64,000 bases of DNA, taken from positions 140,566-204,565 of the forward strand of contig CAVQLA010000014.1 of the NCBI GenBank assembly GCA_963713285.1. Reading direction: 5' to 3'. Below are positions 1 to 64,000 of this stretch, piece by piece (position 1 is the first letter of the stretch; every line of letters starts with the position of its first letter). A program made the translations under genes and the position numbers. The notes beneath the pieces were generated by a model. The model was not told the origin of the DNA. It did no database searches and saw nothing but the letters and a program-made list of their open reading frames with translations. This DNA is from an uncultured Chloroflexia bacterium (GTDB lineage: Bacteria; Chloroflexota; Limnocylindria; Limnocylindrales; CSP1-4).

Positions 1-1020
1 GACACGGGACAGCACTGGGACGAGGCCATGGCCGGCACGTTCTTCGCCGAGCTCGGCCTCCCGCGGCCGGACCACACCCTGGGCGTCGGCGGGGGCGGGC
101 ACGCGGAGCAGACGGCCCGCATGCTGGTCGCCCTCGAGCCGGTCCTGCTGGCGGAGCGACCGGACGCGGTGCTCGTCTACGGCGACACGAACTCCACCCT
201 GGCCGGCGCGCTCGCGGGGGCCAAGCTCGGGATCCCCGTCGCTCACGTGGAAGCCGGCCTGCGCAGCTTCGACCGCCGCATGCCGGAGGAGATCAACCGG
301 GTCGTCGCCGACCATCTCGCGCGCTGGTGCTTCGCCCCGACGCCGGCGGCCGTGGCCAACCTCGCCGCCGAGGGGATCCGCGAGGGTGTCATCGAGGTCG
401 GCGACCTGATGCAGGATCTTGCCGCCCGGGTGAGCGCGGAGGTCCGCGAGGCGGCCGTCGCGGCAGCGATCGGGGAGGCGCTCGGCCTGGACCTGGCTCC
501 GGGCGCGTACCTCTTCGCCACGGTCCACCGGGCCGAGAACCGCGAGCCGGCGGCCCTGGCGGCCTGGGCGGCCCTCCTCGGTGACGCCGCCCGACCCGAC
601 CGACCCGTCGTCCTGGCGCTCCACCCGGGGACGGCGGCGGCCCTCGACGCCGCCGGCGTGGACCTGCCGCCCGACGTGCGGGTGGTCGCTCCCCAGGGCT
701 ACCGGACGACCCTGGCTCTCCAGCTTCACGCGGCGGCCGTCCTCACCGATTCGGGAGGGGTCCAGCGCGAGGCCGCGTGGCTCGGCGTGCCCTGCCTCGT
801 CCTCCGCGGGACCACCGAGTGGGTCGAGGCGGTCGCCGGGTCGGGGGGCCGGATGGTCGTGGTCGGCCTCGACCGCGCGCGGGCGGCGGCCGAGCTCGCG
901 CGCCTCGCGCCGGTGGACCGGGCCCCGGGGCTGGCGCGCGAGCGGGCCCGGGGGCTCGACCTGGCCCCGTCCGGCGCCGCCTTGGCGATCACCCGGGCGC
1001 TGGCGGAGCCGGCGGCGTGA
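1..1020 (+). CDS. wecB: UDP-N-acetylglucosamine 2-epimerase, non-hydrolysing (WecB/MnaA family); 5' end lies outside the window
   Basis: Frame-1 translation from nt 1 reads DTGQHWDEAMAGTFFAELGLPRPDHTLGVGGGGHAEQTARML...HVEAGLRSFDRRMPEEINRVVADHLA, the conserved Epimerase_2 core. There is no start codon in the window. Stop TGA at 1018-1020. Confidence 0.85.
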   Translation, partial: DTGQHWDEAMAGTFFAELGLPRPDHTLGVGGGGHAEQTARMLVALEPVLLAERPDAVLVYGDTNSTLAGALAGAKLGIPVAHVEAGLRSFDRRMPEEINRVVADHLARWCFAPTPAAVANLAAEGIREGVIEVGDLMQDLAARVSAEVREAAVAAAIGEALGLDLAPGAYLFATVHRAENREPAALAAWAALLGDAARPDRPVVLALHPGTAAALDAAGVDLPPDVRVVAPQGYRTTLALQLHAAAVLTDSGGVQREAAWLGVPCLVLRGTTEWVEAVAGSGGRMVVVGLDRARAAAELARLAPVDRAPGLARERARGLDLAPSGAALAITRALAEPAA

Positions 1021-2519
1021 CGGGCGCCGCGGCCGGGTCCGCGGGCACGTCCGCGTCGGCGGGCCCCGCGTCGGCGCCCCCCTCGTCTGCCGGCCCCTCG
1101 GCGGCGGGCGCGCCGGCGACGGGTGCTGCGCCGGTGCCGCAGCGCCTCACGCTCGTGCTGCCGTCCACGGCGGAGTTCGACTCCCGCACCTACCGGATCG
1201 CCAGCGCCGCGGCCGCCCGTGGCCACGCCGTCATGGTGCTCGCCCGCCGCAAGCCCGGGCTCCCGGCCGAGGAGCGGCACCCGGCCGGGTACACGATCCT
1301 CCGCGTGCCCTTCGCCGCGATCGACGGGCTGCCGATGCCGCGCCTGGTCTACGGGGCGCGGGTCGGCGTCCGGCGGCTCCACGCGTGGCGGACGGGCTCC
1401 CCGTACCGACCTCCGACGGCGCCCGGGCAGATCGCCGCCCCCGGGTCACCCGGGGTGGTCGCGGTGACCGCGGTGGCCGCGGCCCCGCCGGCAACCACGC
1501 CCGGCGTGCCCGGACGCCGCGCCTCGCTGCCTCGGCGGGCCGCCGCGGGTCTCGTGCGGCGCCTCGCGATCCCGCTCACGATCCGCTCCCAGGGCCGCTG
1601 GTCGCGCGCCGTGGCCCCGCCCGCCGACCTGTACCACGGCATGGCGTACATGGGGATCCCGATCGCCCTCGGGCTCGCGAAGCGTGACCGCGCGCGGGTC
1701 GTCTACGACGCGCGCGACATCTACCTGGACGCCGCGAACCTCGCCCGGATGACGGGCCCGATGCGGACCCTCCTCGCCCGCGCCGAGCGCGGCTGGGCAC
1801 GCGACGCCGATCGCGTCGTCACCGTCAACCGGCCGTACGCGGAGGTGATGGCCGACCGCTTCGGCGTGCCGCTCCCGCTCATCGTGCTCAACTGCAGCTA
1901 TCGCTTCGACCCGCCGGAGCCTCGGCCGAGACGCCTCCACGAGGCGCTCGGCCTCGAGGCGGCCACGCGAGTCGTCCTCTACCAGGGGGGCTTCAGTCGC
2001 GATCGCGGCATCGAGGAGCTCATCGCGGCGATCCCCTCCGTCCCCGGGGCAATCCTCGTGCTGCTGGGCTACGGCGTGCTCGAGGAGCAGCTGCGGGCCG
2101 CTGCGGCGGCCTCCCTCGGCCGCATCCACGTCCTGCCGGCGGTCGCCCCCACCGAGCTCCTCGCCTGGGTCGCCTCCGCCGACGTCGTCGCCATGCCCAT
2201 CCAGCCCACGACGCTCAACCATCGCCTGACCACGCCGAACAAGCTCTTCGAGGCCATGGCCGCCGGCGTGCCGGTCGTCGCCTCGGACCTGCCCGGGATG
2301 GCGCCGATCGTGCGCGAGACGGGATGCGGGGTCGTGTGCGACCCGACCGACCCGGCCGCGATCGCGGCGGCCCTCCGCGAGATCCTCTCCGCGTCGCCGG
2401 CCGACCTCGACGCCTATCGCCGCCGGGCGCTCGCGGCTGCGCACGGCTCCTACAGCTGGGAGACGCAGGTCGCGCTCCTCTTCGAGGAGTACGGCCGCCT
2501 GACGGGAAGGCCGTGGTGA
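1017..2519 (+). CDS. Glycosyltransferase, GT4 family (GT-B fold)
   Basis: C-terminal motifs: RVVLYQGGFSRDRGIEELIAA...TTPNKLFEAMAAGVPVVASDLPG. Candidate start is GTG 1017, overlapping the wecB stop (GTGA). The N-terminus is low-complexity, so the true start may lie further downstream. Confidence 0.7.
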   Translation: MTGAAAGSAGTSASAGPASAPPSSAGPSAAGAPATGAAPVPQRLTLVLPSTAEFDSRTYRIASAAAARGHAVMVLARRKPGLPAEERHPAGYTILRVPFAAIDGLPMPRLVYGARVGVRRLHAWRTGSPYRPPTAPGQIAAPGSPGVVAVTAVAAAPPATTPGVPGRRASLPRRAAAGLVRRLAIPLTIRSQGRWSRAVAPPADLYHGMAYMGIPIALGLAKRDRARVVYDARDIYLDAANLARMTGPMRTLLARAERGWARDADRVVTVNRPYAEVMADRFGVPLPLIVLNCSYRFDPPEPRPRRLHEALGLEAATRVVLYQGGFSRDRGIEELIAAIPSVPGAILVLLGYGVLEEQLRAAAAASLGRIHVLPAVAPTELLAWVASADVVAMPIQPTTLNHRLTTPNKLFEAMAAGVPVVASDLPGMAPIVRETGCGVVCDPTDPAAIAAALREILSASPADLDAYRRRALAAAHGSYSWETQVALLFEEYGRLTGRPW

Positions 2520-3880
2520 CGGCCCGCGCCCGTCCCCGCGCCGTGCTCCTCGTGGCCAACGCGGCCGCCCCGTACTCCCGCGGCCTGCGGGTCGCGCGAA
2601 GCCTGGCCGCGGCCGGCTACGACGTCGAGATCGCGGCGGTCGCCGAGGGAGACCACCCGCTGGAGGAGCGCGACGGGGCGGTGGTGGTGAGGCGCTACCG
2701 GCCTCGCGGGCCGTGGGTGCGCCGGGCCACTCCCCCGCCGGGTCCGGCACACGGCCTCCGCCGCTGGATCATCCGGGCCCACCGGGCGCTGGGGCGGGTC
2801 GTCCCGCCGCTCCGCCGGTTCCCTGCGCCGACGCCCGAGGCGATCGCCAAGATCGCCTGGTGGCCGGTCCACGTGCGCGGCTGGTGGGCGGCGCTCGATG
2901 CCGACCTGCCGCCGGCCGACCTGTACCACGCCTTCGGGATCCTGACGATCGACGTCGCGAACCGCCTCGCCGCCCGCGCTCGCGCCGAGGGGTTCGCCGG
3001 CCGGGTGGTGTACGACGTCATCGACGTGATCCTCGACTCCAACAACTACAGCAGCGTGCCGGCCCCCATCCTCGCCTGGTACCGCCGGCGCGAGCGGCGC
3101 TGGGTCGGCCGGGCCGACGCGATCGTCACGGTGAACGAGCCGATCGCCCAGCACCTCGAGCGGGCCTGGTCGCTGCGCACGCCGCCGACGGTGCTCCTCA
3201 ACTGCCAGCCCCGCTGGACGCCGCCGGAGCCGCGTCCCGACCACATCCGCGCCGCGACCGGGATCCCGCCGGAGCGGCGGATCGTCCTGTGGCTCGGCCG
3301 GCTGGGCCGCGAGCGCGGCCTGGACGAGGCGGCGGAGGCGGTCCTGCGGCTGGACGACGCCGCGCTCGTCATGCTCGGCTGGGGCCCCTGGGCCGACCAG
3401 CTGCGCGAGCGCGACCATGACCCGCGCTTCGCCGGGCACCACTTCACGCTGCCGCCCGTCCATCCCGACGAGGTCCCGGCCTGGACCGCGTCGGCCGACG
3501 TCTCGGTGATCGCCGTCCCCGCCAACTCGCTGAACCAGCGCCTCTCGACGCCGAACAAGTTCTGGGAGTCGCTGACCGCCGGCACCCCGATCGTGCTGGG
3601 GCGCGACCTGGAGGTGATGCGCGCGATCCTCGAGGCGGACGACCTCGGGCGCACCGCGGACCCCGGGGACCCGGACGACCTCGCCCGGGCCGTGCGGGAG
3701 ATCCTGGACCGCGAGCCGGAGGCCCGCGCGGCGATGCGAGGACGCTGTCTCCGCGTCAGCCGGGAGCGCTACAACTGGGAGACCGCGGTCATCCCGTACC
3801 TCGATCTCGTCGGCCGCCCGGACGGCGGCCCCCGGCGGGACGAGCTCCCGGCCGCCCCGGGTCCGCGTCTCAGCGCTTGA
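2516..3880 (+). CDS. Glycosyltransferase, GT4 family
   Basis: GTG 2516 overlaps the upstream stop (GTGA). Reads VTARARPRAVLLVANAAAPYSRG... Has the GT-B C-terminal motif STPNKFWESLTAGTPIV. Confidence 0.75.
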   Translation: MTARARPRAVLLVANAAAPYSRGLRVARSLAAAGYDVEIAAVAEGDHPLEERDGAVVVRRYRPRGPWVRRATPPPGPAHGLRRWIIRAHRALGRVVPPLRRFPAPTPEAIAKIAWWPVHVRGWWAALDADLPPADLYHAFGILTIDVANRLAARARAEGFAGRVVYDVIDVILDSNNYSSVPAPILAWYRRRERRWVGRADAIVTVNEPIAQHLERAWSLRTPPTVLLNCQPRWTPPEPRPDHIRAATGIPPERRIVLWLGRLGRERGLDEAAEAVLRLDDAALVMLGWGPWADQLRERDHDPRFAGHHFTLPPVHPDEVPAWTASADVSVIAVPANSLNQRLSTPNKFWESLTAGTPIVLGRDLEVMRAILEADDLGRTADPGDPDDLARAVREILDREPEARAAMRGRCLRVSRERYNWETAVIPYLDLVGRPDGGPRRDELPAAPGPRLSA

Positions 3881-4766
3881 TCGTCCCGCCGTAGCGCGCG
3901 ATCTGGGCGGCCTTCTCGGCGCGCTCCCGCGCCGAGTGCTCCTGGTGGATCGCGACGACGTCGGCGGGATCGCCCTCGGCGGCGATCCGCCCGTGCTCCA
4001 GCATGATCGCCCGGTTGCAGTACTCGGTGACCCACTGCATGTCGTGGGTGACGAGCACGATCGCCTTCGCCGACCGGACCAGCTCCAGCACCCGGGCCTT
4101 CGACTTCGCGCGGAAGACCTGGTCGCCCGTCGCGAGGACCTCGTCGAGCAGCAGCACGTCCGGGTCGACCGAGGTCGCGATCGAGAAGCCGAGCCTCGCC
4201 CGCATCCCCGACGAGTACGTCTTGATGGGGGCGTCGATGAACTCGCCGAGGTCGGCGAAGGCGACGATCGGCTCGAGGCGCTCCTCGACCTCGGCCTTCG
4301 TCATGCCCAGGAAGGCTCCGGCGAGCCGGACGTTCTCGCGCCCGGTCAGGTCCTGGTCGAAGCCAGCCCCCAGGGTCAGGAGGCTCGAGATGCGGCCGTG
4401 GACGAGGATCGAGCCCTCGGACGGCATCAGGATGCCCGCGAGCGCCTGCAGGAGGGTGCTCTTCCCCGCACCGTTGGGCCCGATGACCGCGAGCGACTCG
4501 CCGTTGGTGAGGCGGAACGAGACGTCCCGGAGCGCCCAGAACTCGCGGGCCCGCGAGCGGTCGCGCCGGGCGAAGTGGGCGAAGGTCTCGCGGAGGGTCG
4601 TCTTGCGGGTGAAGCGGAGGTTGTAGCGGATCCCGAGCCCGCCGACGTCGATCGCCGGCGATCCGCCGGCCGTCCACGGCGGAGCCGCGTCGTGGTCGTG
4701 GCGGGTGATCTCCCCGAGATCCCGCGCGTCCGCCGGTCCGACGCGCGGGGGTGCCGGCTGCGCCAT
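3870..4766 (-). CDS. wzt: ABC transporter ATP-binding protein of a polysaccharide/teichoic-acid exporter (Wzt/TagH/KpsT-like), 298 aa, no C-terminal carbohydrate-binding domain
   Basis: Walker A GPNGAGKST, ABC signature YSSGMRARLGFS, Walker B LLLDEVLATGD. The start ATG overlaps the stop of the upstream permease (ATGA). The long N-terminal extension in the ORF track is spurious. Confidence 0.85.
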   Translation of the reverse strand: MAQPAPPRVGPADARDLGEITRHDHDAAPPWTAGGSPAIDVGGLGIRYNLRFTRKTTLRETFAHFARRDRSRAREFWALRDVSFRLTNGESLAVIGPNGAGKSTLLQALAGILMPSEGSILVHGRISSLLTLGAGFDQDLTGRENVRLAGAFLGMTKAEVEERLEPIVAFADLGEFIDAPIKTYSSGMRARLGFSIATSVDPDVLLLDEVLATGDQVFRAKSKARVLELVRSAKAIVLVTHDMQWVTEYCNRAIMLEHGRIAAEGDPADVVAIHQEHSARERAEKAAQIARYGGTIKR

Positions 4767-5653
4767 CACAGCACCTTCGCGAACGACGGCTCGAGGCGCT
4801 TGAAGGTGGCGATGGCCACGAGCACCAGCCCGAGCGACACCACGAGCAGGGCGCCGAGCGCGGCCCAGTCCGGGAGGAGCGGCCCACCCTCCGGCGTCCC
4901 GTAGATCACGGCGCGATAGGCCTCGAACAGGATCGCGAACGGGTTGATCCTCAGCAGCGTGAGGATCACCGGGTACTGCTGGAGCAGGTCGCTCTCCTCG
5001 AGCAGCGCGATGGAGTAGAGGCCGGGAGAGAGGTAGAACCAGAGGCGCAGCGCATGCCGGGCGATGTTCCCCACGTCGCGCACGAACACGTTGAGGGCGG
5101 CCAGCACGAGCCCCAGGGCCAGGGTGAACACCAGCTGGACGACCGCGATGACCGGGATCAGGAGGAGCGTGAGGCTGAGGCGGTCGCGGTAGAGCAGGAG
5201 CAGGAGGCCCATGAGCGGGATCATCCCGAAGGCGAAGTTGACGACGCCGGCGAAGATGCCCGCCACGGGCAGCACGATCTTCGGGAACTGGAGCTGGCGG
5301 ATCAGGCTGCCCTGGCTCACGACCGAGGTGATCGAGTCGCCGACGCTGCTGGTGAACCACTTCCAGGGGAGGATCGCGGCGAAGATGAAGAGCGGGTAGT
5401 CCGGCTGCGGACGGGCGAAGATCACCGAGACGAGGATCACGTAGACGGCCATCTGCAGGAGGGGATCCAGCACCCACCAGACGTTGCCGAGCACCGTGTC
5501 GGCGCCCTTCTTGCGGAGGTCCGCCTGGACGAGGTAGCGGATCAGCTGCCGGCGCGAGAGGGCCTCGCGGATCCCTTCGACGACGAGTCCGGGGATGCCG
5601 GGCCGGATCGCCGAGTTCTGGACGGTGACGGGCTGCGCGGCGGGAGCGGACAT
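4766..5653 (-). CDS. wzm: ABC-2 type polysaccharide exporter permease (Wzm/TagG-like)
   Basis: 295 aa with six predicted TM helices and an ABC-2 permease architecture. Immediately upstream of, and coupled to, the ATPase gene. Confidence 0.8.
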   Translation of the reverse strand: MSAPAAQPVTVQNSAIRPGIPGLVVEGIREALSRRQLIRYLVQADLRKKGADTVLGNVWWVLDPLLQMAVYVILVSVIFARPQPDYPLFIFAAILPWKWFTSSVGDSITSVVSQGSLIRQLQFPKIVLPVAGIFAGVVNFAFGMIPLMGLLLLLYRDRLSLTLLLIPVIAVVQLVFTLALGLVLAALNVFVRDVGNIARHALRLWFYLSPGLYSIALLEESDLLQQYPVILTLLRINPFAILFEAYRAVIYGTPEGGPLLPDWAALGALLVVSLGLVLVAIATFKRLEPSFAKVL

Positions 5654-6234
5654 GGGCGGCGGAAGGGTAGCACAGGATCCCGGGCGCGCCGGGCCGGCCG
5701 CCTGGGTGGCCGTCCCGGCCCCGTGCCCCGCGCACCGGCCATCCTCGCCTTTGACCAGACTATCTACTCACCAGCGCCATCCTCCAGCACGGAGGTCACG
5801 CTGAAGTGCGGGTTCGCGTTGAGTCGCACGTTCAGGACTGGCGATCCTGACGAGACTATCTGTTCAGACCGCCACGAACTGCCACGCGAAGCCGGGCGCC
5901 GCCGCAGTCGACGACCCACCGGCCCGCTGCTCCGCCGGCGGCCACACCGCGCCAACGCGGACGGCCCACGGCCGCACCCGAGCGCCGCGCACCGGGGAGC
6001 CAGCCGCCGCCCACGACTCACGGCACTCCACGGCCACGCCGCGCCGCCGCCGAGCACCCCGGGCGACGCACGCGCGTCGCCACCGGGCGCCACCAGCAGC
6101 AGGCTCCACCGGTGCCGACCGCCAGGATCACGGAGCCGACGCGGTGACAGAGTCACGGAGCGTCACGAGGGGGCCGCCGGGGTAGCATTCGATCGATGCG
6201 TTCACGTGGCGCCGGCGGCGCCCGGCCGGTCTGC

Positions 6235-7422
6235 ATGATCACCCACTCCTACTACGAGGAGGATGCCCGCGTGCGGCGGGCCGCCGAGACCCTGGTCCTG
6301 GCCGGCCACCCCGTGGACGTCTTCGCGCTGCGGCGTCCGGGCGACTCGCCCGAGGCGATGCTCGAGGGTGTCCGGCTCCACCGGCTCGACGTGCGGCGCC
6401 ACCAGGGCGCCGGCATCGCGACCTACATGGCGGAGTACCTCGCGTTCCTGGTGCGGGCCACGTTCGCGGTCACGGCCAGCCACCGCCGGCGGCGGTATGG
6501 GCTCGTCCACGTGAACACGCTGCCGGACTTCCTCGCGTTCGCCGGCCTGCCGCTGCGCCTGGCTGCCGGCGTCCCGATCCTCCTGGACCTCCACGAGGCG
6601 ATGCCCGAGTTCTTCCGGGCGCGCTTCCCGGCGCGTGCCTCGCGGCTTGCCCACGAGGCGCTGCTGCTCCAGGAGCGCGCCTCGATCGCCATCGCCGCCG
6701 CGGTCGTGACGGTCAACGACGCGCTCGTCGAGCGCCTGGTGGAGCAGGGCGTGCAGCCGGCGAAGGTCACCGTGATCCTCAACGCCCCCGACCTCCGCCG
6801 GTTCGACCCTGCGGCGCACGCCACGCGCACCTTCGCGGAGGATGGCGTGCTGCGCCTCGTGTACGCCGGTGCGCTCACTCCCACGTACGAGCTCGACGTG
6901 GTCGTCGACGCCGTCGAGCTGCTCGGGCGCCTGCGCCCGGAGCTTCGGGTCACGCTCGACCTCTACGGGCGGGGCGACAGTGAGACCGCCCTCGGCGAGC
7001 GGGTGCGCGCCCACGGGCTCGCGGATCGCATCCGGCTCCACGGCCGCATCCCGCTGGAGGACGTGCCGGCCGCCATCGCGGCCGCCGACATCGGGCTGGC
7101 GCCCACCGCGCGCACCCCCTTCACGGACATGTCGCTCTCCACGAAGCTCTTCGAGTACGCGGCGATGGGCAAGCCGGTCATCGCCAGCTCCCTGCCGACC
7201 GTGGACCGGTACTTCCCGCAGGGGACCGTGGCTCACTACGCTCCGGGGGACCCCGAGGACCTGGCGCGGGCCATCCTGGCGCTGGTCGACGATCCGATCG
7301 CCCGCGAGGCCGGCCGGGCGGCGACGGGTCGGCGGGCCGCGGAGCTCTCGTGGGACGGGCAGGCGGCGCGCTACCTTGCGCTCGTCGAGCGTCTCTGTGC
7401 CGGCCGGGGGACGCGCCGGTGA
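6235..7422 (+). CDS. Glycosyltransferase, GT4 family
   Basis: MITHSYYEEDARVRRAAETLVLAGHPVDVF... with GT-B C-terminal motif TKLFEYAAMGKPVIASSLP. ATG at 6235; an in-frame upstream codon at 6196 is also possible. Divergent from wzm. Confidence 0.75.
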   Translation: MITHSYYEEDARVRRAAETLVLAGHPVDVFALRRPGDSPEAMLEGVRLHRLDVRRHQGAGIATYMAEYLAFLVRATFAVTASHRRRRYGLVHVNTLPDFLAFAGLPLRLAAGVPILLDLHEAMPEFFRARFPARASRLAHEALLLQERASIAIAAAVVTVNDALVERLVEQGVQPAKVTVILNAPDLRRFDPAAHATRTFAEDGVLRLVYAGALTPTYELDVVVDAVELLGRLRPELRVTLDLYGRGDSETALGERVRAHGLADRIRLHGRIPLEDVPAAIAAADIGLAPTARTPFTDMSLSTKLFEYAAMGKPVIASSLPTVDRYFPQGTVAHYAPGDPEDLARAILALVDDPIAREAGRAATGRRAAELSWDGQAARYLALVERLCAGRGTRR

Positions 7423-7612
7423 CCGGTCCCGGGGTGGGTCGCGACCGCCCGGCCTCCCGGGAAGGCGCGCGAGGCGGCAGAATGCGGGCTCGACCGGCAA
7501 CCGGTCGCCGGCCGGCCGGCGCGACGTCGTCCCCCGACGCGTCGGCCGCGGCGCCGCGCGGGACAGCACCGGCCGAGCGCCCGGGTTCGGGCGGCATGCC
7601 ACGGGAGGTCAG

Positions 7613-8929
7613 GTGATCCAGGAAGCATCGCCCGCGGATCGGCGCATCGCCGTCGTCGGGCTCGGGTATGTCGGTCTGCCGCTTGCCCTGGCGTTCGTCG
7701 AATCGGGCACCACCGTGGCCGGGCTCGACGCCAGCCCGAGCCGCGTGGCCGAGCTGGCCGCCGGGCACTCGCCGATCGAGGACGTCCCCGACGCGCGGCT
7801 GGCGGCGGCCCTCGCGGCCGGCTTCCGGCCGGTCGGGCCCGAGCCCTCCGAGATCGCCGCGGCGGACGCGGTCTTCGTCTGCGTCCCGACGCCCGTCACG
7901 GCCACCAAGGACCCCGACCTCGGGCCCGTGCTGGCGGCGGCGGAGCTCGTGCGGGCGGGGCTCCGGGCGGGGCAGCTGGTGGTCCTCCAGTCCACGACCT
8001 TCCCGGGCACGACCACGGGCGCCTTCCGCGCCGCCCTCGAGCGCGAGAGCGGGCTCGTCGCGGGCGTCGACTTCGACCTCGCCTTCGCCCCCGAGCGCGT
8101 CAACCCGGGCGACCCGGCCAGCTCCGGCAAGGCCGTGCCACGGCTGGTCGGCGGCCTCACGCCGCCCGCCACGACCCGCGCGGCCGCCCTGCTGCGCCGC
8201 ATCAACGACACCGTGGTCGAGCTCTCGTCGCCGGACGCCGCGGAGCTCGCGAAGCTCCACGAGAACGTGTTCCGGAACGTCAACATCGCCCTCGTCAACG
8301 AGCTCGCCCTCCTGTGCGAGCGGATGGGCCTCGACGTCTGGGAGATCATCGACGCGGCGGCCACGAAGCCGTTCGGGTTCATGAAGTTCACGCCCGGCCC
8401 CGGCGTCGGCGGCCACTGCATCCCCGTGGACCCGTACTACCTCGCGTGGCGTGCCCGCGAGTTCGACTTCAACGACCGCTTCGTCGAGCTCGCCGCCGAC
8501 GTCAACGTCGGCATGCCGCGCCACGTGGTCGACCTTGCCGCCGAGGCGCTCAACGACCGGGCACGCGCGCTGCGTGGCGCCCGGGTGGGGGTCGTCGGCG
8601 TGGCCTTCAAGCCCAACGTCGGCGACGCCCGCGAGTCGCCGGCTGCCGACGTCCTGGCCGGGCTGCGCGAGCGCGGCGCCGACGTCCGCTACCACGATCC
8701 GCACGTGGAGCGCTTCCGCGACGGCGCCGGCACCGAGAGCACGTCGGTGCCCCTCGCGGACCTGCTCGGCTGGGCCGAGATCGTCATCGTCGTGACCCCC
8801 CACGCCGCCGTGGACTGGGAGGCCGTCTACGGGCGGGCCGACCTCGTCCTCGACACCGTCAACTCCTCGCGCGGCCACCCGGTCCGCCCCCGCCAGGTCC
8901 TCCGCCTGGGTGCGGGGTGGAGCACCTGA
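7613..8929 (+). CDS. Nucleotide-sugar dehydrogenase (UDP-glucose/GDP-mannose dehydrogenase family; WecC/Cap5O-like UDP-ManNAc dehydrogenase is plausible)
   Basis: N-terminal Rossmann motif IAVVGLGYVGLPLALAF and catalytic-Cys motif GGHCIPVDP. GTG 7613 is preceded by GGGAGG. Confidence 0.85.
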   Translation: MIQEASPADRRIAVVGLGYVGLPLALAFVESGTTVAGLDASPSRVAELAAGHSPIEDVPDARLAAALAAGFRPVGPEPSEIAAADAVFVCVPTPVTATKDPDLGPVLAAAELVRAGLRAGQLVVLQSTTFPGTTTGAFRAALERESGLVAGVDFDLAFAPERVNPGDPASSGKAVPRLVGGLTPPATTRAAALLRRINDTVVELSSPDAAELAKLHENVFRNVNIALVNELALLCERMGLDVWEIIDAAATKPFGFMKFTPGPGVGGHCIPVDPYYLAWRAREFDFNDRFVELAADVNVGMPRHVVDLAAEALNDRARALRGARVGVVGVAFKPNVGDARESPAADVLAGLRERGADVRYHDPHVERFRDGAGTESTSVPLADLLGWAEIVIVVTPHAAVDWEAVYGRADLVLDTVNSSRGHPVRPRQVLRLGAGWST

Positions 8930-10950
8930 CGGTGGCCTCGCGACTGGTGCTGGTCGCCGCCGCCGAGGCGGCACCGCGCCCGGCGCCGGACGCGCGCGTC
9001 GTGGTCCTCGACACCGCCTGGACGCCGGGACCGGGCGACCGCGCGGACCTGGTCCCGCTGCGCCCGGCGGTGGCCGCCGCCCTGGAGCGGGAGGACCTGA
9101 TCGACCGGGCCATCGACCTCGTGGACGCCTGGGCCGCGCGCCTCGCCCTCGCCGAGCGGTCCACGTTCCGGGGCGTCAGCTGGTGGCCTCGCCGCGAGGC
9201 CTGGAAGTGGCTCGTCGGGAGCCTGCAGTGGCGCTCGATCCTCGACGAGGTGCTCCGCGACGCGGCGGCCATCGGCGTCGCGATCGACGAGCTGGTCGTG
9301 CCGCCCGGCGACGAGGCGCTCGCGCGCGCCGCCGCCGCCCTCGCCGCGGAGCATGGCCTGCAGGCGACCCGGGATGCCGGGGAGGGCCCGGCCGGGAGCG
9401 CCGCCGACGACCCGGGGGGCGACCCGCCCGGGGTCGCCGCTGCCGCCGCGTCCGGCCTGGGCGACCGGGTCCTCTGGCGCCTGGGCCGGCATCCGCGCCA
9501 GGTCCGCAAGCGCGAGCTCGACCGCCGCGCCGCGTTCCTGGCCGCCCGTGCCGAGCGCCTCGCGGCGGCGGGCGGGGGGCGCCTGCTCGTCATCACCGTG
9601 CCGCGGGTCCACCAGCGGATCGGCGGTGGCGACGCGCCGCTCGTCGACCCGTTCCTCGGCCCGGTGGTCGATCGCCTCCGGGGGACACGGCTCGACCCGA
9701 TCACGATCGCCCTCGGGCTCGACCGCGGCGACGACGCGGCATGGCCGGCGATCGAGGCCGACGAGCGGCTGCTCGCGGAGGCGTTCCTCCCGGCCCGCTG
9801 GTCCACCCTCGAGGACGACACGGCCGCGGCGGCGGCCGCGGCGGCGATCGGCCGAGCGCTCGACGAGGTGACGCCCGCCGACGCGGAAGGGGGAGACCTC
9901 GGCCATCTCGGCGCGGGCCTGCTCGAGGAGGTGCGCCGCGACGCCCGGACCCTCCTGGCCGCCCGGCTGCGGAAGGCGCTCCGGTTCGAGCGGTTCCTGC
10001 GCGAGCTCCGGCCGGCCGGGCTCCTCCTCTACAACGAGTACGGGCGGCTCGACTGGCTGGCGGGAGCGCGCTGGGCCGGGGTGCCGGTCGTCGCCGTCCA
10101 GCACGGCATCATCATCCCGGGCCACGTCGGCTACCGCCACGCCCGCCATCCCGGCCTCGTCCTCCCCGCCCGCACCTGCGTGTTCGGGCCGTACGAGGCG
10201 GGCGTCCTCCGCGACCACGGCGGCTACGCACCCGGGGAGGTCGTCGTCACCGGCTCGCCGCGGCCGGCGGCCGGGGTCGATGCGGCCTCGGCCGGGCCGC
10301 GGGCCGGCCTGCCGGCGGGCGCGCCCGCTCCGGCAGGCGTGCCCGCTGACGATGCCGGGCGGGCGCGCGAGCGCGACGACGTCCGGCGCGAGCTCGGCGT
10401 CGCCGACGGGGATCGCCTGCTCGTGATCTCCACGACCCGCGACCCGGACCTGCGACGGTTCCACCAGGACCATGCGTTCGCCCGCCTCCTGGACGGTCCG
10501 CTGCCCGGCGTGCACCTCGTCTTCAAGCAGCACCCCGCCGAGCCCGACCGCGGCGACTACGAGCGCCTGGTGGCGGGCCTGGCCCGCGCCGGCGGCTATC
10601 CGCCCCCGCCCGTCTCCGTCGTCCGCGACGTCGACCTCTACCGCCTCCTCCGGGCGGCCGACGCCCACCTCGGCCTCTACTCCACCGTCCTCACCGACGC
10701 CGTCGTGGCGGGAACCCCGAACCTCGTGGCGATCACCCAGGCCCGGGCCGACCTCCTCGGCTACGTCGCGGCAGGCGTCGCCGCGCCGGTTCGGACGCAC
10801 GCCGATCTGCGGGCCGCGCTGGAGGCGCCCCCGGTGCCCGATCCGGCCGCGCGCCGGGCGTTCCTCGACGACCACTTCCTGCCCGGCGATGGGACGGCCC
10901 GGATCGCCGACGCGGTGCTCGCCGTAACGGAGCTGGAGGTCCGCGGATGA
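8917..10950 (+). CDS. TagB/TagF- or KpsC/KpsS-like GT-B transferase with a K-x-HP motif; candidate CMP-keto-acid or polyol-phosphate transferase
   Basis: C-terminal half carries HLVFKQHPAEP and LGLYSTVLTDAVVAGTPNLVAI, which match the CDP-glycerol glycerophosphotransferase / capsule_synth pattern. GTG 8917 overlaps the dehydrogenase stop. Confidence 0.55.
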   Translation: MEHLTVASRLVLVAAAEAAPRPAPDARVVVLDTAWTPGPGDRADLVPLRPAVAAALEREDLIDRAIDLVDAWAARLALAERSTFRGVSWWPRREAWKWLVGSLQWRSILDEVLRDAAAIGVAIDELVVPPGDEALARAAAALAAEHGLQATRDAGEGPAGSAADDPGGDPPGVAAAAASGLGDRVLWRLGRHPRQVRKRELDRRAAFLAARAERLAAAGGGRLLVITVPRVHQRIGGGDAPLVDPFLGPVVDRLRGTRLDPITIALGLDRGDDAAWPAIEADERLLAEAFLPARWSTLEDDTAAAAAAAAIGRALDEVTPADAEGGDLGHLGAGLLEEVRRDARTLLAARLRKALRFERFLRELRPAGLLLYNEYGRLDWLAGARWAGVPVVAVQHGIIIPGHVGYRHARHPGLVLPARTCVFGPYEAGVLRDHGGYAPGEVVVTGSPRPAAGVDAASAGPRAGLPAGAPAPAGVPADDAGRARERDDVRRELGVADGDRLLVISTTRDPDLRRFHQDHAFARLLDGPLPGVHLVFKQHPAEPDRGDYERLVAGLARAGGYPPPPVSVVRDVDLYRLLRAADAHLGLYSTVLTDAVVAGTPNLVAITQARADLLGYVAAGVAAPVRTHADLRAALEAPPVPDPAARRAFLDDHFLPGDGTARIADAVLAVTELEVRG

Positions 10951-12710
10951 CCCTGCCGGTGCTCTTCCTGGTCCCGGCGCGCGGCGGCAGTGTCCGCGTC
11001 CCGGGGAAGAACCTGCGATCGGTGGCGGGCATCCCCCTCGTGGCGCACGGCGTGCGGATCGCGCGGGCGGCAGCGGCCCGAACCCCGGGCGGTCCCCACG
11101 CGGTGGCCTGCAGCACGGACGACCCCGCCATCGCGGCCGTCGCCCGCGCGTGGCATGCGGAGATCCCCTTCGAGCGCCCGGCCGCGCTCGCCGGGCCCGA
11201 CGCGTCGTCGGTCGACGTGGCCCTCCACGCCCTGGAGACCCTCGCGGCCCGCGGGCGCCGGTTCCGCGCCATCGTGCTCGTCCAGCCGACCTCACCCCTC
11301 GCCGATCCCGGCGATATCGCCGCGGCGGTCGCCGCGCTCGACGCCGACGGGGCGCCCGTCACGAGCGTCGTCGCCGCTCACCCGGTGGCCTGGCACGTCG
11401 CGCTCGACGCGGACCGGCGCCTGCGCCCGGTCGACGGAGATGCCCGCCACCTCCTGGCGGGGGCCTTCTACGCCATCACGCCCGGGGAGCTGGCGACGGC
11501 CCGGGCCTTCGTCGTTCCCGGCCGGACGCGCGGGCTGGAGGTGGCGGCCGCGACGGCGGTCGACATCGACACGGAGAACGACCTCGCCGTCGCCCGGGCG
11601 CTCGCGGCCTCGCGCCCCGTGCCGCCCGTCGCACTGGCGGGCCGCTCGATCGGGGATGGCCCCTGCTTCGTGATCGCCGAGGGCGGCGTCAACCACGACG
11701 GCGACCCGGCGCGCGCCCACCGGCTCGTCGACGCGGCGGCCGACGCGGCGGCCGACGCCGTGAAGTTCCAGGCGTTCGACCCGGCGCTCCTCGCCGCGGC
11801 CGGCGCCCCGCTGGCCGACTACCAGCGGGCGGCGGGCGAGACCGGGGCCGACCAGCGGGCGATGCTGGCCCGGCTCGCGCTTCCCGCCGGGGCGTGGCCC
11901 GGCCTCCGCGACCACGCCCACGACCGCGGCCTCGTCTTCCTGGCGAGCCCCTTCGACGAGCCGTCGGCGGACCTCCTGGAGGCGCTCGGGATCCCGGCGT
12001 TCAAGGTTGGCTCGGGCGAGCTCACGAACCTCCCGTTCCTCGAGCGGCTGGCGGGCGTCGGGCGGCCGCTCCTCGTCTCCACGGGGATGGCCACGCTGGT
12101 CGAGGTGGCCGATGCCCTCGACGCGATCGCGGGCAGCGGCGACCCGCCGGTGGCGCTTCTCCACTGCGTCTCCGCCTACCCGGCCGACCCGGCGGAGGCG
12201 AACCTCCGCGCGATCGCCACGTTGCGCGCCGCCTTCGGCCGCCCGTCCGGCTGGTCCGACCACACCCCAGGGATCGAGCTGCCCACGGCGGCGGCGGCCC
12301 TGGGCGCCGACCTCCTCGAGAAGCACCTGACGCTCGATCGGTCGCTGCCGGGTCCGGACCACCGGGCGTCGCTCGAGCCGGCCGAGATGACGGCCCTCGT
12401 CCGGGCCGTGCGCACCGTCGAGGTGGCCCGGGGCGACGGCGAGAAGGCGCCGTCCGCGGCGGAGCTGGCCGTGGCGGCGGTGGCCCGCAAGAGCCTCCAC
12501 TGGGCCCGGGCCCTCGCGGCCGGGGCCGCGGTCACGCCGGCCGACCTCGTCGCCCAGCGACCCGGGACGGGGCTGCCGCCCGGCGAGCGCGACCTCGTGA
12601 TCGGGCGCCGCACGAGGCGGCCCGTGCCGGCCGGCAGCCTCGTGACGCTCGCCGACGTCGAGGGCGACGTCGGGGCCGGCGTCGGGGCCGGCGGGGAGCC
12701 GCCCGCATGA
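10947..12710 (+). CDS. Bifunctional fusion: N-terminal CMP-nonulosonate cytidylyltransferase (NeuA/LegF-like) and C-terminal nonulosonate synthase (NeuB/LegI-like, PEP-dependent, with SAF domain)
   Basis: N-terminus LFLVPARGGSVRVPGKNL matches the CTP_transf_3 family. The C-terminal half has FVIAEGGVNHDGD...ADAVKFQAFD, FKVGSGELTNLPFLE and SDHTPGIELP (NeuB motifs), plus a SAF-like tail. ATGA overlap with the upstream gene. Confidence 0.85.
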   Translation: MTLPVLFLVPARGGSVRVPGKNLRSVAGIPLVAHGVRIARAAAARTPGGPHAVACSTDDPAIAAVARAWHAEIPFERPAALAGPDASSVDVALHALETLAARGRRFRAIVLVQPTSPLADPGDIAAAVAALDADGAPVTSVVAAHPVAWHVALDADRRLRPVDGDARHLLAGAFYAITPGELATARAFVVPGRTRGLEVAAATAVDIDTENDLAVARALAASRPVPPVALAGRSIGDGPCFVIAEGGVNHDGDPARAHRLVDAAADAAADAVKFQAFDPALLAAAGAPLADYQRAAGETGADQRAMLARLALPAGAWPGLRDHAHDRGLVFLASPFDEPSADLLEALGIPAFKVGSGELTNLPFLERLAGVGRPLLVSTGMATLVEVADALDAIAGSGDPPVALLHCVSAYPADPAEANLRAIATLRAAFGRPSGWSDHTPGIELPTAAAALGADLLEKHLTLDRSLPGPDHRASLEPAEMTALVRAVRTVEVARGDGEKAPSAAELAVAAVARKSLHWARALAAGAAVTPADLVAQRPGTGLPPGERDLVIGRRTRRPVPAGSLVTLADVEGDVGAGVGAGGEPPA

Positions 12711-13867
12711 CGCGCCGGGTCGCCGTTCTCACGACCGGCCGCCAGGACTGGGGCCTCCTGCGCTCCACGTGCGTGGCGCTCCGCGACGCGCACGGCGCCG
12801 AGGTCCTGGTGCTGGCCGGGGGGATGCACCTGAGCGGGCGCCACGGCAGGCCGATCGCGGCGGTGCGCGAGGACGGCTTCGAGCCGGCGGCGGAGATGCC
12901 CTGGCTGGGCGTCGACGCCGCCGCGGACCCCCCGGCCCACCGCCAGGCGGGCGCGGCGCTGGTGGCCGTGGGCGACGCGCTCGCCCGCCTGGACCCCGAT
13001 GCGCTCGTCGTCGCCGGGGATCGCCTCGAGACGGCCGCCGCCGCGCTGGCCGCGACCGTGGGACGCGTCCCCCTCGTCCATCTCCACGGCGGCGAGCAGA
13101 CGGGCGGCGCCTTCGACGACGCCCTGCGCCACGCGATCACGAAGCTGGCCCACCTCCACCTCGTCAGCCACGCCGAGCACGCCCGCCGCGTGATCGCCCT
13201 GGGCGAGGATCCCGCGACGGTGCACGTGATCGGACCCCCCGGGGTCGACGCCCTGGCGCGCCCGGACCTCCCCGGCCGAGCGGAGCTGGAGGCCGACCTC
13301 GGGATCGCCCTCGCGCCCCCGCTGGTCGTCGTCACCGTGCACCCGGCGACGCTCGACGCGGACCCCGCCGCGGTCGCTGCCCCGGTCGTGGCGGCGATGG
13401 GCGCCGTCGCGGCGACCTATGTCGTCACCCTGCCCAACAGCGATCCCGGCGGCGACGCGATCCGGGCTGCGCTCCTGGCGCACGCCGCCGGGCGCCCCGG
13501 CACGGTCGCCGTCGTCCCGGCGCTCGGCGAGCGTCGCTACTGGGGCCTCCTGCGCCTCGCCGACGCGATGCTCGGCAACAGCTCGAGCGCGATCGTCGAG
13601 GCGCCGGCGGTCGACCTCCCCGCGGTCGACGTCGGGGACCGCCAGGAGGGCCGCCGCCGGGAGGCCAACGTCATCCACGCCCTGTCCGACCCGGACGCCG
13701 TGGAGCGCGCCCTTCGCCGGGCGCTCGAGCCCGGGTACCGGGCGGCCGTCCGCGCTGCCCGCCCGCCCCTCGCCGACGGCCGGGCCGGCGAGCGTGCCGC
13801 CCGTATCATCGCGGCATGGCAGCCCTCCCGACCGCCGCGCAAGGCGCCCATCCCGGTGGACGGGTGA
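12707..13867 (+). CDS. Hydrolysing UDP/GDP-N-acetylglucosamine 2-epimerase (NeuC/LegG-like)
   Basis: MTRRVAVLTTGRQDWG...HLHGGEQTGGAFDDALRHAITKLAHLHL, the Epimerase_2 hydrolysing subtype. ATGA overlap with the upstream gene. Confidence 0.85.
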   Translation: MTRRVAVLTTGRQDWGLLRSTCVALRDAHGAEVLVLAGGMHLSGRHGRPIAAVREDGFEPAAEMPWLGVDAAADPPAHRQAGAALVAVGDALARLDPDALVVAGDRLETAAAALAATVGRVPLVHLHGGEQTGGAFDDALRHAITKLAHLHLVSHAEHARRVIALGEDPATVHVIGPPGVDALARPDLPGRAELEADLGIALAPPLVVVTVHPATLDADPAAVAAPVVAAMGAVAATYVVTLPNSDPGGDAIRAALLAHAAGRPGTVAVVPALGERRYWGLLRLADAMLGNSSSAIVEAPAVDLPAVDVGDRQEGRRREANVIHALSDPDAVERALRRALEPGYRAAVRAARPPLADGRAGERAARIIAAWQPSRPPRKAPIPVDG

Positions 13868-14529
13868 TGCCGCGGCGGCTGGTGGTCCTGGGCGGGGGCG
13901 AGCACGCCCGGGTCGTCGTCGACGCGGCGCGGTCCGCCGTCCCCGGCTGGGATGTCGTCGGGATCGTCGATCCGGGAGCCGCGGAGCGCACGCGGACGCT
14001 CCTCGCGGTCGAGCACCTGGGCGACGACGCGGCGTTCGCCGCCGCGCTGGACGGGATGCGGCCGGCCGAGCGACCGCACCTCGTGCTGGGGCTGGGCGCG
14101 ATGGGCGATCCCGCGGCGCGCCGTGCCCTGGTCGCCCGCTACGAGGGCCGCGCGCCGTGGGCCACGCTCGTCCACGGGGCCGCCTGGGTCGCCCCGTCGG
14201 CCACCCTCGGGCCGGGCGCCGTCATCCTCGCGGGTGCCGTGGTCAACGCGGGCGCCGACGTCGGCGACCACGCTGTCGTCAACAGCGGCGCGATCCTCGA
14301 GCACGACGCGGTCCTCGGCGCGTTCGCCCAGCTGGCGCCGGGCGCGGTCGTCGGCGGCGCCGCGGTCGTCGAGGCGGACGCCTACGTCGCGATCGGCGCG
14401 CTCGTGCGCGACCACGTGACCGTGGGCCGCGGCGCGGTGGTGGGAATGGGCGCGGCCGTCGTGGCCGACGTGCCGGAGGATGCGGTCGTCGTCGGCGTCC
14501 CGGCCCGGCGCCGAGAGGCGTCCCGGTGA
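13867..14529 (+). CDS. Hexapeptide-repeat sugar N/O-acetyltransferase (NeuD/LegH/PglD-like)
   Basis: N-terminal Rossmann-like LVVLGGGEHARVVVD, followed by left-handed beta-helix hexapeptide repeats (GAVVNAGADVGDHAVVNSGAILEHD...). ATG overlaps the NeuC stop. Confidence 0.8.
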   Translation: MPRRLVVLGGGEHARVVVDAARSAVPGWDVVGIVDPGAAERTRTLLAVEHLGDDAAFAAALDGMRPAERPHLVLGLGAMGDPAARRALVARYEGRAPWATLVHGAAWVAPSATLGPGAVILAGAVVNAGADVGDHAVVNSGAILEHDAVLGAFAQLAPGAVVGGAAVVEADAYVAIGALVRDHVTVGRGAVVGMGAAVVADVPEDAVVVGVPARRREASR

Positions 14530-15569
14530 GCGACCGGATCAGCCCGGCCCTCGTGCCCGTCGAGGGCTCACTCCGCGATGCCATGCGGGCGCTCGACGTG
14601 GGCGCCCTGCGCATCGCCCTCGTCGTCGACGGGGAGGGGCGGCTCGTCGGCGTGACCACCGACGGCGACGTCCGCCGCGCGCTCCTCTCCGGCGTCCGCC
14701 TCGACGATCCCCTCGGCCCGCACGTGACGCGCGCGTTCACGGCCGTCACGCCGCGCGACGGCCGGGCCGACGTGATCGACCTGATGCGGGCCCGGCACAT
14801 CGGGGCCGTCCCGGTCCTCGACGACGCCGGCCGGCCGGTGGCGCTCCACCTCCTGGACGAGGCCCTGGCCCCGGCGGAGCGCACGACCTGGGCGGTGGTG
14901 ATGGCCGGCGGCCGGGGCGTCCGCCTCCGTCCCCTCACCGAGAACGTCCCCAAGCCGATGCTGCGCGTCGCCGGGCGGCCGATCCTCGAGCGGATCGTCC
15001 TGCACCTCGTCGGTCACGGCATCACCCGGATCCACCTCGCCATCGGCTACCTCGGGGACAGGATCGAGGAGCACTTCGCGGACGGCAGCCGCTTCGGGGC
15101 CCGGATCTCGTACCTCCGCGAGGACGAGCCGCTGGGCACCGGCGGCGCCCTCGGCCTCCTGCCCGAGCTGCCCCGCGAGCCGCTCCTCGTGATGAACGGC
15201 GACCTCGTCACCCAGGCCGACCTGGGCGCCCTGCTCGACGTCCACGCCGCGCGGGGAGACGTCGCGACGATCGGCGTCCGGCGCTACGTCCACGCCGTCC
15301 CGTTCGGCTGCGTCGAGCGCGCCGGGGACCGCATCGTCGGGCTCGAGGAGAAGCCGACGCTCACGCGCGACGTGAACACCGGCATCTACGCCCTGGCGCC
15401 CGGGCTCGTCGCGCGGGTCGAGCGCGGGCGGCCGGTCGGGATGCCCGACCTCATCGGCGATGCCCTCGCGCGCGGCGAGCCCGTGGGCGCCTTCGAGATC
15501 GAGGACGACTGGATCGACGTCGGGCAGCGCGAGCAGCTCGACCGCGCCCGCGGAGGTGGCGACGCATGA
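14526..15569 (+). CDS. CBS-domain sugar-phosphate nucleotidyltransferase (PtmE-like, putative GlcN/GlcNAc-1-P guanylyltransferase)
   Basis: Tandem CBS pair (LRIALVVDGEGRLVGVTTDGDVRRAL...) followed by an NTP_transferase core WAVVMAGGRGVRLRPLTENVPKPML. GTG overlaps the upstream stop. Confidence 0.8.
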   Translation: MSDRISPALVPVEGSLRDAMRALDVGALRIALVVDGEGRLVGVTTDGDVRRALLSGVRLDDPLGPHVTRAFTAVTPRDGRADVIDLMRARHIGAVPVLDDAGRPVALHLLDEALAPAERTTWAVVMAGGRGVRLRPLTENVPKPMLRVAGRPILERIVLHLVGHGITRIHLAIGYLGDRIEEHFADGSRFGARISYLREDEPLGTGGALGLLPELPREPLLVMNGDLVTQADLGALLDVHAARGDVATIGVRRYVHAVPFGCVERAGDRIVGLEEKPTLTRDVNTGIYALAPGLVARVERGRPVGMPDLIGDALARGEPVGAFEIEDDWIDVGQREQLDRARGGGDA

Positions 15570-16559
15570 CCCTGCGCGACGTGCCCGTGCTCGTCACCGG
15601 CGCGGACGGCTTCATCGGCAGCCACCTCGTGGAGCGCCTTGTCGCGGAGGGCGCCCGCGTGCGGGCGTTCTGCCTCTACACGTCCCGCGGGAGCTGGGGC
15701 TGGCTCGACGAGGCCCCGCCGGACGTGCGCGCCGCGCTCGACGTGCGGCTCGGGGACGTCCGCGACGCCCGCTTCGTCGCCGAGGCGACGGACGGCGTCG
15801 AGGTGGTCTTCCACCTCGCGGCGCTCATCGCGATCCCGTACTCGTACACGGCGCCCGAATCGTTCGTCGACACGAACGTTCGCGGCACCCTCAACGTCCT
15901 CGAGGCGGCCCGAAGGACGGCGGTCCGGCGCGTGATCGTCACGAGCACCAGCGAGGTCTACGGCACGCCGGAGATCCTCCCGATCACCGAGGCCCACCCG
16001 CTCAACGCGCAGTCCCCGTACGCGGCGACCAAGGTGGCGGCCGACCAGCTGGCGCTTGCCTACCACCGCAGCTACGGGGTGCCGGCCGTCATCCTCCGGC
16101 CGTTCAACACGTACGGCCCGCGCCAGTCCGCGCGGGCCGTCCTGCCCACGATGCTCCGCCAGCTGCTCGCCGGCCGGACCCAGGTGCGCCTGGGCCGCCT
16201 GGATCCGCGCCGCGACCTCACGTACGTCGCCGACACCGTGGACGGGTTCGTCCGCGCGGCGACGGCGGCAGGGATCGACGGCGCGACGATCCAGCTCGGG
16301 ACGGGCGGCACCGAGTCGATCGCGGAGCTGTTCGCGCGTGCCTGCCGCCTGCTCGGCGTCGACGCGGTCGCGGTCGAGGATGCCGGGCGCCTGCGGCCCG
16401 ACGCCAGCGAGGTCCTGGCCCTGCAAGTCGGACCCGTCCCGGGCCCGGGAGCTGCTCGGCTGGACGGCGACGACCAGCCTGGACGCGGGCCTCCGGGAGA
16501 CCATCGCCTGGCTCCGCGCCCACCCCGAGCCCGGCGACGTCGACCGTGTCCAGCTCTGA
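15566..16559 (+). CDS. NAD-dependent sugar nucleotide 4,6-dehydratase/epimerase (LegB-like SDR), apparent +1 frameshift near nt 16430
   Basis: MTLRDVPVLVTGADGFIGSHLV..., YxxxK in PYAATKVAAD. The reading frame switches after EVLALQ to continue DPSRARELLGWTATTSLDAGLRETIAWLRAHPE and ends at 16559. ATGA overlap with the upstream gene, GGAGG RBS. Confidence 0.7.
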
Positions 16560-17703
16560 CGCTCGCCGGCGGATCCCGCTCGCGGAGCCGACGCTGGGGG
16601 GCAACGCCGAGCGCTACCTGCGCGAGTGCCTCGCCACGAACTTCGTCTCTTCGGTGGGGCCGTTCGTCGAGCGTTTCGAGCGCGAGTTCGCCGCCGCCGT
16701 CGGCAGCCGCCACGCCGTCGCGTGCTCCTCGGGCACGGCCGCCCTCCACCTGGCGATGCGGGTCCTCGACGTCGGGCCCGGCGACGAGGTCTTCGTCCCG
16801 ACCCTGACCTTCGTCGCCTCCGCCAACCCGATCCGCTACGAACGCGCGACCCCGGTCCTCGTCGACGTCGAGGAGGAGACCCTCAACCTGGACCCCGGCA
16901 TCGTCGCCGACGAGCTCGCCCGCCGGGCTCGCCTGGGCCTGCGGCAGCCCAGGGCGATCGAGGTCGTCCACCTCGTGGGCCACCCCGCGGACATCGTCCC
17001 GCTCCTCGATGCCGCCGCGCGCCACGGGGTGCCGGTCATCGAGGACGCCTCCGAGGCGCTCGGGGCGACGTACCGGGGCGGGAGCCTCGACGGGCGCTCC
17101 GTGGGCACGCTGGGGCGCGTCGGCTGTTTCAGCTTCAACGGCAACAAGATCATCACCACCGGCGGCGGGGGGATGGTGACGACCGACGACGAGGCCCTCG
17201 CCCGGCGCGCGCGCCACCTCTCGACGCAGGCCCGGCTTCCCGGCCGGGCGTACGACCACGACGAGGTCGGGTACAACTACCGGCTCACCAACCTCGCCGC
17301 GGCCCTCGGGGTGGCGCAGCTCGAGCTGCTCCCCGACCTCCTCGCCGCCCGGCGGGCCGTGGCCTCCCGCTACGACACGGCGCTCGCGGCGGCGCCCCTC
17401 CTGCGCCCCGCTCCGCGGGCGCCGTGGGCCGATCCCAGCTTCTGGCTCTACACCGCCCGGCTGGCGGCACCCGACGCCGCGGTGCGCGACCGGGTGCTGG
17501 ATGCCCTCGCGGCCCGCGCCATCGACGCCCGGCCGATCTGGACGCCGATCCACGCCCTGGCGCCGTACGCGGATGCGCCGCGCCTCGGCGGCGCGGTCGC
17601 CGAGCGGATCTTCGCCGCGGCGCTCAGCCTGCCCTCGTCCTCGTCGCTCGCCCCTGCCGACCAGGACCGCGTGGTGGAGGCGCTGCGCGTCGCGCTCGCC
17701 TGA
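16546..17703 (+). CDS. DegT/DnrJ/EryC1/StrS-family PLP-dependent sugar aminotransferase (LegC/PseC-like)
   Basis: IPLAEPTLGGNAERYLRECLATNFVSSVGPFVERFE..., with the PLP-lysine region FSFNGNKIITTGGGGMV. Confidence 0.85.
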   Translation: MSSSDARRRIPLAEPTLGGNAERYLRECLATNFVSSVGPFVERFEREFAAAVGSRHAVACSSGTAALHLAMRVLDVGPGDEVFVPTLTFVASANPIRYERATPVLVDVEEETLNLDPGIVADELARRARLGLRQPRAIEVVHLVGHPADIVPLLDAAARHGVPVIEDASEALGATYRGGSLDGRSVGTLGRVGCFSFNGNKIITTGGGGMVTTDDEALARRARHLSTQARLPGRAYDHDEVGYNYRLTNLAAALGVAQLELLPDLLAARRAVASRYDTALAAAPLLRPAPRAPWADPSFWLYTARLAAPDAAVRDRVLDALAARAIDARPIWTPIHALAPYADAPRLGGAVAERIFAAALSLPSSSSLAPADQDRVVEALRVALA

Positions 17704-17850
17704 GCCCGGCCCGCCCGCGTTGCCGCTTCTTCACCGGGACCACATCGCCCGGCCACCCGGCCACGCGCCCGGGGTGCGGTACGATGCGCCGGGCCCGCCA
17801 CCGTGGCGCCGCGCCCCGGAGCACCCGACCACCAACCGACAAGAGGCACC

Positions 17851-19584
17851 ATGACCTTCCGCGCTCGCCCGACGACGCGGACCGGCCGCCGCAGCGGCTA
17901 CGAGTCCGAGTCCCGGCGGAACCTCTACTTCAACATCGGATTCGGCGCCGTCGTCGTCCTCGCCGTCCTGCTGCTGGTCGGCGCGGCCGCGGCCAGCTGG
18001 TACGACGAGCACCTGGCCCCGGTGGCCCGGGTCAACGGGGAGACGATCACGAAGGACGGCCTGCGCGCGGCGATCGCCCTCGAGACGTTCCGGCTCGACA
18101 CCCTGGAGTCCCGGACGCGCGAGAAGGCCACCGCCGGCCGCATGTCCGCCGCCCAGGGCCAGCAGCTGCTCAACTACATCGCCGAGCAGCAGCAGCAGGT
18201 CGCGAGCGTGGCCTACGAGCGCGAGATCGACACGACGCTCCTCCTGCAGCTGGCGCCCAAGCAGGGCGTCGAGGTGTCGGACGCCGAGATCGACGCCCAG
18301 ATCACCGAGGACGCCACGACACCGGAGAGCCGCCACACCTACCAGGTCCAGGTGGTCCCGGAGGTCAGCACCGGCGCCACCGACCCGACCGCCGAGCAGA
18401 TCGAGGCGGCGCGCAAGAAGGCCGAAGGGCTCCGCGCCGACCTCGAGGGCGGCAAGGCGTGGGAGGACGTCGTCGCGGCGTCCGGCGACGCGGATGCGGC
18501 CGAGACGGACGGCGACCTCTACTTCATCGACGAGCGCTCGACCTCGCCCGACAAGGCATTCGTCGAGGCGATCTTCGCCCTCGCGGCGCCCGGCTACACC
18601 GACGTCGTCGAGGGCGCCGACGGCGTCTTCCGCATCGGCCGGATGACCGAGATCGCACCCGCCGTCGTCGACCCGAACTACCTCCAGGATGCCGAGGACG
18701 CCGGCGTCGACGAGGCCACCTACCGCCGCTCCGCGGAGGCGATCGTCGCGGTCGACAAGATCGAGGCCGACCTCCTCGCCGAGGTCGTCGAGAAGCCGTC
18801 CGAGCAGCGGCGAGCCGGCGAGATCGCCCTCGAGAACAACGGCGGCGACCCGATCGCGCCCGGAGCGGTCCTCGTGAAGCACCTGCTCTACTCGCCCGCC
18901 GACGACCCCGGCGGAGCCGCCGAGCTCGCCGCCGACGACCCGGCGTGGAAGGCGGCGGAGGAGGAGGCCCGGAAGGCCTTCGACGACCTGAAGGCCGGCA
19001 ACCAGCGCTTCGTGGATCTCGCGCCCGGCAGCGACGACGCCACGTCGGCGGCGGCGAACGGGTTCCTGCCGTACTTCGCCAAGGACGACCCAACCGCGCA
19101 GCTCGACCCTGCCTTCTCCGCCGCGATCTTCGCCGAGGGCCTCGAGCCCGGCCAGCTCCTCGAGCCGGTCAAGACCGCCTTCGGCTGGCACGTGATCCAG
19201 TTCGTCACCACGGACGGCCCGGCCGTCCGGTCGCAGGCCGTCCTCGCCGAGGCCTCGCAGCCGGGCGCCGACTTCGCGGCGCTCGCCGCGGAGCATTCCA
19301 TCGCGGCGTCGGCCGTCGACGGCGGCGACCTGGGCTGGATCGCGCGCTACCAGCTCGCCCGCGAGGTGGAAGAGCCGATCTTCGCGACCCAGGCGAAGGG
19401 CTTCACCGAGGCCGTCGCCGGCAGCGAGGGCCTGGTCTTCTACACGGTGAGCGAGATCGCCACCCGGCTGCCCGACCCGGAGCAGGTCACGACCCTGGAA
19501 GCCAGCGCGTTCAGCAACTGGTACCAGGGGATCAAGAACGATCCCGACCAGACGACCATCGAGCGGCTCCTCTCGGCCGCCTGA
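17851..19584 (+). CDS. Membrane-anchored peptidyl-prolyl cis-trans isomerase (PrsA/SurA-like, parvulin domain)
   Basis: N-terminal TM segment (NLYFNIGFGAVVVLAVLLLVGAAAA) and a parvulin core GWHVIQFV. AAGAGG RBS lies 4 nt before the ATG. Confidence 0.8.
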   Translation: MTFRARPTTRTGRRSGYESESRRNLYFNIGFGAVVVLAVLLLVGAAAASWYDEHLAPVARVNGETITKDGLRAAIALETFRLDTLESRTREKATAGRMSAAQGQQLLNYIAEQQQQVASVAYEREIDTTLLLQLAPKQGVEVSDAEIDAQITEDATTPESRHTYQVQVVPEVSTGATDPTAEQIEAARKKAEGLRADLEGGKAWEDVVAASGDADAAETDGDLYFIDERSTSPDKAFVEAIFALAAPGYTDVVEGADGVFRIGRMTEIAPAVVDPNYLQDAEDAGVDEATYRRSAEAIVAVDKIEADLLAEVVEKPSEQRRAGEIALENNGGDPIAPGAVLVKHLLYSPADDPGGAAELAADDPAWKAAEEEARKAFDDLKAGNQRFVDLAPGSDDATSAAANGFLPYFAKDDPTAQLDPAFSAAIFAEGLEPGQLLEPVKTAFGWHVIQFVTTDGPAVRSQAVLAEASQPGADFAALAAEHSIAASAVDGGDLGWIARYQLAREVEEPIFATQAKGFTEAVAGSEGLVFYTVSEIATRLPDPEQVTTLEASAFSNWYQGIKNDPDQTTIERLLSAA

Positions 19585-19596
19585 GCGGAGCAGGGC

Positions 19597-20829
19597 GTGC
19601 TCGATGACCTGCTTGCCGAGGCGCGGCGTCGCTGGGGGCTCGACCCGGCGGACGGCCTGGCGATCGTGCCCGCCGAACGGCTGATCGCGACGCCCCTGGA
19701 GCCCTCCCGGCCGGTGCTCGTCGTCCCGCTGGCGATGCTGCGGACGCCGATCCCGGCCGATCCGCCGGTGCCGCTCCCGGGTCGCCACGGCCCGGCCGGC
19801 CGCGACCCCCTCGCGGTGCTGCAGCGCCTCTATCCGCCCGACCACCCGGTCGGGCGTCTCGGCGCGGCGGAGGGGACGACGATCGGCGACCTGGCGGCGG
19901 AGGATCTGGCGGCGCCTCTCTACCTGGCGCCCGTCGCTCCGGAGCTCGCCGCCGCCTCGCCCTGGGGAATGCCCTGGATCTCGGACCGGCTCCGGGCCCC
20001 GGACGGCTGCCCGTGGGATCGCGAGCAGACCCACGAGTCGCTCCGCAACCACCTCCTCGAGGAGGCCTACGAGGTCTACGACGCGCTGGCGGGCGGCGCC
20101 ACGCCGGAGCTCGCCGCGGAGCTCGGCGATCTCTGGCTGCAGGTCGTGCTCCACGCGCAGCTGGCCGCCGAGGCGGGCGTCTTCGACCTGGCCGACGTCC
20201 AGGCGGCGATCGCCGGCAAGATCGTCCGGCGCCACCCGCACGTCTTCGGCGACGCGCAGGTCCGCACGGCGACCGACGTCAACCGCCAGTGGGAGCGGAT
20301 CAAGCAGGCGGAGCGGGCCGAGGCGGCCGCCGCGTCGGCGGCCGCCTCGGGCGACGGGTCCGCGCCGCGGCCCAAGAGCGCCCTCGACGGCGTGAGCCGC
20401 GCGATGCCGGCGCTCGCCGCCAGCCAGGAGATGCAGGAGCGCGCGGCGCACCTCGGCTACGACTGGCCGTCGATCGACGGGATCCTCGAGAAGGTGGCGG
20501 AGGAGCTCGGCGAGCTGGCCGCGGCCGAGGGCTCGGCCGCCCGGGCGGAGGAGCTCGGCGACCTGCTGATGGTCGTCGTCAACCTGGCGCGCCATCACGA
20601 CGTCGAGGCGGAGGCGGCGCTGCGCGCGGCCAACGACAAGTTCCGGCAGCGTTTCGGCATCGTCGAGAGGCTGGCGGCGGAGCGCGGCGTCGCCCTGCGC
20701 GACCTCTCGTTCGGCGAGCTGGACGAGCTGTGGGACGCGGCGAAGGCCGAGATCTCCGCCGCGGCGCAGGCGGAGCCGCCGGCCGCCGCGCCGGCACGCG
20801 ACAATGGACCCCAGGAGGTGCCGCGATGA
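19597..20829 (+). CDS. mazG: MazG-family nucleoside triphosphate pyrophosphohydrolase (long form)
   Basis: [27 protein letters not shown], and a second EExxE-type repeat [21 protein letters not shown]. Confidence 0.8.
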
Positions 20830-21560
20830 CGATCGGCAACCGGGCGCAGCTGCGCCCGTCGGGCCGCCGGCCGGACGAGCTGCGGCCCGTGACGATGACG
20901 CTCGGCGTGCAGAAGTGGGCCGAGGGGTCCTGCCGCATCCGCGTCGGCGACACCGAGGTCCTGTGCGCGGCCACGATCGAGGACCGGGTCCCGCCCCACC
21001 TGCGCGGCAAGGGGAGTGGCTGGGTCACCGCCGAGTACTCCATGCTGCCGCGCTCCACCGCGGAGCGGACCCAGCGCGAGGCGACGGCCGGCAAGGTGGG
21101 CGGGCGGACCCACGAGATCCAGCGCCTCATCGGGCGCTCCCTGCGCGGGGTGGTCGACCTGGGCCGCCTCGGCGAGCGGACCGTCACGGTGGACTGCGAC
21201 GTCCTCCAGGCCGACGGCGGCACGCGCACCGCCAGCATCACCGGCGGCTACGTGGCGCTGGCGGTGGCCCTGACCACGTACGGCATGGAGCGGCTGCTGG
21301 TCGGGAAGGTGGCCGCCGTCTCGGTCGGCATCCACGAGGGCGTCGCGCTGCTCGACCTCGACTACGCGGAGGACAAGGTCGCCGAGGTCGACTTCAACGT
21401 CGTCGGCACGGACGCCGGGCGCTACGTCGAGCTGCAGGGCACGGCCGAGGGCAAGGCCTTCTCGCGGGACGACCTGGGCCTGCTCCTGGACCTCGCCGGC
21501 ACCGGGCTCGCGCGGCTCTTCGAGGCCCAGGCCGCCGCCCTCGCCACCGTGGCGCGGTGA
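20826..21560 (+). CDS. rph: Ribonuclease PH
   Basis: [38 protein letters not shown]...[27 protein letters not shown] overlap with mazG. Confidence 0.9.
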
Positions 21561-22225
21561 CCGCCGCCCGCTCCGCCCCGGCGCCCGATCCCGGGCCGCG
21601 ACCCCGGCTGCTCGTCGCGACGCGGTCGCGCCACAAGCTCGCCGAGCTGCGCGACCTCCTCCACCTGCAGCACGCCGAGCTGGTCGACCTCGACGACGTC
21701 GGGATCCCCGACGAGGTGGAGGAGACCGGGGCCACGTTCGCCGCGAACGCCGCCCTCAAGGCGCGCTTCTACGCCCGCCGGTCGGGGCTGCCGACGCTCG
21801 CCGACGACTCCGGCCTGGAGGTGGACGCGCTCGGCGGCGGGCCGGGCGTTCGCACGCGGCGCTACGCCGGCGAGGACGCGACCGACCGGGACAACAACGT
21901 GAAGCTCCTGGCCGCGCTCCGGGGCCTGCCGCCGGAGCGGCGCGGCGCACGCTACCGCTGCGTCCTGGCGCTCGCCCTGCCTGACGGCGCGGGCCCGCGG
22001 GGTGGGCTGCCGGTGACGCTGGCGCGCGGCACGTTCGAAGGGCGGATCGGCACGCACCCGCGCGGCACGAACGGCTTCGGCTACGACCCGATCTTCGAGC
22101 CGGCCACGGAGCCGCCGGGCGGCGCGACGGTCGGGGAGTGGCCGGCGGAGCGCAAGCAGGCCGTCTCGCACCGCGCCCGCGCGGCCCGCCGGATGGCGCC
22201 CCACCTCGCGCGCGAGGGCTTCTGA
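21557..22225 (+). CDS. rdgB: Non-canonical purine NTP pyrophosphatase (RdgB/Ham1 family)
   Basis: [18 protein letters not shown]...[13 protein letters not shown]...[13 protein letters not shown] overlap with rph. Confidence 0.85.
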
Positions 22226-22310
22226 CGGCGATCGGGCTACACTCCACACCGGCCGTGCCGCCGCGTGCGACGGCGGCCCGAGTGCCGCACACCGGAGTCT
22301 CGCCCAGCTC

Positions 22311-24486
22311 GTGACCTCCTCCCACGTCCGGCCCGCCGCGGATGCGCCCGACGGCTTCCGGCCGGACATCGAGGGCCTCCGCGCCGTTGCGATCGTCCTC
22401 GTCCTCCTCTACCACGCGTCCGTCCCCGGCTTCGCCGGCGGGTACGTCGGCGTCGACGTCTTCTTCGTCCTCTCCGGCTTCCTGATCACCGGGCTCCTCC
22501 TGCGGGAGGTGCGCCGCACGGGGACGATCTCGCTGCCGAGGTTCTACGCCCGGCGGGCCCGGCGCCTCCTCCCGGCGTCGGCCCTCGTGCTCCTCGTCAC
22601 GGTCGTCGCCTCGGCCGTCATGCTGCCGCCGCTGAGCGTCCCGGACGTCGCGCGCGACGCGGCCTCGGCATCGCTCTACGTCTCGAACATGCGCTTCGCC
22701 CTCCAGGCCACCGACTACCTGCAGGCGGAGCTCGCCCCGTCGCCGATCCTGCACTTCTGGTCGCTGAGCGTGGAGGAGCAGTTCTACGTCTTCTGGCCGG
22801 CGATCGTCCTCCTCCTCGCCCGCGCCGGCGGCGACGTCGGCCGGCGGATCGCCGTCGCCACCGGGTTCATCGCCGTCGTCTCCTTCGGGCTGGCGCTCTG
22901 GCTCACCACCGCCAACCAGCCGTGGGCGTTCTTCTCGCTGCCGACGCGCGCCTGGGAGCTGAGCCTGGGGGCGTTCCTCGCGATCGGGGCGACCCAGCTC
23001 GCCCGGATCCCCGCGCGGCCCGCCGCGATCGCGGCCTGGGCCGGCCTCGGCATGGTGGCGCTGTCCGGCATCGTCCTGGACACCGGCACGCCCTTCCCCG
23101 GGGTCGCGGCGCTCCTCCCGACCGTCGGCAGCGCCCTCGTGATCGCGGGCGGCTTCACCCAGAGCCCGCTCGCGCCGGGCCGCTGGCTCTCGATGGCGAT
23201 CCCCCGGTTCCTGGGCCGCATCTCGTACTCCCTCTACCTGTGGCACTGGCCGCTGCTCGTCCTGCCCGCCGCGGCGCTCGGCGCCGAGCTGCCGTGGTGG
23301 GCCCGCGGCGCTCTCGTCGCCGTCGCGATCGGCCTGGCCGCGGCCACTCAGCGCTGGGTGGAGGATCCCCTGCGCCACGGCCGCGGCATCGGGACCATCC
23401 CGCGACGCAACCTCGCGATGGCGGGGGCCCTGACGCTCGTCGTTGCCGTCACCTCGCTCGGGGTGGGCGCCCGGGCCACGAACGCGCTGGCCGGGTCCGC
23501 CTCGTCCGACGCCACCGCCGACGAGCAGGCCCTCGACGAAATCCTGGGCGGCCTCGCCTCGTCGCCGCCGGGCCCAACCGAGGAACCTGGTGCCACAGCC
23601 CAGCCGTCCTCCACGCCCGCCCCCTCGTCCGCGCCGGCCACGCCCGCGTTGCCCGCCACGACCGGGGGCCCGCTCCCGCCGGGCCTGCGCCCGTCGCTTG
23701 CCGAGGCGCGCGACGACCTGCCCGCGCCCTACGTGGACGGCTGCCACGTTTCCGCGGAGGGGACCGAATCCGCGGCGTGCACCTACGGCGACCCGGCGGC
23801 GACGCGGACCGTCGTGATGTTCGGCGACAGCCACGCGCTCAGCTGGTTCCCGGCCGTCGACCGCCTGGCGGGGGAGCAGGGCTGGCGCTTCGTGAACCTG
23901 ACGAAGTCGGCCTGCTCGTCGGTCGACATCGGCCAGTGGAACGGGAACCTCAAGCGGGTCTACACGGAGTGCGACGCCTGGCGCGAGAGCGCCCTGCGGC
24001 GCATCGAGGCGGAACGTCCGGCGCTGGTCCTCGTGACGAACAGCCGGTCGTTCTCCGCCGTCGGACCGGACGGCACGCTCCTCGAGGGCCCCGAGCGGAC
24101 GGCGGCCTGGCGCGCGGGCATCGCCCGCACGCTGGGGCGGCTGGAGGCGGCCGCCGACCAGGTGGTCCTCATCGCCGACACCCCGCGCTCCATCGTCGAC
24201 GTGCCGGTCTGCCTGTCCGAGCATCCCGACGACACCCTCGCCTGTGCGACCCCGGTCGAGCGGGCGATGAGCCCGGCGTGGCTGGCGGAGGAGCAGGCGG
24301 CCGCCGCGAGCGCCGGGGTCGGCTTCGTCGATCCGACCCGCTGGGTCTGCCCGTCCGGCCCCTGCCCGGCGGTCATCGGCAACTTCATGGTGTTCCGCGA
24401 CGAGCACCACCTCGCGCCGCCCTTCGCGTCGGCCCTGTCGCGGGCGCCTCGGCGACGCGCTGACGATCCTCGTGGCCCAGCGCTAG
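22311..24486 (+). CDS. Acyltransferase-3 (OafA/OatA-like) membrane O-acyltransferase with C-terminal SGNH hydrolase domain; apparent +1 frameshift near nt 24447
   Basis: N-terminal FRPDIEGLRAVAIVLVLLYHA and a ten-TM acyltransferase-3 core. C-terminal SGNH motifs VVMFGDSHAL and LIADTP. The frame-0 ORF runs on through antisense sdhB as a 1046-aa artefact. A switch to frame +1 at about 24447 gives the tail ...SRALGDALTILVAQR with stop TAG at 24484-24486. Confidence 0.65.
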
Positions 24487-24530
24487 GCGCCCGGCCCCGG
24501 ACGCCCCGGTGCTCCCCCCGCGGGGTGCCC

Positions 24531-25364
24531 TCAGTCCGCCGTAACCGTTCGCGGCGGGGCTGCCGGGATCTCCTCGCGCCGCGCGCCGTGGGGCGCCTCG
24601 GCAACCGCGGCCGGCTGCCTCCGCCTGCGCAGCCGCAGCAGGTCGGACACCAGCTCCCGCTTCATCAGCTGGATCGCCTTGGCCGGGTCCACGCCCTTGG
24701 GGCAGACCTGGGAGCACTCGCCGGCGAAGTGGCAGCGCCACGGGCCGCTCCCGCCGGAGAGCACCTCGCGCCGGGCGCCGAAGCCGCCGTCGCGCGTGTC
24801 GCTGTTGTAGCGGTGGGCCTGGCCCAGGGGCATCGGCCCGGCGTACTGGGGGTCCGTGGCCACGGTGGGACAGGCCGCCATGCAGCAGCCGCACTTGATG
24901 CAGTAGCTGAACTGCAGGTACTGCTCCAGCTCGTGCGGCGTCTGCCAGTACTCCCCACTCGGGTCGTCCTGCTCACCCGTGTCGTCGCGGAGCAGGTACG
25001 GCAGGAGCTCGCGGTGGGTCTCGAACATCGGGGAAAGGTCGGGGACCAGGTCCTTGATGATCGCGAAGTTGGGCAGCGGCCCCACGGCCACGACGTCGCT
25101 GTTCAGCTCGCCGATCTGCGTGTTGCAGGCCAGCCGCGGCCGGCCGTTGATGAGCATCCCGCACGAGCCGCAGATGCCCATCCGGCACGAGGAGCGCCAG
25201 GCGAGGCTCGGGGCGGACTGCTCCTTCACCTTCCAGAGGCCGTCCAGCACGGTCATCCCGGGCAGGACCTCGATCCGGTAGTCCTCCCAGTGGGGCTCGC
25301 GGTCCTTCCCGGGCTCGAACCGACGGACGTGGAAGGTGACGGATCTCACGCTCGCGTCGGCCAC
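24531..25364 (-). CDS. sdhB: Succinate dehydrogenase/fumarate reductase iron-sulfur subunit
   Basis: 2Fe-2S CRMGICGSCGM, 4Fe-4S CIKCGCCMAACP, 3Fe-4S CHFAGECSQVCP. GTG start at 25364 directly after the sdhD stop. Confidence 0.9.
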   Translation of the reverse strand: MADASVRSVTFHVRRFEPGKDREPHWEDYRIEVLPGMTVLDGLWKVKEQSAPSLAWRSSCRMGICGSCGMLINGRPRLACNTQIGELNSDVVAVGPLPNFAIIKDLVPDLSPMFETHRELLPYLLRDDTGEQDDPSGEYWQTPHELEQYLQFSYCIKCGCCMAACPTVATDPQYAGPMPLGQAHRYNSDTRDGGFGARREVLSGGSGPWRCHFAGECSQVCPKGVDPAKAIQLMKRELVSDLLRLRRRRQPAAVAEAPHGARREEIPAAPPRTVTAD

Positions 25365-25365
25365 G

Positions 25366-25746
25366 TCAGCCCCCCACCATCGGCGCCGCGCCCGGCGCGG
25401 CGAGGGCCGCCCAGGTCCCGAAGGCGAACAGGGCAAGGCCGAGCACCGTGAGCCCGACGTTGATCGTCCTCCGCAGGCCGGCGCCGGGGTTGAGCTCCAT
25501 CAGGATGTTGCGAAACCCGTAGAACCCGTGGTACAGCGCCGCCCCCAGCAGGAGCACGTACGTCACCGTGAAGAAGACGCTCCCCGCCCGGGCGGCGACG
25601 CTCTCCCACTCGACCGGCTCCGCGCCGGCCGTGCCGAAGATCCCGAGCGTCTGGTCGAGATGCATGATCGCCATGTGCAGGCCGAGGAGGACGAGGATCA
25701 CCACGCCTGCGCCGATGTGCCAGGTCCAGAGGGTCCGGTCGCGCAT
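25366..25746 (-). CDS. sdhD: Succinate dehydrogenase hydrophobic membrane anchor subunit
   Basis: 126 aa with three TM helices and a His-containing helix (LHMAIMH). Confidence 0.75.
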   Translation of the reverse strand: MRDRTLWTWHIGAGVVILVLLGLHMAIMHLDQTLGIFGTAGAEPVEWESVAARAGSVFFTVTYVLLLGAALYHGFYGFRNILMELNPGAGLRRTINVGLTVLGLALFAFGTWAALAAPGAAPMVGG

Positions 25747-25758
25747 CGTTCCGCCCCC

Positions 25759-26193
25759 CTACGCCAGCACGAAGAAGTCGAGGCCGCCCCAGAGGGCGAT
25801 CACGGCGGCGATCATCAGCACGGCCCGCGCCAGCCTCCGCTGCCGGCCCACCGAGGTCGCGTAGGGGTAGACGGGCTCGATCGGGCGCCCGACGGCGTAG
25901 CCGAGCTCGATGATCGCGAGCCGGACCCCGTTGACGGCGTGGAAGGCGAAGGCCGCGAAGACCAGGTACTCCCCGATCATGAACAGCGGTCCGGAGACCA
26001 CTCCCATCGCCTGGTCCCAGGCCTCCGGTCCAAGCGCCCGCGACGAGGTGACGAAGATGTGCATGACGAAGTACGCCAGCAGGCCGAGGCCGGTGAGCCG
26101 GTGGAGCGTGTAGAGGTAGCGCTCGAAGCCCCACCGGCCGCCGCCGACCCAGCCCCGGATGCCCAGCCGATTCGGATGTCCGCGGGATGCCAT
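25759..26193 (-). CDS. sdhC: Succinate dehydrogenase cytochrome b subunit
   Basis: 144 aa with three TM helices and a heme-ligand His in LAYFVMHIF. GGAGG RBS. Only the C-terminal 144 aa of the 618-aa ORF-track entry are real. Confidence 0.75.
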   Translation of the reverse strand: MASRGHPNRLGIRGWVGGGRWGFERYLYTLHRLTGLGLLAYFVMHIFVTSSRALGPEAWDQAMGVVSGPLFMIGEYLVFAAFAFHAVNGVRLAIIELGYAVGRPIEPVYPYATSVGRQRRLARAVLMIAAVIALWGGLDFFVLA

Positions 26194-26207
26194 GGTGTCC
26201 TCCGGGC

Positions 26208-27923
26208 CTAGTACTTGCGCTCGACCGGCTTCCACATGTCGATCGTCACCGGCTTGTGCTCGAACCGGGGACCGTCGGGCGCGTGGAAGGCGAGCGTGTG
26301 CTTGAGCCAGCTCTCGTCGTCGCGGGTGGGGAAGTCCCGCCGGGCGTGGGCGCCGCGGGACTCCTCGCGGGCCAGCGCCCCGGCCACGGTCACCTCGGCC
26401 AGGTCCACGAGGTTCTCCAGCTCGAGGGCGTGGATGAGGTTGGAGTTGTAGACCCGCGACGTGTCGGCGACCGGCGCCCGCTGCGCGCGGCCGCGGACCT
26501 CGCGGACCTGCTGCAGCGCCGTCGCCAGGTCCTGGCCGTTGCGGAAGACGCCGACGCACGTGTCCATCGTCTCGCGCAGCTCGCGGCGCAGCGCGTAGAG
26601 GTTCTCGTCGCCGGTTCGTGCCAGCACCTGCCGGACGCGGTCCTCGGCCCGCCCCACCTGGTCCACGGGCAGTGGCGCGGCGGCCGCCAGCCCGGGCAGC
26701 GCCGCGGCGATCTCGCGCCCGGCGATGCCGCCCCAGACCAGGCACTCGGCCGTCGAGTTCGAGCCCAGCCGGTTCGCGCCGTGCAGCGAGACGCAGGCTG
26801 CCTCGCCGGCGGCCCAGATGCCGGCCACCCGCGTCTGGCCCGTGATGTCGGTCTCGATGCCGCCCATCGAGTAGTGCGCCACGGGGCGGATCGGGATGGG
26901 CTTCTCGATCGGGTCGAGCCCCAGGAACTTGATGGTCACCTCGCGGATCAGCGGCAGCCGCGTGTTGATGCGGTCGGCGCCGAGGTGGGTGAGGTCGAGC
27001 TCCAGGTAGTCCTGCCCGTCGGGGGTCTTGAAGCCGCGCCCGGCGAGGATCTCCTCGGTCTCGGCGCGCGAGACCATGTCGCGCGGTGCCAGCTCCATGA
27101 GCTTGGGCGCGTAGCCCGCCATGAACCGTTCGCCCGTGTTGTTCCTCAGGTAGCCGCCCTCGCCGCGGCAGGCCTCGGTCATGAGGATGCCGTTCGGCAC
27201 CAGGCCGGTCGGGTGGAACTGCAGGAACTCCATGTCCTCCAGCGGCAGGCCGGCCCGGTAGGCCATCGCCATGCCATCGCCCGTCACCGTCTGGGAGTAC
27301 GTCGTGAAGCCGTACAGGCAGCCGCCGCCGCCCGACGCGATCAGCAGCGCCCTGCCGCGGATCGCGACGGTCTCGCCGGTGCCCGTGTCCAGGCCGACCA
27401 GGCCGGCGAACGCACCGTCGTTCACCAGGATGTCGGTGACGAAGAGCTCGTCGTAGCGGGTGAACGTGCGGTAGCGCTGCAGCTGGTCGTACAGCGTCTG
27501 CATCTCGAAGAAGCCGGTCTTGTCGGCCGCCAGCGTCGCCCGCGGGTAGCTGTGCCCGCCGAACGGGCGCTGGGAGATGTAGCCGTCGGGGTCGCGCGTC
27601 CAGGGGATGCCCCAATGGTCGAGCTGGTCGATCTCCTTGGGGATCGTGTCGACGAAGGTCCGCACCACGTCCTGGTCGGCCAGGAAGTCCGAGCCCTTGA
27701 CCGTGTCCCAGGCGTGCAGCTCGCGGGAATCGCCCAGGTCCTCGCGCAGGACGGCCGCCGTGCCGCCCTCGGCGCAGACCGAGTGCGCCCGCATGAGCTG
27801 GACCTTCGACACGATCCCGATGTCGACCTTGCCCTCGAGGCGCCGGGAGATCTCCACGGCAGCACGCAGCCCGGCCAGCCCTGCTCCCAGGATCACGACG
27901 TCGTGCTGCAGCTCACGATCCAT
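26208..27923 (-). CDS. sdhA: Succinate dehydrogenase/fumarate reductase flavoprotein subunit
   Basis: FAD motif VVILGAGLAGLRAA, covalent-FAD histidine region RAHSVCAEGG, active-site HPTGL and RLGSNS. Confidence 0.9.
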   Translation of the reverse strand: MDRELQHDVVILGAGLAGLRAAVEISRRLEGKVDIGIVSKVQLMRAHSVCAEGGTAAVLREDLGDSRELHAWDTVKGSDFLADQDVVRTFVDTIPKEIDQLDHWGIPWTRDPDGYISQRPFGGHSYPRATLAADKTGFFEMQTLYDQLQRYRTFTRYDELFVTDILVNDGAFAGLVGLDTGTGETVAIRGRALLIASGGGGCLYGFTTYSQTVTGDGMAMAYRAGLPLEDMEFLQFHPTGLVPNGILMTEACRGEGGYLRNNTGERFMAGYAPKLMELAPRDMVSRAETEEILAGRGFKTPDGQDYLELDLTHLGADRINTRLPLIREVTIKFLGLDPIEKPIPIRPVAHYSMGGIETDITGQTRVAGIWAAGEAACVSLHGANRLGSNSTAECLVWGGIAGREIAAALPGLAAAAPLPVDQVGRAEDRVRQVLARTGDENLYALRRELRETMDTCVGVFRNGQDLATALQQVREVRGRAQRAPVADTSRVYNSNLIHALELENLVDLAEVTVAGALAREESRGAHARRDFPTRDDESWLKHTLAFHAPDGPRFEHKPVTIDMWKPVERKY

Positions 27924-28495
27924 CGAGGAACCTCATGCGACCTTGCTCCGTCGGGCGGCGGCTGCCACCGCGGGAGGCCCAGCCGGCTCAGGGTAGGCCA
28001 GCGTCACCCATCGGAGAGGTGCCGATGGCCTCGTTCCGTTGGGCCTGCGGTCACGAGGTCCGCTGCGGCCGAGATCGACGCGCCGGCTCCCGGCCGGAGT
28101 CCTCCATCACCATCCTGACGGGCGGCTGCCGGCTCCGAGCCGAGGGAACCGGCCGGTCTCTGCCGCTGCCAACGCGGCGACCGCGGCGATGGCGACGCCG
28201 ATCGCGAGCACGATCACCCCCGCCACGAGAAGGTAGCGTCGCATCTCCAAGCCCTCCGCGATCGGCTGTGCGGGTCGGTCTCGCCAGTGGCTCGGCGCGG
28301 TCCCGGTGGCCGGAACGTGGGCCGCGTCGAGACTCTCCGCACCGGTCACGTTGGGGGCAGCTCGCGCGCCTGGCGAGAGGCGAACGGCCCATGGCTTCGC
28401 GGACCGGCCGGCGGCCGTCGAGCATTCTCGAACCCGCGAGACGCGTGGTCCCTCACGGGTTCACGAGCCAGGGAGGCGGTCCGGTTGGAGGCGCG

Positions 28496-29467
28496 TCAGT
28501 TGACCCACCCGCAGGCAGCGAGCGATGCCGGCTCGTACCAGATGCGCTCGCGGGCGATCTCCCCGTTCTCGGCCTCGAGCACGACACCCACCCTCACGTC
28601 GCACGCCCCACCGTCCGGTCCTGCCGCACGGATCGCGAAGAGCCCGGCTGTGTCACCCGAGCCCGGCTCGGCGAAGCCCTGGAGCAGTTCCCACCGTGCC
28701 GCCGGCGAACCTGACCGACCGAAGAGCCGCGCGGCCGCCTCGCCGATCGCGGCGCGTCCGACGGCGTTGTCGACGAACAGGCCGTCCTCGCGCGTCGCCG
28801 ACCCGGCGTAGAGCGCGGCGACGGCCTCCGGGTCACCCGACGACCACGCGGTCGCGTACGCGTCGAGCAGGGCGGCATCGACCTCGGTGAACCGGTAGTC
28901 GTGGGTGCGGGTCGGGTCGATCAGGAGCTCCCAGGTGGCGATGCGGTCGCCGCGCGTCGTGAAGACGTGGAGCTCCAGGTCGATCAGCGGATCCAGGGCC
29001 GAGTAGGTCGCCTCGTCGACCACCAGCCCCCCGGCGCTCCCGAGGTAGGTGTCGAGGATGGCGACGCGGAAGCCCGTGGCGGTCTCGAGCTGACCACCGG
29101 CGAGCTCGACCATCGCCTCGACGCCGTCCCATTCCATCGAGCCGGAGGACAGGTGGACGTCGTCCGTGTACAGCCCGCGCATCGTCTCCGAGTCGCCTGC
29201 GCTCCAGGCCTCCGCGAAGTGCGCGGCGACCGCATCGAAGGCGGCGGCGTCGGCCGTGACCGCGGCGGCGGTGGGCGGGACTCCCAGCGTCGCCTGCGCG
29301 GCCGGCGTGACCGTCGGCGCGGGCGTGGGAGCCGGTGTCCCGGTCGGAGCCTCCGTCGGGACCGGCGTCGGAGTCGCCGGCGCGGGCGTCGTCGCGGCGG
29401 CGCCGCAGGCCGCCGCCAGACTGCCGGCCAGCGCGAGCGAGGCCAGCGAGCGAGCGATCGAGCGCAT
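28496..29467 (-). CDS. Secreted lipoprotein of unknown function (Ala/Pro/Thr-rich linker, two related C-terminal repeats)
   Basis: Start ATG at 29465-29467 preceded by GGGGAGG. Signal peptide with lipobox LAAAC|G. Last gene of the sigma/anti-sigma operon. Confidence 0.6.
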   Translation of the reverse strand: MRSIARSLASLALAGSLAAACGAAATTPAPATPTPVPTEAPTGTPAPTPAPTVTPAAQATLGVPPTAAAVTADAAAFDAVAAHFAEAWSAGDSETMRGLYTDDVHLSSGSMEWDGVEAMVELAGGQLETATGFRVAILDTYLGSAGGLVVDEATYSALDPLIDLELHVFTTRGDRIATWELLIDPTRTHDYRFTEVDAALLDAYATAWSSGDPEAVAALYAGSATREDGLFVDNAVGRAAIGEAAARLFGRSGSPAARWELLQGFAEPGSGDTAGLFAIRAAGPDGGACDVRVGVVLEAENGEIARERIWYEPASLAACGWVN

Positions 29468-29487
29468 GGCGATGACCTCCCCTGGTT

Positions 29488-30858
29488 CTACGGCGCCGAA
29501 CTCGACCTTGCCTCGGGCTCGAGCAGCCACTGCCACCGGCCGGTCGCGCTGAACGCGGCCATGCCGCCACCCGTGCCTCGACAGACGACCCGTGCGTTGA
29601 GCGCATCGCCGACCGGCGTCCTCGAGTCGCACCAGCCCGTCGCCCCGGCTCGGCCTTCGGTTGACCAGTCGTAGAGCGTCGTCCAGGCGTGGAGCCCAGC
29701 GTCATACCCCTCGAGGCTGGCGTCTCCCGCTCCGAACACGACTTGCCCGAGCTCCTCGTCGAACGCCGCCCCGCTGCCCGACGCGAACCAGCCGTGCCTG
29801 AGCTCGGGCGTGGTCACCCCGGGCACGCGACGCCAGGTGCTCGAGACGGGATCGAAGGTCCACGTCTCCGTGGGCCGACCGTCGGGAGGATCCGCGTACG
29901 CCACGAGCACGTTCGACACCGGGTCATATCCGAGGGCCATGAAGCCGACCGGCAGACCGGCGCCCGCGGGCATCGCCGGGTCCGGCCGCTGGCGCACCGC
30001 CGTCCACGCGTCCACGTCGACGTCGTACCCCCATAGGTCGGTGCCGTCGAAGACGACGACGAGCCCCGAGGGGTCGTGATACACCACGCCGTATCCGCCG
30101 GCCGTTCGATCGGTCACGGGGGCGTCGTCGTGGCGGGTCCAGCGGTTGGCCGAGAGGTCGAAGTCCCAGGTCTGGAGAGGGCCGCCGCCCGATGGCGCCA
30201 CGAGGGCCACGCTGCAATCGGAATCCGCGTCGAACGCCAGCCAGGCGGAAGAGCTCTGCCCCGCGGTCGTCGGGTCGAACGACGCAGCCGCCGGCTCGGA
30301 CGGGCTGGTGACCTGCCAGGTGTTCGTGCACACGTCGAACGTCCACGTCGGGGCCGTGCCGAGCGGCTCGGACAGCAGCACGATGCGGCCGGCCCGGCGG
30401 TCGAACGCCATCGTGTGCTCCAGGGGACCGCTGAGCTGGTCCGGCGGCCGGACCTGGGCGGCCGGCCCAGGGGCGTCCGGATCGGTGCCGGGTGGGCAGG
30501 TCGCGGCCGGCGGCAGCGCGTGCGCCCGCGTCGTCGCGAGCACATTCGTGCCCTGGTCCGCCGCCATCGACGGGCTCGGCGAGGTCGGTGGGACGACGGA
30601 GATCGGCGCGTCCCGCCAGGCCCCGACGAGCAGGGTCGAACCGAGGAGTGCCGCGAGCAGCAGGCCGGCCAACAGCAGCACCAGGGCCGGGCGCGGGACG
30701 GCGACCGGGGGCCAGGAGCCGAGCACCGCTCGCCGGTAGGGATGGGCGTCGGCGAGCCGGCGGGCGATCGCCGCGGCGTCGACCGCCGTCGGGACCTCGT
30801 CGAGGTATCGCCGGTAGGCCGCGGCGAAGCGCGCCTCGAAGACGTCGAGCTCAGGCAT
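29488..30858 (-). CDS. Membrane anti-sigma factor with extracytoplasmic beta-propeller-like (Kelch/YVTN-type) repeats
   Basis: N-terminal cytoplasmic helix, one TM (ALVLLLAGLLLAALLGSTLLV), then repeated blades with TWTFD / TWDFD / TWTFDP motifs. Overlaps the 3' end of the ECF sigma gene by 8 nt. Confidence 0.6.
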   Translation of the reverse strand: MPELDVFEARFAAAYRRYLDEVPTAVDAAAIARRLADAHPYRRAVLGSWPPVAVPRPALVLLLAGLLLAALLGSTLLVGAWRDAPISVVPPTSPSPSMAADQGTNVLATTRAHALPPAATCPPGTDPDAPGPAAQVRPPDQLSGPLEHTMAFDRRAGRIVLLSEPLGTAPTWTFDVCTNTWQVTSPSEPAAASFDPTTAGQSSSAWLAFDADSDCSVALVAPSGGGPLQTWDFDLSANRWTRHDDAPVTDRTAGGYGVVYHDPSGLVVVFDGTDLWGYDVDVDAWTAVRQRPDPAMPAGAGLPVGFMALGYDPVSNVLVAYADPPDGRPTETWTFDPVSSTWRRVPGVTTPELRHGWFASGSGAAFDEELGQVVFGAGDASLEGYDAGLHAWTTLYDWSTEGRAGATGWCDSRTPVGDALNARVVCRGTGGGMAAFSATGRWQWLLEPEARSSSAP

Positions 30859-31396
30859 CGTCGAGCTCCTTCCGGAGGCGGCCCATGACGCGCATCAGGC
30901 GCGCGCGCACGCCGGAGGCCGAGATCCCGAGGAGCGGCGCGATCTCCGCGGAGTCGAGGTCGGCGCCGTAGCGCAACGCGACCAGCGATCGTTCCTCGGG
31001 CGAGAGACGGCGCAGGGCGTTCACCAGGTCGAGCCGGCGGATCTCCGCCGGCGAGTCCACGGTCCGGGGGTCGGGCGGATCGAGATCGATCTCGACGACC
31101 CGTCCCGGGCGCTGGCGGCGAACCAGGTGCCGCGCCTCGTTCGCGGCGACGGCGACGAGCCAGGAGCGGAGGCTGTCCGGCTCCCGCACGGTCCGCAGCT
31201 TGCGCCAGGCGATCAGCCAGGCCGCCTGCACCGCGTCGTCGACCAGCGCCGGATCGCCGCAGATGCCGTAGGCCACGCGGACCATGTCCGGGTGATAGGC
31301 CGCCACGATGCGCGCGAACGCGGCCTCATCCCCCGCGACCGCCTGCTGCAGCGCCGCGGTGATCGCCCCGGTCGTCGTGAGACCCGTCATGCCCAA
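30851..31396 (-). CDS. ECF-type RNA polymerase sigma-70 factor
   Basis: Region 2 (YHPDMVRVAYGICGDPALVDDAVQAAWLIAWRKL) and region 4 (ALRRLSPEERSLVALRYGADLDSAEIA). The start is TTG 31396 or ATG 31390. Confidence 0.85.
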   Translation of the reverse strand: MGMTGLTTTGAITAALQQAVAGDEAAFARIVAAYHPDMVRVAYGICGDPALVDDAVQAAWLIAWRKLRTVREPDSLRSWLVAVAANEARHLVRRQRPGRVVEIDLDPPDPRTVDSPAEIRRLDLVNALRRLSPEERSLVALRYGADLDSAEIAPLLGISASGVRARLMRVMGRLRKELDDA

Positions 31397-31559
31397 GAGA
31401 GGCTTCCCGGGAGGCCTGCTGTTACGCGTCGCCTCGGCGAATCATCGGTCTTGCCCGCCAACCCTAGCGCCGGCCCGCGGAGACCGGCAGAGGCATTCGT
31501 ACCGGTCGCTGGCATACCACGACCCCCGGCGCGGCCACCTGGACCTCCAGCCCCGACGA

Positions 31560-31786
31560 ACCATGCGTTCGCGGCGGCGAACATTCGCGAGCGCAGCCTC
31601 GGCCAGGCCTGGCGCGATCGCGACTACGTCGCGCTGCGCGAACGGTTATTGGACTTCGACTTCGCCCCCTGCGGGACCTGCAACACCTGCGACATTGCCG
31701 ACGAGAACCTGGAGGACTGCTTCGGCAGCCCGACCCCGGCGTGCGGCGGCTGGCCCTGGGCGCAGGGGCTCATCCGCTGCCCCTAG
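31560..31786 (+). pseudogene. Possible 3' remnant of a radical-SAM SPASM/twitch-domain gene (Cys-rich C-terminus without an N-terminal body)
   Basis: Frame reads ...SLGQAWRDRDYVALRERLLDFDFAPCGTCNTCDIADENLEDCFGSPTPACGGWPWAQGLIRCP*. This resembles SPASM C-termini (cf. PqqE ...EIW..S.AF..FRG....PCRSC....GGC.C...). There is no in-frame start, and the upstream sequence in this frame is antisense to the sigma gene. Local GC is slightly lower. Confidence 0.3.
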
Positions 31787-32156
31787 CCTGCGGCGCGATC
31801 GCTTGGGCCGGCTCGCCCCCGCGTCCGCCTGGAGCGATACCAGGCCAGGTACTCGAGCAGCTCCTCCCGTTCGTCGTCCGTGAGATCGGCGAAGAGGGCC
31901 GCCCCCACGGCCTCGACAGGGTTCGCGTCCGACTCGCCGGGCACGTGATAGCCGGAGAGCCGCATGAGCTCCGCGTAGGGCACGGCAAGGGCCCGACCCA
32001 GCTGGTGCAGGACGTGCGGCGAGGGCCGCTTGACCGCGTTGTTCTCGAGCTTGTTGAGGTACGCCGGCGAGATGTCCGCCGCGCGCGCCGCATCGGCGGC
32101 CGACAGCTTGCGAACAAGGCGCGCCTGCCTCAGCACGGCCCCGATCGATGGCGCCA
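31783..32156 (-). CDS. XRE-family helix-turn-helix transcriptional regulator
   Basis: HTH VRKLSAADAARAADISPAYLNKLENN. GTG at 32156 preceded by AAGGAG; the ORF-track start at 32172 lacks an RBS. Confidence 0.75.
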
Positions 32157-32170
32157 CGGCTACTCCTTGC

Positions 32171-32207
32171 ACTACAGTAGATGATGATAACTACAGTTGA
32201 CAATACC
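32171..32207. promoter_or_regulatory. AT-rich operator/promoter element with direct repeat ACTACAGT-N11-ACTACAGT and a -35-like TTGACA
   Basis: ACTACAGTAGATGATGATAACTACAGTTGACAATACC lies in the divergent region between the XRE gene and the 32314 gene, and is strongly AT-rich against the roughly 72% GC background. Confidence 0.5.
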
Positions 32208-32313
32208 ATGCGTCCATGGTTCACTGCAGGCACAGCAGTGGCCGGAGCGTCGCCCGGCGGAGGTCATGAGGCCCCGCTTCCCCGGATGCCTGTGCAGGCA
32301 CACGGAGGCAGTC

Positions 32314-33045
32314 ATGGCCATCGATCAGGTCGACCGGACGGTCGCAGCCCAGGCACCCGCGATACTCGCGGAGCAGGAGACGGTGCCGCCAGTCCCGCCC
32401 GTTTCCTCCAGCCACGACGACCTCGACGCAGGCCCCGAGATGACGGCCCAGGAGCTCGCGAACGAACCCGGCACCACCGCCCCCGCCGACGATCTCGAGA
32501 CGGGCCGGTCGAGCGCCGTCCAGCGCGTGTCGGGCGCGGTGAGGATGGCCCGCACGGGTGTCGTCACGCTGGTCGAGCGGGCGCCCGGAGCCCTGCGCGC
32601 GACAGGCGCCGGGGTGCAGGGAACCACGAGCGCGCTGCAGCGGCTTCCCGACTCGACGCTTCGCTGGCTGGCCGCCGGCTCGGTTGGCCTCGCCGCGGGC
32701 CTCAGGCTCGCCCGTGCGCCGCGGCTGGTCAGGATGGCAGGGACGGCACCCGCGCTGCTCGTGGGCGCGGCCATCGTGCTGCGCCGGACCGAGCCGGCCG
32801 CCCCGGACCGCGAGGACGCCGGCGAGCCGACGGGAGGAAGGACCGAGATGACGGACGAGCACACCAAGGGCGCCATCAGCAAGGCAACGGGGACGGTCGA
32901 GGAGGGCCTCGGCACGCTGACGGGCGACAAGGAACGCCAGGTCCACGGCAAGGCCAAGCAGGTCCAGGGTAAGGCCCAGGAGGCCCTCGGCGACATCGGG
33001 GACGCGGTCGCAGAGGCGACGCACCAGGAGAAGAAGGGCGCCTGA
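32314..33045 (+). CDS. Membrane protein with C-terminal CsbD-like general-stress domain; an internal RBS+ATG at 32848 could also produce a stand-alone CsbD
   Basis: ATG 32314 preceded by ACGGAGG. TM segment around LRWLAAGSVGLAAGL...ALLVGAAIVL. The last 66 aa (MTDEHTKGAISKATGTVEEGLGTLTGDKERQVHGKAKQVQGKAQEALGDIGDA...) are in-frame CsbD and are preceded by GGGAGGAAGG. Confidence 0.6.
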   Translation: MAIDQVDRTVAAQAPAILAEQETVPPVPPVSSSHDDLDAGPEMTAQELANEPGTTAPADDLETGRSSAVQRVSGAVRMARTGVVTLVERAPGALRATGAGVQGTTSALQRLPDSTLRWLAAGSVGLAAGLRLARAPRLVRMAGTAPALLVGAAIVLRRTEPAAPDREDAGEPTGGRTEMTDEHTKGAISKATGTVEEGLGTLTGDKERQVHGKAKQVQGKAQEALGDIGDAVAEATHQEKKGA

Positions 33046-33079
33046 TCCCGCGAACTGGGCCTCCCGGCCGGCATGAGGC

Positions 33080-36000
33080 CTAGCCGAGGACGACCCGGAC
33101 CCGGTGCGTGGCGCCGTCGTCGACGAGCGGGATGGCCGCGCCGCCGCCGGCCAGCACCTGCCCGTCGAGCTCCGACGAAGCGACGCCGCGGCTGACACCG
33201 TTCGGGTTCTCCACGACGATCTCGTACCTGGCAGAGCGATAGCGGAAGTCCATCTCGTAGCTCGGCCAGGCCCGGGGGATGCAGGGATCGACGTGGAGCG
33301 TCGTGCCTCGCAGGCGGAAGCCCAGGATCCCCTCGACGCCGGCCTGGTACATCCAGCCCGCCGACCCCGTGTACCAGGTCCAGCCCCCGCGGCCGACGTG
33401 CGGAGGCTCGGTGTAGACATCGGCCGCCATGACGTACGGCTCGACCTTGTAGCGATGGACCCCGGCCCTCGTGCTGGCGTGGTTGATCGGGTTCAGGATG
33501 GAGAACAGCTCGCCCGCCTTGTCGCCGTCGCCCAGGGCCGCGTAGGCGAGGACCGACCAGATCGCACCGTGGGTGTACTGGCCGCCGTTCTCGCGGATGC
33601 CGGGCAGATACCCCTTGACGTACCCCGGATCCACGTCGGAATGGTCGAACGGCGGGGTGAACAGCAGCACGAGGCCGTCGCCCCGCCGAATGAGGTACTC
33701 CTCCACTGCGGCCATCGCCCGCTCGGCGTGGGCTGGATCGGCGGCTCCCGACAGGACCGCCCAGGACTGGGCGATCGAGTCGATGCGGCACTCCACGTTC
33801 TGGGCGGAGCCGAGCGGGGTGCCATCGTCGAAGAAGGCTCGGCGGTACCAGTCGCCGTCCCAGCCGTGACGCTCGAGGGCCCGCCGCAGGGACTTCATGC
33901 GGGCCCGCCACCGCTCCGCGCGAGGACGATCGCCGCGGGCCTCGGCGATCGGCGCGAAGGCGGCCAGGACGGTGTGCAGGAACCAGGCCAGCCAGACGCT
34001 CTCGCCCCGGCCCTCCGCGCCCACCCGGTTCATGCCGTCGTTCCAGTCGCCCGACCCGATGAGCGGCAGCCCGTGCGCCCCGACGGCGAGGCTCCGGTCG
34101 AGGGCCGCCGCGCAGTGGTCGAACAGCGACGCCGACGCCGACGACGGGTCCGGCTCGAAGTAGGCGTCGGCCTGGTCCGGCTGGAGGGCGGGCCCCTCGA
34201 GGTAGGGGACGGTCTCGTCGAGGACCGACGTGTCGCCCGTCACGGCGAGGTAGCGATCGACCGCGTACGGCAGCCAGAGGCGATCGTCGGAGATCCGGGT
34301 CCGGACGCCCCGATCCGATGGCGGATGCCACCAGTGCTGGACGTCACCCTCGACGAACTGGTGGGCCGCCGCGCGCAGCAGGTGCTCGCGCGCGAGGTCG
34401 CGCCCCGTGGTCACCAGGGCGACGACGTCCTGGAGCTGGTCGCGGAACCCGTAGGCGCCGCCGGCCTGGTAGAACGCCGTCCTGGCCCACAGCCGGCACG
34501 CGAGCGCCTGGTAGATGAGCCAGCGGTTGAGCAGGATGTCCATCGAGCGGTCGGGTGTCCGCACCTGGACGGTGCCCTGCGTGTCATCCCAGAAGGTCGC
34601 GACCCGGTGCAGGCTCGCCTGGTGGTCGGCAGCCCGCGTGCGCCGGACGAGCTCCGCCGCCGCCGCGGCATCGTCCGCCTCGCCCAGCAGGACGAGCACC
34701 TGGGTCCGCGCCCCGTTGGCCAGCTCGAAGCTGGTCTGGAGGGCCGCGCACGGATCCAGCCCGGCGCCGACGGCTCCTCGCAGCCGGGATCCCCGCCCCA
34801 GGGCGGCGGGCCGCTCCGGGGACCCATTGCGGCCCAGGAACTCGGTCCGATCGGCCGTCCACGCCGCCTGGCGTCCGCCGAGGTCGAGGAAGGCGACCCG
34901 GCTGCCGAAGTCGATGTTCCACGGGTTGCGGGCGAGGAGCGCCCCGGACTCCGGCTCGAGGGCCGTGACGATCCTGGCTGCGCCGGCCCCGCGCGAGGTT
35001 CCCAGCGCCCACTCGGCGTAGGCCGTGACCGACAGGTGCCGGGTCCGCCCGGATCGGTTCTCGATCGTCAGCACCGAGATCTTCACGGGGTCGTCGAGCG
35101 GTACGAACTGGACGAGATCGAGGTGGATCCCACCGTGGAGGTGCTCGAAGCGGCTGTATCCGGCGCCGTGCCGGGCGATGTACGTCGACGCGTCGCGACG
35201 GATCGGCTGGATCGTCGGGCTCCACAGGTCGCCGCTCTCGTCATCCCGGACGTAGATCGCCTCGCTTGCCGGGTCGGTGACGGGGTCGTTGGACCACGGC
35301 GTGAGCTGGTTCTCGCGGCTGTTCCCCGACCACGTGTAACCCGCGCCGGACTCGGAGACGAGGAACCCGAACGACGGGTTGGCGATCACGTTCAGCCACG
35401 GTGCCGGCGTGGCCTGTCCCGGGCCGAGCATCGTGACGTACTCGCGGCCGCCGTCCGCGAAGCCGCCGAGGCCGTTGAAGAACTCGAGCTCGGGACGCGG
35501 CGCGGCCGCGTCGCTGCCGGACTCCCTCGAGGGCGGCGGTGCCGGGGGCCGGGCACTCGGCCCGGGACGCTCGAGGCGGATGACCTGGTCGGCGAGCGTG
35601 CCGCGGCGGCTCAGCAGGACGGCCCGGGCGGCGGCCTGGAGGAGCGTGCGGTCCTCGCTGGAGAGCTGGTCGCCGCGCAGGATGTGGACCCCGCCACGGC
35701 CGGGCTGGCCCTCGTGGGCCAGGGTCGACCGGCTGGTCCGCACCAGGGCCTCGAGCGAGTCGTGGAGGTTCTGGGCGTAGGTGGCGCCGTGCTCGTTGAG
35801 GATGACGAGGTCGACGTCGAGGAGCTTCAGCCGCCAGTACTCGTGGGCGCGGAGCAGCTGCCGAACGATGTCGAGGTCCTCGAGCTCGTCGATGCGGACC
35901 ATGACGATCGGCAGGTCGCCGGAGATGCCATGGGCCCAGAGGCCAGGCGCCCCTCGCTCGTTGCGTGCCAGCAGGGCCCCGGACGGTCGCAGCGAGGGGT

Positions 36001-39000
36001 CCGAGAAGAGGATCCGGTTGGCCAGGCGCTGGAAGAGATGGGCTTCGTCGCTCTCGATCCCCAGGTGATGCAGCTGGACCTGGGCCTGCGTCCACGCGAG
36101 GGTCGCCGCCCGCTCGAACGTGGCAGCCTCGCGGTACTTGTCGGCCAGGTCCAGGACCTGCTCGCGGGACTCGGCGACGACCGTGGAGAAGATCGCGTGG
36201 GCGGTCGCGCCCGGAGCGAGCCTGACCCGGCAGCGGAGGCTGAAGATCGGGTCCAGCACCGGGCCGACCGTGTTGGAGAGCGGACGCCCGTCGATCACGG
36301 ACACCGGCGAGCGGACCGACCGGCCCCGGCCCAGGAAGCGGGCGCGATCCGTCTCGTACTGCACGACCCCGTCCGCCTCCCCCTCGACCGCCGCGACATG
36401 CGCGGCCCAGATCGGCTGCTCGTCGCTGGATCGCGGACGGCGGGTCGCCAGGAGGGCGCCGATCTCGGGGGCGAACTCCGTCTGCACGAACAGGTTCTGG
36501 AACGCCGGGTGAGCGACATCCGCCGCCTGGGGCGCGAGGACGATCTCCGCGTAGGACGTCAGCTCGACCTCGCGAGCCTGCGAGCCGAGATTGGTCAACG
36601 AGACGCGGCGGATCTCCGCGTCGTGCTCCGTCGACACGACGATGGTCAGGCCGGTCGCGATGGAGCCGTCCCGACGCGCGAACTCGGCATGCTCCTCCGA
36701 GTAGGTGACCTCGTAGCTGTCCGCCTCGGCGCCGCTGGGCTGGTGCGTCGCGGACCAGACTGCGCCGGTCTGCATGTCGCGCAGGAAGAGGTAGCTGCCC
36801 CACGAGTCGCGTGTCACGTCTTCGCGCCACCGGGTGACGGCCATGTCGCCCCAGCGGCTGTAGCCGGATCCCGCTGCCGTCACCATGACCGCGTACCGCC
36901 CGTTCGAGAGCAGGTGCGAGCGCGGGATTGCGTCGTGGGGCGAGGTGAAGCGCCGGACGACCGGCGGCACGAGCTCGCGCACGTCGGCGGCGCTCTTCAC
37001 CTCTTCCGCCCGCGGCCGCGCCACGAGCACGTCGCGCGGCATCCGCTCCTGGAGCAGCAGCTCCGTGGCCTCGACGACCGGGTCGGCGTGGAAGCGGTCC
37101 ACCATCACGCGGTTGTTGAGGACGTTGCCGAGCGCAACCAGCGCCATCCCCTGGTGGTGCGCCATGTAGCTCTTGACCACCGCCACCGACTCGCCCTCGG
37201 GCAGCCGTCGCGCCGTGTAGTCGAGCGCCTCACGGAATCCGTACCGCCCGCCTGCCCCGGCCTTCGTCAGCCGGGTGAAGTTCCGGACCGCGGCCCCGGG
37301 GTCGACCATCGCCGCAAGGGCGGTCGCGTACGGCGCCACGACCACATCTTCGCTCAGGCCCCGCTTCAGGCCGAGGCCGGGCACCCCGAAGCCCGAGTAC
37401 TGGTACGTCTGCGCGAGGTCGCGCGCGTTGAACGCCGATTCGGAGATGCCCCATGGCACCCCGAGCTCCGCGGCGTAGCTCATCTGGCGCGCCACGACGA
37501 GCTCGTACGTGTGGTCGAGCAGGCTGTTGGCCGGAGCGCGCATGACGAGGGCGGGCATGAGGTACTCGAACATGGACCCCGACCACGAGATGAGGGCCGA
37601 GCCACGGCCGACGGGCGTCAGCGCGCGGCCGAGCCGGAACCAGTGGTCCGGCGCGACATCGCCCTTGGCGATCGCGAGGAAGCTCGCGAGGCGGGCCTCG
37701 GAGGCGAGGAGGTCGTAGTAGCTCGGATCCAGCGTGCCGTCCCGGACCCTGAACCCGATGGAGAAGAGCTTGCGGGTCGGGTCGAACAGGAAGCTGAAGT
37801 CCATCTCCCGGAAGAGCTGCTGGGCCCGGTCGGCGATCGCCTGGAGCCGTCGGACGAGCGTCGCCGCGGCCGGCGATCCTTCGCCGGGCTGCCGGTCCGG
37901 TGGATCGGACAGCTCGGCGATCGTCGGGAAGGCATCCACCGGTGCCAGGGGCCGCAGCAGCGCGAGATCCCGGACGTGGCTGCTCACTGACGCCCGGGCC
38001 GCCTCGGCCCATGTCACGAGATCGCCCTCCTGGCCCTCCTCACGCTCCGCGGTCAGGGCCGCGGCGACGTCCGAGAGGGTCCGGGCGTGGGCGGAGAGCT
38101 CGTCCAGGCGTGCCTCCCAGGCTTCGGGCGAGGCGGGGACGACGGAACCGGCCTCGGCGAGCGGCGCGAGGGCTTCGGCGAGCTGCCGCCGGGTGAGCGT
38201 CTGGCTTCGCCGGTCGTCGCCGATCGCGCCGGCAGCCTGGCGGGCCAGCGCGACCCCGTCGCCGATCCCGGCCAGCGCCGCCGCGACCGGAAGGGGCTGG
38301 TCGATCATCTGGCGGCAGGCATTCGAGAGCGCGAGCAGGTGGCCGGCGAGATTGCCGCTGTCGACCGACGACACGTACTCGGGCTCGAGCCGGTGCAGGT
38401 CGCGGGTGTCGTACCAGTTGTAGAGGTGCCCGCGGAACCGCTCGAGCCTGCCGATGGTCGAGAGGGTCGCCTCCAGGCGCTCGACCATCTCCAGCGTCCC
38501 GATCCAGCCGAGGTCGCGGGCCGTCACGGTCGCCAGCAGGTACATGCCGATGTTCGTCGGCGAGGTGCGATGCTCGACGACCGGCCGGGGATCGTCCTGG
38601 AAGTTGTCCGGCGGCAGCGCGTGATCCTCCGGGCCCACGAAGGTCTCGAAGAACCGCCAGGTCCGGCGCGCGATCAGGCGGAGTGCCCCGACCTCGGCCG
38701 CCGAGAGCTGCTGCGCAGCCGATTCGGGGGGCGGCAGGCTGACCCGGTGGGCGACGAGCGGCGCGACCAGCCACAGGACGACGAACGGTGCGGCGATCCA
38801 GGCCGCGCCCGGCTTGAGGGCGAGGACGAGCACGCCGGTGGCGATCGCGAGCGCGACGCCGCCCGCCATCTGCCGGTAGAACCCGGCGAGGTCGAGGTCG
38901 CGGCTGGCCGTGGCCTGCGCGGCGGTCATCCATTCGAGCAGGTTCCGCCGGGTGACGTACACGCGCGCCAGGGTTCGCAGGATCGCGTCGCCCATCAGCC

Positions 39001-41740
39001 ACGCCTGGTGGGCCAGGAACGTGAGGCCGAGGCCCACGTGGGCCGCGGCAAGCGCGACGTCCTCGCCCAGGGCTCGCAGGTGGCTGCGCTTGGAGATGCC
39101 CTGCCGTTGCGGCAGCAGCCCACCCAGGACGGGCAATGCCGCGGGGACGATCACCGACGCCAGGACGAACGCGGTCCAGGCGCCGGCCGAGACGGACGGG
39201 AGCGTCCAGGCCGCGACGAGCGTGGCCAGCGTGAGCGGGGCGGACAGCGTCCGGCGCAGGTTGTCGACCATCTTCCAGCGCGCGATGCCGGGGATCGAGC
39301 CACGCGGTCGCCGGCCCGTGGCGTCGCGGGCGCGGCCGAGGATCCACGGCAGGAGCTGCCAGTCGCCCCGCGCCCATCGGTGCTGGCGGGACGACGCGAC
39401 CAGGTAGTCGGAGGGGAACTCGTCGAAGAGCTCGACGTCGGTCACCAGCCCCGCCCGGGCGAAGGTGCCCTCGAACAGGTCGTGGCTCAGGAGCGCGTTC
39501 TCGGGAACCCGGTCCGCCATCGCAGCCCCGAAGGCGTCGAGGTCGTAGATCCCCTTGCCCGTGAAGCTCCCCTCGCCGAACAGGTCCTGGTAGACGTCGG
39601 AGACGGCCGATGCATACGGGTCGATCCCGGCCGGCCCGGAGAAGATCCGCTGGAAGCGCGATCCTCCATGCTCCGCCGGGAGCGTCGAGGTGATCCGCGG
39701 CTGGAGGACGCCGTAGCCCTGGGTCACCCGGCCGGCCCGCGCATCGAACGACGCGTGGTTGAGCGGATGGGCGATCGTCCCCACCAGGCGCCCCACCGCG
39801 CCCCGGGGCAGCCGGGTGTCGGCGTCGAGCGTGACGACATAGCGCACGTCCGTCGGCGGGGTCGACGCGGCCCGCCCCGTCGTGAGGATGCCGGTGGTCG
39901 CGGAGCCGCGCAGCAGCGCATTCAGCTCCAGGAGCTTGCCGCGCTTGCGCTCCCAGCCCATCCAGCAGCCCTCGGCCTCGTTCCACGTGCGATTCCGGTG
40001 GAACAGCAGGAACCGGGCGCCTCCCCCGGGCGCCTCCCCGTGGCGCTCGTTGAGCCGGTCGATGGCCGCCGCTGCCGCCGAGAGGAGCTCGTCGTCGCCG
40101 GGGACGTGCTCGGTCGGGGCGTCGAGCCAGTCCGAGAGCAGCGCGAAGCGCAGGTCGCCCTCGCGGTTGCCCAGGTAGTGGACCTCCAGGCCGTGGACCT
40201 GGGCCTCGACGTCCGCTTCGCCGGTGAGGAGCATCGGCACGACGACGAGGGTCCGCAGCCGGACCGGCACGCCGTCGTCCAGGTCGAGCCGGGGCAATGC
40301 CTTCGGGCCCAGCACGTTCGTGACCACGCGGTTGACGACGGCGATGGCGACGTCGGAGGCCGGGCCGAGCGCGAGGATCGCGATCACGACGATGCCGACA
40401 CCCGCGGCGCCTCCGTCCCAGGACAGCAGGATCGGCACGGCCAGGATCAGCGCCGTCACCGCCGCGAACGTCCCCAGGTAGCCGAGGGCTCCGGCTCGCA
40501 CATAGGCGCGCCGCAGCCTGGCTCCCCTGGGCACCCGAACGTGGAGGGCGCGTTCGAACGCGGAGCGGCCGTCCGAGATGAGGTAGTAGCCGGGCTCCCG
40601 GCGTCGACCCGCCAGGGCAGGCTCGTCGTCGCCGGCCGTCGTTGCGGCGTCCGCCATCTCCACGGCCAGCCGGGCGACCTCGACCTCGGTGAGGCCGGAG
40701 CCCCGGGCCAGCACCTCCACGGCGTGCCGGTAGCGATCGCGCGTCGCGAAGTCCATCTCGCCGAACGGACCTCGCGCGCGCAGGACGTCGTCGACCAGGC
40801 TGACGCTCTCGACGAACTCGGCCCAGTCGAACCACGAGATGAGGCGCATGCTCGTGATCACGTTCCGGACCGTCACGTTCATCGTCGCCTGGCGCTGGTG
40901 CTCCAGGCGGACCATCTCCTCGACGGTGGTCCCCGGGGCCGCGAGGAGCTCCTCCAGCCCGCGGAGGGCGGGGGTGACCGCCGGGTCCTGCTCGCGCAGG
41001 CGCTGGAAGAGCTGGACGCGGGCCGCCGTGGGAAGCCCCGTCCGCGCGAGCCGCCGCAGCGACGCCCCCGCGACCTCCGGGCTGTCCTTGCCGAGGCCGA
41101 GGAGGCCGTCGGCGAGCTTGTCTGCCTTCTCGCGCGCCGCTCGGCTGCGCACGATCTGCTCGGCGAGGCGGCGGAGGTTCTCGACCAGGAGGATGCGGAT
41201 GCTGATCGCGATCGCCCACAGCTCGCCGATCGTCAGCGGCTCCACCTCCTGGTAGCTCCGCACCATGCGCCGCAGGCTCTCGGGGTCGAACCGGCTGTCC
41301 GTGTGGGCGATGTAGGCCCAGGCGAGGCCGAGGACCCGCGGGTAACCGGCGAGATGGCCGTCGGCCAGCTTGGGGAGCTCGCGGTAGTAGTCCGGGGGAA
41401 GGTCGTCGCGGATCTCGCGGAGCTGCTCGTCGACGATGGGGAAGTTGTCGACGAGCCATTCGGCGGCCGGCGTGATCGCCCGCTCGTCCTTGATCGCCCG
41501 GGCCAGCACGCGGTACGCGTCGAGCAGGACGCGGCCGTTGTCGGCGATGCGGGGCCCGACGGCCTGCCCCCGGCCGGGCGTGTCCGTGACCGCCTGGGCG
41601 GCGGCCAGGGTCTGGGCGTGCTGCTCCAGCCGCTCCACGCTGAAGAGCTCCGCGAGGATCGGCTCCTCGAGCTCGGCATCCGGGCGAGCTCGTCCGCGAT
41701 CGCGACCGGGCAGGGATCCGAGGGGCTGGTTCGATCTCAT
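33080..41740 (-). CDS. ndvB: Cyclic beta-1,2-glucan synthase (GT84 glycosyltransferase + GH94 phosphorylase domains), 2886 aa
   Basis: N-terminal multi-TM GT region with the QHRW motif (SSRQHRWARGDWQLLPW). C-terminal GH94 / cellobiose-phosphorylase-like region (alpha/alpha toroid, GDWNDGMNRVG). Size and domain order match Cgs/ChvB/NdvB. Confidence 0.85.
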   Translation of the reverse strand: MRSNQPLGSLPGRDRGRARPDAELEEPILAELFSVERLEQHAQTLAAAQAVTDTPGRGQAVGPRIADNGRVLLDAYRVLARAIKDERAITPAAEWLVDNFPIVDEQLREIRDDLPPDYYRELPKLADGHLAGYPRVLGLAWAYIAHTDSRFDPESLRRMVRSYQEVEPLTIGELWAIAISIRILLVENLRRLAEQIVRSRAAREKADKLADGLLGLGKDSPEVAGASLRRLARTGLPTAARVQLFQRLREQDPAVTPALRGLEELLAAPGTTVEEMVRLEHQRQATMNVTVRNVITSMRLISWFDWAEFVESVSLVDDVLRARGPFGEMDFATRDRYRHAVEVLARGSGLTEVEVARLAVEMADAATTAGDDEPALAGRRREPGYYLISDGRSAFERALHVRVPRGARLRRAYVRAGALGYLGTFAAVTALILAVPILLSWDGGAAGVGIVVIAILALGPASDVAIAVVNRVVTNVLGPKALPRLDLDDGVPVRLRTLVVVPMLLTGEADVEAQVHGLEVHYLGNREGDLRFALLSDWLDAPTEHVPGDDELLSAAAAAIDRLNERHGEAPGGGARFLLFHRNRTWNEAEGCWMGWERKRGKLLELNALLRGSATTGILTTGRAASTPPTDVRYVVTLDADTRLPRGAVGRLVGTIAHPLNHASFDARAGRVTQGYGVLQPRITSTLPAEHGGSRFQRIFSGPAGIDPYASAVSDVYQDLFGEGSFTGKGIYDLDAFGAAMADRVPENALLSHDLFEGTFARAGLVTDVELFDEFPSDYLVASSRQHRWARGDWQLLPWILGRARDATGRRPRGSIPGIARWKMVDNLRRTLSAPLTLATLVAAWTLPSVSAGAWTAFVLASVIVPAALPVLGGLLPQRQGISKRSHLRALGEDVALAAAHVGLGLTFLAHQAWLMGDAILRTLARVYVTRRNLLEWMTAAQATASRDLDLAGFYRQMAGGVALAIATGVLVLALKPGAAWIAAPFVVLWLVAPLVAHRVSLPPPESAAQQLSAAEVGALRLIARRTWRFFETFVGPEDHALPPDNFQDDPRPVVEHRTSPTNIGMYLLATVTARDLGWIGTLEMVERLEATLSTIGRLERFRGHLYNWYDTRDLHRLEPEYVSSVDSGNLAGHLLALSNACRQMIDQPLPVAAALAGIGDGVALARQAAGAIGDDRRSQTLTRRQLAEALAPLAEAGSVVPASPEAWEARLDELSAHARTLSDVAAALTAEREEGQEGDLVTWAEAARASVSSHVRDLALLRPLAPVDAFPTIAELSDPPDRQPGEGSPAAATLVRRLQAIADRAQQLFREMDFSFLFDPTRKLFSIGFRVRDGTLDPSYYDLLASEARLASFLAIAKGDVAPDHWFRLGRALTPVGRGSALISWSGSMFEYLMPALVMRAPANSLLDHTYELVVARQMSYAAELGVPWGISESAFNARDLAQTYQYSGFGVPGLGLKRGLSEDVVVAPYATALAAMVDPGAAVRNFTRLTKAGAGGRYGFREALDYTARRLPEGESVAVVKSYMAHHQGMALVALGNVLNNRVMVDRFHADPVVEATELLLQERMPRDVLVARPRAEEVKSAADVRELVPPVVRRFTSPHDAIPRSHLLSNGRYAVMVTAAGSGYSRWGDMAVTRWREDVTRDSWGSYLFLRDMQTGAVWSATHQPSGAEADSYEVTYSEEHAEFARRDGSIATGLTIVVSTEHDAEIRRVSLTNLGSQAREVELTSYAEIVLAPQAADVAHPAFQNLFVQTEFAPEIGALLATRRPRSSDEQPIWAAHVAAVEGEADGVVQYETDRARFLGRGRSVRSPVSVIDGRPLSNTVGPVLDPIFSLRCRVRLAPGATAHAIFSTVVAESREQVLDLADKYREAATFERAATLAWTQAQVQLHHLGIESDEAHLFQRLANRILFSDPSLRPSGALLARNERGAPGLWAHGISGDLPIVMVRIDELEDLDIVRQLLRAHEYWRLKLLDVDLVILNEHGATYAQNLHDSLEALVRTSRSTLAHEGQPGRGGVHILRGDQLSSEDRTLLQAAARAVLLSRRGTLADQVIRLERPGPSARPPAPPPSRESGSDAAAPRPELEFFNGLGGFADGGREYVTMLGPGQATPAPWLNVIANPSFGFLVSESGAGYTWSGNSRENQLTPWSNDPVTDPASEAIYVRDDESGDLWSPTIQPIRRDASTYIARHGAGYSRFEHLHGGIHLDLVQFVPLDDPVKISVLTIENRSGRTRHLSVTAYAEWALGTSRGAGAARIVTALEPESGALLARNPWNIDFGSRVAFLDLGGRQAAWTADRTEFLGRNGSPERPAALGRGSRLRGAVGAGLDPCAALQTSFELANGARTQVLVLLGEADDAAAAAELVRRTRAADHQASLHRVATFWDDTQGTVQVRTPDRSMDILLNRWLIYQALACRLWARTAFYQAGGAYGFRDQLQDVVALVTTGRDLAREHLLRAAAHQFVEGDVQHWWHPPSDRGVRTRISDDRLWLPYAVDRYLAVTGDTSVLDETVPYLEGPALQPDQADAYFEPDPSSASASLFDHCAAALDRSLAVGAHGLPLIGSGDWNDGMNRVGAEGRGESVWLAWFLHTVLAAFAPIAEARGDRPRAERWRARMKSLRRALERHGWDGDWYRRAFFDDGTPLGSAQNVECRIDSIAQSWAVLSGAADPAHAERAMAAVEEYLIRRGDGLVLLFTPPFDHSDVDPGYVKGYLPGIRENGGQYTHGAIWSVLAYAALGDGDKAGELFSILNPINHASTRAGVHRYKVEPYVMAADVYTEPPHVGRGGWTWYTGSAGWMYQAGVEGILGFRLRGTTLHVDPCIPRAWPSYEMDFRYRSARYEIVVENPNGVSRGVASSELDGQVLAGGGAAIPLVDDGATHRVRVVLG

Positions 41741-41927
41741 GGTCCGCCGTCAGCGCAGGGCCTGACCTGGTCAGCCCTCGCCTCGACGGGGGGAGACCTG
41801 GCGATCATAGCGACCGCCCCCCGGATGCACGAGCGAGCCTGTCGAGGCGCGGGGGTCGATGCCCGGCGGGGAGCCGGTTGCGACGGCGGCCAGGGTGGGG
41901 CCCGGGAGGCACCCGGGTCACCCGCGA

Positions 41928-42965
41928 TCAGGGAGCGGGCGTCGCCTCGGGCGTCGGTGTCGGCGTCGGGTCTGGCGTGGGTGACGGTGTCGTGTCTGGT
42001 GGCGGCGTCGGTGACGGCGTCGCGTCTGGAGTCGGTGACGGCGTCGCGTCTGGAGTCGGTGTCGGCGTCGGGTCTGGTGTCGGCGTCGGGTCTGGTGTCG
42101 GCGTCGGTGTAGGTGTTGGCGTCGGGCGAGGTCTCGGCGTCGGCCGAGGCGTCGGTGTCGGTGTCGGTACTGGGGTCGGCGGCAGCGTCGCCTCCGGTGT
42201 CGGCGTCGGGGTCGGGTCCGGGGTGACCTCGGGCGTGGGGGTCGGCTCCGGGGTGAGCTCGGGCGTCGGGGTCGGCTCGGGCGAAGGGGTCGCCTCGGGT
42301 GTCGCCTCGGGTGTCGGCGTCACCTCCATCGACGGAGGGGGCGTGACCGTGTCGGGCCCCGTCCCCGGGTTCTGTTTCGGGTCCGGCGCCGGCGTGGGAT
42401 CGGGCGTTGTGACGGGCATCTCGCCGGGGGCCCTCGAGCCGTCCTGGGATCGCAGCTCGCAGTTCTCGAAGCGGTCCTTCGCCGTGCCGTAGCAGGCGTC
42501 CGCGTTCCCGGCGCCGCCGTCGAGCAGGTCCCTTCCGTTGCCGCCCTCGATCATGTCGTCGTCGCCGCCACCGTGGAGCGTGTCGGCGCCCTCGCCGCCC
42601 AGCAGCACGTCCTTTCCGTTCCCGCCGACTAGGCTGTCGTTGCCCTCCCCGCCGACCAGGCAGTCCTTGCCGTTGCCGCCGTCGATCGTGTCGTCGCCGC
42701 CGAGCCCGAAGACGAGCGCGCCCCCGTTGCCGGCGACGAGGTCATCGTCTCCCGACGTTCCGACGATGACCTGGGCGAACTCCATGTCGGCGCATTCGGG
42801 CGGCACGGCCGGCGTGGGAGTCGGTTCGGGAATCTGCGCGATGAGCTGCAGGGCGAACGTGATCGAGTCCGAGAAGTAGGCCGACGAGCTCCCGATGCCC
42901 ACGGCCAATCCCGCGACGACCAGGCCGGCTACCGCGAGGCGCAGGTGGCGTGGGCCTCTACGCAT
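41928..42965 (-). CDS. Secreted SipW-cognate protein with RTX-like Gly/Asp calcium-binding-type repeats and a Pro/Thr-rich tandem-repeat C-terminal tail
   Basis: N-terminus ...[18 protein letters not shown] (AYFSD-type SipW-cognate signal). Middle region [59 protein letters not shown]. The C-terminal ~150 aa are (T/P)PTP(E/D)(A/P)TP repeats. AAGGAG RBS. Confidence 0.7.
41931..42380. repeat. Tandem degenerate short repeats (GTCGGTGTCGGCGTCGGG-like units) encoding the Pro/Thr-rich tail
   Basis: Visible periodic ggcgtcggtgtcggcgtcgggtctgg... units. This is a coding low-complexity repeat, not a CRISPR array (no spacers, no constant repeat). Confidence 0.7.
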
Positions 42966-43503
42966 CGGGGTTCGGCTCCTTGCCGCTCACCGGGACGGCG
43001 GCCGCGCGTCGACGACGGATCGTGCTCACCTCGTCACCGATGGTGCGCACCTGCCCGAGGATGAGCACACCGAGCGTCGCGATGAGAACGCCGAAGAACA
43101 CGATCGGTTGGTGCAACACATAGAGCAGGTATCCGAGGTAGGGGACGCTGAGCCGGACGGTCCCGAGGACGTCCGAGGACGAGCGGGGCGTCACGTCGAC
43201 GCTGTTGTTCGCGTCGCCCTTTGTCTGGAATGACGCCGATCCGACGGCGACTACGCGATGGGTGACGATGCCCTCGGTCGCATCATGGAACATCACGACC
43301 GCCCCGACCTCGGGGACCAGCTCGGTCCGGTCGACCACGACGACGCTGCCGAGGTGGATGGCGGGCTCCATGCTCCCGCCGCTCACCACGCGCACGTCAT
43401 ATGGCGAGATGCGCGGCAGCGCGAGCACGACGACGACCGCGACGAGCAGCGCCAGGAAGGCGCCCTGGATCGCCGACCGGGTGAAGCGCAACACACCGCG
43501 CAC
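42958..43503 (-). CDS. sipW: Type I signal peptidase of the SipW subtype (archaeal/ER-like S26B)
   Basis: Catalytic SGGSMEP motif preceded by a TM ([15 protein letters not shown]). GTG at 43503 preceded by GAGGAG; the ORF-track start at 43563 is probably too long. Confidence 0.8.
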
Positions 43504-43575
43504 GGTTCCGACTCCTCGTGGTCCGACTGCGGGAAGGGCGGGATGGCCCGCCCCTCCCTTCACGACGGACGCGGC

Positions 43576-44121
43576 TCAGTGCGGGGTGGTCCCCGTGATG
43601 GTGCCGGTGATCGTGAACCCGGTGTAGCCCTGCAGGTTGTTCTGATTCAGTTGGTCGGCTGCTGCGTTCCAATGGAGGCGCAGGACGGCGTAGGAGGTGG
43701 CTCCGACAGCCAGCGTCGGGCCGAGCGACTGCGGGTTGTTCGGGACGAGGTAGGCGCTAAGGAGGTAGTCCGTCCCGTAGCCGGTGCAGTCGGGGGTGGG
43801 GTTGATGCTGAGATCCAGCGCATTCTGGACGGCGAGGGCCAACCTATCCGCAGGGGGCGTGCTGAGCGTCAAGGTCACGTCCAGCGCGTAGTCCCCGGTA
43901 TTGTGGATTCGAATGCACGTGTACTCGTCGAAGCCGGGACCAACCATCAGCGGCGAGCCGGTGAGGGTGCCGTCGACCTGGGCCACGTCGAGATCGGCGG
44001 TGCCGGTCGTGAGCGTGAACCCGGGCCCTGCCTGCTGGACCTGGAAGTAGGCGGCAGTCGCGAAGACGCCGACGCCGAGGAGCGCGGAGATGACGAACAA
44101 CGATGCGAGAAGCTTTCGCAC
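43576..44121 (-). CDS. TasA/camelysin-like SipW-cognate secreted protein
   Basis: Signal peptide MRKLLASLFVISALLGVGVFATAAYFQVQ (AYF SipW-cognate motif), followed by a beta-rich domain. GTG 44121 preceded by GAGGGA. Confidence 0.7.
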   Translation of the reverse strand: MRKLLASLFVISALLGVGVFATAAYFQVQQAGPGFTLTTGTADLDVAQVDGTLTGSPLMVGPGFDEYTCIRIHNTGDYALDVTLTLSTPPADRLALAVQNALDLSINPTPDCTGYGTDYLLSAYLVPNNPQSLGPTLAVGATSYAVLRLHWNAAADQLNQNNLQGYTGFTITGTITGTTPH

Positions 44122-44511
44122 GATTAATCCCTCGGTGAGCACCGCGGGCTGCGGATACTTGGCAGCGACGGCGGTGCGGACAGACGCTCGGTCAGCGGAT
44201 CGCGTCGGTCCGAGACCTCAGGTGCCGTGGTCGCCGGCGTCTGCTCGGCGACACGGGTGCGCGGCCACCGCGTGGGCACTCGCGGCCGGCTCTCCCTCGG
44301 GATGTCACGGGGACCAGGTGCCACCTGGTCGGAGGAACGCCGGCCGAACGTACTAGGTGATTCGACCTAGGGATATACCGCTTGTCCGATTCCGGTTCGG
44401 CGATCGCCCTGGCGGTGCCTCAAAGCACCGGCTCTCGGCCGGGTCAGCAACCGGAGGAAGGGCGCCCTGTGGCGCGGCGACCACCGCGCGCGGTCGCCGG
44501 CCGCCCGCTCG

Positions 44512-45213
44512 TCAGAGAGCCGGAGCGCCGTCCGGGGCGGCCACTTCAACCAGTCGGGCGAGCCCCTCCTCGTCGAGGACGATGATCCCGCCGCCCCGTT
44601 CGCGCTTCACGAGGCCGTCTGCTTCCAGTCGGCTCAGCGTCCGGTACATCATCACGCGGCTCGTGCCGATCATGGCCGCCAGGTCGGCGCGCAGCGCGAC
44701 CGGGTGGGGCGTGTCGAAGATCACCTTCCCGTACCGAAGGAGAATGGCGGCCATCCGCTGGCGCGCGCTCGCGAAGGACCGTTCGTCGAGCCGCACATTG
44801 AGGACCACCGCGAAATCCGAGGCCAGGTCGAGCAGGCCCACGGCCAGCCCGGCGTCCTGGAGCGCGAGCTCGCGCATGAAGACCGGATCCCACGTCGCCC
44901 ACGTCCCGTCGCTCAACGCGACGAGCTCGTACAGCGCGTCGGCGGTCGGGTCGCTGATCGAGCGGAGTCCGCCGAAATAGCCAGGGCCCGCGATCAGCGC
45001 TGCGTACACCTGTCCCGTCTCCACCACGCGGCGGTTCATGACGTGCCCGTCGAGCACGACGAACGGGGGCAGCTGGATCCCCCTCGAGTGCAACAGGTCA
45101 CGGCGAGAGAAGGCCTGCAGGCGAGCCCCCCGCTCCAGGCGACGCAGCGTGCTGGCTTCCATGCCTGGGAGAAGCCGTGCCAGGTGATCACCAACTGGTT
45201 CGATCGCACCCAT
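44512..45213 (-). CDS. Crp/Fnr-family transcriptional regulator (cNMP-binding domain + C-terminal HTH)
   Basis: cNMP-binding beta-roll (FSRRDLLHSRGIQLPPFVVLDGHV...) and HTH RADLAAMIGTSRVMMYRTLSRLEADGLV. ATG at 45211-45213. Confidence 0.8.
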   Translation of the reverse strand: MGAIEPVGDHLARLLPGMEASTLRRLERGARLQAFSRRDLLHSRGIQLPPFVVLDGHVMNRRVVETGQVYAALIAGPGYFGGLRSISDPTADALYELVALSDGTWATWDPVFMRELALQDAGLAVGLLDLASDFAVVLNVRLDERSFASARQRMAAILLRYGKVIFDTPHPVALRADLAAMIGTSRVMMYRTLSRLEADGLVKRERGGGIIVLDEEGLARLVEVAAPDGAPAL

Positions 45214-45585
45214 GGAGGCCCTCTTCGAGTACGGCCGATGGCACCGAGCCTGGATTCCGACTCGCAGGTGAACTTTGACATTGCCGGCGTTGGAAAGAAA
45301 GGTACGTTGCGATCTACGACGGTCCCGCCGCCTTCGTGCCCGGGCGCGATGGGAACGCCGCGCGCCAGGCTCCACGGGCCTGGGGTCCCGCAGGGGGGGA
45401 GCCTGGCGCGGCGAGGCGAGATGCGCGAGGAGGTGGTCGCGGGCGTGGCATCGGGAACAGCTGTCCGGGTCGTGCGGGCCAGGGGCGACGCTCGCCGGGC
45501 AAGATCGCAGGCGCCCGACCCGACTCAGGCCGGGCCTGCATTTGCGGATGTCTTGCCGGTGTCTTCCACCGTGGGAGGATGAGCC

Positions 45586-46380
45586 ATGATTCCCGGCCTC
45601 GTGAGCGACCCGGAGGTCGAGGCGCACCGCGCGCTGGTGCTCCACGATCGCCCGCTGGTCGTGGACCTGATCGAGCTGACGCTGAACCACGGCATCTTCG
45701 TCGTCCGGGCCGCGAGCAGCCTGGCAGACGCCGAGGCGATCCTGGACGAGTGGCGCCCGCACCTCGCCGTCATCGACATGGACCACGACGACAGCACGGC
45801 GCTGCTCCAGCGTATCGGCGCCTCGAACACCTTGACCCGCAGCGTGACGCCGGCCCTGGGCCTGACCCGGCGCGGCGACCTCAAGACCAAGCTGCGGGCC
45901 TTCGAGCTCGGCGTCGACGACATCCTGACGGTGCCGTTCTCACCTGAGGAGCTCCTGGCCCGGTCGATCGTCATCACCCGTCGCGCCTCAGGGACCGACC
46001 GACCCATCGTGCCGACGATCAGGCTCGGCGAGATCGAGATCGACATCCTCAGCCGCCAGGTGCGGGCCGGCGACTCGGTCATCCACCTGAGCGGCATCGA
46101 GCAGAGCCTGCTGTACCTCCTCGCGAGTCGCGGCGGACGCGTCGTCACGCGCGAGGAGATCCTCGACGCCGTCTGGGGCACCGACTTCCTGACCGAGAGC
46201 AACATCGTGGATCGCCACGTTCGCAGCCTGCGGGTCAAGCTGCAGAACGACTACCGGCATCCGCGCTTCATCGCCACGGTCCCCGGCCAGGGGTACCGTT
46301 TCATCCCCACCTTCACGAACACGGGCTGGGGTGCCGGGGTCGAGCCGGTGGGGCGGCCGCCCGAGCGGCGTCGCAACTGA
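45586..46380 (+). CDS. OmpR-family response regulator (orphan; receiver domain with atypical acidic pocket)
   Basis: Receiver VIDMDHDD...K in LKTKLRAFELGVDDILTVPF. Winged-helix DNA-binding domain ...VIHLSGIEQSLLYLLASRGGRVVTREEILDAVWG...GQGYRF. No histidine kinase adjacent. Confidence 0.8.
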   Translation: MIPGLVSDPEVEAHRALVLHDRPLVVDLIELTLNHGIFVVRAASSLADAEAILDEWRPHLAVIDMDHDDSTALLQRIGASNTLTRSVTPALGLTRRGDLKTKLRAFELGVDDILTVPFSPEELLARSIVITRRASGTDRPIVPTIRLGEIEIDILSRQVRAGDSVIHLSGIEQSLLYLLASRGGRVVTREEILDAVWGTDFLTESNIVDRHVRSLRVKLQNDYRHPRFIATVPGQGYRFIPTFTNTGWGAGVEPVGRPPERRRN

Positions 46381-46517
46381 GCGTCGCAGGGTCATTCGCC
46401 CGTCGCCCGCGGGCTTCCGGGTAACGGCATGCGACCGGTGGCCCGAGGAGGCGGACGACCGGGCGAACGCTCCTCCGCGGGTACGATCAGCAGGACGGCG
46501 GCGGCGCTCGGCAGGGG

Positions 46518-46534
46518 ATCCCCCGGACATGACG
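46518..46534. promoter_or_regulatory. Perfect 8-N1-8 palindrome CATGACGG-A-CCGTCATG (copy 1)
   Basis: Read directly from the sequence. Lies 138 nt after the response-regulator stop and about 140 nt upstream of the 29-aa peptide ORF. Confidence 0.5.
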
Positions 46535-46674
46535 GACCGTCATGACGCGCCGATGGCGGCGCGACACACTGGCATCGCGAAGGCGTCGTCGCGCTGAGGC
46601 ATCACGCACGTGAGCGCGATCCCCACCCCGACGACCGGCGGAACGGCCTTGCCAGTCCGGAACGGGAGATCGTC

Positions 46675-46764
46675 ATGAATACCAGAAGCGGTGGCATCGG
46701 GATCATCGGCGTGATCGTCATCGTGGTGGTGATCCTCTTCGTGCTCGGCGTCATCAACCTGTGA
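46675..46764 (+). CDS. Small hydrophobic peptide (29 aa, single TM; type-I-toxin-like or small membrane protein)
   Basis: ATG preceded by GGGAG. MNTRSGGIGIIGVIVIVVVILFVLGVINL*. Codon usage is atypical for this genome (AAT, AGA, AGC). Not in the ORF track because of its length. Confidence 0.4.
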   Translation: MNTRSGGIGIIGVIVIVVVILFVLGVINL

Positions 46765-46889
46765 GCACAGGGGGCGGCCGCGTGTCGCCGTGGCTCGGCC
46801 TGAGAGTGCCGGGTTTCGGGCCGAGCCTCGGGCGCGCCGAATGATCGCTGGAACGCGGCATCGTGCCCCGCCCGCCGGAGGATCGTGAA

Positions 46890-47783
46890 ATGTCGTTCAA
46901 CCCCGGCGCAAAGCTCGATCCATCTCAGGTCGAGGACGTCCGCGGGTCGCGGATCGGGAGGCGTGGACTGACCGTCGGCGGCGGCGGGATCGGGCTCGTC
47001 GTCGCCCTCGTGTGGGTCCTCCTGGGAGGCAGCCCGTCGACCGGCGGGACACTCGGCAGCCTGGTCGACCAGACGGTCGGCGGTGGCGCCGGCGAGCCGG
47101 CGCCGGCCAGCACTGCCCTCGCCAACGAGTGCAGGACCGGTGCCGACGCGAACGCCCGGGACGACTGCCGGATCGTCGGCTACATCAACAGCATCCAGGC
47201 CTACTGGACCAGCGAGTTCGCCGCCTCGGGCCAGCGCTACGTCGGGGCGAAGACCACCTTCTTCACCGAGCAGATCAGCACCGGCTGCGGCGTCGCGTCG
47301 TCGGCCAGCGGTCCGTTCTACTGCCCGAGCGACACGTCCGTCTACATCGACCTCGGCTTCTTCGACGAGCTGCGCTCGAAGTTCGGGGCCCAGGGAGGCC
47401 CGTTCGCGCAGGCATACATCCTGGCTCATGAGTACGGCCACCACGTCCAGGATCTCGTCGGAACGCTCTCGGGCGGGACAAGCCAGGAGGGGGAGGCCGG
47501 GCAGTCGGTCCGGACCGAGCTCCAGGCCGACTGCTACGCTGGCGTCTGGGCGAACCACGCGGCCGCGACCAACTACCTCGTGCCGCTCACGGGCGCGGAC
47601 ATTGCCGACGCCCTCGATGCCGCGAGGGCCGTCGGAGACGACCGGATCCAGAAGGAGATGCAGGGCCAGGTCAACCCCGAGACCTGGACCCACGGCTCGT
47701 CCACCCAGCGCCAGAAGTGGTTCACGATCGGCTACGAGTCCGGGTTGCCGGATCGCTGCGACACGTTCAGCGGTAGCCCCTGA
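46890..47783 (+). CDS. Putative neutral zinc metallopeptidase (YpfJ-like), membrane-anchored
   Basis: N-terminal TM ([16 protein letters not shown]), HEYGHH zinc-binding motif, and conserved Cys pairs. Confidence 0.8.
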
Positions 47784-47846
47784 GACCAGGAGGGACGGAG
47801 CGGCCGACGAGCTGGACGGGCTCGTCGGCCGCCGATGTCGGGACGA

Positions 47847-48233
47847 CTACGCCGGGACGAAGTGGTCGGCCTCGTCGCCGTCGGCCTCGGCCTTCGTGCG
47901 GTGGATCGTGCCCGGCGCGTGCTGCGGCGGTGCATACACCGTGTAGAGGCGGAGGTCGCCGGACCCGGAGTTGACGAAGTTGTGGCGTGTTCCCGCCGGG
48001 ACGTGGACGAGACGGTCGGGTCCCACCGGACTCTCCTGGCCATCGAGAGTGGCGACTCCCTCACCCTGGACGAACGCGAGGACCTGGTCCACGTGCTCGT
48101 GGGTCTCCTCGCCGATCTCGCCCCCGGGCGGGATGCTCATCACGACGACCTGGGCGTTCGCCCCCGTCGAGAGGACCTGTCGGAAGAAGGCGTTCGCCTT
48201 TGCGGCTGCGACGATGTCGACGTTGAATGCCAT
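47847..48233 (-). CDS. Cupin-domain protein
   Basis: Cupin motifs G(X)5HxH-like (ETHEHVDQVLAFVQGEG) and GxxxxxPxGxxH (VHVPAGTRHNF). ATG at 48231-48233 preceded by GAGAGG. Confidence 0.65.
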   Translation of the reverse strand: MAFNVDIVAAAKANAFFRQVLSTGANAQVVVMSIPPGGEIGEETHEHVDQVLAFVQGEGVATLDGQESPVGPDRLVHVPAGTRHNFVNSGSGDLRLYTVYAPPQHAPGTIHRTKAEADGDEADHFVPA

Positions 48234-48370
48234 GTTGCACCTCTCGTGGTGGGCCGCCGACGCACGGTCGCCACCTTCAGGACGAAGTCCCGCGCCATCC
48301 GGCAACCGGTGACGCTCGGCTGGATGGGTGGACAGACAGGGCCGGCCCGGCCACGGTCACAGGTGTCGGG

Positions 48371-48778
48371 TCAGGCCGGCTGGCGCCGGAAGATGCCGAC
48401 GGCCCACAGCACGATGAGCTCGATGACCGTCCAGCCGACGAGGGCCACGACGGCGGCGACGTCGAGCGTCGATCCCGCGGCGTTGAGGGAGTCCGTCCGG
48501 AGGATCCCCTCGAACGGGGCGACGAAGACCTGGCTGACGTCGAGGATGCCAGCCACGAGGGCGTTCGCCTCCCGCGCGTCCAGGAGCAGCAGGACGATCC
48601 GCGCCCCGATGACGAGCTGGATCAGCCCGAAGACGAGGACGACGATCCGCCGGGCCATCTCGGAGCCCCCGGGGCCCGTCCTGGTGATGCGCCGGCTGTC
48701 GGTCCGCACGGTTTCCTGGCCCGCGGGGGTGATGGGTGCCTGGGTGACGACCGTCCGGTCGACCTGGTCGATGGCCAT
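48371..48778 (-). CDS. YggT-family small membrane protein
   Basis: ARIVLLLLDAREANALVAGILDVSQVFVAPFEGILRTDSL...LDVAAVVALV matches the YggT pattern (R.LL.W....N.....I...T.P.L.P.R..IP...G.DLSP). ATG at 48776-48778. Confidence 0.65.
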   Translation of the reverse strand: MAIDQVDRTVVTQAPITPAGQETVRTDSRRITRTGPGGSEMARRIVVLVFGLIQLVIGARIVLLLLDAREANALVAGILDVSQVFVAPFEGILRTDSLNAAGSTLDVAAVVALVGWTVIELIVLWAVGIFRRQPA

Positions 48779-48874
48779 GGTGTTCTCCGTGTGCCTGTGG
48801 GGCATCCGGGGGAAGCGGGTGTACCCGCACCCCGTGGGATGCTGCTCCCGAGTGTCACCCGGAGCTGACCAATC

Positions 48875-48895
48875 GTCATGACGGCCCGTCATGAC
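48875..48895. promoter_or_regulatory. Near-perfect palindrome GTCATGACGG-C-CCGTCATGAC (copy 2 of the CATGACGG-N-CCGTCATG motif)
   Basis: Read directly from the sequence. Lies in the divergent intergenic region between the YggT-family gene (-) and the GlsB/YeaQ gene (+). Confidence 0.5.
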
Positions 48896-49004
48896 ACGGC
48901 GGGTCTCCCACGGGACACTGGCAGTCGCCTCGACCCTCCGCCGGGGGTGTTCTGCTGAAGCCGAGCACCGACGCGGCGGCGGAAGGCGGGATCCGGAGGG
49001 CCAC

Positions 49005-49271
49005 ATGGGGATCATCGCCTGGATCGTCGTCGGCGCGATCGCCGGCGTCATCGCCACCTTCATCACGGGGACCCGGGCGGGCATCGTGATGACGGTCGTT
49101 CTCGGCATCGTCGGAGCGCTCGTCGGCGGCTTCCTTGCCGGTGCCTTGTTCGGCGTCAAGGATCCGACCGGCTTCAACCTCGAGACGATCGTGGTGGCCG
49201 TGATCGGCGCGGTCATCGTCGTCTTCGTCGCCGGCCTGCTGGGCCTCGGTGGGGGCCGAAGGACGGCTTGA
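49005..49271 (+). CDS. GlsB/YeaQ/YmgE-family stress membrane protein (transglycosylase-associated protein)
   Basis: MGIIAWIVVGAIAGVIATFITGTRAGIVMTVVLGIVGALVGGFLAGALFG. GGAGGG RBS. Confidence 0.8.
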   Translation: MGIIAWIVVGAIAGVIATFITGTRAGIVMTVVLGIVGALVGGFLAGALFGVKDPTGFNLETIVVAVIGAVIVVFVAGLLGLGGGRRTA

Positions 49272-49306
49272 CCCTCATCGACAAGACGGTTTGACCCTCA
49301 TCGACA
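49267..49306. promoter_or_regulatory. Perfect 16-bp direct repeat TTGACCCTCATCGACA x2 (23-bp spacing) immediately upstream of csbD
   Basis: Copies at 49268-49283 and 49291-49306. Each contains a -35-like TTGAC. The element ends 24 nt before the csbD ATG. Confidence 0.5.
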
Positions 49307-49329
49307 GCAGACGCAGGAGAACGTTCGAC

Positions 49330-49527
49330 ATGGCAGACGAGCACACCAAGGGCGCCATCAGCAAGGCCACGGGCAAGGTCGAGGAAGGGCTCGGCAAGCT
49401 GACCGGCAACAAGGAGCAGGAGCTCCACGGCAAGGTCAAGCAGGTCCAGGGGGCAGGGCAGCAGACCCTGGGCGACATCCAGGACGCCGTCCGGGGGCCC
49501 AAGGACAAGGACAAGGAAGAGGCCTGA
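49330..49527 (+). CDS. csbD: CsbD-family general stress protein
   Basis: MADEHTKGAISKATGKVEEGLGKLTGNKEQELHGKVKQVQGAGQQTLGDIQDAV... AGGAGA RBS. Confidence 0.8.
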   Translation: MADEHTKGAISKATGKVEEGLGKLTGNKEQELHGKVKQVQGAGQQTLGDIQDAVRGPKDKDKEEA

Positions 49528-49600
49528 CCGCCTGGCCAGCGCATGACCGGCTGCCAGCGACAGGCGTCATGCCCACGATGCCACCCGCGGAGGCACGCGA

Positions 49601-49807
49601 ATGCCCGCGATTCGAGCTCCTGAGGCGTTTCGACCCTCGATCCTGGCTCCGATCGCCGGCGAGCCTGTCGGGCTCGCCGGCCCCGCCCTCCTGCTGATCG
49701 CGTCGGTCGCGCTGCGCAGCCTCGCCCTCATCGCGATCGCGGGGCTTCTGATCCTCATGGTCCTCCCTGCGGTGCTCGCTGTGGCTGCCGAGGCGACCGC
49801 CGCCTGA
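49601..49807 (+). CDS. Possible small membrane protein (68 aa)
   Basis: ATG preceded by GGAGG. Two hydrophobic segments (LLLIASVALRSLALIAIAGLLILMVLPAVLAVAA). No similarity was recognised, so coding status is uncertain. Confidence 0.3.
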   Translation: MPAIRAPEAFRPSILAPIAGEPVGLAGPALLLIASVALRSLALIAIAGLLILMVLPAVLAVAAEATAA

Positions 49808-50027
49808 GCCGCGCGCAGCAGGACGAGCCGAGAGCCGAGTCAACGTCGACGAGAACGACCACGCTCGACGAAGGAAGACGACGCGGCAGCCCGCATCGTG
49901 AGGCTGCGCATCTGCCGCGATGAGCACGTTGGTGGAGCCCAACCAGATGACGGGGCGTAATGACACCCCGTCCGTCGCGGACGACAGTGGACGAACGAAC
50001 GGCGGACCGCCCGTCTCTTCGATCGGG

Positions 50028-50043
50028 TCGCACGATCGTGCGA
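50028..50043. promoter_or_regulatory. Perfect 16-bp palindrome TCGCACGATCGTGCGA
   Basis: Read directly from the sequence. Lies 55 nt upstream of the 50098 start codon, in a locally lower-GC stretch. Confidence 0.45.
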
Positions 50044-50097
50044 GTGGCACGCATTCGCGGCAGCCGCGCCTGGCGGTTCAACCAGAAGGAGAGACAG

Positions 50098-50355
50098 ATG
50101 ATTGACAAGCCACCGCCGGCGCCCGTGATGCCCGGCGACTTCGCGTCCGGGGAGCGGACCGACACCCCGACACCGGAGGAAGCGCGGGAGGAGGCCCTCC
50201 AGGGCGACTTCGCCTCTGGCGAGCGGTCCGAGCTCCCGACACAGGAGGAAGTGCTCGAGGAGGGCCTCCACGGCGACTTCGCCGCTGGCGAGCGCACGGA
50301 GCCCCTCACCCCGGAGGACGACACTGCGGGGACCTTCGCCGACACCAGCCGCTAG
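50098..50355 (+). CDS. Small acidic repeat protein (85 aa; three 23-aa GDFA(S/A)GER...PT.EE repeats), predicted disordered
   Basis: AAGGAGAGACAG precedes the ATG. Reads MIDKPPPAPVMP, then GDFASGERTDTPTPEEAREEALQ / GDFASGERSELPTQEEVLEEGLH / GDFAAGERTEPLTPEDDTAGTFADTSR. Confidence 0.5.
   Translation: MIDKPPPAPVMPGDFASGERTDTPTPEEAREEALQGDFASGERSELPTQEEVLEEGLHGDFAAGERTEPLTPEDDTAGTFADTSR
50134..50340. repeat. 3 x 69-bp tandem direct repeat (ggcgacttcgc...ggcgagcg...) inside the 50098 gene
   Basis: Repeat units start at 50134, 50203 and 50272 (period 69 bp). Confidence 0.8.
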
Positions 50356-50778
50356 ATCGTTCGCCAGGCGCCCGCCGCCGCCCCCCGCCGCCCCCCGGCG
50401 GCCCCGCCCCGTGAATGCGCGGAGCCCCGGCCAGTTGAGCCGGGGCTCTGTTCGTTGGGGCCGTGGTTGGCTGCGGCCGGCTGCGCCTACAGGATGCTCT
50501 GGCCGGTCCGCCGGTCGAGTGCCGTTCAGCCGGCACCGGGCCCGACGAGCAGCTACTCGGTTCTCACCAGGGGGTTCTCGACGAGAACGGAGCCGTAGGT
50601 GAGGGTGCGCTGGCGCTTCGTCGGGTCGGCGGTGTCGACCGCGTAGCCCGCGTAGCGCTCGAGGAGCGACGGGGCAGTACTTGTTCGTCCTGCCACAAAG
50701 GCCCGGTGGTCATCTGGGCACCGCCACCTCGGCGCGGTACGGTGGTCACGATCACGCGCAGCCAAGGGGGGACCGAGA

Positions 50779-51531
50779 GTGCCGGATCAGCGTCCCGGGC
50801 GGACGGCAGCCCGACCACATGTCATCCGGATGGTTCTCGTCGAGAAGCACGCCCTGGTGCGCGCCCTGCTGCGGGAGATCGTCGGGGGGCAGCCCGACAT
50901 CGACATCGTCGCCGAGGTCGCCGACGTCGAGGACGCGATCGAGATCATCCGGGACGAGACACCCGATGTCGTCCTCGTCGATACGGACGTACCGATCTCC
51001 CTGGTGGTCCCGGCGGTCCAGCGGCTGAAGCGTGAATGCCCGGGCTCGCCGGTCGTCCTCCTGGGTCATCGCCGCAACGACGACGATCTCTTCGCGGCAC
51101 TTCAGGCTGGAGTCGCTGCCCACGTTCTCGACGACGCCCGGCCGAGTGAGCTTCTCCGTACCATCCGCGCCGCGGCCGCGGGCGAGTATCCGATCGACGC
51201 CGCCGTCGCGGCGCGGCCGGTCGTGGCGCGCCACGTGCTGGAGGCATTTCGGGACGCGTCGCTTCTCGGCGAGGTCGCGTCGGCCGACCTCGCGGCAACC
51301 GCCTTCACGCCGCTGTCGCCACGCGAGATGGAGGTCCTGGAGGCGATCGCGCAGGGCCTGACGAACAGGGCCGTCGGCGAGGCGCTGTCGATCAGCGAGC
51401 GCACCGTCAAGAACCACGTGTCGAGCATCCTGCGCAAGCTTGCGGTCAACGGCCGCACGCAGGCCGTGCTGTTCGCGCTGAAGAAGAGCTGGATCGGCAT
51501 CTCGGACGCGCCGCCGCTCCGTCGCAACTGA
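50779..51531 (+). CDS. NarL/LuxR-family response regulator (orphan; receiver with VEKH in place of the usual DD pocket)
   Basis: Receiver RMVLVEKHALVRALL...VVLVDTDVP. C-terminal LuxR HTH LSPREMEVLEAIAQGLTNRAVGEALSISERTVKNHVSSILRKL. The start is at 50779 or ATG 50830. Confidence 0.8.
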   Translation: MPDQRPGRTAARPHVIRMVLVEKHALVRALLREIVGGQPDIDIVAEVADVEDAIEIIRDETPDVVLVDTDVPISLVVPAVQRLKRECPGSPVVLLGHRRNDDDLFAALQAGVAAHVLDDARPSELLRTIRAAAAGEYPIDAAVAARPVVARHVLEAFRDASLLGEVASADLAATAFTPLSPREMEVLEAIAQGLTNRAVGEALSISERTVKNHVSSILRKLAVNGRTQAVLFALKKSWIGISDAPPLRRN

Positions 51532-52277
51532 GACCTCACCAGGCCCCCAGCCGATGCGGGCTCGCGGGCACCGATGACGTCGGGCCCCGTCGCCCTGCGT
51601 CGGGCGCGGCCGCCCTGGGCCGGTCCACAGGCCGGCCCGCCGCTCAGCCTGCGCTCGCCGCCTCGTCGTCGAGGCCCGCGACGCGCCATCGTCCGAGCTC
51701 GGCGACCTCGCGCATCGAGATCAGTCGCTGGACCTCGTCCATGGTCCAGGCTGTGTCGCCGACCAGGATGTCGGCGAGCAAGGCGAGAGCCGCCTCTTCT
51801 GCGGCAGGGCGCGCCGGTGGGCGGCGTTCAGGGTGGGGATGCGGGCCGGTGGCCCGCGGCGGCCGGATGCGCGGAGGGGGGCACGCGCTGCCCGGGGATC
51901 GGCGGTTGCGTTGTCGGTTCATGGTCCAGGCCCGTGCATGTCGGGATGACATGGACGCGCGGACGGGCACGCACGGCCCGCTCACGCACGAGCCGAAGGG
52001 GTCGCGCCACGGCGCGGGCGCCCGAGGAGGGCTGGCCGGCGCGGAGCGAGATGAACGAGCGATGAACGATCGATGAGTGCGAGGCCTGTCGTCCGCGCCC
52101 GCGGCGACGATCCATCTTCGGTTGTGCGATGACGGTACATCGGCTCGCGCGAATTGCCACAGGTCCGAGGCATCCGGCCCCGAGATGTGGTGCGCGCTGG
52201 CACTCGATGCGGCCGATGCCCGGGCGCGGCCAGGGGCCCCTCCGTTCCGAGGGGCGCGGCGCCGTCGAGGCGTGTCG

Positions 52278-54635
52278 TCAGCGGAACGGGAACCCGGCCT
52301 CGGCCAGGCTCTGCGGCGTCACGAGCGGCGACGCCTCGCCGAAGACGCGACGGAGAAGGAAGTACTCGGGCAGGGGCCGGTCGTCCGTGACCAGGGGACC
52401 CGAGCCCGCGAACGAGGCGACCTGCCCTCCGTCGAGCCAGATGAGGCCGGGGATCGCCTCCGTCCAGCCGTCCACGGTCTTCTGCGGCGAGTCGTAGGCC
52501 CCGGAGATGTCCTCCAGGATGCCCGGCCGGGCCAGCACCTCGCGCACGGTCGCGTCGGCGAACGCCATCGGCAGGTCCGAGCCCAGCATGAAGAACCCGT
52601 AGCCACCCGGGCCCCGCAGCACCAGGACCTGCGGGAAGACGGAGGCGAACGTCCGGACGTGGGCCCGGAACTCGTCGATCGTCTGGCCGTACGGCACCCA
52701 CTGCATCATGATCCCGCCCGGGTTCAGGCGGTCGTGGCCGGCCCGGTAGTACTCCAGCGACGAGATCACGGAGACCCCGGAGCTCTCGATCGGCGGCGGC
52801 GGGTCGGTGACGACGATGTCGTACCGGCTCTCGGTGAGCGCCATGAAGTTGCGGCCGTCGGTCACCACCACGCGCCCGTTCGGGCTCGCGAGGATCTGCG
52901 CCGCGTCGGGGTAGTAGTAGCCGAACATCGTCGGGACGGACGGCACCAGCTCCACGGCATCGGTCCGCAGGCCCGCGATGACACCCGACCGGAACGCCGA
53001 TCCCATCCCGAAGGCGACCGTCAGGGCGCTCGTCGACTCCGGCCTGAGCATCAGCGGCAGGATCGGCATGAGCTTGGCATCCACCGTGAGCAGGGTCATC
53101 GACGTGCCCGTCACCCACAGCTCCGGGTACCCGGCGATCATGCCGGCCTGGACCGACGCGATCTCGTCCTCCCGGCTCGCGAAGAGCTCCCCCTTGGCCG
53201 CCTCGATCCTCGCCACCGTCGGGTCCACGAGGATGCCGCTCGTCGCGAGCGCGACGACGAGGACCACCGCCGTCCCCGTGCCGAGGCCGTACGTCGTGAG
53301 GCGCCCCAGGGCGGACCGGATCGGCGCCTTGTACGCGAGGACGATGCCCAGGCCCACGTTGACGAGGGCGATGAGGCCGATCGCGTCGGGCGAGCCGATG
53401 GCCGGGATGACGAAGAACGGGACCACGAAGGTCCCGACGATGGCGCCGACCGTGTTCGCCGCGAGCAGCAGGCCGGCGCTCGTCGCCACCTTGCCCTCCC
53501 GGCCGGCGACCAGCGCGGAGGAGGCCGGGAAGCTCAGGCCCATGATGATCGTGACCGGGAGGACCACGACCAGGACCCGCCAGAACAGGACGCTGATCAC
53601 GCCGTCGATGCGGCCCCATTCGAGGGTGAACTCGACGGGCTGGGACAGCACGAAGGCGACCCCCGCGAGCGCCAGGAAGCCGACGATCACGTTGGTCCGC
53701 GCGAGCAGGGCCACCGGGTGCCGGATCCGTCGCCGGAGCACGGTGAACAGCACGGCGCCGATCGCGATCCCGGCCAGGAAGACCACCAGGATCAACGTGA
53801 AGACGTACGTGTAGTTGCCGGTCCCCGAGGCGAGGAGCCGGGTCCACAGGACCTGGTAGGCGAGGGAGGTCAGGCCGGAGACGAACGCGACGACGAGCGC
53901 GAGCCGGGGCCGCGGGTCCTGGTCGGCGACCTCGTCCGGGATGGCCGGCGGTCCGGGTGCCGGCTCGCCGCGCGCGACCGCCTCGCCGCGCGCGACCGCC
54001 TCGGACGCCGTCGCCCGCCGCCGGAGGTCGAGGACGACCGCCATCAGCCCCGCGAGCGCGGAGCAGGCGGCCCCCACGACCAGGGTCTCGGTGAGCCCGA
54101 CGATCTCGATCAGCACCAGGCCCGCCGCCGCGGCGCCGAGGATCGCCCCGATCGTGTTCGCCGCGTACAGCCGACCGAACGCCGAGCTCAGGTGGGCCGC
54201 GTCCCGCGAGAGGTAGCGCGTGAGCGTCGGCAGCGTCGCCCCCATGAGGATCGTCGCCGGCGCCAGCGCGAGGAGGGCCAGCCCGAAGCGGACGAGGGCG
54301 AGAGCCTGGGGCGCCCCCTCGAGCGACGCGAAGGCGCCGCGGTAGACGTCGCCGATGAGCTGGAACGTGAACGGCGTCAGGAGGACGACGACGACCAGGA
54401 TCCCCTCGAGCACGCCGTAGAGGCGGAGCGGGCGCCGCACCCGGTCGGCGAAGCGCCCGCCGGCCCAGGAGCCGATCGCCATGCCGCCGAAGAACCCGGT
54501 GAGGATCGTCGAGACGGCCTGGGTGGTGTTGCCGAAGACGAGGACGAGCTGGCGCGACCACACCACCTCGTACATGAGGCCGGCCGCGCCGGACAGGATG
54601 AAGATGGCGAGGATCGGCCAGCGTCGAGAGGTCAC
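52278..54635 (-). CDS. Fused MFS-like membrane domain / spermidine-synthase-like (polyamine aminopropyltransferase) protein
   Basis: About 12 TM helices over the first ~500 aa. Then a Spermine_synth-like domain (…YDIVVTDPPPPIESSGVSVISSLEYYRAGHDRLNPGGIMMQW…). Confidence 0.85.
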   Translation of the reverse strand: MTSRRWPILAIFILSGAAGLMYEVVWSRQLVLVFGNTTQAVSTILTGFFGGMAIGSWAGGRFADRVRRPLRLYGVLEGILVVVVLLTPFTFQLIGDVYRGAFASLEGAPQALALVRFGLALLALAPATILMGATLPTLTRYLSRDAAHLSSAFGRLYAANTIGAILGAAAAGLVLIEIVGLTETLVVGAACSALAGLMAVVLDLRRRATASEAVARGEAVARGEPAPGPPAIPDEVADQDPRPRLALVVAFVSGLTSLAYQVLWTRLLASGTGNYTYVFTLILVVFLAGIAIGAVLFTVLRRRIRHPVALLARTNVIVGFLALAGVAFVLSQPVEFTLEWGRIDGVISVLFWRVLVVVLPVTIIMGLSFPASSALVAGREGKVATSAGLLLAANTVGAIVGTFVVPFFVIPAIGSPDAIGLIALVNVGLGIVLAYKAPIRSALGRLTTYGLGTGTAVVLVVALATSGILVDPTVARIEAAKGELFASREDEIASVQAGMIAGYPELWVTGTSMTLLTVDAKLMPILPLMLRPESTSALTVAFGMGSAFRSGVIAGLRTDAVELVPSVPTMFGYYYPDAAQILASPNGRVVVTDGRNFMALTESRYDIVVTDPPPPIESSGVSVISSLEYYRAGHDRLNPGGIMMQWVPYGQTIDEFRAHVRTFASVFPQVLVLRGPGGYGFFMLGSDLPMAFADATVREVLARPGILEDISGAYDSPQKTVDGWTEAIPGLIWLDGGQVASFAGSGPLVTDDRPLPEYFLLRRVFGEASPLVTPQSLAEAGFPFR

Positions 54636-54853
54636 CGGGCGTGAGGACGCACGCGCCCGGGCGACGGGCGCGTGGCACGAGTCGGGCGCGGGTTCGGCGG
54701 CACGGCCGGAAGTATGCAGCCCGATGCAGGCCCGGGCAGTGCCGTTCGCGACGACGACACTTTCGTGAGCGCCGTCGCGACGGCGTCAACCAGGTGGTCA
54801 GGGGTGCTCAGATCGGCCCGAGCGCCGCGGGTGATGCCCGGCTCACCCCGGAG

Positions 54854-55210
54854 TCACGGCTTGGCGTAGTCCGTCGCGCCGGAGAAGTCGACCACGACGA
54901 CCGGCTCGCTGCCGACGACCCACGCGTCGTGACCGGCCGGGAGCGACGAGATCCCGCCCGGGCCCACGTCGAACTCGGTGCCATCGGACATTCGGACGTG
55001 GAGCGTCCCCGACGCGTGGTACTGGAGGTGGGGCGCCTCGCACCACTCCGTCCCGGCGGCCGGCTTGACGTCCTCGGACCAGCGCCAGCCCGGCTCCAGC
55101 ACGAGCCGGCCGATCACCCCGGCTGAGGTGTTGAGGATCTCGGCCCGGCCGTGTCCGAAGGTGCGAACCTCGTCCGGCTTGGAGAAGTCTGGGTGCTCGA
55201 CCGTGCGCAT
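54854..55210 (-). CDS. Cupin-domain protein
   Basis: MRTVEHPDF...; cupin beta-barrel motifs (GHGRAEILNTSAGVIGRLVLEPGWRWSEDVKP...HLQYHASGTLHVRMSDGTEFDVGPG). ATG 55210 preceded by AAGGGGGG. Confidence 0.6.
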   Translation of the reverse strand: MRTVEHPDFSKPDEVRTFGHGRAEILNTSAGVIGRLVLEPGWRWSEDVKPAAGTEWCEAPHLQYHASGTLHVRMSDGTEFDVGPGGISSLPAGHDAWVVGSEPVVVVDFSGATDYAKP

Positions 55211-55822
55211 GAGGCGCCCCCCTTGAAGCGTGAGGCGGGTCGGACTCGCCATTGGCCCCGCGCGACGATCTAGGCGACCGTGTTGGGACGCCGCGCTGGT
55301 GGGAACCCAGAGTCCCCGTGCCCCCCACCTTGATGCCGGAATGTTCCGCCGGGTTCATGAGAGCGTCATGAGAACGTGACTCCCCGGGCCGACCGGGCCG
55401 GGAGGATCGGGCACGCGGGCGCGGAGCGGGTCAGCATCCCGACGATCTCGTCGAGAGAGCGCGGTGTTCGCCGCGCAACGAGCCGGGCGATCCGCCAGGG
55501 ATCTCCTCGCGTCCGGGCGAGCCGGTGCGGATCAAGGCGCGGCCACAGAAGGAGGGCCTGTCGGCGGCAGGCGCGTGCGGCCTCGCGACGGGACACCGAG
55601 CCGGCGTCGATCCGCCAGCGGATCGGCATCCCGAGCGCGCCGAGGTCGCCCCCACGGTTGATCGCTGGACGTGTCGGCGGGGCGAGTCCGGTGGACGGGA
55701 TCGGCTGACCTGCGGTCACGGCGGGCATCTCCGGAGCGGCTCGTCGCCCGCCGGTCGCCTCGGGGGGCGGTCGAGGTTCACGATGATCGAGGAGCCGGGA
55801 TGTGACGACGATGAGAGCCGGC

Positions 55823-57136
55823 TCAGGCCGGGATCCAGAACCAGAACCGGGCGCCGCCCCCCTGGCGATCCTCGTAGCCGATGGTCCCGCCGTGTGCGTG
55901 GACGGCGGCCGCCGCGGTGGCCAGGCCCAGCCCGGAGCCGGGCGACCCGGCCGGCCGCGCCCTGGCGAACGGCTCGAACAGCGACGAGCGGAAGTCCGGT
56001 GAGACGCCCGGCCCTCGGTCGAGCACCTCCACGCGAAGGACACGCGTCGCCTCGCGGAGGCCGAGCTCGGCAGTCAGCTCGACGGCAGACTCCGCCGGCG
56101 CGAAGCGCGCGGCGTTGGCGAGCAGGTTGGCGATCGCCTGGACCAGGCGCGATGGATCGACGTGGACCAGGACGTCGGGAGCCGTGACCTCGATTGCCAC
56201 GTTGCGGGCCGAGGCGGACGCGGTCACGAGCTCCACGCCGCCCTGGATCAGCTGCGGCAGGCGCACGTCCTCGCAATCGAGCCGTCGCCCGTCCGGCTCG
56301 GCGGCCGCCAGGCGCAGGAGGCCGTTGGCGAGCTCACTCAGGCGGACCGCGTCCGCGTGAGCGGCCTCGACTGCTGCCCGCAGGGCCGGCCCATCGGCTG
56401 GATGGCGCAGCGCGAGCTCGAGCTCGGTCCGGAGTGCCGCCAGCGGCGTCCGGAGATCGTGCGAGGCGCCGACGACGAACGCGCGCTGGCGCCGGACGGA
56501 TGCCTCGACTCGCGCGAGCATCCGGTTCAGGGTCCGGGCGAGCGCTCCCAGCTCGTCGTCGCCCTCGACCCCGACCAGCCGGCGGTCGAGCTCGCTGCTC
56601 CCGATCGCGTCGGCCTCGCGAGCGAGGCGCGAGACGGGAGCAAGGGCCCGCCCGACCAGCCACCAGCCCCCGAGCACGGAGAGGACGACCAGCGCGCCGC
56701 CGGCGACGGCCATCGTCTCCGCGAGGCTGCGGAGGTTCCGATCGATCTCTGCGAGGGTGCTGCCGGCGACCACGGTCCGGCCGTCCGGTGCCGGCACCGC
56801 GTAGACGGCGTCGCTCGCCCCGTCCCGGACCTGGAGCGTGGAGAGGCCCGGCGAGGGCGGCGCCACGGCCGGTGCGCCGGCGGTCGCGTGGACCAGGCTG
56901 CCAGAGGGGTCCAGGATCACGATGTAGATGCCGCGCGGAAGCGTGCCCGGATCAGGTTGACCCTTGGGGTCGACCTCCAGGAGGTCGACCGTTGCCATCG
57001 CGGTCGCCTGGAGGACCTCGTCGAGGCCGCGCCGGAGGGCGGCCCCGTAGAGCAGCCAGAAGACGACGGCCACGACCAGCAGCGTCGCCGTGAAGGCGAG
57101 GGCATTCCAGGCCGTGAGGCGGAGCCGAAGCGTCAC
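55823..57136 (-). CDS. Sensor histidine kinase (HisKA + HATPase_c) with periplasmic sensor domain
   Basis: Two TM helices flank a ~130-aa extracytoplasmic domain. H-box VGASHDLRTPLAAL. N/G boxes LANAARFAP...LDRGPGV...GSGLGLA. Start overlaps the RR stop. Confidence 0.85.
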   Translation of the reverse strand: MTLRLRLTAWNALAFTATLLVVAVVFWLLYGAALRRGLDEVLQATAMATVDLLEVDPKGQPDPGTLPRGIYIVILDPSGSLVHATAGAPAVAPPSPGLSTLQVRDGASDAVYAVPAPDGRTVVAGSTLAEIDRNLRSLAETMAVAGGALVVLSVLGGWWLVGRALAPVSRLAREADAIGSSELDRRLVGVEGDDELGALARTLNRMLARVEASVRRQRAFVVGASHDLRTPLAALRTELELALRHPADGPALRAAVEAAHADAVRLSELANGLLRLAAAEPDGRRLDCEDVRLPQLIQGGVELVTASASARNVAIEVTAPDVLVHVDPSRLVQAIANLLANAARFAPAESAVELTAELGLREATRVLRVEVLDRGPGVSPDFRSSLFEPFARARPAGSPGSGLGLATAAAAVHAHGGTIGYEDRQGGGARFWFWIPA

Positions 57137-57891
57137 GGTTGATCCGCCGCCCTCGCCCGGCGCGCGCGGCGGCCGCGCCTCTTCAGCGGCGTGCGCGGCG
57201 GACGCGCCGCGGCGGCCCCGTCGACCACCCGGAGGACATAGCCGACGCCCCGGGCGGTTTCGATCCGGGGCGCGGAGGGGTGCGGTGCCAGCTTGGTCCG
57301 CAGGTACCGGACGTACACGTCGACGACGTTCGAGGTCCCGTCATACGCCCAGTCCCAGACGCGCTCGATGATCTCGGTCCGCGTCAGCACGTCCCCCGCG
57401 CGGCGGACGAAGAGCTCCAGGAGCGCGTACTCGCGCGGGGACAGGCCCAGGGGCACACCGTCGACCTCGACGGCCCGGGTGGCTGGATCGATGGTGAGCG
57501 TGCCGGCCACCAGGATCGTGGGGCGCTCCGGCGCGCCCCGCCGGGCCAGCGCCCGCAGCCGCGCGCTCAGCTCCGCGAACGCGAACGGCTTCACGAGGTA
57601 GTCGTCGGCCCCGACGTCGAGCCCGCGCACGCGATCGCTCACGGCGTCCCGGGCGGTGAGCATGAGGACGGGTGTCCAGACCCCCGCGCGACGGATCTCG
57701 CCGCACAGGTCGAAGCCGTCCCCGTCGGGGAGCATCACGTCCAGGACGAGGACGTCGTAGGGGTTCTCGGTCGCCAGCCATCGTCCGTCCTCGACCCGCG
57801 CAGCCACGTCGACCGCGTGCCCCTCCGCCCGCAGGCCTCGCTGGAGCAGCCCCGCGAGTCGGATGTCGTCTTCGAGCAGCAGCAGGCGCAT
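57133..57891 (-). CDS. OmpR-family response regulator
   Basis: MRLLLLEDDIRLAGLL...VLVLDVMLPDGDGFDL...LTARDAVSDRVRGLDVGADDYLVKPF, and winged helix ...LSPREYALLELF...GVGYVL. Confidence 0.9.
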   Translation of the reverse strand: MRLLLLEDDIRLAGLLQRGLRAEGHAVDVAARVEDGRWLATENPYDVLVLDVMLPDGDGFDLCGEIRRAGVWTPVLMLTARDAVSDRVRGLDVGADDYLVKPFAFAELSARLRALARRGAPERPTILVAGTLTIDPATRAVEVDGVPLGLSPREYALLELFVRRAGDVLTRTEIIERVWDWAYDGTSNVVDVYVRYLRTKLAPHPSAPRIETARGVGYVLRVVDGAAAARPPRTPLKRRGRRARRARAADQP

Positions 57892-58255
57892 GGCCGAACC
57901 CCCGGCGCTATGGTGCGCCCCGGACGGCAAACGGGTTGTCCGCGACGGGTGAGGTTCTTGAGCCAGGGGCACGAGGTGGCAGCGCCCGCGGACCGTCCTC
58001 TCATGCGGAGGCCCCCGGCGGTCCTCCGTCGCCGCGCTCCCCCCCCAGTTGCGGAGCGGGCGACAGAGTTGCGCCGGGGGCCGTGGGGTGCGGCCCCGGT
58101 TCCCGGGTACCGGCCCGGAGGAGAGCCGGGTGGCGGAGCCAGTGGCCGCGTTGAATGCCCCGGACGGACCATGCCGCACCGTTGATTAAAGAACCATGAG
58201 AGCGAGAACGCGGACGGCCCCCCGGGGTGCAGCTTCCCGATGCCGGGGGTCGGGA

Positions 58256-58567
58256 TCAGGCGCGGCGGGATCCAGCGCCAGCCCTGCCCCGAACCGGGTG
58301 CAACATCGCCACCTTGCAGACGACGGTCAGGCCGCCCCCGTCCGAGACGAGGGCCACTCTGCCGATGCTCCCGTCTGGAAGGAGGCATCGGACGTCCGTC
58401 TTCGACTGGATGTCGGCGATGGTCGCCCGGGCGAGCGCTCGATCCCGGTGCACCCACGCGGCGGAGCGGCCCTCTGCGCTCGGCGGAAGCTCCTCCGGCT
58501 CGCGATGCTTCGCTGGCGACGCCCGCCGGCCGGCCAGGTACATCCACACGACAGCAGCCAGACTCAT
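58256..58567 (-). CDS. Hypothetical small protein, paralogue A (conserved C-x-LPDG-x-IGR...GG..T.VC.VA motif)
   Basis: ...DVRCLLPDGSIGRVALVSDGGGLTVVCKVA... No family recognised. Coding is inferred from paralogy with the 58638 gene. Confidence 0.4.
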   Translation of the reverse strand: MSLAAVVWMYLAGRRASPAKHREPEELPPSAEGRSAAWVHRDRALARATIADIQSKTDVRCLLPDGSIGRVALVSDGGGLTVVCKVAMLHPVRGRAGAGSRRA

Positions 58568-58637
58568 GTGCGGGACCTCCCGTGCACCGTCAGCGGGTAG
58601 GACCGACGAGCGTGATCGCCGGCAGGCACGGCCATGG

Positions 58638-58910
58638 TTACGCGACCCGGCAGACCAGGGTCCACTCGCCTCCGTTCAGGACGACCGCTGTCCGACCGAT
58701 CCGCCCGTCAGGAAGTCGACATGGGTAGCTCGCATGCCGGTTCCGCCCCACGATCCGCATCGTCGCGGCGAGGAGCCTCGTCCGGATCGCCGGCCGCTCG
58801 GCCTGCGTCTCGCGCAGGGCGCGATGGTGAGCGTGGCGCCGCTCTTCGCCGCGGTGGCGGTCTTCCTCGAAGGTGTCGGCGAGATGGTGCAGAAGCATGG
58901 TAACCCCCAA
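58638..58910 (-). CDS. Hypothetical small protein, paralogue B
   Basis: ...ASYPCRLPDGRIGRTAVVLNGGEWTLVCRVA* shares a roughly 30-aa C-terminal motif with the 58256 gene. Confidence 0.4.
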   Translation of the reverse strand: MGVTMLLHHLADTFEEDRHRGEERRHAHHRALRETQAERPAIRTRLLAATMRIVGRNRHASYPCRLPDGRIGRTAVVLNGGEWTLVCRVA

Positions 58911-59098
58911 TCCCCCCGGCGCGGCTCGCCTGGTTCGCGGGACGGCAGACCAGGGAGGATCGCCTCAGGGTCGCCCGCGCATCGTTGGAGGACGATGAGA
59001 AGGGTCGGACGAGGCCCCTACGCCGCCAGGGGAGCAGGGCGCCCGGGTGACCCGAGGTTGGGCGTTCAGGTGGCCCCGGTGACGACCCCCGGGTGCCT

Positions 59099-59290
59099 GC
59101 TGGAGCAGCTCGACCGCGTCGGTCAGGCCCCACGTGGCGACGATGGCCTGCATCGTGCCGTCGGCGTACATCGCGTCGATGGCCTCGGCGACGGTGTCCT
59201 TCGTGCCCGCGTCGCCCTTGCGGATGGCGATCCCGAGGGGCTGCGGGTCGAGCGCCGGTCGGACCGCCCGGAGCCCGGCACCCGCCGGAA
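59099..59290 (-). pseudogene. Gene fragment: C-terminal piece of a polar-amino-acid ABC transporter substrate-binding protein (family 3 SBP)
   Basis: ...LRAVRPALDPQPLGIAIRKGDAGTKDTVAEAIDAMYADGTMQAIVATWGL... matches SBP_bac_3 C-termini (GIAVRKGD...ADGT...I..KWGL). There is no N-terminal domain, signal peptide or partner ABC genes. Embedded in an otherwise junk ORF. Confidence 0.5.
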
Positions 59291-59406
59291 CCGACGCGCG
59301 GTCGAGCGGCTCAGGGGCGCCCGGCCCGGCGTCGCGTAGGATTCGGCGGGGATCCGCGCCGCTGCGATCCCCGCCGTCACCAGCCGCCTCAGGAAGGTCG
59401 CACCCG

Positions 59407-60264
59407 ATGATCCGCGAGGGAGCCGAGCGCTCGCTGCTGCTCGTCACGGTCTCGTTCGCCATCGCCGTGGTGGGCACCCGCTGGTTCCTCCAGGCGACCG
59501 GCTACCCGCAGGTCGGGGGCGGCGAGCTGCACGTCGCTCACATGCTCTGGGGCGGCCTGGCGCTCGTGATCGCGGCCCTGCTCGGCCTCGTCGTCAGCGC
59601 GTCGTGGGTGCCGCCGGTCACCGCGATCCTCGCGGGCGCGGGCACCGGGCTGTTCATCGACGAGGTGGGCAAGTTCATCACCGCCTCCAACGACTACTTC
59701 TATCCTCTCGCCGCGCCGCTCATCTACGGGCTCCTGCTGGCGTTCGCGCTGGTCTTCCTCCTCGTCCGCCACCGGCGCGGGGGAGCGCCTGCCGTCGGAC
59801 GGCCGGCACGCGTGTCCGCGTGGGAGGAGGCCCACCTGTCCCGGCGACGGTATCGACGCCTGCTGGTGGCGCTGCTCCTGGTGGTCGGGCTTGCATGGCT
59901 GGCGTCCCTCGTGCTCTTCGTCGCGCTCGACGCCGCGACCCTTCGTGACCTGATCGAGTCCATCGCCAGGGTCCCGGGCGACCGGGTGGAACGGCCGACG
60001 GAGCCGGCGTTCTACCTCCTCGAGGCGGCCGTTCTCGGGGTCGGCGGGTTGCTGCTGGTGACGGCTGCCGTCGTCCTGGCGCGCGGGCGCGAAGCCCTCG
60101 GTGTCGCCATCGCCACGGTCGGGCTCGTCATCGCCCTCACGGCCGGTGCCCTCTTGAGCCTCTACGTGGAGCAGGTGTCCGCCATCGGCTCCACGATCGG
60201 GCATGCCCTGCTGCTGTTCGCCGTCGTCCACTACCGCAACCGGTTCCTCGCGGGCGAGCGGTGA
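59407..60264 (+). CDS. Hypothetical integral membrane protein (~8 TM)
   Basis: ATG 59407 preceded by AGGAAGG. Continuous hydrophobic helices. Family not recognised. Confidence 0.6.
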   Translation: MIREGAERSLLLVTVSFAIAVVGTRWFLQATGYPQVGGGELHVAHMLWGGLALVIAALLGLVVSASWVPPVTAILAGAGTGLFIDEVGKFITASNDYFYPLAAPLIYGLLLAFALVFLLVRHRRGGAPAVGRPARVSAWEEAHLSRRRYRRLLVALLLVVGLAWLASLVLFVALDAATLRDLIESIARVPGDRVERPTEPAFYLLEAAVLGVGGLLLVTAAVVLARGREALGVAIATVGLVIALTAGALLSLYVEQVSAIGSTIGHALLLFAVVHYRNRFLAGER

Positions 60265-61033
60265 AGGCACCGATGATGGTGCGGTTCGTGAGCACGAAGA
60301 GGGTCTCGACCCGGTGGATGGCAGTGGGTTCGGCGACACCCGAGGATGCGGCGACGACGAGGCCGGAGATTGGATCGTAGGCCCAGGGCCTCGCGTAGGG
60401 CGGAGCAAGCCCCTTCTCGGTCCACGTGTCGGCCTGGAGGTCGTAGGCCCACACCTTCCCGGTGCTCCGGTTGACGGCGATCGTCACCTGTGAGTCGATG
60501 TCGTAGACCGGCCGGTCCCAGCCATTCATGCCATCCGGTTCCCGGTCGGGATGCATGCGCGTCCAGGTGTTCGTGCAGACGTCGAACGTCCACGTCTCGA
60601 CGGCGTCGTCGACGCCCACGAGGGCAACCAGCCTGCCCGCACGGCGGTCGAACGCCATCGACAAGTCAGGAACCCCCAACGGCCGGGCCTGGTCGGCCGG
60701 CCCGGGCTTGTCGGGGTCCGTCCCGGGCGGACATTCGAACACCTCGCCGACGGGCGGCACCACGGCCGGGAGCTTCGGCTCCCCCTGCGAGCCGACGAAC
60801 AGCATCCCGCCGACCAGCGCGGCCAGCAGGCCCGCCAACAGGAGCAGCGCCCAGGCAGCCCGTGGGATCGCGATCCCGCGCCACCCGACGACGGCCGCGA
60901 ACCCGTGGCGGCGGGGCTCTCCTTCGGCGATTCGGTGGGCCAGGCTTGCCGGGTCAAGCTCGGACGAGACGCTCCCGACGTAGCCGCGGATCGCGGCGTG
61001 GAGGCGGGCTTCGAAGGCGTCGCGCTCAGTCAT
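60137..61033 (-). CDS. Membrane anti-sigma factor, paralogue of the 29488-30858 gene (shorter beta-propeller-like ectodomain; C-terminus uncertain)
   Basis: N-terminus MTERDAFEARLHAAIRGYVG... and a TM segment parallel the first anti-sigma. Shared ectodomain motifs (PPGTDPD.PGPA.Q.RP, MAFDRRAGR.V, TWTFDVCTNTW). The last ~40 aa are Arg-rich and overlap the convergent membrane-protein gene. Confidence 0.55.
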   Translation of the reverse strand: MTERDAFEARLHAAIRGYVGSVSSELDPASLAHRIAEGEPRRHGFAAVVGWRGIAIPRAAWALLLLAGLLAALVGGMLFVGSQGEPKLPAVVPPVGEVFECPPGTDPDKPGPADQARPLGVPDLSMAFDRRAGRLVALVGVDDAVETWTFDVCTNTWTRMHPDREPDGMNGWDRPVYDIDSQVTIAVNRSTGKVWAYDLQADTWTEKGLAPPYARPWAYDPISGLVVAASSGVAEPTAIHRVETLFVLTNRTIIGAFTARPRGTGCGSGRRRTAAGHARSWSRWRTPAPRRGSRGHRP

Positions 61034-61568
61034 CGCCGAGCTCCTTCCGCAGCCGGTCGAGCAGCCGGGAGAGCCGTGTCCGCACGCCCGACGGGGAGAT
61101 GCCGAGGACCGGGCCCAGCTCGGTCGAGTCCAGGTCCGCCGCGTAGCGGAGGGCGACGAGCGCCCGGTCCTCCGGCTTCAGGTGGCGCAGGGCGTTGGCG
61201 AGGTCGACGTGGTCGATCCCGACGGTGGGGTCGGTCCCCGGGGATGGGTCGGCCGCGACCTTGAGCTCCACGACCCCGTGCCGCTGCTCCCGCTTGAGGA
61301 ACTTGCGCGCCTCGTTGGCGGCGACCGCGACGAGCCAGGGTCGAAGGCGCTCCGGGTCACGCAGCGAGGGGAGCTTCCGCCAGGCGATCCACCAGGCCGC
61401 CTGGGCGGCGTCCTCAGCCAGGCTCTCGTCGCCGCAGATGACGTAGGCGACCCGGACCAGGTCGAGGTGGTAGGCACCGACGATCCGGGCGAAGGCGAGC
61501 TCATCGCCCGCGATGGCGCGCTCCACCGTGGTGGCGATCGCGGCGCTGTCGAGGGCGAGGCTCGTCAT
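61026..61568 (-). CDS. ECF-type RNA polymerase sigma factor, paralogue of the 30851-31396 gene
   Basis: MTSLALDSAAIATTVERAIAGDELAFARIVGAYHLDLVRVAYVICGDESLAEDAAQAAWWIAWRKL...LRHLKPEDRALVALRYAADLDSTEL. ATG at 61566-61568. Overlaps the anti-sigma start by 8 nt. Confidence 0.85.
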   Translation of the reverse strand: MTSLALDSAAIATTVERAIAGDELAFARIVGAYHLDLVRVAYVICGDESLAEDAAQAAWWIAWRKLPSLRDPERLRPWLVAVAANEARKFLKREQRHGVVELKVAADPSPGTDPTVGIDHVDLANALRHLKPEDRALVALRYAADLDSTELGPVLGISPSGVRTRLSRLLDRLRKELGDD

Positions 61569-61639
61569 GACATAGAGATACCGGCAGGGCGCCCAGGTGT
61601 CCCATCGTGCTTCGGGGCGGGCCCGGGCGCCAGTGCCGT

Positions 61640-61941
61640 TGGGCCGGCATCTCTGCGACGTCGTGTTGCAGGTCTGGCCCTCGGGCGACCAAGCATCGGC
61701 TCCCATGCTCGTGGAACCGAGCGGCCGTCGAGCGACATCGACCTGCTGGTCATCGGCCGCGTCGATCGGACGGCCCTCTCGGAGCGGCTCGTCGAGGGTG
61801 GAGCAGGAGCTGGGACGCGACGTGAACGTGGTCGCGTACACGCGGGGGGAGCTCGCCGACCTCGTGTCGGCCGGCGACCCGTTCATCTCGGACGTGCTGG
61901 CGGGCCCGCGCACGCGCGTCACCGTCGCAGAGGATCGCTGA
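61640..61941 (+). pseudogene. Degraded nucleotidyltransferase gene (MNT/Pol-beta superfamily, antitoxin-like), frameshifted near 61796, no canonical start found
   Basis: Frame 0 reads ...LGRPSIGSHARGTERPSSDIDLLVIGRVDRTALSERLVE. After a +1 shift at the GGG run (61796-61798) it continues VEQELGRDVNVVAYTRGELADLVSAGDPFISDVLAGPRTRVTVAEDR*. Together these match the GSxARG...SD(I/V)DLLV nucleotidyltransferase fold. Confidence 0.4.
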
Positions 61942-62184
61942 TGCGTTGCCGGGACCTCGAGGAGCTCGTGGCGCTGGGCCAGCTGGAGAGGAAGCCGCCG
62001 GATCCGCAGCGTGTCCACGCAATACCCCATTTCGGCGAGCCGGAGCGGAGCGCCCGGTGCGGGCACACGCACCTCCGCGGTCCTCCCGCCGAGCTGCGGC
62101 GTGTCACACTCGCGGCGGCGGAACGTTCACGGAGGGCCACGTGCGCAGAGTTCGACCGGCAGAGGAAGCGCGAGGTGATCGCCG

Positions 62185-62571
62185 GTGACGTTCGAGGCTG
62201 CGATGGAAGCCGTCGTGAGAGGCTTCGAGATCGCCGGGATCGCCATTCTCGCGGTCGGCTCGCTGCGTGCGGCGGTGGTGGCCGCGGCGGCGTTGATTCG
62301 CGGCGAGCGGGCGGGGGTGTACGAGCGGACCCGTGTCCAGGTGGGGCAGGCCATCCTCCTCGGCCTCGAGGTGTTGATCATCGCCGACATCGTCCAGACG
62401 GTGACGATCGACCCGACCATCGAGAGCGCCGCCACCCTCGGCATCATCGTGCTGGTTCGGACGTTCCTGAGCTTCTCGCTGGAGATCGAGCTCGAGGGCG
62501 TCGTGCCGTGGCGCCGACGCGACTCGCAACGCGAGAGCCGTCACGCCGAGAAGCCGGCCGCGTCGGTCTGA
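62185..62571 (+). CDS. DUF1622-family small membrane protein
   Basis: VTFEAAMEAVVRGFEIAGIAILAVGSL...LLGLEVLIIADIVQTV...IIVLVRTFLSFSLEIELEG matches the DUF1622 pattern. Start is GTG 62185 or ATG 62203. Confidence 0.7.
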   Translation: MTFEAAMEAVVRGFEIAGIAILAVGSLRAAVVAAAALIRGERAGVYERTRVQVGQAILLGLEVLIIADIVQTVTIDPTIESAATLGIIVLVRTFLSFSLEIELEGVVPWRRRDSQRESRHAEKPAASV

Positions 62572-62727
62572 CGCGGAGACGACGGACGAGTCGTCCCGTC
62601 CTCCGAGGAGGGTGGAGTGCCCGCCGGCGGCGGGTCCGGGGATCGCGTGATGCGCGCGGCAGTTGCCTTGATCACCCCCGTCGCAGCATGATGCTTGCGA
62701 TGGGGAATGCGATCGGAGGGTCCTCGA

Positions 62728-63246
62728 ATGGCTGATCACCAGGTGGTCCTGGGCATCTTCCCGAACGAGGCTGCCGCGGACGCGGCCGTCGAATCGCTCA
62801 AGAGCTGGGATCAGGCGACGGACGAGATCAAGCTCAGCGCGATCGGCGTCCTCGTCACCGATGAGCACGGCGATCTCAAGCAGCAGAAGCTGGGTGCGCG
62901 AAGCGGCAGGAAGGGCGCCGGCATCGGGCTCGTCCTGGCCGTGATCGCACCGCCGACGCTGCTCGCCGGGGTGGTCGGGGGCGGCATCCTCGGTCACTTC
63001 CACCACAAGGGGCTGGGCCTGCGCTTCGAGGACGAGGAGCGAATCGGCGCCGAGATCGTGGGTGGCAAGGCGGCCGTGGGCGTCCTCGCCACGGACGCCG
63101 AAGCGGGCGCCATCGCCGGCAAGCTCGCCGAGCTGGGCGGCGCCGTCGAGCTCTTCGAGGTCACCACGGAGGCGCTCGATGCTGTCGCGGACGCCGCGCA
63201 GGCGGAGCCCGAGGCCGCACCCGAGACCCCGACCGCCACGGACTGA
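62728..63246 (+). CDS. DUF1269-like membrane/stress protein (Gly-zipper region)
   Basis: ATG 62728 preceded by GGAGGG. MADHQVVLGIFPNEAAADAAVESLK...GAGIGLVLAVIAPPTLLAGVVGGGILGHFHHKGLG. Confidence 0.6.
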   Translation: MADHQVVLGIFPNEAAADAAVESLKSWDQATDEIKLSAIGVLVTDEHGDLKQQKLGARSGRKGAGIGLVLAVIAPPTLLAGVVGGGILGHFHHKGLGLRFEDEERIGAEIVGGKAAVGVLATDAEAGAIAGKLAELGGAVELFEVTTEALDAVADAAQAEPEAAPETPTATD

Positions 63247-63604
63247 TCGAAGCCAATCCACGGTCGACGGCGGCATCCTGCGGTTCGAGCGCTGTAGGCC
63301 AGGCTTCTGGGCGTCGCCCGGGAAGCATGCGTTTCGCGAGCATGGACCGGCCGGGGTGTGGCGCAGTGGTAGCGCACGTGCTTCGGGAGCCGCTGGGGCC
63401 TATGCGGCGTAGGGTCGGCAGTCCTGAGCACGAGTCGCCGAGCGGCGAAGGCACCGACTATCGTGCGGTTCGCGCGCTCCAACCGATCGCGATCCCACCG
63501 TCGGGCGGTGCGAACGGAGTCATGCTCTCTGGGTCCGGTGTCGCCTACCCGTGATCGTCGCCCGTCACGAGTGGCCGTCACTGACGACCGGCCGGCACGA
63601 CGAT

Positions 63605-63633
63605 GGGCGCCCCGAGCGTGGCTCGGGGCGCCC
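63605..63633. terminator. Strong GC hairpin (13-bp perfect stem GGGCGCCCCGAGC / GCTCGGGGCGCCC, loop GTG), candidate bidirectional terminator
   Basis: Read directly from the sequence. Lies between convergent genes (DUF1269-like + strand, ALDH - strand). No U-tract, which is common for high-GC Gram-positives. Confidence 0.5.
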
Positions 63634-63719
63634 AGACGGTCTCGGCCGGCGACCGCAGCGTGAGCCGCAGCGGCGGGCTTGGGGTTCCCGGCAGTCTCGG
63701 CCGCCGGGTTCCAGGGAGG

Positions 63720-64000
63720 TTACGGCCGGCCGGCCGCCATGTCGTATTGCAGATAGACGACGTGGGTTCGCGTGTACTCGAGCACGCCGTACTTGCCGTC
63801 CGCGCCCCCGATCCCTGACTTGCGCCAGCCGGCATGGAACCCCTGCATGTTCTCCATCATGTTCTCGCGATTGACGTACGTCTCCCCGAATCGGAGCTCG
63901 TTACACGCTCGCATGATCACGTCGACGTTCTTGGTGAAGATCGACGAGGCGAGACCGTAGATCGAGTCGTTCGCCCAGGCAATCGCTTCGTCGAGGTCGT
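63720..64000 (-). CDS. Aldehyde dehydrogenase family protein, 3' (C-terminal) portion only; gene continues beyond the window end
   Basis: Reverse-strand translation reads DDLDEAIAWANDSIYGLASSIFTKNVDVIMRACNELRFGETYVNRENMMENMQGFHAGWRKSGIGGADGKYGVLEYTRTHVVYLQ..*, the ALDH C-terminal signature. The ORF track truncates it at an internal Met. Confidence 0.85.
   Translation of the reverse strand, partial: DLDEAIAWANDSIYGLASSIFTKNVDVIMRACNELRFGETYVNRENMMENMQGFHAGWRKSGIGGADGKYGVLEYTRTHVVYLQYDMAAGRP

Follow-up and report, generated by a model that had tools for sequence, protein, structure and literature searches.

A palindrome with fixed promoter geometry in Limnocylindria-like Chloroflexota is very probably a dimeric regulator's docking site

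In the window analyzed here (the whole 64-kb stretch of DNA, from an uncultured Chloroflexia bacterium), a palindromic element occurs at three sites that together make up four promoters, all copies being intergenic (Table 1). Exact matches to CATGACGGNCCGTCATG numbered two, as compared to 0.02 expected by chance, and two or more matches arose in none of 100 dinucleotide-preserving shuffles of the window, bearing out the original prediction of two perfect copies. The first, CATGACGGACCGTCATG, lies between the genes it was said to separate, 148 nt past the stop codon of the OmpR-type regulator gene (46380) and upstream of the 29-aa ORF (46675-46764), though at 46528-46544 rather than 46518-46534, a displacement of 10 nt. 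The second, CATGACGGCCCGTCATG, extends to a 10-1-10 palindrome over 48875-48895, as had been described, and is common to two divergent promoters. A third and degenerate copy, GATGACGGGGCGTAATG at 49946-49962, had been overlooked. When the whole 64 kb was scanned with a position weight matrix, only these four promoters were found (46.0 bits at site 1, 41.7 and 41.0 bits on the plus and minus strands of site 2, and 36.5 bits at site 3), with no matches in shuffled sequence (10 shuffles for site 1). The heptamer TCATGAC was somewhat over-represented in the window (13 matches vs 4.6 expected), 8 of the 13 lying at, or overlapping the edge of, the two perfect palindromes. A related half-site proposed at 55354-55376 proved to be unrelated, having no position-weight-matrix score and consisting of a minus-strand gene junction with a TGA stop (55366-55368) and an ATG start (55356-55358).

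Table 1. Sites, promoters, target genes and candidate regulators in the window.
Feature	Position	Strand	Description
Second candidate regulator	44512..45210	-	distant Crp/Fnr-family protein, divergent from the response regulator; HTH_Crp_2 3.4e-13
Candidate regulator	45586..46380	+	orphan atypical OmpR/PhoB-family response regulator; Pfam Response_reg and Trans_reg_C
Site 1	46528..46544		perfect 17-bp palindrome, exact match
Promoter 1	46542..46570	+	-35-like ATGACG 46542-46547, 17-nt spacer, -10-like CACACT 46565-46570; inferred start ~46577
Target unit 1	46675..47783	+	29-aa hydrophobic peptide 46675-46764; YpfJ-type Zn metallopeptidase 46890-47783
Target unit 2 minus	47847..48779	-	136-aa membrane protein 48779-48371; possibly cupin gene 48233-47847
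Promoter 2 minus	48851..48879	-	ATGACG 48879-48874, 17 nt, GACACT 48856-48851; inferred start ~48844
Site 2	48877..48893		perfect palindrome
Promoter 2 plus	48891..48919	+	ATGACA 48891-48896, 17 nt, GACACT 48914-48919; inferred start ~48926
Target unit 2 plus	49005..49807	+	GlsB/YeaQ-type 49005-49271; CsbD 49327-49527; 68-aa membrane protein 49601-49807
Site 3	49946..49962	+	degenerate palindrome
Site 3 with promoter 3	49946..49988	+	ATGACA 49960-49965, 17 nt, GACAGT 49983-49988
Target unit 3	50098..50355	+	85-aa acidic protein, three GDFAxGER...P..EE repeats

Behind promoter 1, the ORF of the 29-aa peptide and the YpfJ-type gene (Pfam Zn_peptidase, 1.9e-72) are both called in the public source contig, and in L082 and L004 the same promoter precedes an ortholog of the peptide. 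The genes of target unit 2 plus are also called there and include matches to Pfam Transgly_assoc (GlsB) and CsbD, with GlsB and CsbD orthologs behind the same promoter in L007, L066, L004, L059 and L085. Of the two divergent genes named at this site beforehand, GlsB therefore stood, and YggT did not: the 136-aa membrane protein matched neither Pfam YGGT (PF02325) nor any other Pfam or NCBIfam family at E<=1, and a word-indexed homology search with it was empty at E<=1e-5. Leaders upstream of its gene measure 68 to 232 nt, a hairpin being common to a subset only. The cupin gene (Pfam Cupin_2, 2.4e-15) is possibly co-transcribed with that of the 136-aa protein. The 85-aa acidic protein gave an empty Pfam search; in L123 and L126 its orthologs are likewise preceded by the promoter.

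Small membrane and stress genes recur behind the palindrome in dozens of related genomes. Most often the first gene downstream of the promoter encodes the 136-aa membrane protein (25/109), and the other leading families among 150 unique promoters are ice-binding-like (14), GlsB (6) and CsbD (4) proteins; tiny hydrophobic peptides, DUF1269, DUF5661, the acidic repeat protein and small membrane proteins recur as well. Judging by these gene families, the targets would serve in protection from water and general stress in Limnocylindria-like Chloroflexota.

Each copy of the palindrome abuts a -35-like ATGAC(G/A), which is followed by a 17-nt spacer and a -10-like (C/G)ACA(C/G)T. The ACACT or ACAGT at a fixed distance after every copy had escaped the original prediction. 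The composite pattern ATGAC-N19-ACACT occurs in the window three times exactly (promoter 1 included) and once with one mismatch, always at the palindrome, and promoter 2 minus is the mirror image of promoter 2 plus, with exact symmetry about a dyad centre at 48885. The -10-like hexamer begins 29 bp downstream of the dyad centre in all cases, so that with a start assumed 7 nt after the hexamer the centre falls at about -41, as at promoter 1. The palindrome overlaps the well conserved -35-like hexamer by 3 bp, and the spacing of operator and promoter is invariant (a spacer of 17 +/- 1 nt). The site is part of the promoter (probable dyad centre about -41) rather than a free-standing operator. Nor is it a terminator or a leader element, given its 1-nt hairpin loop, the lack of a T-run and its position upstream of the inferred start. 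As for an RNA family at the sites, an Rfam scan of the whole window returned only a c-di-GMP-II riboswitch elsewhere.

Alignment of 46 unique promoters gave a symmetric information profile with about 0 bits in the flanking columns, and columns that had not been selected on were conserved too (A18 in 43/46, C19 in 46/46). In the -10 region the conserved bases were A (40), C (33), A (36) and T (41 of 46), and T was found at -12 in 0/46 promoters, as compared to a 15% background (P ~6e-4). A generic scan for sigma-70 promoters and terminators had zero matches here, indicating that the promoter is non-canonical. Within the -10, A-C-A is conserved to a degree atypical of housekeeping promoters, which suggests that a dedicated sigma factor may also be involved.

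Across species-representative genomes, we scored 51 exact palindromes in Chloroflexota MAGs and 72 in other taxa. A strict -10 test was passed by 35/51 of the former and 3/72 of the latter, and under a relaxed test promoter architecture was present in 44/51 and 2/72, respectively. Among the exact Chloroflexota copies, 41/51 were promoter-type and, by a crude ORF/GC3 test, also non-coding, and in other phyla exact copies sit inside genes. Orthologous promoters, which the original prediction had proposed to compare, keep the palindrome at orthologous positions across species: site 1 has a counterpart at the equivalent place in L122 and in many regulator-anchored loci, L085 carries the ortholog of site 2 with both divergent promoters, and in L123 the variant ending in CGTAATGAC, as in site 3, lies upstream of the orthologous target gene. 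These observations bear directly on the reading that the palindrome has no regulatory role and reflects chance or a restriction-modification-related bias. The excess of TCATGAC in the window and the intragenic copies in other phyla would fit such a bias, whose sign was to have been a motif common in coding regions; instead, the window holds two exact copies where 0.02 are expected, in intergenic positions and a fixed promoter geometry, and both the taxonomic contrast and the conserved positions speak against it. We regard this reading as effectively refuted.

The consensus of the element is two half-sites, ATGACGg-n-cCGTCAT, spaced 5-N5-5 (ATGAC-N5-GTCAT) and centred on a base pair. We detected promoters from the proximal half, -35 and -10 alone and removed all sites that had been selected by the distal half. 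A distal ATGACG with at most one mismatch was nevertheless present in 27/32 and 26/33 promoters (chance, 0.3%), the latter rising to 30/33 when the distal half was allowed a 1-nt shift. That the distal half is kept in about 80-90% of promoters while not being used for detection argues for a dimer site, beyond a mere -35 element. A reading as a direct repeat was also considered: CATGAC...CATGAC with a spacing of 13 bp can be read on the promoter side, and the strong conservation of G12 and T13 would then lack an explanation.

The distal half also speaks against a promoter of an alternative general-stress sigma factor acting without a separate regulator, in which GTCATGAC would be the -35, ACACT the -10, and the palindrome a by-product of overlapping divergent -35s. 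Such a promoter would suit the targets, since CsbD, GlsB and others resemble sigma-B-type regulons, as well as the unusually conserved internal -10 bases and the few promoters that do lack the distal half. Yet in unidirectional promoters the retained distal half has no -35 role, sites 1 and 3 are unidirectional and nevertheless palindromic, and the sites show no linkage to a sigma gene, making this a very unlikely account. A sigma factor could still act jointly with the dimer.

Taken together, the comparative data indicate that the palindrome, with its two half-sites, is where a dimeric transcription factor binds within a dedicated promoter class; very probably, a regulator protein docks there in a promoter of fixed geometry, and we hold with high confidence that a real dimer site is fused to this promoter and serves a lineage-wide regulon. 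The dedicated regulator site of the original prediction is thereby upheld by the distal half conserved outside any promoter role, the fixed distance to the -35- and -10-like elements and the recurrent targets. The regulon, in contrast, is not the small one envisaged; the promoter type is class-wide in Limnocylindria-like Chloroflexota.

The same promoter features bear on whether the dimer would activate or repress. Many bacterial stress regulons are controlled by repressors, and the palindrome could be an operator at which a dimer occludes the -35 TGAC until stress releases it, in the manner of HspR/HAIR, HrcA/CIRCE or DdrO/RDRM; the 3-bp overlap with a well conserved -35-like hexamer is what such an operator would show. 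However, repressor operators usually vary in position among the members of a regulon, and here the position is invariant. Furthermore, the -10 is systematically non-consensus, as seen from the absence of T at -12, and together with the empty sigma-70 scan this suits a promoter that depends on an activator better than a strong one that is silenced. We therefore consider repression rather unlikely and lean towards an activator. The conserved -35 TGAC could equally mean competition between RNA polymerase and the factor, i.e. repression. Odd-length palindromes are also found in the 7-1-7 boxes of the Fur type and in the Deinococcus RDRM; to our knowledge neither resembles this sequence, and we know of no such regulator nearby.

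We turn to the protein that may bind the site. The original prediction pointed to the adjacent OmpR- or Crp-family regulators, and genomic context links the OmpR-type gene to the sites, and perhaps the Crp-like gene as well, much less tightly. An ortholog of the latter (76-88% identity) was present in 20 of the ~49 loci fetched by the palindrome alone. In regulator-anchored metagenome loci, which come from close relatives of the window organism and are not independent samples, a site lay within 400 nt downstream of the gene's stop in 37/64 loci and on either side of the gene in 36/54, as compared to a density of 0.1 per kb further away in the same loci. Two loci have the regulator's own gene as the promoter's target. 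In the window the gene is flanked by the Crp-like gene and by those of the 29-aa peptide and YpfJ, and a search for more distant homologs listed only matches of at least 80% identity.

The OmpR-type protein matches Pfam Response_reg (4.3e-10) and Trans_reg_C (2.8e-23), and its closest solved structures are KdpE, PhoP, RpaA and MtrA; PhoB is the best NCBIfam match, below threshold (TIGR02154, 127.8 vs a cut-off of 296.2 bits). Its receiver is atypical. In 80 orthologs, aligned to a PhoB reference sequence, E9 is replaced by His (80/80), Y102 by Ile and K105 by V/M/T/L/I, with Lys in 0/80, while D10, D53 and T83 are kept. The canonical phosphorylation pocket (acidic pair, Asp, Thr/Ser and Lys) is therefore incomplete; the receiver Lys is needed for canonical response-regulator activation. 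No histidine kinase gene was found beside the OmpR-type gene in the window or in the regulator-anchored loci examined. The DNA-binding domain, in turn, is at least 95% conserved among the orthologs, matching the invariance of the motif. Members of the OmpR/PhoB family usually occupy direct repeats in head-to-tail orientation; a perfect inverted repeat would be an uncommon target for them. We judge the case for the OmpR-type protein as the palindrome's binder to be evenly balanced.

The neighbouring Crp/Fnr-family protein could instead be the binder, as a dimer of the class II activator type with its centre near -41.5. In this family homodimers recognize palindromes at this very promoter position, and the sharing of one dimer by a pair of divergent promoters is familiar; moreover, an ortholog of the Crp-like protein (64-87% identity) adjoins the response regulator in 35/80 metagenome loci. 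It is present, however, in only 2/20 regulator-containing genome loci, from which it appears that the sites follow the OmpR-type gene. Sites were found in the 3' flank of the Crp-like gene in 0/20 loci, and none in the intergenic region that it shares with the regulator; a search of that region for a second palindrome found only a different conserved block. Characterized Crp/Fnr sites have even-numbered spacings (TGTGA-N6-TCACA, TTGAT-N4-ATCAA), unlike the odd 5-N5-5 here, and in alignment the recognition helix reads RVMMYR, not RE..xR. Binding by the Crp-like protein is thus unlikely. A LuxR/NarL-type regulator at 50779-51531 was considered as well, this family also binding palindromes, and was set aside: no ortholog of at least 40% identity was found in the Chloroflexota loci selected by the palindrome or in the 80 selected by the regulator.

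Returning to the OmpR-type protein, a mechanism can be outlined in which it would sit on the palindrome as a symmetric head-to-head dimer, the promoter-proximal half-site running into the -35-like TGAC, and would activate through contact with RNA polymerase around the -35 of a promoter whose -10, (C/G)ACA(C/G)T placed 17 nt on, would be deliberately non-consensus. One dimer would serve either one promoter (sites 1 and 3) or two mirror-image divergent promoters (site 2). That an atypical OmpR-type regulator activates a lineage-wide water and general-stress regulon is a plausible model, to which we give slightly less than an even chance, as we infer both the identity of the protein and the direction of its action. 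More tentative still is the proposal that in Limnocylindria a phosphorylation-independent orphan OmpR/PhoB regulator, bound head-to-head at -41 and firing two divergent promoters, acts as a master stress activator in place of alternative sigma factors.

Limnocylindria are abundant and widespread in soils, sediments, permafrost and fens, and we know of no cultured model among them; our literature search on Limnocylindria found no work on gene regulation. The same switch is very probably conserved across this abundant uncultured soil group of the Chloroflexota, to judge from its promoters. A sharply defined cis-element and a candidate regulator would give Limnocylindria a first testable regulatory code, in which the motif alone predicts the genes of the stress programme in any MAG, aiding the reading of MAGs and metatranscriptomes, and ties the 136-aa membrane protein, the 29-aa peptides, the GDFAxGER repeat protein, DUF5661 and DUF1269 to one response.

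The element has counterparts in several known systems. In its targets (CsbD, GlsB/YeaQ-type, small membrane or glycine-zipper and hydrophilic repeat proteins) it resembles the regulons of sigma-B (Firmicutes), SigF/SigB (Actinomycetota) and EcfG (Alphaproteobacteria), whereas the promoter is unlike GTTT-N-GGGTAT or GGAAC-N16-CGTT and has a conserved second half-site. With class II CRP/FNR promoters it would share a dyad site ~41 bp upstream of the inferred start that overlaps the -35, a core promoter that we take to be weak, and one dimer for two divergent promoters (site 2); it differs in its odd spacing, its half-site sequence, the retained -35 TGAC and its genomic linkage to the OmpR-type rather than the Crp-like gene. 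GlnR of Actinomycetota is an orphan, phosphorylation-independent OmpR-type global regulator with sites at or upstream of the -35. It resembles our candidate in being an orphan with a non-canonical receiver, and solved OmpR-family entries are among the candidate's structure matches; GlnR differs in its tandem a/b boxes, its role in nitrogen metabolism and its low sequence identity. In PhoB, which belongs to the same family as the candidate (its best NCBIfam match), the activator's site lies against the -35 or takes its place, and activation goes through contact with region 4 of sigma, much as the -35 site proposed here would.

HP1043 (HsrA) of Helicobacter pylori is an atypical orphan master regulator modelled head-to-head, whose site reads as a direct or an inverted repeat (PMC8345958). 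Like our candidate it is an orphan of the OmpR/PhoB family with a degenerate receiver that presumably works without being phosphorylated, and CATGAC here likewise forms both an inverted repeat and a 13-bp-spaced direct repeat. In contrast, HP1043 comes from a different phylum, has an unrelated motif (ttTAAG-N5-tTTAAg) and controls essential housekeeping functions, not stress genes, and its binding was shown experimentally, that of the present candidate being predicted from comparative genomics. Should the OmpR-type protein bind the palindrome, it would be the second well-defined case in the family, after HP1043, of a symmetric dimer on an inverted repeat. The half-site CCGTCAT is identical at 6/7 positions to the Escherichia coli pho-box core CTGTCAT (PMC4415409). 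The pho box repeats directly with a period of 11 bp while the repeat here is inverted, the TIGR02154 score is far below its cut-off, the receiver lacks the Lys, and Pho-regulon genes are absent among the targets. On the tentative proposal of a master activator, the pho-box-like half-site would suggest descent from a PhoB-type ancestor, with one half-site flipped.

Searching the window for the exact pattern CATGACGGNCCGTCATG returned exactly two matches where 0.02 are expected, and none of 100 dinucleotide-preserving shuffles of the window reached two, in agreement with the two perfect palindromes of the original prediction. Copy 2 lay where it had been placed, 10-1-10 extension included, and the coordinates of copy 1 had been 10 nt too low. 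A third place, GATGACGGGGCGTAATG (site 3), was found at up to three mismatches. The sequence at 55354-55376 that had been taken for a related half-site is unrelated to the palindrome: two genes of the minus strand meet there, the TGA stop of one lying at 55366-55368 and the ATG start of the other at 55356-55358. A lone self-complementary octamer, GTCATGAC, is probably a chance occurrence, as it has neither a second half-site nor a position-weight-matrix score in the window scan.

Each palindrome copy is followed, at one constant distance, by ACACT or ACAGT, and the composite ATGAC-N19-ACACT occurs in the window at four places (0.85 expected), all of them at palindromes. These features resemble a promoter: the -35-like ATGAC(G/A), which consists of the palindrome's final three bases plus AC(G/A) and holds the TGAC core of TTGACA, is followed by a 17-nt spacer and a -10-like (C/G)ACA(C/G)T, which would put the dyad centre at about -41 if transcription starts ~7 nt past the -10-like hexamer. 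A position-weight matrix made from independent sites detected these four putative promoters only in the 64 kb (36-46 bits) and none in shuffles, all four within 3.6 kb downstream of the gene for the orphan OmpR-type regulator. Copy 2 is exactly mirror-symmetric around 48885, which suggests that this one site serves two divergent promoters, leftwards for a 136-aa membrane protein gene and rightwards for GlsB-CsbD, and the degenerate site 3 is predicted to drive the gene of an 85-aa acidic protein.

Coordinates of the palindromes, putative promoters, genes and other features in the window
Feature	Position	Strand	Basis
Palindrome copy 1	46528-46544		exact match
Palindrome copy 2	48877-48893		exact match
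Copy 2, 10-1-10 extension	48875-48895
Site 3	49946-49962		up to three mismatches
ATGAC-N19-ACACT, copy 1	46542-46570	+	exact match
ATGAC-N19-ACACT, copy 2, rightward	48891-48919	+	exact match
ATGAC-N19-ACACT, copy 2, leftward	48851-48879	-	exact match
ATGAC-N19-ACACT, site 3	49960-49988	+	one mismatch
c-di-GMP-II-GAG riboswitch aptamer	28264-28346	-	Rfam RF03169
2886-aa ORF	33080-41740	-
RTX calcium-binding repeat protein	41928-42965	-
S26 signal-peptidase-like protein	42958-43563	-
Crp-like HTH protein	44512-45210	-	Pfam
Conserved intergenic block	45268-45308
OmpR-type regulator	45586-46380	+	Pfam
29-aa ORF	46675-46764	+
YpfJ Zn-peptidase	46890-47783		Pfam
Cupin	47847-48233		Pfam
136-aa membrane protein	48371-48779	-
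Leader of 136-aa protein gene	48780-48850	-
GlsB (Transgly_assoc)	49005-49271		Pfam
CsbD	49327-49527		Pfam
85-aa acidic repeat protein	50098-50355	+
LuxR-type regulator	50779-51531
Self-complementary octamer	61564-61571

Searching a set of genomes, one for each species, for perfect palindromes of the exact pattern yielded at least 120 loci, 48 of them from Chloroflexota MAGs labelled Candidatus Limnocylindrales/Limnocylindria, 'uncultured Chloroflexia' soil bins or Chloroflexota/Chloroflexi bacterium, a class assignment that rests on the labels of the public records. The window (G+C 73%) has its nearest relatives among these MAGs, among the matches listed. Likewise among the matches listed, ACACT (up to one mismatch) stood at the identical offset in 35 of 51 Chloroflexota palindromes and in 3 of 72 from other taxa (about the chance rate), and an AC flank with an N-A-N-N-N-T hexamer, at an offset of +/-1, in 44/51 versus 2/72. 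By a crude ORF/GC3 test, 41 of the 51 Chloroflexota palindromes in the matches listed were both promoter-type and non-coding, and so the motif is not one scattered through coding DNA. The element thus appears to be a lineage-restricted promoter type. One promoter-type palindrome lies on a contig labelled Candidatus Sulfomarinibacteraceae (L041, DATIUS010000106.1), which may be a mis-binned Chloroflexota contig, since it also carries an 86%-identical regulator ortholog and the 136-aa protein gene; genes in this and all other fetched loci were called heuristically from ORF length and GC3.

Were the element a plain -35 read by a sigma factor with no further protein, its distal half should be free to vary. 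We detected promoters by the proximal half, -35 and -10, and removed sites that had been selected by the distal half. The latter nevertheless matched ATGACG, one mismatch allowed, in 27 of the 32 promoters of the genome loci and in 26 of 33 of the metagenome loci (30 of 33 with a 1-nt shift), against a chance of 0.3% in each set, making a sigma-only explanation highly improbable. Window sites 1 and 3 are, moreover, unidirectional yet palindromic. Together these observations indicate that the element joins a promoter to a protein-binding site with two half-sites, whose consensus is (C/G)ATGACGg-n-cCGTCATG.

To which protein the sites are linked could be seen in 80 metagenome loci fetched with the OmpR-type protein regardless of the motif; these are close relatives (79-95% identity), many of them short. 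A site (up to three mismatches) pointing away from the regulator lay within 400 nt 3' of its stop in 37 of the 64 loci with enough flank, and a site in the opposite orientation ~125 nt upstream in 7 of 67; on either side, 36 of 54 had one, compared with a density of 0.1 sites per kb farther off in the same loci. Across the 46 unique regulator-downstream sites, columns unused for selection were strongly conserved, both in the -35 TGAC (A18 43/46, C19 46/46) and in the -10 region (A 40, C 33, A 36 and T 41 of 46), and flanking columns carried ~0 bits. Conversely, an OmpR-type ortholog (76-88% identity) was present in 20 of ~49 loci fetched by the palindrome alone, among the matches listed, whereas, for a genome of an assumed ~4 Mb, ~0.2% of random 8-kb blocks should contain a given single-copy gene. 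The divergent Crp-like gene adjoins the regulator in 35 of the 80 close relatives but is present in just 2 of the 20 genome loci with a regulator ortholog, among the matches listed, and the LuxR-type regulator had no linked orthologs in the fetched loci. The sites therefore track the OmpR-type gene.

Accompanying the regulator in those relatives, the Crp-like protein is a rival binder that draws further support from geometry, palindromes centred at -41.5 being a hallmark of Crp/Fnr proteins; yet the palindrome does not match the spacing of characterised Crp/Fnr sites, no site lies at the 3' flank of the Crp-like gene (0/20), and the intergenic region it shares with the regulator holds none, all of which renders it an unlikely candidate. 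That intergenic region holds a block, GT.AACT.TGACATTGC ... GGTA.G.T, common to 30 loci in which the rest of the region has diverged. The block contains TTGACA, but 22 nt separate this from the TA..T element; it might act as promoter for the regulator gene or as a site for another factor, perhaps the Crp-like protein.

We give the OmpR-type protein an even chance of being the binder, and binding by some other factor is conceivable if doubtful. Members of the OmpR/PhoB family normally bind head-to-tail to direct repeats, which counts against the OmpR-type protein. The protein is a generic member of this family (thousands of 90%-identity clusters) with an atypical receiver: relative to the PhoB sequence, all 80 orthologs have V, M, T, L or I in place of the invariant Lys (PhoB K105), His as the first acidic residue and Ile as the switch Tyr, and retain the phospho-acceptor Asp and the Thr. 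By window gene calls and Pfam, no kinase gene adjoins the regulator. In the 80 orthologs the DNA-binding domain shows conservation of at least 95%, consistent with the invariant motif. The OmpR-type protein is further supported by the half-site CCGTCAT, which differs in one of its 7 positions from CTGTCAT, the core of the E. coli pho box (PMC4415409), and by HP1043, an atypical orphan OmpR/PhoB-family regulator modelled head-to-head on a site that is a direct or inverted repeat (PMC8345958).

As for mechanism, a symmetric dimer would occupy -49 to -33, directly against the -35 TGAC, and help RNA polymerase use a promoter whose -10 is held off consensus, much as in class II activator-dependent promoters and in the PhoB/pho-box arrangement, with its activator at the -35 region. 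Activation is favoured because the geometry is invariant, T is wholly avoided at -12 (C 30, G 11, A 5, T 0, n=46; P ~6e-4), a generic sigma-70 scan of the window finds no promoter at the palindrome sites, and two divergent promoters make use of one site. A repressor that occludes the -35 keeps a minor share of the probability. Given the A-C-A conserved within the -10, a dedicated sigma factor might also take part alongside the dimer. Speculatively, since its receiver lacks the Lys, the OmpR-type regulator might be controlled by abundance, perhaps by way of the divergent Crp-like neighbour and the block conserved between the two genes, or else by a ligand or another modification. A full-text literature search turned up neither this motif nor any account of gene regulation in Limnocylindria, and so we rate this a new putative factor-site-regulon system.

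The predicted regulon was surveyed in ~0.74 Mb of related DNA, a sample biased towards the regulator's neighbourhood, by clustering the first genes behind promoters of at least 25 bits and naming their families via Pfam. Among 150 unique promoters, 109 had a callable first gene, most frequently that of the 136-aa membrane protein (25), followed by secreted ice-binding-like proteins (14), GlsB (6), CsbD (4), and the GDFAxGER repeat protein and DUF5661 (3 each). Glycine-zipper, DUF1269 and DUF1775 proteins, a sugar-type ABC binding protein, an Nramp transporter, an IclR regulator and many 25-70-aa hydrophobic peptides also occurred, as did, twice, the OmpR-type regulator itself. Such a gene set is reminiscent of regulons for general, osmotic, desiccation or freezing stress; it is similar to that behind sigma-B, SigF and EcfG promoters, whose consensus sequences the present promoter does not match.

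Pfam backed the other gene assignments originally made for the window, while the 'YggT' label of the 136-aa protein found no match in Pfam or NCBIfam. A word-indexed homology search with this protein was empty at E<=1e-5, and tblastn found orthologs of 50-65% identity in many fetched loci. The leaders of its gene span 68 to 232 nt (window, L029, L007, L167, L150), and some of them have in common GGCATCC...CCGGATGCC and, immediately before the ribosome-binding site, a small GCC-TGAA-GGC hairpin; this feature may be a cis-regulatory RNA element. The 29-aa ORF, also annotated in the public source contig, encodes a peptide (MNTRSGGIGIIGVIVIVVVILF...) kept across MAGs at 67-83% identity (L082, L004, L013, L033, L054, L107), and several further 25-70-aa hydrophobic peptides lie behind the same promoter type. 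The 85-aa protein, with three GDFAxGER(T/S)E.P..EE repeats and no Pfam family, is conserved in the window, L005, L123, L124 and L126, is preceded by the palindrome promoter in the window, L123 and L126, and looks like an uncharacterised hydrophilin-like stress protein.

Elsewhere in the window, the riboswitch aptamer (48.4 bits against a gathering score of 40, E 1.9e-06) was the only Rfam match, and the RTX repeat protein gene adjoins that of the S26 signal-peptidase-like protein. The 2886-aa ORF, some 5 kb away from the stress island, has GH94 supersandwich and catalytic domains and a glucoamylase-like domain; it is similar to cyclic beta-1,2-glucan synthases or phosphorylases, whose function is likewise of an osmoadaptation type.
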